Notes under the pieces: generated by a model
Database searches by the model: none
The model's input: only the letters and a program-made list of their open reading frames with translations
Told to the model about the DNA's origin: nothing
From: Haliotis rufescens
Taxonomy: Eukaryota
Reading direction: 5' to 3'
Length of the DNA stretch: 64,000 bases
Assembly (NCBI RefSeq): GCF_023055435.1
Contig: NW_025963990.1
Location: 3,410,001 to 3,474,000 of the forward strand
Made by a program: the position numbers and the translations under genes
In this document: positions 1 through 64,000 of the stretch, in pieces
Position numbering within the stretch: the first letter of the stretch is position 1
Layout: each line of letters begins with the position of its first letter

Positions 1-93
1 GACAACAAGACAAAATAGGTCTTTGAAAGGCATTTAGAAGTGATGCCGATAAGGAAGAGAATATAAGGATGTCAACTTCTTTATTATGAGGAA

Positions 94-133
94 CACAACG
101 TTTCGGAGTATATGCTTACTCCTTCATCAGGTG
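94..133 (-). ncRNA. Minimal hammerhead ribozyme motif of the type found in Penelope-like element termini
   Basis: Minus strand reads CAC-CTGATGA-A-GGAGTA(AGCATA)TACTCC-GAAAC-GTT-GTG. This has the CUGAUGA and GAAA cores, a 6-bp stem II, a palindromic ACGU stem III, a GUU cleavage triplet and a 3-bp stem I (CAC/GTG). AATAAA follows shortly downstream. Confidence 0.7.
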
Positions 134-731
134 AATGAATGCCATGAGACAGAGAGCATATATATGTACATGTAAGGACAACAAAATTAATAAGATAACA
201 AAAGGTGGAAAGTAACAAATGGTAGAAGCTAACAAAGGAAGACAACAGATGATTGGCGCTGATAGTAGATTAGCAATAGACAACGGAAGCCAACCAAAGT
301 TATCATAGATAAGTAATTGGTAATGGACACTGGGCAAACGGGGGGGGGGGGGGGCGGGGGAGGGGGGGTAATTAGCACTGATAGGTGAAAGAATGGACAT
401 AGCAAGTGGCAAATTGAAGACAGTCAGGTAATTAGCCCAACAAAATGAAACTTATCAATTAAATAGGAGTGACGGGTGAAATGAGATATTATTACTTCCA
501 CAACATATTATTATTATCTACAAGTGGAAATGTCACGTGATGAGAGAAACAGGATATTTCAGAAATATCCATAATTTCTCCAAAATGAAAAATGAGAGTC
601 TCTTGCTCTATGCCTTAGAATTATTGCAACAGCATACATGTATATTTGAGTCGGGAATTCAGGGTTTATTCACCTTGTCAACTGACGTAATGATGTTTCA
701 AATATTAACCTTAATAAGATGTGCACAAAAT

Positions 732-997
732 GAGTGAGTGAGTTGGGTTTAACAGTATTCCAGTTATATCACGGTGTGTCAGCTTAATGTTGGAGGAAAG
801 CCCGAAGTGATGCAGGTCTCAGACGTTTACCACTTCGGTGAAATCCACGAGCACGGGTATAGTGCTGACAAACCTAGAAACATAATCGGGGCGAACAGAG
901 ATTCGAACCAACAATCATAGGTTTCTGGCGTGCCCAAGGGACGCAACTCTGCACAGCGAATCGCGGCGCCTTAGACGACTGGGCCACCAGTGCCCCC
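732..997 (-). mobile_element. tRNA-derived SINE family A (~280 bp)
   Basis: Head GGGGGCAC..GGTGGCCCAGTCGTCTAAGGCG (A box), GGTTCGAATC (B box), V-domain-like GGGCTTTCCTCC, (CACT)n tail; at least 12 copies in the window. Confidence 0.85.
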
Positions 998-1026
998 AGG
1001 TGCACATAGAATCTGTTGTACGATAC

Positions 1027-2538
1027 TTACCATTGTGTGTTGAGGTACTCACCTACATTGATGAGGGCGTTGTGCAGAACCTGAGCTGGCTTCACGTTGC
1101 TTAGAGGAGGGAATGTTGGACAGATTGTTGAAGGGACCATCGTAGTCTGTGGAGTTGTGACAGTAGGGGTAGTGGATGGAGTTGTTGTTGGCATTGTAGG
1201 TGCAGTTGTGGGCGTAGTAGTAGGTGTGGTAGTCATTGTGCTGGTTGAAGTAATGGTTGATGAAGGCGTGGTTGTCATTGTTGTGGTTGAAGTAATGGTT
1301 GATGAAGGCGTGGTTGGAGGTAAAGTTGGGAGAATATCTGATAGCCAGTAAACCAAAGTATATTTAAAATATTGAAACTATTGTAACCAAATTGTACATT
1401 TGTTTAATGTATAGGCGTGCAGATGCATAGATATAAAATTATATTGTTCACATTGATTTATGAATGTTTGGACTTTAAGGGAATAGCTGTTCCGTGATGG
1501 TGGTGTAACCTAGTTGACAAATCATTGCTTCATCACGATGGTCCAGGTTCGATTCCTCACATTGGTTGCACCCTCTTGGCATCCCCTGCTCATGCCGAGA
1601 ACGCTGCTGGTGTTGGTGTAAAAACACCCCCACTTTCCACTTCTCACAATGGTGAATTAGCATTCAAATTAACTGTGTACAAAGGGAGCAAGCATTTGTA
1701 TGTATACCTGTAGGGCAGATGACATTACAGAAGCTACTGTTGCAGCAGTTGAAGCAGGGGTCAAACATGGCGCCACCGGTGTGGTGTCTGTTTTCCTTGA
1801 ATGTCTCGCATTGCTGAAGAGGAAGCACACGCTGACTGATTTGTACGTCATCAACATGTCATATTGATGAAGAGGAAGATCATTCTTTGTTTGTTTGTTT
1901 GTTTGTTTGTTTGATTGTTGTTTAACCCTGCACTCAGCAATATTGCAGCTATATGACGTCGGTCTGTAAATAATCGACTCTGGGCCAGAAAATCCAGTGA
2001 TTGTCATCATGAGCATCGATCCACGCAATTGGGATACGATGACATGTATCAACCAGTTCAGCGAGCCTGACCACCCGATCCCGTTAGTCGCCTCTCACAA
2101 CAAGAAGCACATTCTGACTGGTTTGTACACCAGCAATATGTCACATTGCTGAATGAGAAGCGCATTCTGACTGATTTGTGCTCCAACAACATGTCACATT
2201 GCTGAAGGCGAAGCACATTCTGACTGGTGTGTACATCTTGCGTTCTGGTTTCTCTGCAAACTACCTCCAGCAAGCTTTTGCCTCTCGCATAAAATAATGT
2301 TGAAGATTTTTATTCGATCTTCAATAGTTTGGATAGGGCACCCACGAGATTACCTGGAGCTAGTTTTCACAATGATTCCCTCCTTTAAATATGATAACAC
2401 AAATACTCTCCTATCGAGTATGTATATTGTCTGATTGCGTGATTGTGTTCATCGGCACCCATGCTTTGAGTCACAAGACTGGATTGAACCATAATATACC
2501 ACTCTACTCATCCAAACTCACAGTACTTTAATAACGTT

Positions 2539-2569
<31 letters not shown>

Positions 2570-5500
2570 AAAAGGTATATATATGCACCATACCCGTGCC
2601 CGTGGGTTTCACCGAAGTGGCAAACGTCTGAGGCCTGCATCACAGCGTTAAATCCAACTCACTCCCTCACTCGATAGTGAAGCCTATATGCTAATCTGTA
2701 TATTCCCTTGACAAGATTCTTTGACGTAAATGCAATCGTTCCTCGGTCACAGCTGTGAAGTGCATGGTAATGTGTAGACATGTTTGTTGTGCTATGATCA
2801 ATAGGAACTTCTTGCTCAGCACAACTGTTCAACAGTGTCCATCGCCTTAAGCAACATCATTTACTGCATAGTTGTGGGTTCGAATCTCGGTTCGCCCCGA
2901 TGATGTTTCTAGGTTTGTCAGCACCATACTTGTCCTCGTGGGTTTCACCGAAGTGGTAAACGTCTGAGACCTGCATCATTTCGGGCTTTCCTCCCACACT
3001 AAGCTGACACGCCGTGATATAACTGGAATACTGTTTAAGAAGCTTTAACCCAACTCACTCACTCACTCTTCTGCATAGTTACAAAAACAATCAGATTGAT
3101 ACTGAAACTGACCCTCTGTCTTTCACATCCGCCGTTATAGAGAAGCTCAAACGTGTCTGTGACTCTTTCTTCGATGAAGCACACCTGTAGAGTAAGCACA
3201 GGTGAGACATAACTTTTGTTAGTGTTGAGGAACCAAAGGCAGATTACACTAGATTCCGTATAGGGATTACTTGGAGCCTTCAGTCATCAGACTATAGCAA
3301 TGGAGATGCCATAGGTTCCACGTGTTATTTCATAAACAACTTTAAAAGAAAATCAGCTTGGATCTTGTACCCCATGGTGATTGTATTGATCGTAAGCAAC
3401 ATATGCTTGTTGTAAGGTGACTTAATGGAATGGGTATTCTGATTGGGTTTTTTTTATAGCTCTTATTTACAAGTCATCGTAGAATAAGTAGGGTGTTAAA
3501 CAAGGAACAAACAGGCAAGTTACCTCGTGCGGCTGACAGACTGCTACTGTATCACAGTTGGTCATGTTCATCATGTCGACACAGGCAGCACACTTCAGCA
3601 GTTGTGTATCTGGAAATAGGAAACTTTGGAACATCAACCTTATGTTCACCAATCCACTTCCAAGCATCCATGATCATGATGTCAATTACTGGATTGTCTG
3701 GTCCAGACTCGATTATTTACAGACCTCCGTCATTTAGCTGGAATAATGCTGAGTGCTGCGTTAAACAACAAACAAACACACTTCAAAGCAGCGGGCTTCA
3801 ATCAGGCACGAACACGTATTATGTTTTCGTTATATAAAACTTGAGCAGACAAGAACACACTTATACCATGGCCTCAAGCACACAAACAGTTGGTTTGATG
3901 GTTGGTTTTTTAACGCCGCACTCAGCAATATTCCAGCTATATGACGGCGGTCTGTAAATAATAGATTCTGGACCACACAATCCACTAATTAATACCATGA
4001 GCATCGATCCACGCAATTTGGAACGATGACATGCATCAACCAAGTCAGCGAGCCTGACCACCCAATCCCGTTAGTAGCCTCTTACGACAAGCATAGTCGC
4101 CTTTTACGGCAAGCATGGGTTGCTGAAGACCTAATCTACCCCGGATCTTCTCGGGTCCAAACACACAAACAGGAGTTACAGTCACACGCTCGCCTTTTCG
4201 CGAACACCTGGTGTCATCACTACTTGATAGTGATTCATAAACACACGCTCATGATATAGTTGGATTCGTACAATCGAGTCTGTTTATGACAGAGATTTCT
4301 TTTGAATATGGAGAGGGTTTGGTAGCTTTTATTTACAGTAAACAACGGTTTTAGCGAACACGCTTATAAAGAACTGGCGGATATAACGAACTTACTTATT
4401 TGGTCCCGACTATTTGCTGTAGTTATTCTGTATATATGCTTATAACGAACAACGGTTATAACGAACTAAAATTAGTAGACCCCACGGGTTCGTTATATCC
4501 GTCAGTTCGTTAGAAGCGTGTTCGCTATAACCGTAGTTTACTGTACTGACATGGATAAGGTCCCATTAAATCCAGCCTTGATATGATAGGGTCGTATTTA
4601 TGAAGCATGCACATAAAATAACTTCAAGACATTAATCCGAGGCCAAGAAGGCTTAGCAACATACACTGTTTTAAAGCAAATGCGAAACGAACCTACAGTG
4701 GTTTTGTGAGGATTCCCTTTTAAAAGTGAATTACAGTTTGTTTTTTGTTTTTTCCCCGTTTGGTCAGTGTCTCAGTAGGTAGCTTAAAATCTTTAGAGGA
4801 AGTTGGTCAGTATCTAACTTGGTGGATTATTGTCTTTGTGTTAACCTTGGCAATACTGCAAGGTCGAGGTCAACTCACCATGGCCTCCACAGAGGTAGTT
4901 GTTGCAGAAGTCGTCTTCACAGCACTCCTCACAGACGTGGACTGCAATGTTCTGTCGCCTCCTCCTCCCAGTTTTGGGCTGACCAGTTGTCTGAGACTGT
5001 CCTGCTAGTCTCTGTTGTATCTCTGCAGCACTGACGGTGAACCCGGCCGCTGAACAGATCTGAAGATGCAAGTCTACACTGAGAAGCAAAAGAAACTACA
5101 CTTCTCAGCTGATTTTTTTCATGAGTTGTCAATTGAAAAGGTCTTAAGTCAGCGATATTTTATCCAAAAAAAGAACTGTTCTTGCGTTTTGTTAGCACTC
5201 AAAGAATAATTCTACATGGTTTCATTATTTTATTAATATCGTTTTATTTATAACTTTTAAAATTTAATAACAATTATCTCGCTTAATGTCTAGATGCTGA
5301 TGGGTATCTTAGATATCTTTGAAAAATCAATAAATTTGCTTTTTTCGGCACAAATTTACAACATTTCATCTGGTTGTAAGTTCAGTTCTTACCCCACTCT
5401 TCACTGAACTACAGTAAAATACGTTTATAACGAACACGCTTATAACGAACTGACGGGTATTTCAAACTTAATTTTGGTCCCCGCGATTTGCTGTATAGAT

Positions 5501-8500
5501 GTTGTATGTATGCTTATAACGAACTACGGTTATACGAGCTTAAATCAGTGGTCCATTTGAGTTAGTTATAACTATATAACCGTTTACTGTTAACTATTTT
5601 TATACAAAATAACCTGGCCGGAATGCAGGGTTGCAGGAATGAGTAATGCTTAAATAGTGTTATATGACAATGTAATTTGTTGATAACAATTATTATAATT
5701 GTATTACATTGTTTTGTTGAGATTCAGTGGAAATTTATTGCATTATATTTGGACAATGAGTTGTCAGGTATGTGGTACTATTTAATGTAAGCAGCGTCGA
5801 GGAAGTTATAATATTTAGATACTCGAATTATCTGTAAACTTCAAGAATAGCATGGATGGATATCAAGCGTTATAGAAGCATGTGGAATACTCTTGATGTT
5901 CGAGTGACACTGGAGTGGTCAAGCACTGTGTGGAAAGTGCTGGAGGATAGTTAGCCTATGTAAGTGGAGCGGGCTCGTGCCTGTCATCTCACATTTCATC
6001 TGACATAACATCAAGACCAGCTTTCGTGTGAAGATCACCTATCACCCCGGATTCCCAGCCGAGACTTGTCTAGAAAGCTTGACCACTGTTGTGGATAGGT
6101 GAATATTATTATCACTGAACGTTTTCCTATCACCACTGCCATCATATTTTGTATTATATACTGCCTTTGAATTGTGTACTACCACTCTATTGCATACTGT
6201 CATTGTAATTGCTGTGCAGTTATTTGTATTGATTTAACCTTGTTAAGTGTGTAATACAATTGTTGATTATATATCATTCATGTGTTGTTTGTTGGTTTCA
6301 CACTAAATTCTTTTACGTACAGATTTCTGAGTTAATATGTTGATTCAATTTAGCAATCGACACATAACAGTAGACAAATTTTAATTTTAATTTCAATTTT
6401 CAACTACATACACCATACTGGGGGTGATATGAATTGACATGGTTCCAAACTTGGGAACTCCTTTTTGCACCTGTGTGTGTAATCTTTGTCCCAGGTTTAC
6501 ATTGGTAATTTCAATCTATGATATGGTTGTACCAAATGTTATATTTGGGATAACGCGTTCTGTTATGGAAGCCTCGGTGACTGAGTGGGTAAGAGTTAGA
6601 AGCACTTTGTATGAATGACATGGCTGATTGTGTGTCATCGTGGCTCGATTCTGTTTGTTGTTGTTTTTTTCTGGCGATAGAGTTGTACTACTTCATAGTG
6701 ACCCACATTCGTAGGTGCCACAATTCGCTGTGCAGAGTTACGTCCCTTAGATAAGCCAGAAACCTATGATCTTGTTGCTTTACCCAAAACAGTATTTTAT
6801 TTGTGTTTTGAAATCAAATATAAACGTACCGGCGCTAGTTTACAGCCGAGGTCAAAGAACACAAACCCGTTAGATGTCACATACTGCTCGGACATGCATA
6901 TCTGAAGAAGAAAAAGGACATTAAATTAATTAAAGAAAACATTATCATGAGCGAGTAATACGAGTATTCGAGATGTATTTGTATGGCGTCAGTCAGTTAA
7001 TAGAAGGGTTGGGGGCACGGGTGGCCCAGCCCTCTAAGGCGCCGCGATTCGCTGTGCAGAGTTGCGTCCTTTGGTCACGCCAGAAAACCTATGATTGTGG
7101 GTTCGAATCCCCGTTCGCCCCAATTATGTTTCTAGGTTTGTCAGCATCATACCCGTGCTCGTGGGTTTCACCGAAGTGGTAAACGTCTGAGACCTGCATC
7201 ACTTCGAGCTTTCCTCCCACTTTAAGCTGAAACGCCAGGATATAACTGGAATACTGTTAAAAGTGGCGTTAAACCCAACTCACTCACTCACTCACTATAG
7301 AAGGGTTATGATGGTTACTACCTTGGTTGAGGCGCAAGCAAAACAAGATTCAGAACCACGAATTCGAGTGAGTTAAAATTACACGTCGCAACGGCATTAT
7401 TTCAGCCATATAACGACGAAAACAAGATAATATTTGCACAACCACTAATTCGAACCCAAAGGGGTCGGTTGTGATTTGGAAAAAATAGACAAAGGCAATT
7501 ATTATCATATTGTAACTTGTAACTGAAAATTGATAATAAATCTGACGAACTCTATCGCTTTACAGCTTGGTAGCTATCACCACTATGTACACAACACAGC
7601 ACTTGTCAACGTAGCTTGGTACTGTTTTGATGCCTAAAGAGGAATACAAAAAACCATTAACGTCGGAGAAAAAACAATCTGGATTATCGGCCGAAACAGA
7701 TTCTATTAGGCGTAAAAGGTAAAATAGCGATAAAAATTATATGAACGGATCACAATCTCATTAAAATCAGATCTTAGTTCTCGCTACCGCTAAACAAAGA
7801 TCTGAGGACATTCCATTACGGGTCACGTCAGACCGACCTTGTGCGAACTTTGACTGACCAATGGAATGACCAATCAGAAGGCAGCTTTCTCGTGCTTTAC
7901 GGCACAAATTTCAAATTGGCGACTACGCTTCGAAGCATATTTTGACAAATTCTCGATTACAAATTTGAAACCTGAACAAAAAACATTCTGGAATGACTAA
8001 TAGATGGTCTAGATTGTAAGGATTCAGTCGTTAAACCCGTAACTATCGTTCGGAATACCCCATGTTAAAGTTTTCGAGATTGCATGGTTAGAAGTCACAT
8101 TCCGACTGTCACTTTCATAATCTGGTAAGCGACGCACTGATTGGTCGGATGAAAGGTCGTTCTGACGTGCCCCCAAATGGGATGCCTTCAGATCTTTGAG
8201 AACTATTATAAGATCTGATTTTAATGAGATTGAATGGATCAGAAAATAAAACTTCAATTGTAACTAGTGGGGATTTAGTTGGAAATGAAAATAAACAGAT
8301 ACCATTATGCAAGGCACATTACAACATGTATAATCTGTTGTGATCAGTATATTCTGTTCTGTGTATGAACCAAGAAATATGTCGTGTATACCAGTACATA
8401 TATAGTCACATACATGTTTCGGTCAGAGAAGGAATCATGTGCAGTCATGATCACTGATACAGGATAAATAATTTAGTGTAAGAAGAATTCAAAAATTGTT

Positions 8501-11500
8501 TCGTATAAGAAGATTGAACGTAGCTTTAGTGTCATGAGTAGGTATAATGTAAGGTTTTAAAATAAAAGCAACAAAACCCTTTCCATATTCATAAGAAATC
8601 TCCGTCATAACCACATACAAAGGCAAGTCAATTGTTCACCTTCAAAATCACGGGAACATATGGCACATGTCAAGATCGGGAATTGCATTGGACATCATTT
8701 TTGTCTGGTGCGTCAAATTTGGAAACATCCTCAACATTTCTACCATAAAACTTTTTGAAAGTTTCACTTAGGCCTTGAATGTTGTAACCGTTATCAAACA
8801 GCTTCTGAGCAAGAGTTGTGAAAAGTTGACATGGCTCGTGCTGCAGGAATATTGCTCGACATATAGGGAAAGTTGACTATTGGAATGTCATCCTTCTTGT
8901 CATTAAGTCTTAAGTGGGGAGCGTTTTGTCACTCTGAATATTTAGGCATAGATCTAAATATGAAACAGATGAAGCGGTCTCACCGGCATCCTTGATTTCT
9001 GGTGCAGGTGGGTAAATCAGTGGAAGGGAACTTGCTGTTTCATGGTTATTGAACGTATCAGATCATCGATATACTGAAGCTTAAGTTAAACTTCTTGGCC
9101 AAATTACCTTGTTTACTTTTTTTCAATCCGAGCAAACATTCCGATTCATATGCATAAAAAAACAGATCCACAAGAAGGGGAGCACAATTAGTGCCCATTG
9201 CGATGCCTACTACAGTAAAGTACGTTTATAATGAACACGCTTATAACGAACTGACGGATATAACGAACTGATTTTTTTGTCCCGAATATTTGCTATAGTT
9301 ATGCTGTATATATGCTTATAACGAACTACGGTTATAACAAACTAAAGTTACTGGTCCCTTTGAGTTCGTTATAACCGTAGTTTACTGTACTTATCTAAAT
9401 GTCTTACCCCCAAAGTTTAATTATGTAATTCACAAAAATACAGTATGTATAAGTTAGACTGAGAGGTTATTATGTAACGTATGTACAGTATCCATTATCT
9501 GGTATGAAAATATATTATGTAGCGCATCTATAGTCACTATAATAATATGCATGATCAGGGAATGATAAAAAACAAATTTCAGAATGTATGGGGTAATACA
9601 AAAATCCATAGATTATCAGATATAGAAAAACAAATTTAGGAAGAGGAAAATATAATGTGTAAAAAGATGTCATAGCCTATATGTTTGTCTGTCACTAATA
9701 TAATATGCGAGGTCTTCTTTGAGAAAAAGAAAGTATTAAGTAGTGCATGCATAGTACATACTATAATACGCATAACCTGGTATGAAACTATCGTGTGGTA
9801 TTATATAAAGGTGATGTTAGAGAGTGCATGTAATTGATAAAAGAAAGCTTTTCAGATGTTTGTCACAATGTGTAAAGGACGTATGTTTGTACCATCATTG
9901 TAGCTTGATTGGTTGGTTGGTTTGTTTGTTGTTTAACGCCTCACTCAGCAATATTCAGCTATATGACGGCGGTCTGTAAATAATCGAGTCTGGACCAGAC
10001 AATCCAGTGATTAATATCATGAGCATCTATCCACGCAATTTGGATTGATGACATGCATCAACCAAGTCAGCGAGCCTGACCACCCTATCCCGTTAGTCGC
10101 CTTTTACGACAAGCATAGTCACCTTTTACGGCAAGCATGGGTTGCTGAAGACCTATTTTACCCCGGATCTTCACGGGTCCATTGAAGCTTGAGCCTGCAT
10201 TGGTCTTACCTCGCCAGGAGAACACAGCACACTTGTTAAACAGTCGTCAGGGCGTGCAACTCGTTCGCACTTCAAACAATGAACTTGGGTCGATGGTGCT
10301 GTGAGGAGTAACAACATGAAAACCTATTTTAAAACGATTTCCTAAAAAATTTGTTTGGTTGGTTGGGAAATGTATTTGTGTGTTTCAGTGAGTGAGTATG
10401 GTTTTACGCCGTTTCTAGCAATATTCCAGCAATATCACGGCGGGGGACACCAGAAATTGGCTTCACACATTGTAGGGAATCGAACCCATGCATTCGGTGT
10501 GACGAGCGAACGCTTTAACCGCAACCTTGCAATTACTCGAGTCTAGTTTGGATGGGCTGACTAGAAATGTGTCATCTTGAAAACAACAATGAAATGGTTT
10601 CATGTTCAACCAATCAATATTCGTTCAGGGTCTCCCTTGTTATAAAACCAAAGCTTGGACCACGCCCTTGTATATTTTCAGCGTTTGACTTCGAACATAC
10701 ATCAAGGTATAGGACATTTATTCAAATAAATTTGTCACAACAACTAATCATACTTAATGTTTTAAAGACAGGTTCCGGTGTATTGCATGACTTCCTGTGA
10801 AACGGTAAACGTCAGATGTGTAGAATGATAAAGGACTCAATGTTCCGTTACATAAAGCTTGTTGTGATTCACTTACCATATAAAATAAAGATATCACTTG
10901 TGCCAGAATCCCTGAATCTCTTTTTATTGAGACATCATTATGTCTGTTGCTTAACGTCACACTCAGCAATATTTCAGCTGTATAGCGGCAATTTGTACAT
11001 AATCGAGTATGGACCAGACAATCCAATGATTGACTTCATGAGCATCGATCGGCAATGACATCCATCAACCAAGTCAGCAAGCCTGACCACCCGATCCCAT
11101 CAGTCGCATGTGTTGCTGAAGACCAATTCTAACCCGAAGCTTCACGGGTATGCCATAATGAAGATATAGGTATGAGAAGATACGTCTTAAGAGGAAGGAT
11201 ACAGTAAGAACTGGAACTCACCTGTCGTGTTTGTAAGTTGAGCGACACCATGATGGACACAGCTGAAGAGGCCCACTAACGCTAGAAGAAGACATTTTAC
11301 AAAGATGATGATGATGATGATGATGATTTTGACATATTGATGATGATGGTGCTGCTGCTGCTGATGATGATAATGATGACAAATATTGATGATGATAGTG
11401 CTGCTGCTGCTGATGATGATGATGATGGTGCTGCTGCTGATGATGATGATCATGACTTATTTAATGCATTATTTAATATCCTCAAGTATTTCCTATTGAA

Positions 11501-13097
11501 TGAAAAGGGATTCCTTGAAATATATCATGCACACAATACTATTACAATTCGTTCAAAGTAGATACATTTTATGGATAACAACTTCATTTATTACTTTTAA
11601 AGCGACGGTATAGATCCCAAGATTGCTTAGCAACGGTATAAGGATCCATACCGAAACGTTGCTTTTACAGTAATTAAAGAAGTTTTTATCCATAAATTGT
11701 GTCTTCTTTGTCATCCATCAAGTTCTGAGTAATGCCTATCAAACAATTTAAGTACATTCAAGTATAATAATGCATTAAAATAAGAAAACACCTGTGGCTA
11801 CATATAGCCAGTTAGTTACTAATACTATAGCCTCAGAAATCATTTGGAACAATAAAAATATTCGAATAGATAATAAAGAAGTTCACTATCCAAATTGGAG
11901 CGAAAGTGGTGTACACTATGTCAATGACCTTTTGTGCAAAAACGGAAACTTTCTATCATATGAACAGTTTAAAGACAAATACAATGTGAACACCAACCTT
12001 ATAGATATAGAGGAATAATAAGCGCACTAAAACAGTATTGCTCAATACACTTTGTCGACTTTAAGAACATGTAGACCTTTCAAAAGCCATTCATACCTAC
12101 ATATCTGTCTGAACTACTGAATGGCAATAGCCAGTCATACTACAGACCTTGATGAAACAATGTAATGTCAATAACCAACATTTGCAAAATTGAACCATAT
12201 TTTAGAAAACGATCTCGATTTAAGCGTGTGGCATACTTATAATCATATACCATTCCGATGCACAAAAGATACTGAACTACAATGGTTCCAGTATAAAGTA
12301 GTACCAACAAACAGAAGACTTTTTAAAATGCGACTAGTTGATTCGGATACATGTAGTTTTTGTTCAAATAGTATAGAATCTGTTTCCCATGCACTGGCAG
12401 ACTGTAGCAAAGTGAAACCCATATGGCAAAAACTGGAAGAGTGGCTATCAGACGAGATTCAAGTTAAGCTCACATTAACAAGAAAAAACATTCTGCTTGG
12501 ATTTGATCAGCGACACAACGATCCTATAAATGTAATTATCTTACTTTGCAAATTCGTAATTTTTAAATATAGATATTCAAAAAAGGTACCGAACTTCCAG
12601 TTTTTAAAAAAAGATATTTACAAATATTACATGCTTACAAAATACACAGCTCTCATAAGTAATAGTATCGATAAAATTCTACAAATATTGGTCATCTTGT
12701 CATCTTTTGTTTCCCACACAATAGTTCCGTCCTCAACTTTTGTTTACTGCCTATGTATTACATTGTATAGCCCATGTGTAAAAATGCAACCGAAATAAAA
12801 AGTTATAAAAATATATATATATATGATAATAAAAAATATGCAATAAGATACATGTGAGAAAAATAGAGTCTTAACGTTTAACTAAGTCCATCACTCCCAA
12901 GACAGCCACAGTATACGGTATATAAACACAAGAATATTAAAACATATGTTACGAAATATGAGAGTAACGAAATATTCCATTAGAAAAAGACACCTTAATA
13001 AGTAACAACATATCCCTGTACCTCTTCAATATCAAGATCATCAATAAACCAATAATTCTTCAAACAGGTACTTACAAAAGACATAGTTCAGAAGCAT
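1027..13097 (-). CDS. Secreted protein with two Ly6/uPAR-like (three-finger) Cys-rich domains and a Thr/Pro-rich mucin-like tail; multi-exon
   Basis: Manually spliced GT-AG exons, frame consistent: 13076-13097, 11222-11281, 10210-10298, 6830-6901, 4879-5059, 3524-3609, 3113-3184, 1708-1813, then 1337 down to 1053 (donor) or 1027 (stop if unspliced). Protein: MLLNYVFSLVGLFSCVHHGVA signal peptide; CLKC...CEECCEDDFCNNYLC; CAAC...CFNCCNSSFCNVIC; then TTPSST repeats. The 3' end is uncertain. Confidence 0.8.
1888..2100 (-). mobile_element. Short retroposon family C (~260 bp), partial copy
   Basis: Matches copies at 3890-4157, 9908-10180 and others; (AAAC)n tail. Confidence 0.75.
2870..3068 (+). 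mobile_element. SINE family A, 5'-truncated
   Basis: Runs from the B box GGTTCGAATC to the (ACTC)n tail. Confidence 0.8.
3890..4157 (-). mobile_element. Short retroposon family C, full length
   Basis: GACCCG.GAAGATCCGGGGTAGA..AGGTCTTCAGCAACCC head through GCTGGAATATTGCTGAGTGCGGCGTTAAA tail. Confidence 0.8.
4336..4543. mobile_element. Tc1/mariner-pogo-type MITE (family M1)
   Basis: TIRs CAGTAAA...TTTACTG flanked by TA; internal TTATAACGAAC repeats; other copies at 5412-5589, 9213-9387, 54866-55039. Confidence 0.8.
5412..5589. mobile_element. MITE family M1
   Basis: Same TIRs and internal sequence as 4336-4543. Confidence 0.75.
5658..6369. mobile_element. Probable solo LTR
   Basis: Starts TGTTAT and ends ATAACA (6-bp inverted termini, TG..CA); flanks ATAG/GTAG are an imperfect 4-bp TSD; no second copy in the window. 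Confidence 0.45.
7011..7296 (+). mobile_element. SINE family A, full length with TSD
   Basis: A and B boxes, (CACT)n tail, 11-bp TSD ATAGAAGGGTT. Confidence 0.9.
7753..8232. mobile_element. Mutator-like MITE (family M2)
   Basis: TIR CAATCTCATTAAAATCAGATCTTA; 9-bp TSD AACGGATCA/AATGGATCA; second copy at 15854-16228. Confidence 0.8.
8560..9210 (-). pseudogene. Degraded reverse transcriptase fragment, Penelope-like element
   Basis: Minus-strand translation gives GIAMGTNCAPLLVDLFFYAYESE and, across frameshifts, DKKDDIPIVNFPYMSSNIPAARA-type motifs; many stops; interrupted by MITE M1 at 9213. Confidence 0.65.
9213..9387. mobile_element. MITE family M1
   Basis: CAGTAAA/TTTACTG TIRs, TA flanks. 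Confidence 0.8.
9908..10180 (-). mobile_element. Short retroposon family C, full length
   Basis: High similarity to 3890-4157. Confidence 0.8.
10388..10521 (-). mobile_element. tRNA-derived SINE family B, truncated
   Basis: Reverse complement of the 14753-14918 family. Confidence 0.75.
11304..11452. repeat. (GAT)n/(GCT)n compound microsatellite in an intron
   Basis: Direct reading. Confidence 0.9.
11770..12805 (+). pseudogene. 3' fragment of an L1/Tx1-like LINE ORF2 (zf-RVT region)
   Basis: IIWNNKNIRIDNK...W...GVHYVNDL and LQWFQYK..PTNRRLFKM...DTCSFC...ESVSHALADC; stops between the pieces; AATAAAA at the 3' end. Confidence 0.75.
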
Positions 13098-13327
13098 ATT
13101 TCCAGACTGATAAACAAGAACCAGTCTCTGAAATGGTTGCCCTGGGCAAAAGAATGTGTCTCTCAATAACGACCTGGCACGACCCACATAGAAACTGGGA
13201 TCGACTCGAAATTAGGTGTGATAAGAAATCAAATGTCCTCATATCAGTAAGTGGATGAATGACATTGATGACCTCGGGACGTGAGAATACAGACTGTTGA
13301 ATGTTCCCACAGAATGGTTTACAAATT

Positions 13328-13670
13328 GGTATGAAGAATATATATTTTCAACGGTTAATTGAAGACATACAAGCAATAAAAATTGTTTTTGTGAGAAGGT
13401 ACTGCGTAGGAGAGAAAAGCTTCACATCTAAAAATGTTGTCATCCCAACTGGTAGGAGGCTGCGCGATATTTTGGACCATAATTTAATAACTGTAAATTG
13501 GTATGAAGAATATATATTTTCAACGGTTTATTGAAGACATACAAGCAATAAAAATTGCTTTTGTGAGAAAGTTTTGTGTAGAAGGGAATAGCTTCACATC
13601 TAAAAACGTTGTCATCCCAACTGATAGGAGGCTGAGCACGATATTTTGGACCATAATTGAATAACTGTTG
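13328..13670. repeat. ~170-bp direct tandem duplication upstream of the Ly6-like gene
   Basis: TTGGTATGAAGAATATATATTTTCAACGG...GATATTTTGGACCATAATT occurs twice. Confidence 0.8.
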
Positions 13671-13693
13671 AAGGTTGTTAATGTCAGCAATAG

Positions 13694-13970
13694 AGTGAGT
13701 GAGTTAGGTTAAACGCCTCTTTTAACAGTATTCCAGTTATATCGCGCCGTGTCAGCTTAATGTGGGAGGAAAGCCAGAAGTGATGCAGGTCTCAGACGTT
13801 TACCATTTTGGTGAAATCCACGAGCGCGGGTATGGTGCTGACAAACCTAGAAACATATTCGGGGCGAACCGGGATTCGAACCCACAATGATAGGTTTCTG
13901 GCGTGCCCAAGGGACGCAACTCTGCACAGCGAATGGCGGCGCCTTAGACGATTGGGCCACCCGTGCCCCC
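13694..13970 (-). mobile_element. SINE family A, full length
   Basis: A and B boxes, tail, short TSD CAATAG. Confidence 0.85.
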
Positions 13971-14752
13971 TCCAATAGGTATGATGAGTTTTCGTTGCGA
14001 CAAGTAGTGGGATTAACATCATTATTTTTAAGGAATGGAGAGTTACGAGGATATTCCCCTACTTAAAACTCATCCCTACATTTACACTTTGACAAAATAT
14101 TCTGTTGTGGAAAATATTTGAAAAATAAACCAGAACTCTTTGTTGTCTGTATTTACACTGCGTGAGTCGCCCTTGCGTGATGCACGAGGAATGAGTTCTC
14201 TGCCGCTGTTGCACGTGCGCCAAGCTCCGTCGCGAGCTGGCATTTACAATCCATGGTACACGGCTCTTCATAATTTTGTTAGGTCCTGAACTAGTATTTA
14301 TCAATCGCGTGCACATTGTTAATACATGCTAGCGGGAATACTAGGAAATATAGAGCCCCGAACAAGGAGATATATATTACCTGATTTGTTTTTTCTCGTC
14401 AAAGGTTTGTCTTACTGCTATAAACATGAACATTGTTGTAGGTAACCTGCTCTGACACAAAATATATACATATTATTTTGAACTTTTAAGCATTATGCAA
14501 AATTCTGAAAATATTTTATAGTTAATTTCACACCATACCGTCATGTGCCGTTGGCAGTTGGTTCGATGCCAACGTCTTTTATTTTGTCAATACATCCTTA
14601 TTTCTCTGGACATCCAAAAAGGGCGACACCATGTAAGACTATGAGATGGATGGTATATTTTCTCTTATGTCCTAACTGTCATGCAGAAGGCTTGAGTGGT
14701 TTTCAGAACTGGAATGTTGGTTGACACAATTGGAAGTATTTCTCTTGACGCC

Positions 14753-14918
14753 GGGGCGGTCGGGTAGGCTAGTGGTTAAAGCGTTCGCTCGTCACGCCGA
14801 AGACCCGGGTTCGATTCCCGACATGGGTACAATGTGTGAAGCCCATTTCTGGTGTCTCCGCCGTGATATTGCTGGAATATTGCTAAAAGCGGCGTAAAAC
14901 CATACTCACTCACTCACT
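14753..14918 (+). mobile_element. tRNA-derived SINE family B (~165 bp, tRNA-Asp-like head)
   Basis: GGGGCGGTCGGGTAG.CTAGTGGTTAAAGCGTTCGCTCGTCACGCCGAAGACCCGGGTTCGATTCCC head; GCTGGAATATTGCTAAAAGCGGCGT (ACTC)n tail. Confidence 0.85.
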
Positions 14919-15266
14919 TAGCAGGAGATATGACGGCGTGGCGCACGCAAGTTCATCCAACCTTCCTAAAACTTCACGTCTACATGTTTTTCATTCGTTG
15001 ATATTCTAAACATTAAAACATATTCCAATTTGTATTTTGAGAGGTTTCCGAGATAGTGATATTGAAATCAAGATTTCGACAAAGAATAACATTATTCTAA
15101 AGATATAGCCAAGTTAAAAATAAATCTAATCATTCATGAACAAATGAAGTTGCCTTTTTATCTGATAAATGAACCAGAATAGATATTATCTCCGTTGTGT
15201 TGTCAGAACAGGTACAAATATGTTAGGCATGACATATATTTTTCGGAGTACATTTCAAACAGATAT

Positions 15267-15417
15267 GGGGCCGGTGGGATAGCCGAGCGGTTAAAGCGTT
15301 CGCTCGTCACGCCGAAGGCCCGGGGTTTGATTCCCAACATAGGTGCAATGTGTGAAACCTTCTGATGTCGTGATATTTTTGGAATATTGCTTTAAAAAAA
15401 CATAGAAACTCACTCAC
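15267..15417 (+). mobile_element. SINE family B, diverged
   Basis: Similarity to 14753-14918. Confidence 0.75.
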
Positions 15418-15457
15418 TTTATTAAACTTGGTTATTCTCACCAACAAGGCCTTTTAA

Positions 15458-15489
<32 letters not shown>

Positions 15490-15853
15490 CATTATTATTA
15501 TTATCATACGACTCTTGCTTCAAAGTTACAACATTCAAGGCCAGGGTAAAGCTTTCAAAACGTTTCATGGTAGACATGTGGACTTATCGGTGACAGATTT
15601 GACTCAGGGCTATATGGCTAGACAAACCAGTGATTGATATTATGAGCATCATCAAATGCCTTCGGGGATTTCCCGAGATTGGAAGGTCGGTGGTTCGATC
15701 CCTGGCCGCGTCATACCAATCATCAACCAAACTGATGCTACGCAATCCACCGAGGTTGACCACTCAATCCACTTTTGTCGCTTTTTCACTACGAGCGATG
15801 CTGAACGCAAAAGTGATATAACATTTTCACAAATAGTGGCGTTACAAAACTTT

Positions 15854-16228
15854 CAATCTCATTAAAATCAGATCTTAGTTCTCGCTATCGCTAAACAAAG
15901 ATCTGAGGACATCCCACTACGGGTCACGTCAGAACAACCTTTCATCCGACCAATCAGAGCGTCGCTTACCAGATCATGAAAGTGACAGTCTTTTAAATTT
16001 TTTAATCGAGAACACGTCAAAATATGTTTCGAAGCGTAGTTGCCAGTTTGAAACTAGTGTCGTAAAGCTCGAGAAAGCTGCCTTCTGATTGGCTAATGTC
16101 GATTTCTTGTCAGTCAAAATTCGAGAAAAGGTCGTTCTTACGTGACCCGTAATGGTATGTACTCATAGTATGTACTCAGATCTTTGTTTAGCGGTAGCGA
16201 AAACTAAGATCTGATTTTAATGAGATTC
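15854..16228. mobile_element. Mutator-like MITE (family M2)
   Basis: Long TIRs; perfect 9-bp TSD CAAAACTTT. Confidence 0.85.
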
Positions 16229-17041
16229 CAAAACTTTATACGTATATCTTACTTCGGGTGGAAAGAATTTGATTTCACACATGTTATCGTACACTGATAA
16301 GTAATATAGGCTAGCATGTTAGAAAATCCATTCGTGACCAACTCGTGTTATTCCGGGACAAGCCGAATAGAGACTCGTGCCCCTCTCGTGGCCATTTTTG
16401 CAACCGGGTTCCGTCTTTGCGCAAACGGGCATACCTAAAACGATTGTCAACTCGTTGTGTAATGGTTCACACATATTTCCCCGTATATTATATATATTTT
16501 AGATACAATTTAAAGCAGATCTGGACATGCGGAATAATACAGTATGTTTGAACACATTTAACTGTGTCTTGGGTTGACAAATAACTTGAATTCATACGCG
16601 CATTCTGATTGGTTTGTCGTATTTTGCACATAACATTTATCGATAGGGGGACGAGTCTTCTTGCAGGTTACGGAAAGGGGCGAGTGGTGACGAATGTAGA
16701 AAATCATGACGCTATATTTTCCGTAGTGTTCGTGACTATTCGTGTCATCCCGGAACAAGCCGCATGACAACTCGGATACATACGTTACCACTCGCCTTAT
16801 TCCGATAAACCGACTGCCTTATTGTGCATACAGGTTACGGAAAGGAGCGATAGGGGACGAATTAGTCCGTAGGTGCGGCGTACTCTCGAAAGGTCAAAAT
16901 CCTTAAATAAAATCTTATCTGATCTTGAGGTTAAACCTGCTTGGGAAGCAATGTTGGAGGTCCATGAATGCTCACAGTAGTTCGTGAAATAGGACGGCGT
17001 ATTTCATAATATGACCAACTCTTACAGTGTCATCTGAACCC

Positions 17042-17175
17042 TGCTCGTGGGTTTCACCGAAGTGGTAAACGTCTGAGACCTGCATCACTTCGGGCTTTCC
17101 TCCCACATAAAGCTGACACGCCGTGATATAACTGGAATGTTGTTAAAAGCGGCGTTAAACCCAACTCACTCACTC
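17042..17175 (+). mobile_element. SINE family A, 3' half
   Basis: TGCTCGTGGGTTTCACCG through the (ACTC)n tail. Confidence 0.8.
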
Positions 17176-18229
17176 TCTTACTCACTGAACCCTGGGTTCA
17201 AATAGAGGACGTCTTCACAATGCCTCATAATAGTATATTCCCCAGGAAGAGGAGAATAAAAATCACACTGATCAATTGACTTGGGTAATAATATAGCTCT
17301 TTGAACATCCTTTTGAGTGTGAATGTGGCGTAGTTTATTATTTTTATTGATGATAACATGTGTCAGTTTATTTGTATTGTGATAACATTAAACTGTTTGA
17401 CGCGACTTTTAGTAATATGCCAGTCATATGACGGGCAGTGACACTAAAAATGAGCTTCACGCATTGTAATTATGGTAGCAATCGAATACGTGTCTTCATA
17501 GCCTTGCTCCAAGGATGTAGTTGATGATAAGTCCATGTGTGTACAGTAATTATATCCTTAAAATAGGCAAGTCTAGATAAGCGGACGGTACAGGGTGCCA
17601 GTATTTTATGTGGACCACTTGTTCGTATTATTTATATAATCTTAAAATTATGAGTTAAATAAATATTTTTCCCTTAGAGACTTGTGCAAGTCTGATGTCT
17701 TCAGTGTGACGCGAGTTACGCTACAACAACTCGGCTACTCCACCAACCGCCCCCTTGGACGTTTCACACAGCCTTCGCCGTGGCCAAGTGTCTGTCCGGC
17801 GACGCGGGAGGTCAGTGGTTCTATCGTTAAAAGACCTTAAAATATGGTACTTGTTACCCTATCTTGCGCTCGACTTTAAGGATAAAACAAGGAGTCGGAG
17901 TCGGTATTATGTGTCTGAAAGGGGTATTCGTGTTCAACTGATGTGGGATACAACTGTGAAACCTGCTAAAGTCTGGACAAGTACCAGCAGCGTGGTACGT
18001 CCAGAACATATAACACGTCACGAGGACATTATAAATCAAGATGACATCATATGACACGATGACATAATACGTCATAAGTACATGGTGCGTCACGAGTACA
18101 TGATAAGAGGGCATGACACGTCAAGAATGAGTGAGTTAAAATTTGAAATTTAACGTCGCATTATTTCGGCATTATTTCAGCAACATGGCGACATGAAACG
18201 TCAAGAGGACACAACAGGTCATGGGACAC

Positions 18230-20085
18230 GATACATCTAGAAGACATGATACGTCACGAAGACACAAGACGTCAAGAGGACATTATACGTCACGAAGACA
18301 CAATACGTCAAGAGGACATGATACGCCACGAAGACACAATACGTCAAGAGGACATGATACGTCACGAAGACAACACGTCAAGAGGACATTATGTGTCACG
18401 AGGACATAATACGTCAAGAGGACAGTATACGTCAAGAGGACATTATACGTCACGAAGACACATTACGTCAAGAGGACATAATGCGTAACGAGGACATAAT
18501 ACGCCAAGAGGACATGATACGTCACGAAGACACAATACGTCACGAGTGTATAATGCCTCACAAGGACATAATACGTCAAGAGGACATGATACGTCACGAA
18601 GACAAAATACGCCAAGAGGGTATAATGCCTCACAAGGACATGATACGTCAAGAGGACATGATACGCCACAAAGATACAATACGTCAAAAGGACATATCCT
18701 TCACGAGGACATAATACGTCAATAGAACATGCTACGTGACAAGGACAACATACGTCAAGAGGACATGATACGCCACTAAGACACAATACGTCAAGAGGAC
18801 ATGATACGTCACGAAGACACAATACGTCAAGAGGACATAATGTGTCACGAGGACATAATACGTCAAGAGGACATTATACGTCAAGAGGACATTATACGTC
18901 ACGAAGACACATTACGTCAAGAGGACATAATGCGTGACGAGGACATAAAACGTCAAGAGGACATGATACGTCACGAAAACACTACGTCAAGAGGACGTGA
19001 TACGTCATGGGGACATGAGACGTCACGAGGACACAATACGTTATGAGGACATGATACGTCACGAGGACACAAAAGGTCAGGAGGACATAATGCCTCACAA
19101 GGCCATAATACGTCAAGAGGACATGATACGTCACGAAGACACAATACGTCAAGAGGATATAAAGTGTCACGAGGACACAATACGTCAAGAGGACATGATA
19201 CGCCACAAAGATACAATACGCCAAGAGGATATAATGCGCCACGAGGACATAATACGTCAAGAGCACATGATACGCCACAAAAATGCGTCACGAGGACATA
19301 AAACGTCAAGAGGACATAATGCCCCCCAAGGACATAATACGTCAAGAGGACATGATACGCCACAAAGATACAATACGCCAAGAGGATATAATGCGCCACG
19401 AGGACATAATACGTCAATAGCACATGATACGCCACAAAGATACCTTACGTTAAAAGGACACACGCGTCACGAGGACATAAAACGTCAAGAGGACATAATG
19501 CCCCACAAGGACATAAACCGTCAAGAGGACATGATACGTCACGAAGACACAAAACGTCAAGAGGATATAATGCGCCACGAGGACATAATACGTCAAGACC
19601 ACATGATACGCCACAAAGATACAATACGTCAAAAGGACATATGCGTCACGAAGACATAATACGTCAATAGAACATGCTACGCGACGAGGACACAATACGC
19701 CAAGAAGACATGATACGTCATGAAGACACAATACCTCAAGAGGATACAATGCGTCACGAGGACATAATACGTCAAGAGGACATGATACGCCACAAAGATA
19801 CAATACGTCAAAAGGACATGTGCGTCACGAGGACATAATACGTTTATAGAACATGCTACGTGACGAGGACACAATAAGCGAAGAAGACATGATACGTGAC
19901 GAGGACATAATACGTCAAGACGACGTGATACGTCATGGGGACATGAGTCGTCACGAGGACACATTACGTCAAGAAGACATGATACGCCACGAGGAAACAA
20001 TACATCACGAGGACACAATACGTCAAGAAGACATGATACGTCACGAGGACACAATACGCCAATAGTACATGATACGTCATGATGA
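18230..20085. repeat. 18-bp CpG-rich minisatellite (ATACGTCAAGAGGACATG / ATACGTCACGAAGACACA)
   Basis: About 100 degenerate units with 36-bp alternation; paralogous array at 32085-33680. Confidence 0.9.
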
Positions 20086-20454
20086 CAAACTTCCACAGGA
20101 CGTACACATAGACGTCCAAAATAGTACATGTTCGTCAAGTAACGAAGAGTTTCGTATCATTTATGTAATAAATCAAATTATATGGTTATATGCATGATAT
20201 TATTCATTGATACACGTCTTTAACACCAGACAGCAAGACTCCAGCTAATTGACGGCAGCCTGTACATAATTGAGTTTGGACAAACGAGTGACAGAAAGAA
20301 TGAGCAACCGCCCACGCCCATCAGGACACGGTGACATGCAACTGACCAAGTCACCGAGCCTGACCAGTAGACCCATTTAGCTGACCATTACGACAAGCAT
20401 AAGCTACTGGGGACATATTCTGCACTAGAATCACCACGCGTGTGAACTCATAAA

Positions 20455-20703
20455 GATCCGGTTTGGAATAGGTCTTCAGCAACCAATGTTTGCCGTAAAA
20501 GACGACTGGGCTTGTCGTAAGAGGCGACTAACGGGATTGGGTGGTCAGACTCACTGACTTGGTTGATGCATGTCATGGTATCTCAATTGTGTGGATCGAT
20601 GCTTATGATGTCAATCACTGGATTGTCTGATCCAGACTCGATTATTTACAGACCACCGTCATAAAGCTGTAATATTGCTGAGTGCAAATACACCAAACCA
20701 AAC
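20455..20703 (+). mobile_element. Short retroposon family C
   Basis: Family match; paralog at ~34051-34300. Confidence 0.75.
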
Positions 20704-21030
20704 CACGCGTGTCTAGATCACAGAAATATTCAATAATCTCCATAAAGCGAACACTGACTTGCATACGTTGCCATGGAAACAAAGAGTCTCAGATCGTGTT
20801 TCTGCACACTCGAAATTCATTTATCTGAAAGGTTTGATATAGTTTATTGAATATTTCTATGATCTAGACACGCTTGGTTTGGTGAATTTCACCTCTTTAT
20901 ACACATAAAGCATATGTAACACAAATATCGATTTGTTTTATGTGAATAAGAATTAAGTTTACTATCAATATCGATTTTTTCGTGAATTAGTTCACATTAA
21001 GAAAAGTACATCTATTTACATGTTATATCG

Positions 21031-21335
21031 GGCCCGTGAAGATCCGGGGTAGAATAGGTCTTCAGCAACCCATGCTTGCCGTAAAAGGCGAATATGCTTA
21101 TTTGTTCTTTAACGCCGCACTCAGCAATATTCCAGCTATATTACGGCGGCCTGTAAATGATTGAATCTGTACCAGACAATCCAGTGATTGACATCATGAG
21201 CATCGATCAACGCTATTAGGATACGATTACATGCGTCAGCCAAGTCAGCGAGCCTTACCACCCGATCCCGTTAGTCGCCTCTTACAACACGCATGGGTTG
21301 CTGAAGACCTATTCTACCCCCGATCTTCACGGGTA
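21031..21335. mobile_element. Family C 5' fragment (+) joined to a family C copy (-), forming an inverted pair
   Basis: CCCGTGAAGATCCGGGGTAGAATAGGTCTTCAGCAACCCATGC at the left and its reverse complement at the right; same arrangement at 34663-34985. Confidence 0.75.
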
Positions 21336-21419
21336 CCCTGTCAATGAACGAACGTGTAAACTCTACGACATGAGCGATGTTGGTGATGAATTCCATTACA
21401 TTTTTCTGTCCTTTTTTGA

Positions 21420-21773
21420 GGGTGGGGTGAAATGGGGTTTTAACGTCGCGTCCAAGATTATTGCACTTGTATAGCGACGTGCATGTACGTGTGTGTGTTT
21501 GTGTGGCTGCTTGTACTAGTCCGGACTGATGCCGATTTCTAGTGCTAGCTCACTGAGATACCATGCCGCAGTTTAACATGAATACCCCAATCAGACACAG
21601 TTTTCTGCCTCCGAGCCGACCAGTCCTTGTTTTAGCCCCTTAATGCCGAGCGCCAGACAGGGTAACAACAAGTACCATCTTTCAAAATCTTTTGGTATGA
21701 CGCGGTCGGGGATCGAACCCCGGACCTTCCGCTCTCCGGGCGGACGCTCTACCACTAGACCACGGAGGCGGTC
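21420..21773 (-). mobile_element. tRNA-derived SINE family D (~350 bp, Meta/MESC-like central domain)
   Basis: GACCGCCTCCGTGGTCTAGTGGTAGAGCG...GGTTCGATCCCC head; CGCGTCATACCAAAAGA..ATGGTAC core; TSD TCCTTTTTTGA; absent at the paralogous site (~35060). Confidence 0.85.
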
Positions 21774-22195
21774 GCTCCTTTTTTGAAACACAAACGGAAT
21801 ATATGTGTTCAAAATTCCTGTTAAAAACCAAAATATGCTTAAATTGAAATAACTCTTTAATTGCAAACAAAATAGTGATATAAAAGCAATCTGTACATTC
21901 AGTAATGTCATCATGAAAACTAAAATCTTCCACGTAAAACATCCCGCCATCTTATGTATATATTGTTTGTAAATTTGTTCCTTGTATGTCCAGTATCCCG
22001 GCCTGAGTGTAAAGAAAGTTCAGCTCTGTTCTAATAAATAACGATTGCAATACTATCGTATACTACAGGTTCAATAAAACTTGATTATCAACAGAGTCGC
22101 TTGCCATAGAAATGTCTTCTGTGTCGACTTCTGAAGATAAAACTGAAACATGGAGATGACCACTTCGTGTTGTGTGATTATTTTGGGAATATCTT

Positions 22196-22234
<39 letters not shown>

Positions 22235-22245
22235 AGAGAGAGGGA

Positions 22246-22525
22246 GTGAGTGAGTGAGTTGGGTTTAACACCGCTTTTAACAGTATTCCAGTTGTATCAC
22301 GGCGTGTCAGCTTAATGTGGGAGGAAAGCTCGAAGTGATGCAGGTCTCAGACGTTTACCACTTCGGTGAAACCCACGAGCACGGGTATGGTGCTGACAAA
22401 CCTAGAAACATAATCGGGGCGAACCGGGATTCGAACCCACAATCATAGGTTTCTGGCGTGCCCAAGGGACGCAACTCTGCACAGCGAATCGCGGCGCCTA
22501 AGACGACTGGGCCACCCGTGCCCCC
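22246..22525 (-). mobile_element. SINE family A, full length with TSD
   Basis: TSD ATATCTAGAGAGAG; inserted beside a (TA)n tract. Confidence 0.9.
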
Positions 22526-22574
22526 ATATCTAGAGAGAGAGAGAGAGAGAAAGAAAGAAAGAGAGATATATATA

Positions 22575-22810
22575 GACATAAGGTTTATATAACCCAGCTG
22601 TATACACATAAGGTCTATATACCAAAAGGCCTGTACACATAAGGCCTATTAACACAGGCCGTTTGACACAAGGCCTATGCAACATAGGCATATACACTTA
22701 AGGTCTATATAACATAGCTGTATACACACAAGGTCTATTTAACAGAGGCCTATACACATAAGACCTATATAACATAGGCCCATACACATCTATGTAACAC
22801 AGACCTTCAG
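22575..22810. repeat. ~30-bp minisatellite (AAGGTCTATATAACATAGGCCTATACACAT-like)
   Basis: About 7 degenerate units downstream of dioxygenase gene 1. Confidence 0.7.
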
Positions 22811-22913
22811 AGCACATGTCCAGCATGGTCAGAGAACAATTTGTTTGTAATTGTTATGGGGTTTTTTCAGTAAATTCTGGAACAAATTTCTTTTTGTCGG
22901 CCCTTGGTCATGT

Positions 22914-25088
22914 CTAATAGAAACTGGTATTGTCATTCCAAACAGGTTCCCAAGAAGGCCCGTTAGGTTCACCGTCGTCAAAGTCGTACTCCATCACACC
23001 AGACAACAACTTCGCCTCCTTTGTCGTAGCAACTTCCGGAAGACTGTCGCCGATCGGAGATTTAATTTCACGATGATTGAAAGGATCGCACTTGTCAAAA
23101 ATATTGATTCCTTGAGATGGCCAATGTGATGTCATCATCATATGTTTGTAAGCTATGAGTTTTGAGGGAACATCATCGGCCCGAGCCCACTTGGCCGGCG
23201 TCATGCACACGAACACCACAAAGCGCCATCTGTCGGAATTGGGGCGGCCTTTCTCCGGTCTGCAATTGTCATGCACTGTCCGAGAATCCCAAAGGACCAT
23301 CCCTCCTTTCGGAACAGGAACCTTTGTGGTAACGCAGCCCTTTCCTCGGAACCAAGATTTGTAGTCTTCATTTAAGTTATAATAATCGACTCTGTTGCCG
23401 TTCCTGGCGGAGTCTTCGAATTCTTCAAAGAAAGCGTTGAAATATTTATGCGATCCCGACAAAACCCTGAAGCAGAAGTCAGTTTCAGTCGCCTCCTCCA
23501 AATACAGAGCGCCTTGGTAACCATGGAGACCAATTCTTTTTGCCGGTTGGTCAACGTGTAACCATGCTTTCCCGGTATCATAAATTCCGAATTTTTCAGT
23601 TTCCGGTGGGAAAGATATGGCTACACCGTCAAAGCTTGTTAGGAGCTTCTCAGTCTCCCAGACTTTAGCAAAAACTGGTTTGGCTTTAAAGCGGCAGTTC
23701 CAGGTGTTTTCGAAATGACCAATATCATATCCCTGAACGACTGAGTGCAGGTGAGATGGCCCATCCTCCTTCTCGAACTGGGACAGCCAATCACGGTACT
23801 CGGATATGTACACGTCACAGTCCTGCGCACTGCAAACATCCGGTATCACGGCATACCCTTTCTCCTGAAGATCTTTCATAACTGAGTCTCTGGTGATGAA
23901 GACAAAAATGAAATGTGTTACTGTCAAGACCAAACAAATGCAAGAGTCATCAGCCGTATATAATGAGATATATGTAAATAATGTATTGCTCTTTCAAAAA
24001 AAATTCATTTGCGTTAGTCGGTCAGTCTTGTCCGGTTTGGTTGTCGCTATATCCCGGCCTATTTAATTACCAACATAACAAGGATTGACGTGAGCTGGGT
24101 GTTACTACAGGGCTTATTGTAACCCTACCCCTTCTTTCAGGGTAGAGACCGCCTCCGTGGTCAAGTGGTATAGCGTCCGCTCGGAGAGCGGAAGGTCCGG
24201 GGTTCGATCCCCGACCGCGTCATATCAAAAGACGTTAAAAGATGGTACTTGTTGTTACCCTGTCTGGCGCTCGGCATTAAGGGGCTAAAACAAGAACTGG
24301 TCGGCTCGGAGGCAGTATACTGTGTCTGAGTAGGGTATCCATGTTAAACTGCGGCATGGTATCTCAGTGTGCTAGCACTATAAATCGGCATCAGTCCGGA
24401 CTAATACAAGCAGCCACACACACACACACACACGACGCTATATAAGTGCAATAATCTTGGACGCGACGTTAAACCCCATTTCACCTCACCTCACCTTTCA
24501 GGGTAGAGAGCCTCAGTGTCTTTAGTGTCGACTAAAGTGGGAGACACGAGCATCCATCTCGTGACCTGGGTGGCTGGTTGTCATTGCTTGAGTCGTTGCT
24601 GCTAACTTCTCAATGTCGCAGTTTGTATATCGGATAAAGTTTTTTTAAATACACGAAGATAGCCTATCCAAAAGAATTATGACGCCGTGGCCTACTTTAG
24701 TTAGAGAAGTGTAGATTTATGCACCTCAAGTGACTTCGTCCTATTATTTTGAGCATATGTATTGTAGCTTGTTATCTCCCTTGGTCTGCAGACCATGTAA
24801 TCGTATCCTTCTGGGCATTGATATATGAAGATCAACAAGGATATAATAAGGATTAAATAACATGTTTAATAACCAAACCAACGCAGAACCAATCAGATCA
24901 CATACTAATGTGTTTTTCTCAATATTTCTTCAAACAATATTAGATAAAATGGCAGTGGTATATTATTTTTTATATACCGAAGAAGTTTATTCGGTATCAA
25001 AGGCCGCATGGCCAAGAGTTCAATACATGAGATTAACTTTAGCACATGGATAGGTGGGACACCTATTATACTGTCTCAATACAATATG

Positions 25089-25151
<63 letters not shown>

Positions 25152-25795
25152 GTGTGTGACATTTGGATTGGTTTTCAAAGCAACATGACATAACTTTAGG
25201 AGAGGGCGAAGAGAGAAGAGGTTGGTCGGTCCTGGCGAGAGGACTGACGAGGTTGGTCGTTGGTCGGTCCTGGTGGGAGGACTGACGTGGTTGGTCGTTG
25301 GTCGGTCCTGGCGGGAGGACAGACGAGGTTGGTCGTTGGTCGGTCCTTGGCGGGAGGACTGACGAGGTTGGTCGTTGGTCGGTCCTGGCGGGAGGACAGA
25401 CGAGGTTGGTCGGTCCTGGCGGGAGGACTGACGAGGTTGGTCGGTCTGGGGTGAAGACAGACGACGTTGGTCGGTCTGGATGGGGGTGGGGGAGGAGGAC
25501 AGATGAGGTTGGTCAGTCGGGGGGGGGGGGGGGGGGGAACAGACGAGGTTGGTCAGTCTGGGGGGAGGTCGGGAAATCTGAGTGGTAGGGGTCTGAAGAA
25601 CGAAGGAATTGCGAGGATTCATGACATAAGCATTGACGATTAATACTTCTTGTGTGTTGAATATACACGCGGGATGTACCTGATAATTTGGTTGAAAATA
25701 TATCAATAAATATAATTTGGATTGTAGACGAGTCTATGTGTATCAATTTGAACGTACCTGTCAAAACACGCCCCTCCTTTCATATTAGCAGCCAT
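22914..25795 (-). CDS. PhyH-like Fe(II)/2-oxoglutarate-dependent dioxygenase, paralog 1 (chimeric)
   Basis: Exon 1 25758-25795 (MAANMKGGACFDR), phase-2 GT-AG intron, exon 2 22914-23889. Motifs: KGYAVIPDV, WLHVDQ (HxD), VPKGGMVLWDSRTVH (distal His), RWRFVVFVCM (2OG Arg). Confidence 0.88.
24147..24494 (+). mobile_element. SINE family D in the intron of paralog 1
   Basis: Full length; 15-bp TSD CTTTCAGGGTAGAGA; absent from the paralogous intron of gene 2. Confidence 0.88.
25091..25149. repeat. (CT)n microsatellite at the chimera junction
   Basis: Direct reading. Confidence 0.9.
25215..25572. repeat. G-rich intronic minisatellite (GGAGGACAGACGAGGTTGGTCGTTGGTCGGTC)
   Basis: Tandem units with poly-G tracts; paralog at 49068-49622. 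Confidence 0.85.
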
Positions 25796-26259
25796 GCCTG
25801 ACGTGTCGTCTGCTCTCTCCAGAATGAAATATCGTGACTCGTTATCTTTAAACGTGACAACGTATTCCAATGACTTCAGAGCAGTCAGAAACCTCTAAGG
25901 TTTATATCTAGGACTGTATTCTGAAATTGGTTGCTCCGGTATTCGCTAAAACCTCGCTGCTTGTTGGAGTTTCCATTTGGATAAAAATAGGAAAATACTC
26001 ATCCAAGGTGTGTTCGAGCGAATGTTTGGTGTATGTTTTACTAACGTGTTCTTTTAACCGGCACACTGTGTTCTTGAAGTGAGTTTGAGGAAGTGGGTAC
26101 AACAGTACGATGTGTTTATGTACAGCTACCGAAATTAAAAATAAACACCAAAACATACCGAGTATATTATTCATATCCACTAATCAGATTAACGTTAGTG
26201 TTGTTTTGAAACGTTCAGTTAGATAACAGACTTTATCTTCCATAATTTCTGAAGGCACA

Positions 26260-26430
26260 GGAGCGGTGGGGTAGCCTAGTGTTTAAAACGTTCGCTCGTC
26301 ACGCCGAAGAACCGGGTTCGATGCCCGACATGGGTAAAATGTGTGAAGCCCATTTCTGGTGTCCCCCGCCGTGATATTGCTGGAATATTGCTAAAAGCAG
26401 CGTTAAATCAAATTCACTCACACTCACACA
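26260..26430 (+). mobile_element. SINE family B upstream of paralog 1
   Basis: Family match; paralog at 50312-50460. Confidence 0.8.
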
Positions 26431-26557
26431 CACTATGAAGGCATACTCGCCATGAATGAGAATAATATTTATAAATTCCTGTGAGATACCAAGGCAGAAC
26501 GGATCCCCAGTACCCTTTCCTTTTATATGTTTGCCTGGTCAAGACTCGTTTATTTAC

Positions 26558-26957
26558 GGGGGTACGGGTGGCCCAGTCGTCTAAGACGCCGCGATACGCT
26601 GTGCAGAGTTGCGTCCCTTGGGCACGCCAGAAATCTATGATTGTGGGTTCGAACCCCGGTTCGCCCCGATTATGTTTCTAGGTTTGTCAGCACCATACCC
26701 GTGCTCGTGGGTTTCACCGAAGTGGTAAACGTCTGAGACCTGCATCACTTCGGGCTTTCCTCCCACATTAAGCTGACACGACGCAATATAAGTGTAATAC
26801 TCTCTCACTCACTCTCTCACTCATACACACAAACAATAGTTTCAAGTCGATATAACTTTACTAAAATTTTCAATCAATGACATTAAGCTGACACGCCGTG
26901 ATATAACTGGAATACTGTTAAAATCGGCGTTAAACCCAACTCACTCACTCACTCACT
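26558..26957 (+). mobile_element. SINE family A with internal ~115-bp insertion and duplicated 3' segment
   Basis: TSD ACTCGTTTATTTA; identical structure at 50755-51170. Confidence 0.85.
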
Positions 26958-29492
26958 CGTTTATTTACAGGCTATCAGGATATAAATGGAAAGTTGCATG
27001 TTAAAACAACATTCACCTACTTATGACTTGAGTTTATGTCGTTTGCATGACTGGCTTCATGTGCCCGTTCAAAAACAGAAACACGAAACGCATCGCACAA
27101 CACGCATTCGTACGCACTGCTTCTCAACTGAACCCGGAAGTGCATCGAACTTCCGTGTTGTGACAGCACACAGCGTGCAGTGAGACTGGATTGTTTGCGG
27201 TACAGCAGAACCTGAAGAAACTTTCCTTCTTTATCAATCTTGGGAGTAGTGCACTTTACCGAGAACGGGTGTTTGATTGTAAAGATGTGTAAGTTTCCCT
27301 AAGACCGAAAACGGGTGTTCGATCGTGAAGCGAGAGTCACCAGAGCGTGAGGCACGGTAACGGTATAACGAGACAGCGGTCTATAGCGCGGTAATTGAGC
27401 GGATGGTAGAGCTCGGGCTGCGCCCGGTAAACTGCATTGTTGCCTCAATCTGTAAACTATCATTATTTTATGCAAAACTAAGAGGAAATAAATCAAAATG
27501 TTTGTAAAACGTTCGTGTATTTTGTAAGCAAGTGTGGAATTTTAAGGAATTTTATTCCCGGTATCACCTTCCACTTTGCCATTGTCTCATGGAAAATAAA
27601 CACTGGGCATTCAAATAGGAAGTGTTCCTTCTCGTTAGCAGTGTGTCATAACTCCCGTATAGCAACGTATATATCAAGTTCCATACCAACTACTTCTCGT
27701 GCACTCCCTGTTTCCTTCAGCGTTTTCAGTTGTGGTGTATTTGGATGGGCTAAATATGGACACGGTAACTTTCTAAATATCCAGTATAACATTAAATTCA
27801 AAATTCAAATTCTAATCCAGGCTGGTAATGTTCATATTCATTACATTAAATATGGTTAAATGTCAGTGGTTTTCATTCCCCATCGGATAGTTTGAAAGAG
27901 GACGAGAAAGTGATGTGTCCCCCCCACACAAGATGATTGATCAATATCAGTATTGTATATTCATAAAAATTATACTGAATTCGTTTTTGTTTTGTTTGCA
28001 GGTCTTACCAGTTGGAACTGGTGTTTATATTGGTGTTCATGTTAGGTTCAGATAAAGTATCATTTTTTTTAATCAATAAACTGGAATTTAGTTTTGCATT
28101 TTTGGTATGCATTAGAAGTATTGTATACAGGCTACTAGTATGGCTCCTTGTAATTCTATACTCATTGTGGGCAAGTCTAGATGAATCCAACGTCAAAATG
28201 TTCTTACTCTTTACATAATCTAGAAATTATTATTTAAAACTAATAAGTTTTGCCTTCGAGACTTGTGCAAATGTAACAGGCTACCCATTGCACAGGTTAG
28301 GCAAATTAAACAGTACAAATGTCTCAGTTGGTTTATAAGACATCAATAGTTTATGTAAGTGTTTGGGACATCCCGTGAAAACGTAAACAAAGTAAAGTGT
28401 GGCAGCAGTGAGGTAGTTGTTTTAATGCTGCTATAAGCATAATGCCAGTCACATCACTGTAGAGGGCACCAAGTGTACACATTTGCATGTGGCAGACCTG
28501 TCAACCCCTCATCATGACAATGTGGGAGATTTGAATTCAAAATGGGGGAGATTTGCCTCCAAAGGGGGAGATTTTTAAAATAGTGAAGACAAGATAATTT
28601 CCAACTTTTATTTTTAATAATGTTACTAAGAAAACCAAATATTTATATTGTAGGTGGGGTGAAGTCACATGCAAATGCTAGTACCAGTCAGCAGGACCTG
28701 TGCCCTACATCTGTGTATATTATTAGTTTTACACTCACATCTATACATAGGATGTGAAGCACATGTATTACCATGAATAGAACACCTTCTTTACATCAAA
28801 TTATACATGCATTTTGTCTGCTGTTAAATTGTGTGTTCAAATCTGAAGAAAGAAGAGGATACTCCTATGTAGGAACTAAATAATGTTTGTGTAAGCTTCA
28901 CATTGGCTTTTAGTTTGTGACACACGATTGGACATTCATGCAATGATAACTTAATACAAGAAAGAAGTGTATGTAGTGTATTACAACCATGTGTCCCAAT
29001 AACCTCAAATGTCACCTTGAACATTGACATATATAGCACTAACATTTAATGTGGCAGTATTTGTAAAGATGTACATATATAGTTTCATGTCTACAGAGAA
29101 ATAATAAAGAAGGCATATACAATTTTGATAAATGCATGAATACCCCCTACTTGCAAAGCGTAACCACAAATGTGTTTGTCTTGTGTCATTTACCAATTTT
29201 TACCAAAACAACTCCCCAGGAACATTTTGAAAAAATCCTGTGAAGAATAATCCCCCAAGTAATTAATCTTTGTGTAGTGGTTTAATAGTTACTTTCATAC
29301 AACCACTTGTATTACCTTCCATGTTCGTATTAAGTGTCCATGTTCTTTACCAGTAAATAATCGTTTTAGAAAATGGTCAAAAGAAACACAATATGTAAAA
29401 ATGTGAGACATTATTATTACAGGTCACAGACACACCAACTGATGATGAGGGTTACTTTTAGGAATCTAAACTGACACATAACAATATGAAAA

Positions 29493-29609
29493 TGTACAGC
29501 ATAATGTCACACATCAGACATTGTACAGCATAATGTCACACATCAGACATTGTACAGCATAATGTCACACATCAGACATTGTACAGCATAATGTCACACA
29601 TCAGACATT
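29493..29609. repeat. 29-bp tandem repeat x4 (TGTACAGCATAATGTCACACATCAGACAT)
   Basis: Direct reading. Confidence 0.9.
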
Positions 29610-30127
29610 CTGTGCATATATAAAAATTACACATCAACAACTTTCTGAGTTGTGGCAGAAAGCCACAGTTTCCCACGCTTCCCTTGGCAGACATGCATAG
29701 AGTTGGTGCAGTCTTCATGATCTACTCAGCAGAACTCAGACAGACTAGAAATGTGGCATCACTTTATTATTCCGATGGTCATTACATGGCGACATCCAAT
29801 ATACACAAATATCAAACCATCTCTCTCAAATAATTGTACATAAATTCTAGAGCTGGGACGAGTCCAAATTTACTACCCGGGGGCCCCACCCCACTATTAT
29901 TTCAAGAGATACAAAATGTCCGATGTTGATTTTCTTTTACCACAGTACATGCAAAACGTATTTAGATACATGAATTAAACAATCTGGTCATGCATACACT
30001 GAAGGTAACTTAAGTTATATATCTTTATTCAACCATATGAAAAGAAATTCGAACATTAGTGACATGTAGTGTAACCATAGAGTTCTAGATAAATTTTGTT
30101 ATTAAACAATATATCACATGACTAACT

Positions 30128-30852
30128 AATTCTGCTCACAAGTTAGAAATGGGATTTACTATCAGTAGCCAAAAGAAAATCTTAAGATTCCATTATACAT
30201 GTATGTCAAGTTTATAGGCGTTATCCCATTTCTGGTCGAGGGGACATGAGTAATAATAAAGTCAAAAATCTCTTAAATTAGAAATATTGACCCATAGCAT
30301 TCAGGCTTTGCTGACAGGTTTGAAATGTTATTTACTATCAGTAGCCAAAAGAAAATCTTAAGATTCAATTTTATTTGTCGAGTTTATAGGCGTTATCCCA
30401 TTTCTGGTCGAGGGGACATGAGTAATAATATAGTCAAAAATCTCTTAAAATTAGAAATATTGACCCATAGCATTCATATTCTGCTCTCAAGTTAGAAATG
30501 GGATTTACTATCAGTAGTCAAAACAAAATCTTAAGATTCCATTATATGTCAAGTTTATAGGCGTTATCCCATTTCTGGTCGAGGGGACATGAGTAATAAT
30601 ATGGTCAAAAATCTCTTAAAATTAGAAATATTGACCCATAGCATTCAGGCTTTGCTGACAGGTTTGAAATGTTATTTACTATCAGTAGCCAAAAGAAAAT
30701 CTGAAGATTCCATTATTTGTCGAGTTTATAGGCGTTATCCCATTTCTGGTCGAGGGGACATGAGTAATAATATAGTCAAAAATCTCTTAAAATTAGAAAT
30801 ATTGACCCATAGCATTCATATTCTGCTCTCAAGTTAGAAATGGGATTTACTG
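30128..30852. repeat. ~180-bp tandem repeat x4 with alternating variants
   Basis: TTTACTATCAGTAG..AAAA.AAAATCT ... AGGCGTTATCCCATTTCTGGTCGAGGGGACATGAGTAATAAT recurs four times. Confidence 0.85.
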
Positions 30853-32084
30853 ACTGTCCGTCTTCATGCGGCCCATTTTTTTTCTCTTGCCCATTTTTTC
30901 TGAAATGGGAGAGAGAGTGAATGAAATTGTTCAGTCTAGATGGGGTTTTGCATGGTCAAAGGGATCAGGAGGGGCCTTTGCAACAGCCCATGACTGCCTG
31001 GGGGGTCCAGGGAGGGGCCTTCCCATCATTGTAGACTTAAGACTACAATGAAAGGTTTAAGGGCTCCAAAAGCTGCCTTTAAACCTGCTGAAGGTCTTAA
31101 GTCTACACAAGTCCTTTAAAAAAAGACAGAGAGAAAAAGAAGGTGGATTTGATTTTTTGCCAGTTTCCTAGGGTGCCTTGGACTGTTTGAAGCTCACCTG
31201 GCAAGCTGGAAGAACCTCTGAGGTGCACACTGTCTGTCGCCTTGACGCGCCGAGGAAGCCGCCCATTTTTTCTGAAATGGGAGAGAGAGTGAATGAAATT
31301 TTTCTGTCTAGATGGGGTTTTGCATGGTCAAAGGGATCAGGAGGGGCCTATGCAACAGCCCATGACTGCCTGGGGGGTCCAGGAAGGGGCCACCCCATCA
31401 TTGTAGACTTAAGTACAGTAATTATATCCTTAAAGTAGGCAAGTCTAGATAAGCGGACGGTACAGGATGCCAGTATGGGGACCACTTGTTCGTATTATTT
31501 ATATAATCTTAAAATTATTAGTTAAATTAATATTTTTCCCTTAGAGACTTGTGCAAGTCTAATGTCTTCAGTGTGACGCGAGTTACGCTACAACAACTCG
31601 GCTACTCCACCAACCGCCCCCTTGGACGTTTCACACAGCCTTCGCCGTGGCCAAGTGTCTGTCCGGCGACGCGGGAGGTCAGTGGTTCTATCGTTAAAAG
31701 ACCTTAAAATATGGTACTTGTTACCCTATCTTGCGCTCGACTTTAAAGATAAAACAAGGAGTCGGAGTCGGTATTATGTGTCTGAAAGGGGTATTCGTGT
31801 TAAACTGCTGCATGGTATGTCAGTGGGCTACAACTGTGAAGCCTTCTAAACTCTGGACAAGTACCAGGAGCGTGGTGCATCCAGAACATATAACACGTCA
31901 CGAGGACATTATAAATCGAGATGACATCATATGACACGATGACATAATACGTCCTAAGTACATGGTGCGTCACGAGTACATGATAAGAGGGCATGACACG
32001 TCAAGAGTGAGTGAGTTAAAATTTGAAATTTAACGTCGCATTATTTCGGCATTATTTCAGCCACATGGCGACATAAAACATCAA

Positions 32085-33680
32085 GAGGACACAACAGGTC
32101 ATGGGACACGATACATCTAGAACACATGATACGTCACCAAGACACAAGACGTCAAGAGGACATGATACATCACGCAGACACAATACGTCAAGAGGACATG
32201 ATACGTCACGAAGACACAGTACGTCAAGAGGACATGATACGTCACGAAGACACAATACGTCAAGAGGACATGATACGTCATGAAGACACAATACGTCAAG
32301 AGGACATAATGTGTCATGAGGACATAATACGTCAAGAGGACATTATACGTCAAGAGGACATTATACGTCAAGAGGGCATTATACGTCACGAAGACAGATT
32401 ACGTCAAGAGGACATAATGCGTAACGAGGACATTATACGTCAAGAGGACATGATACGTCACGAAGACACAATACGTCAAGAGGGTATAATGCCTCACAAG
32501 GACATGATACGTCAAGAGGACATGATACGTCACGAAGACACAATACGCCATGAGGGTATAATGCCTCACAAGGACATGATACGTCAAGAGGACATGATAC
32601 GCCACAAAGATACAATACGTCAAAAGGACATATGCTTCACGAGGACATAATACGTCAAAAGAACATGCTACGTGACGAGGACAACGTACGTCAAGAGGAC
32701 GTGAGACGTCATGGGGACATGAGACGTCACGAGGACACAATACGTTATGAGGACATGATACGTCAAGAGGACATAATGCCTCACAAGGCTATAATACGTC
32801 AAGAGGACATGATACGTCACGAAGACACGATACGTCAAGAGGATATAAAGTGTCACGAGGACATAATACGTCAAGAGGACATGATACGCCACAAAGATAA
32901 ATACGCCAAGAGGATATAATGCGCCACGAGGACATAATACGTCAAGAGCACATGATACGCCACAAAGATACAATACGTCAAAAGGACATATGCGTCACGA
33001 GGACATAAAACGTCAAGAGGACATGCCTCACAAGGACATAATACGTCACGAAGACACAATACGTCAAGAGAACATAATGCCTCACAAGGACATAATACGT
33101 CAAGAGGACATGATACGTCACGAAGACACAATACGTCAAGAGGATATAATGCGCCACGAGGACTAATACGTCAAGACCACATGATACGCCACAAAGATAC
33201 AATACGTCAAAAGGACATATGCGTCACGAGGACATAATACGTCAATAGAACATGCTACGCGACGAGGACACAATACGCCAAGAAGACATGATACGTCATG
33301 AAGACACAATACGTCAAGAGGACATAATGCGTCACGAGGACATAATACGTCAAGAGGACATATACGCCACAAAGATACAATACGTCAAAAGGACATATGC
33401 GTCACGAGGACATAATACGTTAATAGAACATGCTACGTGACGAGGACACAATACGCGAAGAAGACATGATACGTGACGAGGAGATAATACGTCAAGAGGA
33501 CGTGATACGTCATGGGGACATGAGTCGTCACGAGGACACATTACGTCAAGAAGACATGATACGCCACGAGGAAACAATACATCACGAGGACATAATACGT
33601 CAAGATGACACAATACGTCAAGAAGATATGATACGTCACGAGGACACAATACGTCAATAGTACATGATACGTCATGATGA
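32085..33680. repeat. 18-bp CpG-rich minisatellite, second copy
   Basis: Same units as 18230-20085. Confidence 0.9.
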
Positions 33681-35480
33681 CATACTTCCACACGACGTAC
33701 ACATAGACGTCCAAAATAGTACATGTTCGTCAAGTTAGGAAGAGTTTCGTATCATTTATGTAATAAATCAAATTATATGGTTATATGCATGATATTATTC
33801 ATTGATACACGTCTTTAACACCAGACAGCAAGACTCCAGCTAACTGACGGCAGCCTGTACATAATTGAGTTTGGACAAACGAGTGACAGAAAGAATGAGC
33901 AACCGACAACGCCCATCGGGACACGGTGACATGCAACTGACCAAGCCAACGAGCCTGACCAGTAGACCCATTTAGCTGACTATTACGACAAGCATAAGCT
34001 ACTGGAGACCTATTCTACACTAGAATCCCCACGCGTGTAAACTCGTAAAGGTCCGGCTTAGAATAGGTCTTCAACAACCCATATCTGCCGTAAAAGGCGA
34101 CTTGGCTTGTCGTAAGAGGTGACTAACGGGGTTGGGTGGTCAGACTCACTGACTTGGTTGATGCATGTCATGGTATCTCAATTGTGTGGATCGATGCTTA
34201 TGATGTCAATCACTGAATTGTCTGATCCAGACTCGATTATTTACAGACCGCCGTCGTATAGCTGGAATACGGCGGCCTAAGTGCAACAAATAAACCAAAC
34301 CAGTCCACGCGTGTCCAGATCATCGAAATATTAAATAATCTCCATAAAGCGAACACTGACTTGAAGTGAGACAATCTTGTGGCGTTCCCATTACGTATGT
34401 TGCATACGTTGCCATGGAAACAAAGAGTCTCAGATCGTGTTTCTACACACTCGAAATTCATTTATCTGGAAGGTTTGAAATCGTTTATTGAATATTTCTA
34501 TGATCTAGACACGCTTGGTTTGGTGAATTTCACCTCTTTATACACATAAAGCATATGTAACACAAATATCGATGTAAATAAGAATTAAGATTACTATCAA
34601 TATCGATTTTTTCGTGAATTAGTTCACATTAAGAAAAGTACATCTATTTACATGTTATATGGGGCCCGTGAAGATCCGGGGTAAAAAAGATCTTCAGCAA
34701 CCCATGCTTGCTGTAAAAGGCGAATATGCTTATTTGTTGTTTTACGCCGCACTCAGCAATATTCCAGCTATATTACGGCGGCCTGTAAATGATTGAATCT
34801 GTACCAGACAATCCAGTGATTGACATCATGAGCATCGATCCACGCTATTGGGATACGATTACACGCGTCAACCAAGTCAGCGAGCTTGACCACCCGATCC
34901 CGTTAGTCTTACGACAAGCATAGTCGCCTTTTACAGCAAGCATGGGTTGCTGAAGACCTATTCTACCCACGATCTTCACGGGTACCCTGTCAATGAACGA
35001 ACGTGTAAACTCTACAACATGAGCGATGTTGGTGATGAATTCCATTACATTCTTCTGTCCTTTTTTCGAACACCAACGGAAAATATGTGTTCAAAATTCA
35101 TATGTTTAAAACCAAAATATGCTTAAATTGAAATAACTCTTTAATTGCAAACAAAATAGTGATATAAAAGCAATCTGTACATTCGGTAATGTCATCATGA
35201 AAACTAAAATATTCCACGTAAAACATCCCGCCATCTTATGTATATATTGTTTGTAAATTTGTACCTCGTATGCCGAGTATCCCGGCCTGAGTGCAAATAA
35301 AGTTCAGCTCTGTTCTGATAAATAACGATTGCAATAGTATCGTATACTACAGTTTGAATAAATATTGATTATCAATAGAATGGCTTGCCATAGAAATGTC
35401 TTCTGTGTCGACTTGTGAAGAAAAAAATGAAACATGGAGACCACTTCGTGTCGTGTGATTATTTTGTATATTTTTTGTAT

Positions 35481-35633
35481 NNNNNNNNNNNNNNNNNNNN
35501 NNNNNNNNNNNNNNNNNNNNNNNNNNNNNNNNNNNNNNNNNNNNNNNNNNNNNNNNNNNNNNNNNNNNNNNNNNNNNNNNNNNNNNNNNNNNNNNNNNNN
35601 NNNNNNNNNNNNNNNNNNNNNNNNNNNNNNNNN
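35481..35633. other. Assembly gap (N run)
   Basis: Run of n characters. Confidence 1.
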
Positions 35634-38600
35634 TTATTCTGTAATAAAGGCCTCCAGCCCAGAGTACATGTGTATATAATCAAGTCACAACAATTTTAAG
35701 TTACAAACAAAAATTACAATCATTAAGAAGAGATCTACTATAATCATCAAGAGGAGGTGAAGCATTCGTAAACTGTATATAGAGTTGTCTCCCTTTAACC
35801 TATGAGATAAACCTGCCTTGCCTGCGTGCATTTAACAATATAAAGTGCTAAAGATTCTGACAAAGAATTATCTGTCATAACTTTCTCAAATTTGTCTAGA
35901 GTACGAAGATTACTAGTACAAATACTTGGCAAAAGCATATTTCTGAATTTGTTATACAAGTAACATGATGTAATAAAATGAACTTCATCCTCCACAATTG
36001 ATACACTCAGATTATCAAAACAATATTTACATACTCTATCCTCTCTAGCAACACCCAATTTCAACAGCCAGTTTGTGGTTACCACATCTGAATCGACTAA
36101 GAACAATTCTTAAATTTTTACTCTTCATATTGTGCAAATACCTTTCAGGCTCCAACACTGATTTGATAATAGAATAATTATAAAGCTTACTTGTTTCACT
36201 TATAGATAGTGCCCATGTTTGTTTCCAACAATCCTGCAACCTTTGCCTACAAATTCTAAGGAAATGGGTTATGTCACCAACACCCTGTTCAAACCAAACT
36301 AGACCAAATCCAAGTCTGTTCAACAGATATTTTATTCTAGTTGCCCATGTGGCTCTACCAGCCCCATCTAACTGATATAACATCAGATAGCAAGCCTTAG
36401 GATACCTATTTGTGGACATGTTTAATATTTTCAGCCAATACTTAATTGAATTGAACATGGTTGTTACATGTAATGGATACCGTCCTAGCTCCCCATACAA
36501 GACTGCTGCTGGAGTGTTTGAATTAACATGGAGAACTTTTCTAAGAAATTTGCAGTGCACATTTTCTATAACTTGGACACTTTCAAATCCCCAAACACAT
36601 GATGCATAACATAAGACTGGAGAAACCATCCTATCAAATAGAAACAAGGACTCTTTAATGTTAAGCTTAGACTTTTTCAAGAATCCAAACAAAATAAACA
36701 GAGCTTTTTCTCCTTGTTGTGCCAGGGTACTTCTTGCCAAACTCCATGAGAGCTTAGGGGTGAAAAACACCCCAAGATACTTATAAGCGGATACTGCTTC
36801 CAGAGGAATACCATCATAATGCCACTTTTCCTTTTTTGTTACTATACCACCTCTTCGGAATACCATGACTTTCGTTTTCTCAAAATTAACCCTCATCCCG
36901 TACTGATTGCAAAATCCTGCTAAACAATCTATCTGGTGCTGTTACCTTCTAACAGAATCTTCAACATTAGCAATATCATCTGCAAACATTATCAAAGTGA
37001 TGTTTTCAGCATACTCATTGACAAAAATACCCTTGCAATCATTAAACCTGTAATTATCTACTAGCTCATTCAAAAACAGGGTGAATAACAGTGGGCTTAT
37101 CATACACCCTTGCCTGGTTCCTATTGTACATTCAAAGAACTCAGACAGTGAGGACTTGTTAACTAGAACACATGATTTTAGCTGACTATACAGAGATGAA
37201 ATAACTGAAAAATTTACCTTTAACACCTTTTTGTAAAAGTACATATTTCAATAAATGGTGCTGGACGCTGTCGAATGCCTTCGAAAAGTCTATGAATAAA
37301 CAATAGCAGCGCCCTTTTGACTTGGAGAGGTATTTCTGAATAACCGATTGTAATACAAATATATTGTCTATGGTGCTATATCCATTTCTGTAGCCAGCTT
37401 GTTCCTCATACAGCTTTTCTTTTTCTTCACACCAGCCAACAAGTCTATTACTTAGTATTTTGGTAAAGGCCTTTCCAATTACTGATAACAAAGATATTCC
37501 CCTATAATTGTCAGGATCTGTTTTTTCACCTTTTTTATGAATAGGAAATTTTATTGCCTCTGTCCATTGTGATGGGTAAACTCCAACAGATAATATCTTG
37601 TTAAATAACCTGTGGATATATGATAAAAGTATATGAGATACACTTTTTAAATGTTCATTTAAAATTCCATCAGGTCCTGGCGCTTTGCCATTGGGGAGAT
37701 CATTAATTACAGATCTAATTTCCTCCATAGTAATAGTCTTATCTAAAACTTGTACACCCTCAACATTGTCACAACAGGCTGTGTCATCTTCATTATCCCT
37801 GATAAACTTATGTACATGTTCACAGAAGTCAGGGTCAGTATCAAAGTTACTGTTGTTGAGCAGTGATGAAAAATGATTATACCATTCCTCTGGTGAAATT
37901 GCTTCACTGCCAGACCTCCCTTGCCTGTTGTAGCGTTTGATGAATTTCCATAAGTCCCGTGTGGTCACACCCGCATTATTTATCACCCGCATTACATCTG
38001 GTTTATCTGCCATGTCATATCTGGCTTTTTTTTGTTTACATGCATTCTTAAATTTATTTCTTGATAAAATGTAATTCTTGAAGTTAATGTTAGAACCAGA
38101 TAATCTAAACTTGTCTAAACACTTATATTTTTCACCTTTGAGAATCTCACATTCATGGTCCCACCACTTGGGCTGACTAGGGTAGCGCCCCTCTGACCCC
38201 TTATTTGATTTCATACCACTTAAAATAGCACATTTACAAATAACTTCAGACAAGTTGCTTACTGCCGCATTAATGTCATTATCATCCAGATTCTTTACAA
38301 ATGTCATTTGCAGCTCGCTGTTGCATGTTTCATTTACAAGTTTGTCAACATATAGCTGGCTGAAGTTTGGTTTCCAATTTAGCTTATTCCATGACTTTAA
38401 CTGCTGGCCTGTCTTGTGTGGATTAACTTGAGGGATTAAATTAAGTCTACATGTCACTGGTAGGTGATCTGATTCTGGTATGGCAAGTATGTCAAAATCT
38501 GAAACACTTTTGTACAAACTTGTAGAAACCAAGACATAATCTATTACACTCTTTCCCGTATGTGAGATGAAAGTGAAATTACCACACCTATATCCTCCAG

Positions 38601-39835
38601 ATCTTCCATTTAGCATGTGTAGCCCCATCACTCGACATAGTGATAGTAGTGATCGTCCAAATAAATTCACAACATTATCCTTGGATATTCTTCTAATGTT
38701 AAAACAGTCAGTATCATATTCTGCATCCAGGTATGTGATGTCATCATCAATTATAAAATCTTGCTAAAGTCCCACCCTCGCATTCAAATCACCTATTACA
38801 GTAAACTGTATATTGTCACCATACTCAGATATGACAGTCATTAGTTGACTCCGGAGGCTCTCAATCCCATTTGTCTCATCTACAGTCCTGTAATACGTTG
38901 AACTTTCTGGAGGGATATAATTGAAACAAAATACTGTTTGCATGTCAAATGTACAAGTGGTCCAATCAAACAATAAGAATATTCCATTTGCATAATTTGA
39001 GCATATTCTCTGGAACAAATGGGCAATGTTTTTCCGGACATATACATATATTCCCCCAGCTACACGCCCTGAACCTGAGTACTTCCTTGCAGCTCCATAG
39101 TGAGAATATCCAGGTAATAAGTCTGAGAATTCAGTCTCTGATCTACTAAAAGTTTCATACAACCCAATAATGTCAAATTTCATAAACATATTCACAATAT
39201 CACTATTTACAAACTTTTTTAGCCCGCTAACATTCCATGAGAAAACATTCAGACTTCCAAAATCTAATTTACATGTACTCTGGCCTTGGCCGCACCCCTA
39301 TTCCTCCATCCACTGGGGTAAGGGTTTCCCATCCTTGGCACGTATTCCTGTTTCCATGTCGAATGTGTATATTCTGCCAGCCACCACGATTGTTTCATAC
39401 CTCATAAACATCTTTTCTGATTCGCCGATGTGGTAACGGGCTTTCTCGAGATATGGATAAAGTTTTTTGCGCTTGTCCCTTACCATTTCGCTGAAATCCT
39501 CTTTCAAGAAAACAGTTTGTTCACCTTCTTCACGCTTTTTCTTCCGAAACTGTCCAAGGGCATGTTGTTTGTGTTTAAACCTCATAAACTGAACACATAT
39601 TGGCCTTGGCTTACCATTACTATTCTTTTTCCCCAACCTACGCGTAGTTTCGATTGGGAATACATCATCGTTCATTGCATTCTCGATTCCAAGATCATGT
39701 TCTAGAAAGTTTCTTACTTTATCTTCTGTCTCTGTCCACAGTTCTTTCTCGCTTTCCTGGATTCCCATGATGATTACATTATTTCTTTTAAATGAATCTT
39801 CAAGTTTGCTAACCTTTTCACACGAGCACACGATT
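35634..39835 (-). mobile_element. Non-LTR retrotransposon (APE-RT with C-terminal CCHC; RTE-X-like, clade uncertain), 5'-truncated and inactivated
   Basis: ORF1 39298-~39830 (KLEDSFKRNNVIIMGI..RPICVQF, L1-ORF1/Transposase_22-like RRM). ORF2 pieces: SWNVSGL, DIIGLYET, GDLNARVG, SVIDY, SDHLPV (APE); KAPGPDGI, NYRGISLLS, FIDFSKAFDSV, RQGCMISPLLF, FADD (RT); CKYC..EDEVHF...C. Stops and frameshifts near 38764, 37200, 36942, 36050. Confidence 0.92.
37186..38670 (-). pseudogene. LINE ORF2 segment (endonuclease C-terminus to RT N-terminal half)
   Basis: 494-aa ORF with SVIDY, SDHLPV, KAPGPDG and FIDFSKAFDSV motifs. Confidence 0.85.
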
Positions 39836-39945
39836 TTCTTCTTATATATATAAGGTATATATAACACAGCTGTATACAAATAAGGTCTATATAACTTCTA
39901 TATAAATTCTGGAACAAATTTCTTTTTGTCGGCCCTTGGTCATGT

Positions 39946-42900
39946 CTAATAGAAGCTGGTATTCTCATTCCAAACAGGTTCCCAAGAAGGCCCGTTAGGT
40001 TCACCGTCGTCAAAGTCGTACTCCATCACACCAGATAGCAACTTCGCCTCCTTTGTCGTAGCAACTTCCGGAAGACTGTCGCCGATCGGAGATTTAATTT
40101 CACGATGATTGAAAGGATCGCACTTGTCAAAAATGTTGATTCCTTGAGATGGCCAGTGTGATGTCATCATCATATGTTTGTAAGCTCTGAGTTTTGAGGG
40201 AACATCATCGGCCCGAGCCCACTTGGCCGGCGTCATGCACACGAACACCACAAAGCGCCATCTGTCAGAATTGGGGCGGCCTTTCTCCGGTCTGCAGTTG
40301 TCATGCACTGTCCGAGAATCCCAAAGGACCATCCCTCCTTTCGGAACAGGAACCTTTGTGGTAACGCAGCCCTTTCCTCGGAACCAAGATTTGTCGTCTT
40401 CATTTAATCTATAATAATCGATTCTGTTGCCGTTCCTGGCGGAGTCTTCGAATTCTTCAAAGAAAGCGTTGAAATATTTATGCGATCCCGACAAAACCCT
40501 GAAGCAGAAGTCAGTTTCTGCCGCCTCCTCCAAATACAGAGCGCCTTGGTAACCATGGAGACCAATTTTTTCTGCCGGTTGGTCAACGTGTAACCATGCT
40601 TTCCCGGTATCATAAATTCCGAATTTTTCAGTTTCCGGTGGGAAAGATATGGCTACACCGTCAAAGCTTGTTAGGAGCTTCTCAGTCTCCCAGACTTTAG
40701 CAAAAACTGGTTTGGCTTTAAAGCGGCAGTTCCAGGTGTTTTCGAAATGACCAATATCATATCCCTGAACGACTGAGTGCATGTGAGATGGCCAATCATC
40801 CTCCTCGAACTGGGACAGCCAATCACGGTACTGGGATATGTACACGTCACAGTCCTGCGCACTGCAAACATCCGGTATCACGGCATACCCTTTCTCCTCA
40901 AGATCTTTCATAACTGAGTCTCTGGTGATGAAGACAAAAATAAATGTGTTACTGTCAAGACCAAACAAATGCAAGAGTCATCAACTGTATATAATGAGAT
41001 ATCTGTGAATAATGTATTGCTCTTTCAAAGTGGGCTCATTTGCGTTTGTCGGTCCATCTTCCCGAGGCAAGTGAGTTAACTGACTATAAAAGTCCAGTTT
41101 CCACCCTTGCCGAACTAGGCTGGAATTCCTGGGCACCAGTGGCTATTACTAGTTATCTCCTTTCTATGCCTCTCCTATTGACCAATCAGATTCAACCTCT
41201 CGTATCACTTGCATTTGCTTCAAACAAAACGGTGGCGCCCAGTCAAGACGATCTGATCGATAATCAAGATCTATATTGTGATAAAACGAGTCTTACATCG
41301 CGAAGTGCATCAAATCACGTGAGCACCTTGATTAAAAAGATTTAGAAAATATCTGTTGACAACGAGTTAGCGGTGCACATGCTTTGCAAGTCCTGCAGTC
41401 GATCGAAATCTGCATGACACTTTACGAACCGGATTTGGATTTCGGTGCGCGATTTTGATTGGACTATGCATAGACTCGTTAGTCCAGCCAAAATGTTACT
41501 CCATGATACCAGCCTAGTTCGGCAAGGGTGGAAACTGGACTTTCATAGTCAGGTAACTCACTTGCCTCGGGAAGATGTAGCCGGTCAGTCTTGTCCGGTT
41601 TGGATGTCGCTATATCCCGGCCTATTTAATTACCAACATAACAAGGATTGAGTTGAGATGAGTTAGTGACTACAAGGCTTATTGTGGTTACAAAAGCCTC
41701 AGTGTCTTTAGTGTCGACTAAACGTGGGAGACACGAGCATCCATCTCGTGACCTGGGTGGTTGGTTGTCATTGCTTAAGTCCTTGCTGCTAACTTCTCAA
41801 TGTCGCAGTATTTTATATCGGATGAAGTTGTTTTTTTAATGCACGAAGATAGCCTTTCTAAAGAATTATGACGCCGTGGCGTTACTTTAGTTAGATAAGT
41901 GTAGATTTATACACCTCAAGTGACTTCGTCCTATTATTTTGAGGGCCTTCTTTTCGTAGATCTTAGCAGGGACTTTCTATGGAATATCCCTCTATAGGGA
42001 TAATCTATACAAAGTCTCACTCTCCCAGGCATATTCAATACAAAAAAAGGGGGCACGGGTGGCCCAGTCGTCTAAGGCGCCGCGATTCGCTGTGCAGAGT
42101 TGCGTCCCTTGGGCACGCCAGAAACCTATGATTGTGGGTTCCAATCCCGGTTCGCCCCGATTATGTTTCTAGGTTTGTCAGCACCATACCCGTGCTCGTG
42201 GGTTTCACCGAAGTGATAAACGTCTGAGACCTGCATCACTTCGGGCTTTCCTCCCACATTAAGCTGACACGCCGTGCTATAACTGGAATACTGTTAAAAG
42301 CGGCGTTAAACACAACTCACTCACTCACTCACTCACTCAATACAAAAAAAACCTGTCCCAAAGATATTCCATACAAAGTCCCGCTGTCCCAAAGATATTC
42401 CATACAAAGTCCCCCTGCCCCAGGGATATTCCATACAAAGTCCCTCTGCCCCAGGGATATTCCATACAAAGTCCTCCTGCCCCAGGGATATTCCATACAA
42501 AGTCCCTCTGCCCCAGGGATATTCCATACAAAGTCCCCCTGCCCCAGGGATATTCCATACAAAGTTCCTCTGTCCCAGGGATATTCCATACAAAGTCCCT
42601 CTGCCCCAGGGATATTCCATACAAAGTCCCTCTGCCCCAGGGATATTCCATACAAAGTCCCCCTGCCCCAGGGATATTCCATACAAAGTTCCTCTGTCCC
42701 AGGGATATTCCATACAAAGTCCTCCTGCCCCAGGGATATTCCATACAAAGTTCCTCTGAAATATGTTTTTGGGACCCAACTCGATTTACTTTCATTTTAG
42801 ATACACCATTCACTTGAGAAAAGAAAAACTTAGATAAATTTTGTATTAATTTTGTAAATAATTGCATACGTTACCACCCTCATTCTTTAAACTTGTTATT

Positions 42901-44989
42901 TGATATAAATGGGCATGTTTAATTAATTTCAGTGAGAATATTGAGAGGAGGGTGAGTAAGTAAGTACGGTCTTACGCTGCTTTTAGCGGTATTCCAGACA
43001 CATAATGGGAGGGTGCTGCAGATATTGGCTTCTCATTGTGTACCCGTGTTGGGATTCTCCCACCGCTATTCACTTAAACATATGTACTGTATCTTGTTAT
43101 CTCCCTTGGTCTGCAGACCATGTAATCGTATCTAATCTGGGAATTGATATATAAAGATCAACAAGGATATAATAATGATTAAATAACATGCTTAATAACC
43201 AAACCAACGCAAAAACAATCAGATCACATACGAATGTGTTTTTCTCAATATTTCTTCAAACAATATTAGATAAGATGGCAGTGGTATATTATTTTTTTAT
43301 TTTAAGAAGAAGTTTATTCGGTATCAAAGGCCGCATGGCCAATAATTCGAATTCGAGTCAACGTGGGAATTCCGGGTTACAAATGGTCAACAGCAACCTA
43401 AAATGGTCGTACGAGGCATCTTAGTGTATTGAGGTTAACTTAAGCACATGGGTAGGTGGGACAACTGTTATACTATCTCAATAGAATATGTATGATACAT
43501 TATACAGGCAGATTTCTTTTCAACTCGTAAAGATCCGGCTTAGAATAGGTCTTCAGCAACCCATGTTTGCCGTAAAAGGCGACTAGGCTTGTCGTAAGAG
43601 GTGACTAACGGGATTGGGTGGTCAGACTAGCTTTACAGTTTTTGTTGCTACCGGTTGATTAAATGTTGCTCGAAATTTAAATAATATGCGGATGAGATCT
43701 TTGTTTGGACATAACTCCATAATATATTTCTCTGGTTCGAGTACAGACTTATATGTAGAAATATGGTTTAGAAATGATGAAGAAATAATTTTAGCATGGC
43801 AATTCTGAATATCTATGTCTTTACATCTATGCTTAAAACATTGCATAAACTTTGAAATGCTGCCAGACTCCTGTTCGATCCAAACATACTTAAATCCAGT
43901 TTCTTATCGCAGGAAACGAACATGCGTTACCCAGTTGTGGCTGCCGTTTTCATCCTGTGATGCCATAACATGCTAATGGGTATCCATATACAACAGCCTG
44001 CTCCAATACTTTATACATCTTCCCGAGGCAAGGGAGTTAACTGACTATAAAAGTTCAGTTTCCACCCTCGCCGAACTAGGCTGGAATACCTGGGCTCGAT
44101 CGTAGCGCCACCAATGGCTATTACGAGTTATGCCCTTTCTATGCCTCTCGGACTTTTATAGTCAGTTAACTCACTTGCCTCAGGAAGATATACTTTATAC
44201 AACAACTAGAATAATTAACATATAACATTTTACTTTAAGATAATTTTCATAGCAACTTTGGGTTGTTTTAATATACTTAACCAAAAACGCCAGACTGCGA
44301 CATGACTCGAGGATACAAAATTATACACATCATGATATGTCTTATGTGGCCTTACACAAGTTGTTAATGTGTTGTGAATGGACACTTTGTAACAACACAT
44401 TCAGTGAGAGCTTTCTAATTTCTTACCGCCTCAATTTTCCATCTATATGACTACAGTCTGTAAAAAACCGTCAGGGTGCGATGACGCGCACTCAACCAAA
44501 TCACTGCGCCTGACCACCCAATACACTAAGATGCCTCGTACGGCCATTTTAGGTTGCTTTTGACCATTTGTAACCCGGAATTCCCACGTTGACTCTAATT
44601 CGAATTATATGTCGTGTTACCCAGACTTTGAGACAACCGAGATGAGTCAGTAAGGGTGTTGGATTTAACTCCGCTTTTGAACAGCATTGAGGCTGATCAC
44701 GACGTCATCTTGATGTGGGAGGAAAACAAGAAGTCGCGAAGGTCTTTAACAGTAACTACTAGGCATGAGCTTATATGTGTAACAGTCAGTGTGTAAGATC
44801 AATCAAAAGAGTTTTTAGTCCCTTTGCAAAATAAGTCAAATATGTAGGCGTTTTGTAAATTGCTGAAGTCAATAATACCCGATGATCAGTTATCACTGAC
44901 TAAATGAATGTAACATAGAAATGCAGTTGTGCTTGAATATAAGCTCACCTGTCAAAGCACGAAAGTCCAGGTACGTCACGTTTCGCCAT
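39946..44989 (-). CDS. PhyH-like Fe(II)/2OG dioxygenase, paralog 2
   Basis: Exon 1 44949-44989 (MAKRDVPGLSCFDR), phase-2 intron, exon 2 39946-40921; WLHVDQ, WDSRTVH, RWRFVVFVCM; exon 2 nearly identical to paralog 1. Confidence 0.88.
41055..41577. mobile_element. Mutator-like MITE (family M3) with ~70-bp TIRs
   Basis: CATCTTCCCGAGGCAAGTGAGTT... TIRs; degenerate 9-bp TSD TTGTCGGTC/TAGCCGGTC; the empty site TAGTCGGTC is present at ~24015. Confidence 0.85.
42049..42336 (+). mobile_element. SINE family A, full length with TSD
   Basis: TSD TCAATACAAAAAAA; inserted into the edge of the 31-bp minisatellite. Confidence 0.9.
42340..42760. repeat. 31-bp minisatellite (CCCAGGGATATTCCATACAAAGTCCCTCTGC)
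   Basis: About 13 units. Confidence 0.9.
43628..44010 (-). pseudogene. Decayed LINE ORF2 3' fragment
   Basis: YKSVLEPEKYI...LIRILFKFR resembles IKSVLEPERYL...LRIVLSRFR of the 36-kb LINE. Confidence 0.6.
44016..44190. mobile_element. MITE family M3, internally deleted
   Basis: Same TIRs; perfect 9-bp TSD TACTTTATA. Confidence 0.85.
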
Positions 44990-45509
44990 GATTAATGTGT
45001 CGTCTGCTCGCACGAGAACGCAAAGTGTCGTCTGCTCGTTGAACCCATCCGTTTTATACAGAGACGAAACCTCTAGACTGTTCTGTATTTATCGTGGAGG
45101 GTTGTTGCACAAGCCGCCGACATCTCACGAGAGCAGGTGATAAAGATAGCCCATTCTTGATCCGATGTGTTGTGTTCGAGCGATTGTTTTGATGGTTGTT
45201 CAGTAGCTACCATGTTCTTGACCCTATATTTGAGTGTACCGTTAGGTTCAAATTAATATGCACAATTTTAAAACAACCATCTTGAGCGGTACAGATGGTG
45301 TGTACAACACATTGTTAGATTGCATTAACCAGATAGAAACGAATATAAAAAGACAAATAAGTGTATAACCTCAACCCCGTTCCCCTGAGTGATCGTAGTG
45401 CTAAGACGATTGCAACTGCCATAACATTCGTGACCAACTCGTGTTATTCCGGGACAAGCCGAATAGCAGGTTACGGAAAGGGGCGAGTAGTGACGAATGC
45501 TGCCATAAG

Positions 45510-45750
45510 TTTGTTTGTTTGCTGTTTTACGCCGCACCCCATAATCGACAAGCTTTATGACGGCAGTCGGTAAATAATCGAGTCTGGGCCAGACATTCCA
45601 GTGATTGTTAGCAAGAGCATCGACCTACGAATTTGGAAAACGATGACATGCATCAATCAAGTCAGCAAGCCTGACTGCACGATCCCGTCCGTCGCCTCTT
45701 ACGACAAGCATGGGGTGCAAAAGACCGCTTCTAACCCGGATCTTCACAGG
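45510..45750 (-). mobile_element. Short retroposon family C, diverged
   Basis: Family match. Confidence 0.7.
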
Positions 45751-46127
45751 GGCCTGTCATAACCATATATGATCTTTGCTAATTACGTATATGTTTGGCA
45801 GGATGCGTGAGTATTTGAGCCAATCAGATGCCAGACCTTTAAATCGACTCGGCTTCATTTCTATATCACCTCGATAATGTGATGAAATTATAAAGCAATA
45901 ATTACATTACCTCAGAAATGAAAATTCCATTATCAAATATTTGTGACATAAACTCAGAAAACGCGCGTATAAATATGGAAAATAACACTGGACCGAGGAA
46001 TCATCTCTGGTGTACGCCACATGAACATGCGAAATAGCAGCCTGCCCTTATCAAGTATAACTGCTAATTAATAGTTTCATACATACTCTTAGTACGTTAT
46101 AAACGTTTCCATGTTCTCCATTTACGA

Positions 46128-46385
46128 GGGGGCACGGGTGGCCCAGTCGTCTAAGGCGCCGCGATACGCTGTGCAGAATTGCGCCCCTTGCGCACGCCAG
46201 AAACCTATGATTGTGGGTTCGAATCCCGGTTCGTCCCGATTATGTTTCTCGGTTTGTCAGCACCATACCCGTGCTCGTGGGTTTCACCGAAGTCACTTCG
46301 GGCTTTCCTCCTGACACGGCGCGATAATACTGGAATACTGTTCAAAGCGGCGTTAAACCCAACTCCTCCACTCACTCACTCACTT
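46128..46385 (+). mobile_element. SINE family A, internally deleted
   Basis: Family match. Confidence 0.8.
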
Positions 46386-46879
46386 ATTCCCCGTGTGCTT
46401 CATTACCTGTGTGTTATTTGTTATTCTTACTGTACATCTGGCTTCATTACATGTGTGCTTCATTACCTGTATGCTATTTGTTATTCTTACTGTACATCTG
46501 GCTTCATTCAATCAACTGTATGCTACTTGTTATCTATTACCTGTTGTCAATGTTAATCTGCTGCTTATCACAACATATCATGCATGTATACCTCTCATCA
46601 CTTGGATGTTGTCACTCCAGTTTGATAACGGTGTAAGAATATACATCGAAACGACGTTATATACGATAACCAGAAGTATTTATCCATAAAGCTGTATGTT
46701 TTCTTATAAATATCTTGTTTCAACTATAATTTTCAAAATTTACATAATTCTTACATATATCCATTGACGTATCCATCAATCCATCTCCACGTCAGCCGTG
46801 TGTACGCATATTTACCTCAGCTCCTCACATCGATACTCTGTTCCTTGCCGAGATCGTGACAAATGTGTCATGCTGTAAT

Positions 46880-47087
46880 GGGTGAGTGAGTGAGTTATTC
46901 CAGTTATATCGCAGCGTGTCAGCGTGTAGGAGGAAAGCCCGAAGTGATGCAGGTCTCAGACGTTTACCACTTCAGTGAAACCCACATGGTGCTGACAAAC
47001 CTAGAAACATAATCGGGGCGAACCGGGATTCGAACACGCAATCATAGGTTTCTAGGGACGCAACTCTGCACGGCGCCTTAGACGACT
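46880..47087 (-). mobile_element. SINE family A, degenerate
   Basis: Family match with deletions. Confidence 0.75.
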
Positions 47088-47453
47088 ATACTACTCAGAA
47101 GAAGTTAAACACCATGACAGATTAACTATGGTAATATGTAAGATTCGAGTGTTCTTTAACTTCTGTGTGTAGTACAGTAGAGCTTCACATAGGCTGATAG
47201 ACTGGAGCAGGCTCCATTGTTTTATCATAACATGTAAACGATGTCTCAAAAAACCTTGACGACGCACGCAAACAAAATACCAAACAAATAAGTGAAACAT
47301 TGCTAAATAATAAGATAGTGACTTTGTTCCGAGAGGTTTTCTTATAAATTCGGAACACACCAGGGTAGATGGAATACGTATATCTCGGATTTGTTGTAAT
47401 TTTCTTATTTAAACCCATATCGGAAACAATGATTGCGTCCTGTCCAATATGAA

Positions 47454-47562
47454 GGGCTCCGTTCCACAAAGCGATCGTAGCGCAACGCGAGTCATAGGTG
47501 TATATTAAAGTATGGGATTTACGATGACCTCAGCGCTGCGGTCGCTTTGTGGAACAAAGCCC
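47454..47562. mobile_element. Small hairpin MITE
   Basis: GGGCTCCGTTCCACAAAGCGATCGTAGCGC ... GCGCTGCGGTCGCTTTGTGGAACAAAGCCC imperfect ~30-bp TIRs. Confidence 0.6.
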
Positions 47563-47907
47563 TGGTTAATATGTTCCCAGTTCAAATGATCTTGCGTCTG
47601 AAAATGAGGTCATATTGTGACCAATACACAAGACGGTTATACGTGTGTCTTCCTGTGCAAGATAGGTCGCTTGCCTCACATCAGCTTCAACAAATAGTCT
47701 GGATAAACGAAAACACAAATAGAATCATGTCATACTGTATACATGGGAAATGTACAATTTCCTAGTTCGGGTCTACTTGAGTGCGGATTAACGAGGCTCC
47801 TACGAATGCCAATATTTTGTTAAACTAGCCGATTCACGAGACATTGGAAGCCAGTTGTTCGTAGTGTAATGTTCACGTGTTTTTTTCCGGACAATAAAGT
47901 ATGTTCC

Positions 47908-49846
47908 CTATACAAATCCAAGACGAGTATTCTTCTTCCAAATAGGTTCCCAGGAAGGCCCGTTAGGTTCACCGTCGTCAAAGTCGTACTCCTCCACTCC
48001 AGACAACAACTTCGCCTCCTTTGTCGTAGCAACTTCCGGAAGACTGTCGCCGATCGGAGACTTGATTTTACTGTAATCAGAAGGATCAGACTTCTCAAAA
48101 ATGTTGATTCCTTGAGATGGCCAATGTCCTGTCATCATCATATGTGTGTAGGCCTTCTTCTTGTCAGGAACATCTTCCGGCCGAGCCCACTTGGCCGGCG
48201 TCATGCACACGAACACCACAAAGCGCCATCTGTCGGAATTGGGGCGGCCTTTCTCCGGTCTGCAGTTGTCATGCACTGTCCGAGAATCCCAAAGGACCAT
48301 CCCTCCTTTCGGAACAGGAACCTTTGTGATAACGCAGCCCTTTCCTCGGAACCAAGATTTGTCGTCTTTCGTTAATACATGGTACTTATTTTTGTTGCTC
48401 TTTTGTGCAGAGGCTTCAAATTCTTCAAAGAAAGCGTTGAAATGTTTATGCGATCCCGACAGGACCCTGAAGCAGTAGTCAGTTTCTGTCGCCTCCTCCA
48501 AATACAGAGCGCCTTGGTAACCATGGAGACCAATTCTTTCTGCCGGTTGGTCAAGATGAAGCCATTCTTTCCCGGTATCATAAACACCAGTTTCTTGGTT
48601 TTCCGGGGGATCAGATATGGCTACAGCGTCAAAGCTTGTTAGGAGCTTCTCAGTCTCCCAGACTTTAGCAAAAACTGGTTTGGCTTTAAAGCGGCAGTTC
48701 CAGGTGTTTTCGAAATGACCTACATCATAGCCTTGGATTATAGACTGGCTCTGGAACGGGAATTCGCCCTCTTTAAACTGAGATAGCCAATCACGGAACT
48801 GGGATATGTAGACGTCACTGTCCTGCGCACTGCAGACATCCGGTATCACGGCATACCCTTTCTCCTCCAGATCTCGCATAACTGCACCCCTGACGAGAGA
48901 GAAGCAAAACTTTTTATTAAAGAGACGATCTTGACCACATCACATACATTATAAATATATGTTAGTAAACGCTTCTACATTATCACAGGTAGGTCTCTCT
49001 CTCTCTCTTTCAATATTAATGTTGTATCATGCATAAAAGTCTTGATGAATTAACCTGACATAAATTTAGGTTGGTCGTTGGTCGTTCTGGGCGGGGAGGA
49101 CAGACGAGGTTGGTCGTTGGTCGTTCTGGGCGGGGAGGACAGACGAGGTTGGTCGTTGGTCGGTCGGGGGGGGGGGGGGGCAGACGAGGTTGGTCGTTGG
49201 TCGTTCTGGGCTGGGAGGACAGACGAGGTTGGTCGTTGGTCGGTCTGGGGGATAAGACAGGCGATGTTGGTCGTTGGTCGGTCGGGGGGGGAGGGGGGTG
49301 GGGGGGCAGACGAGGTTTGTCGTTGGTCGTTCTGGGCGGGGAGGACAGACGAGGTTGGTCGTTGGTCGGTCTGGGGGATAAGACAGGCGAGGTTGGTCGT
49401 TGGTCGGTCGGGGGGGTGGGGGTGGGGGGGGGGGGGGGTGGGGGACAGACGAGGTTGGTCGTTCTGGGGGGGGGGGAGGACAGACGAGGTTGGTCGTTGG
49501 TAGGTCTTTTGGGGAGGACAGACGAGGTTGGTCGTTGGTCGGTCTTTGGGGGGGGGGGGGCGTACAAACGAGGTTGGTCGGTCTGAGGGAGGACAGACGA
49601 GGTTGGTCGGTCTGGGGGGGGTCGGGAAATCTGAGTGGTAGGGGTCTGAAGAACGGAGGAATTGCGAGGATTCATGACATAAGCATTGACGATTAATACA
49701 TCGTGTGTGTTGAATATACACGCGGGATGTACCTGATAATTTGGTTGAAAATATTAATAAATATAATTTGGATTGTAGACGAGTCTATGTGTATCAATTT
49801 GAACGTACCTGTCAAAACACGCCCCTCCTTTCACATTAGTAGCCAT
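47908..49846 (-). CDS. PhyH-like Fe(II)/2OG dioxygenase, paralog 3
   Basis: Exon 1 49809-49846 (MATNVKGGACFDR), phase-2 intron, exon 2 47908-48889; WLHLDQ, WDSRTVH, RWRFVVFVCM. Confidence 0.9.
49068..49622. repeat. G-rich intronic minisatellite
   Basis: GACAGACGAGGTTGGTCGTTGGTCG units with poly-G tracts. Confidence 0.85.
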
Positions 49847-50311
49847 GCCTGACGTGTCGTCTGCTCTCTCCAGAATGTAAGTTATCGTGACTCGTTATCT
49901 TTAAACGTGACAACGTATTCCAATGACTTCAGAGCAGTCAGAAACCTCTAAAGTTTATATCTAGGACTGTATTCTGAAATGGGTTGTTCCGGTACTCGCT
50001 GACACCTCGCGGCTTGTTGGAGTTTCCATTTGGATAAAAATAGGAAATACTCATCCAAGATGTATTCGAGCGAATGTTTGGTGTATGTTTTATTAACGTG
50101 TTCTTTTAACCGGCACACTGTGTTCTTGAAGTTAGTTTGAGGAAGTGGGTACAACAGTACGATGTGTTTATTTAGATTTATCGAAATTAAAAATAAACAC
50201 CAAAACATACCGAGAATATTATTCATATCCACTAATCAGATTAACGTTGGTGTTGTTTTGAAACGTTCAGTAAGATAACCGATTTCATCTTCTATAATTT
50301 CTGAAGGCACA

Positions 50312-50622
50312 GGAGCGGTGGGGTAGCCTAGTGTTTAAAGCGTTCGCTCGTCACGCAGAAGACCCGGGTTCGATTCCCGAAATGGGTCAAATGTCTGGTG
50401 TCCCCCGCCCTGGTATTGCTAAAAGCGGTATAAAATCAAACTCACTCACTCACACACACTATGAGTGAGTGAGTATGGTTTGACGCCGCTTTTAGCAATA
50501 TTCGATATCACGGCGGGGGACACCAGAAATGGGCTTCACACATTGTACCCATGTCGGGAATCGAACCCGGATCTTCGGCGTGACGAGCGAACGCTTTAAC
50601 AACTAGGCTACCCGACCTCCCC
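50312..50622. mobile_element. Two SINE family B copies tail-to-tail (+ 50312-50460; - 50463-50622)
   Basis: The second copy has TSD CACACACACTATGA and is absent from the paralogous site at ~26430. Confidence 0.85.
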
Positions 50623-50754
50623 ACACACACTATGAAGGCATACTCTCCATGAATGAGAATAATATTTATAAATTCCTGTGAGATACCGAGGCAGAACGGA
50701 TCCCCAGTACCCTTTCCTTTTATATGTTTGCCTGGTCAGGACTCGTTTATTTAT

Positions 50755-51170
50755 GGGGGCACGGGTGGCCCAGTCGTCTAAGGCGCCGCGATTCGCTGTG
50801 CAGAGTTGCGTCCCTTGGGCATGCCAGAAATCTATGATTGTGGGTTCGAACCCCGGTTCGCCCCGATTATGTTTCTAGGTTTGTCAGCACCATACCCGTG
50901 CTCGTGGGTTTCACCGAAGTGGTAAACGTCTGAGACCTGCATCACTTCGGGCTTTCCTCCCACATTAAGCTGACACGACGCAATATAAGTGTAATTCTCT
51001 CTCACTCACTCTCTCACTCATAAACACAAACAATAGTTTCAAGTCGATATAACTATACTAAAATTTTCAATCAATGACATTAAGCTGACACGCCGTGATA
51101 TAACTGGAATACTGTTAAAATCGGCGTTAAACCAAACTCACTCACTCACTCACTCACTCACTCACTCACT
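50755..51170 (+). mobile_element. SINE family A with internal insertion
   Basis: Paralog of 26558-26957. Confidence 0.85.
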
Positions 51171-52374
51171 CGTTTATTTACAGGCTGTCAGGAAATAAAT
51201 GGAAAGTTGCGCGTTAAAACAACATTCACCTACTTATGACTTGAGTTTATGTCGTTTGCACGACTGGCTTCATGTGCCCGTTCAAAAACAGAAACACGAA
51301 ACGCATCGCACAACACGCATCCTTTGGCCCATATCCGCTTTCTATTTTTAACATGACGATGTTATTAGTCATGTATATTTATGGAGATAAACCCCCATCC
51401 CTAAACACATATCCTGTGGCAAAATACACGGATGCTGTTAAAATAATTTAACAAAATAATGCAGAAAAAAAACGTCAAAATAAGTGAAAACAATTTAAAC
51501 AGACTGTCTCAAATAAATAGCCAATCCATGCCATTTGGAGCATCCACTATTCCGATGAGAGGTATCGAACACATGTTGACAAACCTAAGACTAATATGCT
51601 AATTAATTTTGATTGAAAGTCAGCTTAAAATAAAAAGGATAAAAAACAACTGAGCCGAACATTTTAACAATTTGTTTGCAGCACTATCTGGGTTTGATAA
51701 AAAATGCTCCGAGTGCAATCTCTGGTACCATGGATATACGCATGCGTATTTTTGTCTACAAAATACTCACTCACTCACTCACTCACTCCCTCACTCACTC
51801 AATGCGCGAACCTACATGCTGTCTTTATAAAAGTCTCACTGAAACGGTGTATGACATATACTCTTCAAAAAAAGAAACGCAAAGCCAGATTTGTGTGAGG
51901 TAGGAAAACACATTTATACGAGGAACCGTACAAGGTATTGAGCCAAAATGTTGTGGAGAGAACACTTGGTGATTGTAGTCATCTCAGCTATCGGTACATA
52001 GGAAAAGTCCAAGGTGAAGGACAGCTACCATCAATAACGCGTATGTCCCCCGTTGGAATCGATAGCGGCCTGACATCTGCATAAGCAGTGTTCACAGAAG
52101 AAGTTATATAATATGTTATTTTACTTTCACAATGTTGGTTAGTGACACCATGGGTTTCAAAGATACTTTCTGATTTCTTACGGTTTTGGTTATGTATTGT
52201 GATGTAAGGGGGTTGAAACGAAATTACTTTACTGAAAGAGTTTCATCAGAGATCTCTGGATATGTTTTAAGACTAGATGTGGACAGTGTTGAAGCTCTAG
52301 TTGCGATGTACATGTATACGGATCTACAGAGTTCTATTCTACAAACCGGTACAATTTCTGGAACCCCATCGTGG

Positions 52375-52636
52375 TTGTTTGTGGTTTGTTGTTTTACGCC
52401 GCACTCAGCAATATTCCAGCTATATGACGGAGGTCTGTAAATAATCGAGGCTGGACCAGACAAGCCAGTGATTAATATCATGAGCATCGATCCACGTAAT
52501 TGGGATTGATGACGTGCATCAAGCAAGTCAGCGAGCCTGACCACCCGATCCCGTTAGTCGCCTCTTACGACAAGCATCGTCACCTTTTTCGGCAAGCATT
52601 GGTTCCTGAAGACCTATTCTACCCCGGATCTTCACC
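52375..52636 (-). mobile_element. Short retroposon family C
   Basis: Family match. Confidence 0.8.
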
Positions 52637-52975
52637 CCAAACGGCATAGAACCCAACATACTCACTCACCCAAAGAGTCAGTCCGTCATGAAATAACGAA
52701 AAACCGTTACAGATGTTTTGTATTCCCCGATCGGAATCCCTTTGTATAACACAGCTAAAGGTATAGTGTCCTTAGATGAATTATATATTTTATAATCACT
52801 TGTACATAGTGGTTCTAGATTACAAGCACTTGATATGAAAAGAAATGCTCCAAAATACCTTCCCCTTTTTTCGAAGACTATACCAAACTATTGTTACATC
52901 GAAACTGTCCTTATGATGTGGAAGTTATTTTTGATCGGTAGTGTTTGCGTCCGGTGTGCATCAGAGGCCGGTGCT

Positions 52976-55479
52976 CTACTTCCAGACAGGTTGCCAGGAA
53001 GGTCCGTTAGGTTCACCGTCGTCAAAGTCGTACTCCTCTACTCCAGACAACAGCAACGCCTCCTTTGTCGTGGCAACTTCCGGAAGACTTTCGCCAATAG
53101 GAGATATAATGTCGCTGAAATGTGGAGGATGAGAGGCTTCAAACATTTTGATTCCTTGTGACGGAAAATGGTCTGTCGTCATCATTTTCTTGTAAGCCTT
53201 TCGTCTGTCTGTCTTGTAATCCGGTTTAGCCCATTGCGCAGGCGCCATGGATACAAGAACCACAAAGCGCCACCTGTCGGAATTAGGACGGCCTTTAACT
53301 GGTCTGCAATTATCGTACACTGTTCGCGAATCCCAAACAACCATCCCTCCTTTGGGGACGGGAACCTTTTGGGCAACGCATCCTTTTTCTTTGAACCAAG
53401 CTTTTTCATCGTCGCCTAATTTATTAAATTGGTTTCTGGAGCTCTTCCTTGCATTGTCTTCAAATTCTTCATAGTAAGCCTCGAAATGTTTGTGTGACCC
53501 CGGCAGGACCCGGAAGCAATAGTCCGTTTCTGACGCCTCTTCCAAAAACATTGCTCCCTGGTAACCATGGAGACCAACTCTTTGTGGCGATTGGTCAGCA
53601 AGGAACCAATCTTTGCCGTAGTCATAAATACCGAATCTTTCAGTTTCAGGGGGAAATGAAATAGATACACCTTCGAAACTTGTGAGGAGCTTCTCGGTCT
53701 CCCAAATTTTAGCGTAAACTGGCTTTGCTTTTAATCGGCAATTCCAGGTATTTGCAAAATGTCCAATGTCATAACTCTGTATTACTGATTCAACTTGAAA
53801 CGGCCAATCATCTTCCTCAAACTGGGACAGCCAATCGCGGTACTGGGATATATACGTGTCACAGTCCTGCGCACTGCAAACGTCCGGTATCACAGCATAC
53901 CCTTTCGCCTCCAGGTCGTGCATAACTGATTCCCTGAAGATATATATAAGACATGGATTAGGAGCATCCGTTGATGTGAGGTGAGGTGAATGAGGGTTTA
54001 ACGTCGCGTCCAGGATTATTCCGCTTATATAGTGACGTGCATGCACTCAGTAATATTCCAGCTATATGACGGCGGTCTGTAAATAATCGAGTCTGGACCA
54101 GACATTCCATTTATTAATATCATGAGCATCGATCCGCGCAATTGGGATCGATGACATGCATCAACCGTTTGACTATGTGGGTAGAATTAATTAAACCTCT
54201 CTTAGTATGAGGATTCAGTAATAAATAATTCCTCATGATTTTGGAACAATTCCATCTCCTATCTCAAGGACCACAATCATTCTCATTCCGCGAAAACCCA
54301 CGCATCTTTTCCTATTTATGTCAGTGGGAAATTAGAAATGATTTCATTGCATTTGCTTAATTTTAAAACTTTCATTTTAATGTGAATAGAGTATCAATAT
54401 ATGCTACTCAAAAGAAGTTAAGGAACACCGGAATTGTTCAGATGACTACAGTTAAGCTGTCATGACATGTGTCATGTCATGTCATGTCATGTCATGACAG
54501 ATTACCTATAGTTATGACTAAATCGGGTGATCTTCAACTTCCTCTTAGTTCTGTTCTAGCCCCTGTGTGAAAAGTTTAGTCTATTTAATTCAAACTGGGG
54601 AAATCGTTTTGAAATAAGGATTGGAATGAGTTGAGTTTTTCAATTCGTGTTGCAATGGTCAGCGAAGTGGTTGGCTGTATCCATATATATTTAGTTATCA
54701 ACGCCCGGTAGACGTGCAAGCAGATACGTCCACGTCTAATTTGAGCTGAAGAACTTTGACATAGGGTCAGTAGTAGTTTATTCTAAAAGGTCATAGGCCC
54801 AGTTGCACATCGAGTACGGAGTGAGAAAGTATATTATAATGAAGACTGTCTCACAGACATACATACAGTAAACTACGCTTATAACGAACACGCTTATTAC
54901 GAACTGACAGATATAACGAACTTAATTTTAGTCCCGGCCATTTATTGTATATATGCTGTATTTATGCTTATAACGAACTACGGTTATTACAAACTAAAAT
55001 TAGTGGTCCTTTTGTGTTCGTTATAACCGTAGTTTACTGTACACATATAAGTTGGTTGCATTTGAAGAGAGCATAAGCATATTAAATTTGCAGATTGTTG
55101 GATATTCATAAATTTTTAAAAGAATGTACAAACGTCAAAATGCTTGATATGTATTACAACTGAGTAAGAAATGATATTCATCCATGTAGGACAGTTAAAA
55201 ATTATCACATAATCTTTCATTTCTGGCTTCTCCAATGCGGCATGGTATCTTAGTGAGCTAGCACTATAAATCGGCATCAGTCCGGACTAGTACAAGCAGC
55301 CACACACACACATACACGTGCATGCACGTCGCTATATAAGTGCAATAATCTTGGACGCGACGTTAAACCCAATTTCACCTCACCTCGTACAGTGTATGAG
55401 AACCATCTAATATGAGGTGAAGAAATTGTATATATGAGTACCTTAGTCGTGACAGAATCGGCTACTTGTGCGTAGGAGG

Positions 55480-55532
<53 letters not shown>

Positions 55533-56244
55533 ACAATGACAGAAGATTTTGATATTTTGGAACCCCTCCCTTTAAGTGAGTGAGTATGGTTTTAGCAATA
55601 TTCCAGCAATATCACGACGGGGTACATCAGAATTGGGCTTCACACATTGTACCCATGTCGGGAATCGAACCCGGGTCTTCGGCGTGACGAGCAAACGCTT
55701 TAACCGATAGGCTACCCGACCGCCCCCAAACTTGAAGAAAGAACTGTCTAGCAAGCATTATGCACATTATGAGGTCGTCATTTCTACCGTGGATGACAAT
55801 GTACACCAGCAGGAGGGAAGTATTCTATCCCACTAGGATCCAGGCACTCCAGCATCGTTGGCACATGTGTGTGAAACTCCCATGGGATTAAGCAACCAGC
55901 TCCACAAACACAGTCCATCACGGTTAGCCTCAACCCTTTCAGTCACCAATCGTAAACCTCAAAGCACCACTATACTGAACCGCAAAAGAAACGCAATTTC
56001 AATTTTAAAAAATGTGATGCATACCCCCCCTCCCCCCACATACACACCCCACCCCCCACACACTACACCCTACACCCCACCCCTCCCCTTCTTAAACATA
56101 TATACTACCTCAGTAAGCTGCGTCTATCCGAGCCAACCCACTCACTCACTCACTCGCTTTTTCACAGCCAGTGTCTGAAGCAATAGTGTAGACTACCAAC
56201 CTGTCGATACCGGTAAAGTCGTGCATCTCGCCCTCCGTCGCCAT
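52976..56244 (-). CDS. PhyH-like dioxygenase paralog 4, lacking both iron-binding His (candidate pseudoenzyme)
   Basis: Exon 1 56201-56244 (MATEGEMHDFTGIDR), phase-2 intron, exon 2 52976-53933; WFLADQ replaces WLHxDQ and WDSRTVY replaces WDSRTVH; ORF intact. Confidence 0.85.
54866..55039. mobile_element. MITE family M1
   Basis: CAGTAAAC/GTTTACTG TIRs, TA flanks. Confidence 0.8.
55237..55385 (+). mobile_element. SINE family D, 3' part
   Basis: Matches 24350-24494. Confidence 0.75.
55575..55727 (-). mobile_element. SINE family B
   Basis: Family match. Confidence 0.8.
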
Positions 56245-56659
56245 ATCAAATAGTTCAAGTGTCGTCTGCTCGTCGACAGATAATTGTTGGAAGTGACCTC
56301 TGCTGTCCACATCCGATGAAAAAGGCGCTCCTAGGCTTCTCCTTCGCGGCTTTTTACTGTCAGGACCATATTGCACAATTGGGTGAAATCTACCCACAAT
56401 GATATAAATAACATAGGTTGTACAACTTTATCTATAGACAGTGCCCAGTCTACTATTGAGTCGCAGCTCTCATGGAAACCCATTCAAAGCAGACGATCAA
56501 CAATTGGTTGTGTTCGGGCAAATGTTATTGTGGTTTATAAACCGCAACTTTCAGCAGTGAGGTTGATATTTTAAACGTAAGACAAATTCGTTGTCGCTAC
56601 TACTAAACAAAGCTCGGATTTAAATGAAATTGCATGTTCCATTAATACTGTGAGTGAAT

Positions 56660-56935
56660 GAATGAGTGAGTGAGTGAGGTTTCACGCCGCCTTGAATGGT
56701 GTACGTTATATCACGGCATGTCAGCTTGATGTGGGAGGAAAGCCCAAAGAGTTGCAGGTCTTAGATGTTTACCAATTCGGTGAAACCGAGCACGGGTATG
56801 GTGCTGACAAACCTAGGAACATAATCGGGGCGAACCTGATTCGAACCCAAAATCATAGGTTTCTGGCGTGTCCAAGGGACTCAACTCTGCACAGCGAATC
56901 GCGGCGCCTTAGACGACTGGGCCACCCTTGCCCCC
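56660..56935 (-). mobile_element. SINE family A upstream of paralog 4
   Basis: Family match. Confidence 0.8.
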
Positions 56936-57029
56936 TTATATAGGAGTGTATAAAACAAACGTCCAGCCACGTTAAATTCCAACTGTTAAGACACAACTCG
57001 AGTCTGAGCAATATAAAGAGGTTAGCTGC

Positions 57030-57298
57030 TGTTTGTTTTGTTTGTTGTTTAACGCCGCACTCAACAATATTCCAGCTCTATGACAGCGGTCTGTAAATAA
57101 ACTAGTCAGGACCAGACAATCCAGTGATTGACATCATGAGCATCGATCTACGTAGTTGGGATACGATGACATGCATCAACCAAGTCAAGTATCCTGACCA
57201 GCCGATCCCGTTAGTCGCCTCTTACGACAAGCATAGTCGCTTTTTTACGGCAAGCATTGGTTGCTGAAGACCTATTCTACCCCGGATCTTCACGGGTC
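57030..57298 (-). mobile_element. Short retroposon family C, full length
   Basis: Family match. Confidence 0.8.
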
Positions 57299-57742
57299 AG
57301 GTTGGCTGTGTTTAGATAGGTTATCTCTTCATCTTTGTTTTGCTCAGAGAAGCATCTCGACTCATCTCAAGCGTCTGGCTCTATAACGCATAGCCCTTGT
57401 TCCAGTATGGCAAAGGTGCAATCGTTCGTATAAAAACAGGAACAGGTGAACGTGTCACTCGAACGCAACACACGCGTAAACAAATATTTGAACAGTCGTA
57501 ACCCTGCACCGGCTCGTAGTGGATGTATGTATGTGTGTCAGACATATTGACATTCCAATGCGTGATACAACACGTGGCTTCCTTGCTCGGTTACAATGTC
57601 ACTTGTTTATCAAATATCGATAATGTAGTAAACATATGTAGTGTTTATTTAACGCCGGCGGTGTGCATGAATCGAGTCACATTGCTACAATTGGCATAAC
57701 AACAACTCACTCAATCGTATACAACGTGACACGGATTGATGA

Positions 57743-57973
57743 AGGGGGCAAGTGGTCTCCTTTACAGACGGGGGCAAGTGGTCTCCTTTACAGACGAGGT
57801 CAAGTGGTCTCCTTTACAGACGGGCACGTGGTCTCCTTTACAGACGGGGGCAAGTGGTCTCCTGTACAGGCGGGGGCAAGTGGTCTCCTTTACAGACGGG
57901 GCAAGTGGTCTCCTTTACAGACGGGGCAAGTGGTCTCCTTTACAGACGGGGGCAAGTGGTCTCCTTTACAGAC
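57743..57973. repeat. 27-28-bp minisatellite (GGGGCAAGTGGTCTCCTTTACAGACG)
   Basis: About 8 units. Confidence 0.9.
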
Positions 57974-58103
57974 CCCAGAGCACACATTTAATAGGCCCGT
58001 GAAGATCCGGGTTACAATAGGTCTTCAGCAACCCATGCTTTCCCTAAAAGGCGACTATGCTTGTTAGAGCCTCAGTAGGGAGGTTGTGAGAGGGGGGTGT
58101 CCT

Positions 58104-59040
58104 CCCATTAGTTAGACGTCCCAATAGTTAGACAGCTTAAAACAACACTTTAAACGGTTGAGTGCACACAAATCCTTTTGCCTGTTACCTCTGACTTTAA
58201 AATGGAATAGTCCAGATAAGATCTGACAAACAAAGCAAAGCAGCTTTAAATAGATACTTTAATATTATACTTAACATTTAATGACACTTTACATCTGATA
58301 AATTTTATACAGTTTGGATTTGTAGATTGCTGATTGTGTATTGCTGAGGCCATGCCCATTAGTTCGGCCGTGAATATGGATTGGTTGTTTGGGAGTCGGT
58401 AAGATTGTGTGTTTTGGGTTGGTTGTGCGATGTGGACACCGAAACCAGTGTGTTTTGAGATCGGATCTGAGGATCGTTAATCATAATATTGAAGAGTGTT
58501 GGGCTAAGGATGCTGCCCTTGGGAGTGCCATTTTCTAGGGGACATTGGTCCGATAGCGTTTGGTCTATGCCCACGGTGATTTTGCGGTTTGTTAGGAAAC
58601 TTTGGATATAGTTAATTATTTGACCTTTAAGACCTGTTTTTTGTACTTACTTCCACGCCGCGAGGTGAAATACTCTACTTTCCTTAAACCAGTCATATCG
58701 ATACTGATAATGATACATACCCCATGATCATTTTTATTTGTTGGATAAGTAGATAATCTAAACTCAAGTCCTTCAACTGAACATACAGTAAGACCTTAGT
58801 TTACATAGTTAATGCCATGCCTATTGAACCTGTGCTGAGAGTAAGGTCATTTAGGTTAATTAAACGAAATTGTAACATATGTACTCCCTATACTGTGAGT
58901 CCCCTATTCCTACTCAGTATTTTTTATCTAATGAGGACTGATCCATTATACCTGTAGGTATATTCGATCTTTGCCTAAATACAAATGTCTAACAAATGGG
59001 ACGTCTAACTAATGGGACGTCTAACTAATGGGATATAACC
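58104..59040. mobile_element. Non-autonomous TIR element carrying a LINE RT fragment
   Basis: TCCCATTAGTTAGACGTCCC at the left end versus GGGACGTCTAACTAATGGGA (twice) at the right; internal minus-strand NGTPKGSILSPTLFNIMIND at ~58470-58540. Confidence 0.6.
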
Positions 59041-59664
59041 GAGAGGGGTACCCACCCCCACCTCAGTAGGGAGGTTGTGAGAAGGGGTGGGGGGGGGGTG
59101 GGGGGTGGGGGGGGGAGTACCCATCCCCGCCTCAGTCCCAAGCAATCTATTCTTGTCGTGGATCGGTTGGCCAGGCTCGGTGACTTACTTCATTGCATGC
59201 CACAGCATCCCCATTACGAGGATCGGTGCTCATGATGTCGATCACTGCATGGACTGTCTGGTCCCGACTCGATCATTTTCAGCTGGAATAGCGGAGAGCG
59301 CGGTGTTTAACAACAAAGAACATACATACACACATACGGCCATTGTGACCGTCCTCGCTACTCAGCTGATACGACGAGCTCCCGGTACCGAACCCGAAAT
59401 CTGCAGGTCATTGGATTAAGAAGGATCAACACATTCATAGGATACTCTTTATTTAGGAAGAGCACAACAAATAAACCAAATACACCAGTTTGTATATGTG
59501 AAGCGATGTGTGTACAAAATAACAGAAAGACAACCATTATATACTGTTGACATTAAATACGGGAACATACAACACGTGATTGTTGAATAACGAGTGTGTC
59601 ACTCGATATTTCGAGGCCCGGTAAATGAGTAACGCCTCTCGAAACATTGGGTGAACACGTCATA

Positions 59665-61050
59665 GAACATTTTATATGTCTGTCGTTAATCTCTCATGAC
59701 ATGGCATATAACATGTGTCTGTCGTTAATCTGTCATGACATGTCATATAACATGTGACTACAGTTAATCTGCCATGAGATGTCATATGACATGTGTCTAT
59801 AGTTAATCTGTCATGACATGTCATATAACATGTGACTACAGTTGATCTCTCATGACATGTCATATAACATGTGACTACAGTTAATCTGCCATGACAAGTA
59901 ATATAACATATGTCTACAGTTAATCTCTCATGACATGTCATATAACATGTGTCTACAGTTAATCTCTCATGACATATCATATAACATGTGTCTACAGTTA
60001 ATCTGTCATGACAAGTAATATAACATATGTCTACAGTTAATCTGCCATGACATGTCATATAACATGTGTCTATAGTTAATCTGTCATGACATGTCATATT
60101 ACATGTGACTACAGTTGATCTCTCATGACATGTCATATAACATATGTCTATAGTTAATATGTCATGACATGTCATATAACATGTATCTATAGTTAATCTC
60201 TCATGGCACGACATATAACATGTGTCTACAGTTAATCTGTCATGACATGTCATATAACATGTGTCTATAGTTAATCTGTCATGACATGTCATATAACATG
60301 TGACTACAGTTGATCTCTCATGACATGTCATATAACATGTGACTACAGTTAATCTCTCATGACATGTCATATAACATGTGTCTACAGTTAATCTGCCATG
60401 AAAAGTTATATAACATATGTCTACAGTTCATCTCTCATGACATGGCATATAACATGTGTCTACAGTTAATCTCTCATGACATGTCATATAACATGTGTCT
60501 ACAGTTAATCTGTCACGACATGTCATATAACATGTGTCTAAAGTTAATATGCCATGACAAGTCATGTAACATATGTCTATAGTTAATCTGTCATGACATA
60601 TATCATATAACACTTCATATGTCTATCGTTAACCTGTCATGTCATGTCATGTCATATAACATGTGTCTACAGTAAATCTGTCATGTCATGTCATATAACA
60701 TGTGTCTACAGTTAATCTGTCATGGTCTGTCATATAACATGTGTCTACAGTAAATCTGTCATGTCATGTCATATAACATGTGTCTATAGTTAATCTGTCA
60801 TGTCATGTCATATAACATATGTCTATAGTTTATCTGTCTTGACATATGTCATATAACACTTCATAAGTCTATCGTTAACCTGTCATGTCATGTCATGTCA
60901 TATAACATGTGTCTGCAGTTAATCTCTCTTGACATATGTCATATAACACTTCATATGTCTACAATTAATCTGTCATATCATGGTCTGTCATATAACATGT
61001 GTCTATAGTTAATCTGTCATGACATGTCATATAACGTTTTATATGTCTAT
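59665..61050. repeat. ~39-bp minisatellite (CATGACATGTCATATAACATGTGTCTACAGTTAATCTGT)
   Basis: About 35 units containing the palindrome ATGACATGTCAT. Confidence 0.9.
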
Positions 61051-61276
61051 AGTTGATACAAGTCAGACAACATGGCCGACCGAGCTTTTCGTCTCAATAC
61101 AGATATGTGTGAATGATCTGTTTTGATATGGGATCTTTTACAACACCACTGTTACTGCTGACTCAAAACTTTATGAACAAACAATAAATGGTTAGTCCAA
61201 TCAAATAAAGACGATGTCCACTGCATATAGTATAGGCTCCTTGTTCCAACAAGTCCACGATCAGTGAAATATCCCA

Positions 61277-63422
61277 TCAGGTCATCTGGTGGTCCCATAC
61301 GGGCTCCCAGCCGGGGCCATTTGATTGGCCATCTTCAAAATCGTACTCCTCAACAGCAGCCAATCGGCGAGCAGTGAAGGTAGCGCCATCTTGTGGGATG
61401 GCGTCAACACAATTCATTGGGTCTCCATTGTGCTTCTTCTGCCTGCTCTTAAACAACATTGTGTCCTGAGACGGCCAGTGGTTGGTCATCTGAAGGTTAT
61501 TATAGGCACATGCACGTTTTTGTTTGTCTTCATCAGTTGCCCATTGAGCAGGCGTCATACACACGAACACCACCCAGCGCCACCTGTCGTCATTTGGACG
61601 CCCATGAACTGGTGGGACACTATCGTGGATAGTTCTTGAGTCCCAAAGCACAATTCCGCCTTTTGGGACTGAAATTTTGACAGCTTCGCACTTCCGTTTG
61701 TGATACCACTCAGATTGAGCTTTCGTGAGCTTGTAAAACTCGGACTTCAAGCTCTTTTTCCGAGCGCTGGCAAATTGGCTGAAAAACTCCTCGTGGTGTC
61801 GGTGCGAGTGTGACAGGACTCTAAGGCAGTGGTCCATATCTGTCACTTCTTCCAGATACAGCGCCCCCTGGTAGCAATGGAGACCTTTTCTAGACGGCTT
61901 CTGGTCGCAATGAAGCCAAGACGACCCCGTATCAAATTCTCCGTTTGTTTCCTCGGGGGGCTTTGATATGGCAACCCCATCAAAACTTGTTAGGAGCTTC
62001 TCCGTATCCCAGATCGAGGCGAACACCGGCTTGACCTTCAACCTCGCAGACCACGTGGCACCAAAGTGTCCAATCCGGTATTGGTGTAAAATTGATTTTC
62101 GTCTGTTTGGGAAGTCTCCATCTTGAAATGTCCCAAGCCATAATTTGTATCGTCCAATTAGCTCATCGCATTCCTTTCCAGTTAAAACGTCAGGAACGAC
62201 AGCGTAGCCCTTGGTTGCCAGTTCCCTTTTCGTCGCTTCGCTGAAATCAAACAGTATTTCAAAATTACACAAAGGCTAAAAAGTAAATGTTTCTTGGGAC
62301 TCGCGTCACTTTAAATCCTAAGGCATATTAAAAAATATTTGTTTCCCAAATTCCCCGCGTTATATGCAACAGATTATGTAATCCATAAAATGAACACAAA
62401 CGTGTGCGTTTGTATCCAAGTTCCGAGTTCAATGTCTGCCTAGTCGCAAACCATCCTTACCACCTTCTTTCACTTGGGAGATACGTTTTCCCGGGAAACA
62501 TTTATATTTTGGTATGCAGCCTAATTCAGGTCACGTATGGAATATACCTGCAACGTAATCTAATTATGCCTTAGGCCAGACTTTTTCAAATCTTGGTTTA
62601 CGAATTAGCCGACTCCCAAAAAATTGACTATGAAGCCAAAAAATGAAAATCAGTGAGGGAGGGTGGAGCCGGGGGTTATTCCGTCGATCAGAAATGAGTA
62701 AAATGTTTTTTAAAAAAACTCCTTTAGTCTCGCTATCAACATATATGATTTTTATTGAAATACAATTATTTTAACCTTTCCAAAAATTCATTTCAAGAAT
62801 TTATGAATATTTTGGGGAAATAATTATTTCTTTTAAATTTGACATTTTTTTAATAAAAATCCCCGACCAAAAGACCTAAATTTTGGGACCAAAAGTACGT
62901 AAGTTCCCTCCTCAGCTCTAGCAGCCTATACCCATCCCCTTCTCAGCTCTAGCAGCCTATACTCATCCTGTTTGGGTTTGTTTTGTTTTTGTTTTGTTTT
63001 TTGTTTTTTTGGGGGGGTGTCAGGGACTATGTTATATTTTATGTATGAGTACATGTGTCGTCTCAATACGACTGGATAATTGATTCCCGTGGAGCTTCCG
63101 GGTTGGAATTGGTCCTCAGCAATATGATATCAATCACTGGATTGTCAGGTCCAGACCGCCGTTATATAGTTGGAATATTGCTAAGTAATCGAATCATTTA
63201 CACGACGGAACCAATCTCGTGATCGCCAATCAATAAACATGATTCAATCTTGACACCTTTATCCAATACACGTATGAGCGCTCCCTCTCCCGACTACATT
63301 AATACTATTAGCAATACATGACCATACATGTTCTCATGTAAACACAACATTGTACATTGAGAAGTGTCAAACATAAGTCAAACACGTTTCTACCTGTCGA
63401 ATGAAAGCGCTGACTCGGCCAT
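61277..63422 (-). CDS. PhyH-like Fe(II)/2OG dioxygenase, paralog 5 (most divergent)
   Basis: Exon 1 63394-63422 (MAESALSFDS), phase-2 intron, exon 2 61277-62240; WLHCDQ, VPKGGIVLWDSRTIH, RWRWVVFVCM. Confidence 0.88.
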
Positions 63423-64000
63423 CGTCGTTGTTGACACGTTGCAAACTTAGTTCTATGTTAAGATGTCGACAAACTGCCGTTCTCGCTCAGACTGAGCCGA
63501 ACCGCTGTCAACATTACTTATATACCTTCAACCACAGCCTCGTCTTCATGACGCGAACAAAGACTAGTTTCATACACTATTTACCGTCAGTTACTATTTT
63601 TAGAATAAATCGCTGAACGTTGCAAAAATATATTGCTGATCGATCTCAGGCTGGTATTGCACCATGATGTTTCTTTGTTTGTAAAAAGAAAATATGTTGT
63701 CAAATAATTCTTTCCGTGATCTAGCTCATCGTCTTGTTTCCTTGTGAACATTGGACGTGAATTTGTTAGGTAACTGTGTATATATGTCGTATATTCAACT
63801 TGTGGGCCTTTTTTCAACATCGAATTCACTTTGAACAACCTGTTACATTCATTACAACACTAAATATAATGTTAGTCACTTTCCCACATCTATGTATCTA
63901 GGTGAAATCATGTAGGATCGAAAAATGCTCGTTTTGGTTGTCAATTGCTCGCGCGTTTCCTGTTATGTGCGTTGGTAGTCCAAGGGAGACAACCTCGGGT

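What the first reader, a model, noticed from the sequence alone, without database searches (positions are those of the whole stretch)
52976..56244. Paralog 4 has lost both iron-binding histidines but stays intact: candidate pseudoenzyme within the cluster
Seen: the HxD His is Leu (CTT at 53600-53602, WFLADQ versus WLHVDQ) and the distal His is Tyr (TAC at 53315-53317, TVYDN versus TVHDN). The Asp, the 2OG-binding RWR, the splice sites, exon 1, the 5' motif and the C-terminal tail are all retained, with no stops or frameshifts despite clear nucleotide divergence. Inference: loss of exactly the two metal ligands in an otherwise conserved protein suggests selection for a non-catalytic role (substrate or 2OG binder, carrier, or heterodimer partner regulating the active paralogs) rather than decay.
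Basis: partly seen in the sequence, partly recalled or inferred. Interest (0 to 1): 0.78.

Follow-up and report, generated by a model that had tools for sequence, protein, structure and literature searches.

The report
Conserved iron-site-dead dioxygenase paralog in abalone
One of five neighbouring dioxygenase genes in this abalone genome has lost both iron-holding histidines yet is still spliced, transcribed and kept intact in at least three abalone species, so it is most likely a retained non-catalytic "dead enzyme" rather than a decaying gene.

Summary
Paralog 4 (minus strand, exon 1 56244-56201, intron 56200-53934, exon 2 53933-52976) has CTT/Leu and TAC/Tyr where 90/92 and 89/92 family members have the HxD His and the distal His. 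It is not an error. Contigs from four RNA-like runs, covering three studies and three organism labels, cover both codons unchanged, and three of them carry the GT..AG splice.

The public abalone proteins from H. rufescens (identical to the window's model), H. rubra and H. asinina all carry Leu and Tyr, are all 333 aa and have no indels. Since those species split, changes have avoided family-conserved columns (p=3e-4). No stop has arisen (P about 0.01-0.03 under neutrality). Coding sequence differs less than the UTRs.

The loss is wider than the two ligands. The clade departs at 7 of 36 ultra-conserved columns, against 0-1 in the His-bearing clades. That pattern fits a dead catalytic site in a protein that is still maintained.

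The non-catalytic role is inferred. A partner of the neighbouring active paralogs, as with TlxI/TlxJ, is the leading guess. This is a new member of a known kind.

The parts
56245..56376 (-). 5' UTR, minimum extent
   Evidence: Spliced contigs of X10, X11 and X19 reach 56362, 56319 and 56376 (table 8).
56201..56244 (-). Exon 1 coding part: ATG at 56244-56242, 14 codons, plus the first two bases (AG) of a split Arg codon
   Evidence: translation equals P0122 residues 1-14. The junction is seen in contigs.
53934..56200 (-). Intron, 2267 nt, GT..AG, phase 2. It holds a tRNA-derived SINE-like element, a (GT)n run and other repeats
   Evidence: table 5 (skips 2267, CT..AC on + strand with cut +1) in X10, X11 and X19. 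Unique intron bins 54565-54715 and 55773-55923 have zero depth (table 2).
52976..53933 (-). Exon 2 coding part: PhyH-type double-stranded beta-helix domain and conserved C-terminal tail; stop TAG at 52978-52976
   Evidence: PF05721, 37.5 bits against cutoff 22; AF2 pLDDT 93.6.
53600..53602 (-). CTT = Leu111 (Leu126 of the full protein) in place of the HxD histidine
   Evidence: Unchanged in contigs of 4 of 4 runs. Leu also in P0001 and P0121.
53594..53596 (-). GAC = Asp113, the retained carboxylate of the HxD motif
   Evidence: Invariant in 92/92.
53315..53317 (-). TAC = Tyr206 (Tyr221 of the full protein) in place of the distal histidine
   Evidence: Unchanged in contigs of 4 of 4 runs. Tyr also in P0001 and P0121.
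53267..53275 (-). AGG TGG CGC = Arg220-Trp221-Arg222. Arg222 begins the strand after the Tyr206 strand and is taken to be the 2OG C5-carboxylate arginine
   Evidence: sequence; R222 in 92/92; strands 205-209 and 222-231. Its identity as the 2OG-binding Arg is inferred from fold topology.
53672..53674 (-). GAA = Glu87, where the Asp is 100% conserved in 82 background family sequences. Fixed in all three paralog-4 orthologs
53165..53167 (-). TTT = Phe256, where the Trp is 100% conserved in the background. Fixed in all three orthologs. The neighbouring His255 (53170-53168) is Asn in H. rubra and H. asinina
52548..52975 (-). 3' UTR, minimum extent
   Evidence: Contigs of X19 (52548-53033), X10 (52607-53033), X11 (52627-53033, in pieces) and X16 (52657-53033) (table 8).
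47908..48879 (-). Context: paralog 3 catalytic exon, His-bearing (WLHLDQ, TVHDN)
39946..40974 (-). Context: paralog 2 catalytic exon, His-bearing
22914..23933 (-). Context: paralog 1 catalytic exon, His-bearing
61277..62272 (-). Context: paralog 5 catalytic exon, His-bearing (WLHCDQ, TIHDS), 47% identical to paralog 4

Best explanation
Paralog 4 is a transcribed, spliced, protein-coding member of a tandem cluster of PhyH-type Fe(II)/2-oxoglutarate dioxygenase genes in an abalone genome. Before the last common ancestor of H. rufescens, H. rubra and H. asinina, its lineage replaced both iron-binding histidines (His to Leu, His to Tyr) and two further family-invariant residues (Asp87 to Glu, Trp256 to Phe). 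With only the Asp of the 2-His-1-carboxylate triad left, it should not hold Fe(II) in the canonical way, so it should not activate O2 or turn over 2OG (inferred). The rest of the protein has nevertheless been kept by purifying selection: the beta-helix core, Arg222, the C-terminal tail, the reading frame and the gene structure. It is therefore a pseudoenzyme that works by binding, not by catalysis. My preferred mechanism, which is inferred and untested, is a non-catalytic auxiliary or regulatory subunit for the neighbouring active paralogs. The precedent is TlxI/TlxC in the same structural family. I put this at about 0.3 of the total. Next comes a binder or sequestrator of the family's unknown substrate, at about 0.25. 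Shown: the sequence state, expression, splicing, sharing across species, and signs of constraint. Inferred: lack of iron binding, lack of activity, and the partner role.
For: Sequence state. Rarity: first His present in 90/92 and distal His in 89/92; 0 of 108 wider representatives lack both; 1 of 11 loci in this genome. Fold: AF2 pLDDT 93.6 and pTM 0.92. Foldseek top hits are 2OG oxygenases of the PhyH type, best E 2e-10. VIA-align gives Z 19.8 to GIG2/DUF1479 and Z 16-17 to GriE, SnoN, ColD and TlxIJ. Leu111 lies in a beta bridge, Tyr206 in strand 205-209, and Arg222 starts strand 222-231. Expression: spliced contigs in 3 of 4 runs and exon-2 contigs in 4 of 4, with unique intron bins empty. 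No second genomic copy above 72% identity exists that could be a retrocopy. Conservation: P0122, P0001 and P0121 all carry L and Y, are 333 aa, and show 0 gap columns. The clade has 100/100 support. Constraint after the loss: 49 of 317 columns vary, and they avoid conserved columns (Mann-Whitney p=2.9e-4; 8/98 against 41/219). Amino-acid divergence rufescens-rubra is 0.149, against 0.075 (P1/2 clade) and 0.167 (P3 clade). Expected stops are 3.4-4.4 and observed 0, giving P=0.013-0.033. Coding against UTR differences are 10/971 vs 16/560 (p=0.012) and 5/911 vs 7/319 (p=0.017). Branch omega is 0.20-0.27. Dead-site signature: departures at 7 of 36 columns that are at least 98% conserved, against 0, 0 and 1 in the His-bearing clades, including losses after the species split (H255N, P315N, F73Y). 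Precedent: passages of the review PMC12141560.
Against: No biochemical data exist. With the better-fitting rooted topology, omega=1 on the paralog-4 branch is rejected only at p=0.028. Avoidance of conserved columns is weaker than in the His-bearing clades (8/98 against 2-6/98). The few coding differences between close organisms are not skewed to synonymous: against X19 there are 3 synonymous and 5 nonsynonymous nucleotide changes. The window's own allele carries two private nonsynonymous changes (Y239, M263), one of them at a column that is over 90% conserved. No H. cracherodii member is in the ortholog cluster. Tyr and Asp can ligate metals, so some metal binding is not excluded. Heterodimerisation was not testable.
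Confidence: 0.7

Rival explanations
1. It is still an enzyme. The site has been rebuilt (Asp113, Tyr206, perhaps the new Glu87 or other residues) to bind a different metal or oxidation state, or the barrel now catalyses a metal-independent reaction.
For: Asp113 and Arg222 are invariant. Purifying selection persists. One of the four fixed changes at invariant columns, Asp87 to Glu, keeps a carboxylate. An unnamed relative, P0075, independently has His-x-Asp...Tyr. From recall, not from a call: the JmjC protein PHF2 has Tyr in place of the distal His and still binds metal.
Against: Leu cannot ligate a metal, and no compensating His or Cys gain was seen in the paralog-4 columns I inspected by eye. 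Ultra-conserved residues continue to be lost after the species split (H255N and P315N in rubra and asinina; F73Y in rufescens). That is what a site no longer under selection looks like. 2OG normally binds by chelating the metal.
Confidence: 0.15
2. It is a slowly decaying, still transcribed gene under relaxed selection. It is an old but not yet disrupted pseudogene, and the apparent constraint is a residue of its history.
For: Constraint at conserved columns is weaker than in the paralogs. There are 7 of 36 ultra-conserved departures. Private nonsynonymous alleles occur in the reference. The rooted branch test is only p=0.028. No H. cracherodii entry is in the cluster.
Against: Three species keep 333-aa ORFs with 0 indels despite about 15% variable columns, giving P(no stop) of 0.013-0.033 without counting indels. 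Substitutions avoid conserved columns (p=2.9e-4). Its amino-acid rate is not above that of the His-bearing P3 clade. The CDS is 2.8-4 times less diverged than the UTRs. Canonical splicing is kept in two organism labels and exon-2 transcripts in three.
Confidence: 0.1
3. It is an artefact: an assembly or sequencing error at the two codons, or a mis-predicted gene model.
For: None found. The reference does differ from all four contig sets at two other codons.
Against: Both codons are unchanged in contigs from 4 of 4 runs, covering 3 studies and 3 organism labels. They are also present in independently assembled H. rubra and H. asinina proteins. The exon junction is seen directly.
Confidence: 0.01

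Closest known systems
TlxI and TlxC, catalytically incompetent paralogs that heterodimerise with the active 2OG oxygenases TlxJ and TlxA in fungal talaromyolide biosynthesis (PDB 7VBQ; review PMC12141560, passages read)
   Same: They share the PhyH-type double-stranded beta-helix fold; 7vbq_B matches the paralog-4 model at Z 16.4. In both cases a dead paralog is encoded in the same gene cluster as active paralogs and is retained rather than lost.
   Different: TlxI lacks the 2OG-binding Arg and has a shortened lid loop, whereas paralog 4 keeps the Arg and lacks both metal-binding His. TlxI is fungal secondary metabolism and paralog 4 is from an animal. Heterodimerisation and activation are shown for TlxI/J and are untested here.
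Catalytically intact members of the same lophotrochozoan PhyH (PF05721) family, such as paralogs 1-3 and 5 of this cluster and their Haliotis orthologs
   Same: 70-72% identity to paralogs 1-3. Same two-exon structure with a phase-2 intron after a short first exon, as seen in the public models P0002 and P0130. Same C-terminal EYDFDDGEPNGPSW tail.
   Different: H111L, H206Y, D87E, W256F, A90S and F226L are fixed. The stem branch is long, 0.27 against 0.06-0.09.
GIG2/DUF1479 and YbiU proteins (PDB 6akz, 4rgk), the closest solved folds
   Same: Best structural matches: Z 19.8 and 19.6, with 275 and 254 residues aligned. There is also a weak Pfam Gig2-like hit, E 0.04, below cutoff.
   Different: Only 10-14% identity. 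Those proteins are longer (416-451 aa). No sequence-level hit to any PDB chain. Their functions are also poorly defined.
Pseudo-oxygenases of the JmjC branch (JARID2; PHF2 and Epe1 with Tyr at the distal His position). These names and residues are recalled, not from a call
   Same: 2OG-oxygenase folds with degenerate metal triads that have non-catalytic or modified roles; His to Tyr at the distal position.
   Different: A different branch of the superfamily, nuclear chromatin proteins with extra domains. Paralog 4 is a single-domain protein and has lost the first His as well.

Membership tests
PhyH family (Pfam PF05721), by homology | Score above the Pfam gathering cutoff | tested here: met
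   37.5 bits against cutoff 22, E 3.9e-9, residues 8-205 on profile 2-199/213.
PhyH family (Pfam PF05721), by homology | Double-stranded beta-helix fold like solved PhyH-clan oxygenases | tested here: met
   AF2 pLDDT 93.6. Foldseek gives 316 PDB matches at E<=0.001, the top ones 2OG oxygenases. VIA-align Z is 16-20.
Catalytically competent Fe(II)/2OG oxygenase | His-x-Asp/Glu...His facial triad | tested here: not met
   Leu-x-Asp...Tyr. The same state is in P0001 and P0121.
Catalytically competent Fe(II)/2OG oxygenase | Basic residue for the 2OG C5 carboxylate at the start of the strand after the distal His | tested here: met
   Arg222 is in 92/92 and begins strand 222-231. The assignment is by topology, not superposition.
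Catalytically competent Fe(II)/2OG oxygenase | Fe(II)- and 2OG-dependent turnover | not testable with these tools
   Needs recombinant protein.
Pseudoenzyme | Homolog of an enzyme family that lacks essential catalytic residues | tested here: met
Pseudoenzyme | Expressed | tested here: met
   Spliced contigs in X10, X11 and X19, and an exon-2 contig in X16. This is RNA level only; the protein was not tested.
Pseudoenzyme | Maintained by selection after loss of the catalytic residues | tested here: met
   Three intact orthologs share the loss. Column avoidance gives p=2.9e-4. The no-stop test gives P 0.013-0.033. CDS differs less than UTR, p 0.012 and 0.017. Codon-level crown omega was not obtainable, so the strength of selection is not measured.
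TlxI-type auxiliary subunit of a heterodimeric 2OG oxygenase | Encoded beside catalytic paralogs | tested here: met
   Four His-bearing paralogs lie within 31 kb on the same strand.
TlxI-type auxiliary subunit of a heterodimeric 2OG oxygenase | Physical heterodimer with, and activation of, a catalytic paralog | not testable with these tools
   Structure prediction takes single chains only; no interaction data.
Non-functional pseudogene | Stops, frameshifts or lost splice sites | tested here: not met
   The ORF is open. GT..AG is used. All three orthologs are 333 aa.
Non-functional pseudogene | Neutral evolution (omega about 1) | tested here: inconclusive
   Omega on the paralog-4 branch is 0.20-0.27. 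Omega=1 is rejected at p=1e-16 (unrooted, or topology B) but only at p=0.028 under the better-fitting rooted topology A. The branch mixes time before and after the loss.

The most novel reading that the evidence does not exclude
The paralog-4 clade has not simply died. It has rebuilt the metal site from oxygen ligands (Asp113, Tyr206 and the newly acquired Glu87) to hold a different metal or Fe(III), creating a new kind of beta-helix enzyme or metal/ligand sensor in an animal.
Probability: 0.08. Interest if true: 0.8.

Novelty: new member of a known kind. Interest (0 to 1): 0.42.

Why it matters
It gives a clean natural example in an animal of a 2OG-oxygenase paralog that lost its iron site and was then kept, probably for tens of millions of years, next to its active relatives. 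That makes two questions testable. What do dead oxygenase paralogs do: act as partner, sensor or decoy? And what does this uncharacterised, mollusc-expanded PhyH/DUF1479-like family do at all? A dead paralog that binds the same partner or substrate is a handle for pull-downs. In practice, annotation should not transfer 'dioxygenase' activity to LOC124144414 and its orthologs.

Tried and rejected
Sequence searches of PDB with the 5-sequence and 92-sequence profiles found no oxygenase. Because of that, and because model coordinates are not exposed, the ligand assignment rests on Pfam membership, invariance and fold topology.

NCBIfam gave nothing.

I therefore had no DNA for the H. rubra or H. 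asinina orthologs and could not compute codon-level dN/dS for the crown. I substituted protein-level tests and the few nucleotide differences. Those differences are too few to estimate omega: against X19 there are 3 synonymous and 5 nonsynonymous changes.

My own branch-model likelihood code gave omega 0.20 with strong rejection of neutrality on an unrooted 4-taxon tree. Adding the saturated outgroup paralog 5 showed that the rejection depends on where the branch is cut: p=0.028 under the better topology. One search had a numerical failure for one model, and one search repeated it cleanly.

A bacterial promoter/terminator scan of the 3' region was irrelevant to a eukaryotic gene and told me nothing.

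Literature:
- 'phytanoyl-CoA dioxygenase' plus 'abalone' gave 0 papers.
- The wider mollusc query listed 15 of 15,190 papers, none of which held the enzyme term.
- The pseudoenzyme/2OG queries listed nothing about PhyH-type pseudoenzymes in animals. I saw only the listings of those papers.
- Divergence-time passages gave the Turbo-Haliotis split (about 111 Mya) and the oldest Haliotidae fossil (72.2 Mya), but no date for the rufescens/rubra/asinina node.
- Supplementary files were not opened, and tissue-expression tables there might bear on this gene.

Rejected readings: sequencing error, processed retrocopy as the source of the spliced contigs (one search shows no second copy above 72% identity), and young pseudogene.
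Full report
WHAT IS THERE. The window is part of an abalone (Haliotis) genome, G000:C212. It carries five PhyH-type (PF05721) genes, all on the minus strand. Paralog 4 has a short first exon (ATG at 56244, coding to 56201) and a 2267-nt GT..AG intron (56200-53934). Its large second exon (53933-52976, stop TAG) encodes the whole catalytic-type domain.

Searches with window sequence used exon 2 alone. The two exon pieces plus a split Arg codon are exactly the public protein P0122, 'uncharacterized protein LOC124144414 [Haliotis rufescens]'. The gene model therefore already exists in public annotation, but without a function.

THE OBSERVATION. Codon 53602-53600 is CTT (Leu111 in exon-2 numbering, Leu126 in the full protein). 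Codon 53317-53315 is TAC (Tyr206/221). Asp113 (GAC) and Arg220-Trp-Arg222 are kept. In the five-paralog alignment the others read WLH[VLC]DQ and T[VI]HD[NS].

How rare this state is:
- In a 92-sequence family alignment the first His is present in 90 of 92. The exceptions are paralog 4 and its H. rubra ortholog.
- The distal His is present in 89 of 92. The exceptions are those two and an unnamed protein, P0075.
- Asp113 and Arg222 are present in 92 of 92.
- Of 144 further representatives from a 1.84-billion-protein library, 108 cover the four motif columns. Of these, 104 are H-D-H-R and 4 deviate at one or two positions. None lacks both His, and 36 were partial.
- Of the 11 family loci in this genome, only this one lacks the histidines.

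ARE THESE THE METAL LIGANDS? The exon-2 product scores above the Pfam PhyH cutoff (37.5 bits against 22). It folds with high confidence (pLDDT 93.6, pTM 0.92). Foldseek's best PDB matches are PhyH-type 2OG oxygenases: proline hydroxylase H11, ColD, EvdO2, SnoK/SnoN, EctD and GriE, with E down to 2e-10. A VIA-align second look puts GIG2/DUF1479 and YbiU first (Z 19.8 and 19.6), and the same oxygenases at Z 16-17.

Leu111 sits in a beta bridge followed by a loop. Tyr206 is in strand 205-209, and Arg222 opens strand 222-231. From established knowledge of the fold, this is the usual placement of HxD, the distal His and the 2OG arginine. I could not make a residue-level superposition. PDB gave no sequence hit and model coordinates are not exposed. 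The assignment is therefore well supported but inferred.

NOT AN ERROR, AND EXPRESSED. I laid four small contig sets, labelled 'RNA?', on 52300-56800. In X10 and X11 (organism label A, two studies) and X19 (label C), one contig of 1030-1104 nt runs through exon 2, jumps from 53932/3 to 56200/1, and continues 120-177 nt upstream. In X16 (label B), a 926-nt contig covers exon 2 up to the junction.

Unique intron bins have zero depth. The deep intron bins coincide with the SINE-like, (GT)n and other repeats of the intron. The genome has no second copy above 72% identity that could be a retrocopy. These are therefore spliced transcripts.

No difference is listed at either critical codon in any of the four runs, and all four cover them. 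Contigs cannot give expression level or tissue.

SHARED ACROSS SPECIES. The 90% cluster of the best hit holds three proteins: H. rubra (P0001), H. asinina (P0121) and H. rufescens (P0122). All three have Leu and Tyr (..FLADQ, TVYDN) and the same exon-1-like N-terminus. All are 333 aa with no gap column. In a maximum-likelihood tree they form a 100/100 clade inside a 100/100 Haliotis-only group of 15 sequences. Each His-bearing paralog type has members from all three species. The double loss therefore predates the common ancestor of these three species.

I could not date that node. The passages I read give only the Turbo-Haliotis split (about 111 Mya) and the oldest Haliotidae fossil (72.2 Mya) (PMC13575190).

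SELECTION. Evidence for constraint after the loss:
(a) In the paralog-4 clade 49 of 317 columns vary, against 62/319, 34/319 and 93/315 in the three His-bearing clades. The variable columns are the less conserved ones in 82 background sequences: Mann-Whitney p=2.9e-4, with 8/98 highly conserved columns varying against 41/219 others, Fisher p=0.018.
(b) The rufescens-rubra amino-acid path is 0.149. It is 0.075 for the paralog-1/2 clade and 0.167 for the paralog-3 clade.
(c) Given at least 49-59 replacements, 3.4-4.4 nonsense changes would be expected under neutrality. None occurred, giving P=0.013-0.033 even with indels ignored.
(d) Against organism label C the coding part differs at 10/971 sites and the UTRs at 16/560 (p=0.012). 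Against label B the figures are 5/911 and 7/319 (p=0.017).

Evidence that is weaker or points the other way:
- Avoidance of conserved columns is less strict than in the active clades (2-6 of 98).
- The coding differences to label C are 3 synonymous and 5 nonsynonymous nucleotide changes.
- Pairwise dN/dS of paralog 4 against paralogs 1-3 is 0.18-0.20 at dS 0.88-0.96.
- My branch model gives omega 0.20 (background 0.43), with omega=1 rejected at 2dlnL=69 on the unrooted four-taxon tree.
- With paralog 5 as a saturated outgroup, the better-fitting topology gives omega 0.27 and rejects omega=1 only at p=0.028. The branch can be re-partitioned in that case.
- That branch also mixes time before and after the loss.
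- Codon data for the orthologs were out of reach.

SIGNATURE OF A DEAD SITE. Of 36 columns at least 98% conserved in the background, the paralog-4 clade departs at 7. Four departures are fixed: D87E, H111L, H206Y and W256F. Three arose after the species split: F73Y in rufescens, and H255N and P315N in rubra plus asinina. The three His-bearing clades depart at 0, 0 and 1. The clade keeps the consensus at 57 of 68 columns that are at least 90% conserved, against 64-66 for the others.

The stem branch is long, 0.27 against 0.06-0.09. A set of otherwise untouchable residues has been released from constraint while the bulk of the protein is still maintained.

MECHANISM. Shown: the state of the site, transcription and splicing, cross-species retention, and signs of constraint.

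Inferred: with Leu and Tyr replacing the two His, the canonical Fe(II) site is gone. With it goes 2OG chelation and O2 activation, so the protein acts by binding.

The nearest documented model is in the same fold family. TlxI (and TlxC) are catalytically incompetent paralogs in a gene cluster. They heterodimerise with TlxJ (TlxA) and raise kcat/Km from 0.02 to 1.63 per min per uM (passages of the review PMC12141560). The TlxIJ structure matches the model at Z 16.4. Paralog 4 differs in what it lost: the metal ligands rather than the arginine. I rank a partner or regulator of the neighbouring paralogs first and a substrate binder or decoy second. A rebuilt oxygen-ligand metal site is the outside possibility.

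COMPARISON AND NOVELTY. By homology and fold it is a member of the PhyH family. It fails the defining catalytic motif, so it should not be filed as an active dioxygenase. Pseudo-oxygenases are a known kind, so this is a new member, in an animal family whose function is itself unknown. I found no paper on it (listings only).

LIMITS. There is no protein-level, tissue, interaction or biochemical evidence, and no codon-level omega for the crown. No H. cracherodii member appears in the ortholog cluster, although that species has entries in two neighbouring clusters.

Noticed in passing
window 53216-53218 and 53144-53146 (minus-strand codons 239 and 263 of the exon-2 product): The assembly, and the public protein derived from it, has Tyr239 and Met263. 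Contigs from all four runs have Asp and Leu. Asp is the family consensus (over 90%) and is also in H. rubra and H. asinina. These are either private alleles of the reference individual or assembly errors.
   Followed up: partly
L007 (G000:C212:3341430-3342365, + strand): Another family member about 70 kb upstream of the window reads WFHVEQ, with Glu in place of the triad Asp (HxE instead of HxD). It keeps the distal His and RWR.
   Followed up: no
P0075 / P0135 (unnamed ENA proteins, 320 aa): An independent relative keeps His-x-Asp but has Tyr at the distal His position (TVYAS). It is the only other sequence of the 92 that lacks that His.
   Followed up: no
Public H. rubra models P0004, P0126, P0123 (isoforms X1-X3 of one gene, LOC124257096): Isoforms of a single annotated gene fall into two different paralog clades in the tree: paralog-3-like and paralog-1/2-like catalytic exons. 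This suggests either alternative use of tandem catalytic exons from a shared first exon or merged gene models. It echoes the scan's note that paralog 1 is chimeric.
   Followed up: no
window 22914-23933 vs 39946-40974 vs 47908-48879: Synonymous divergence is 0.037 between paralogs 1 and 2 and 0.30 between them and paralog 3, but 0.88-0.96 to paralog 4. Yet the protein tree puts each type in all three species. This points to recent duplication or gene conversion among paralogs 1-3 that paralog 4 has escaped.
   Followed up: partly
window 55640-55740 (inside the paralog-4 intron) and 53961-54260, 52300-52750: A tRNA-derived SINE-like element and other repeats draw summed contig depths of 10^4-10^5 in all four RNA-like runs. 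These repeat families are abundantly represented in transcript assemblies.
   Followed up: no
window 36045-38670 (minus strand): Two long ORFs (283 and 494 aa) that look, by eye, like reverse-transcriptase/endonuclease parts of a LINE-type retroelement lie between paralogs 1 and 2. No family search was run on them.
   Followed up: no
window 18971-20138, 32126-32650, 25020-25706, 49016-49721, 59672-60370: Long ORF-like tandem repeats lie between the paralogs. Examples are HEDTIRQEDMIR-type units, proline-rich PTNDQPRLSS-type units just upstream of the catalytic exons of paralogs 1 and 3, and MTCHERLTV-type units. They probably sit in introns or intergenic DNA.
   Followed up: no
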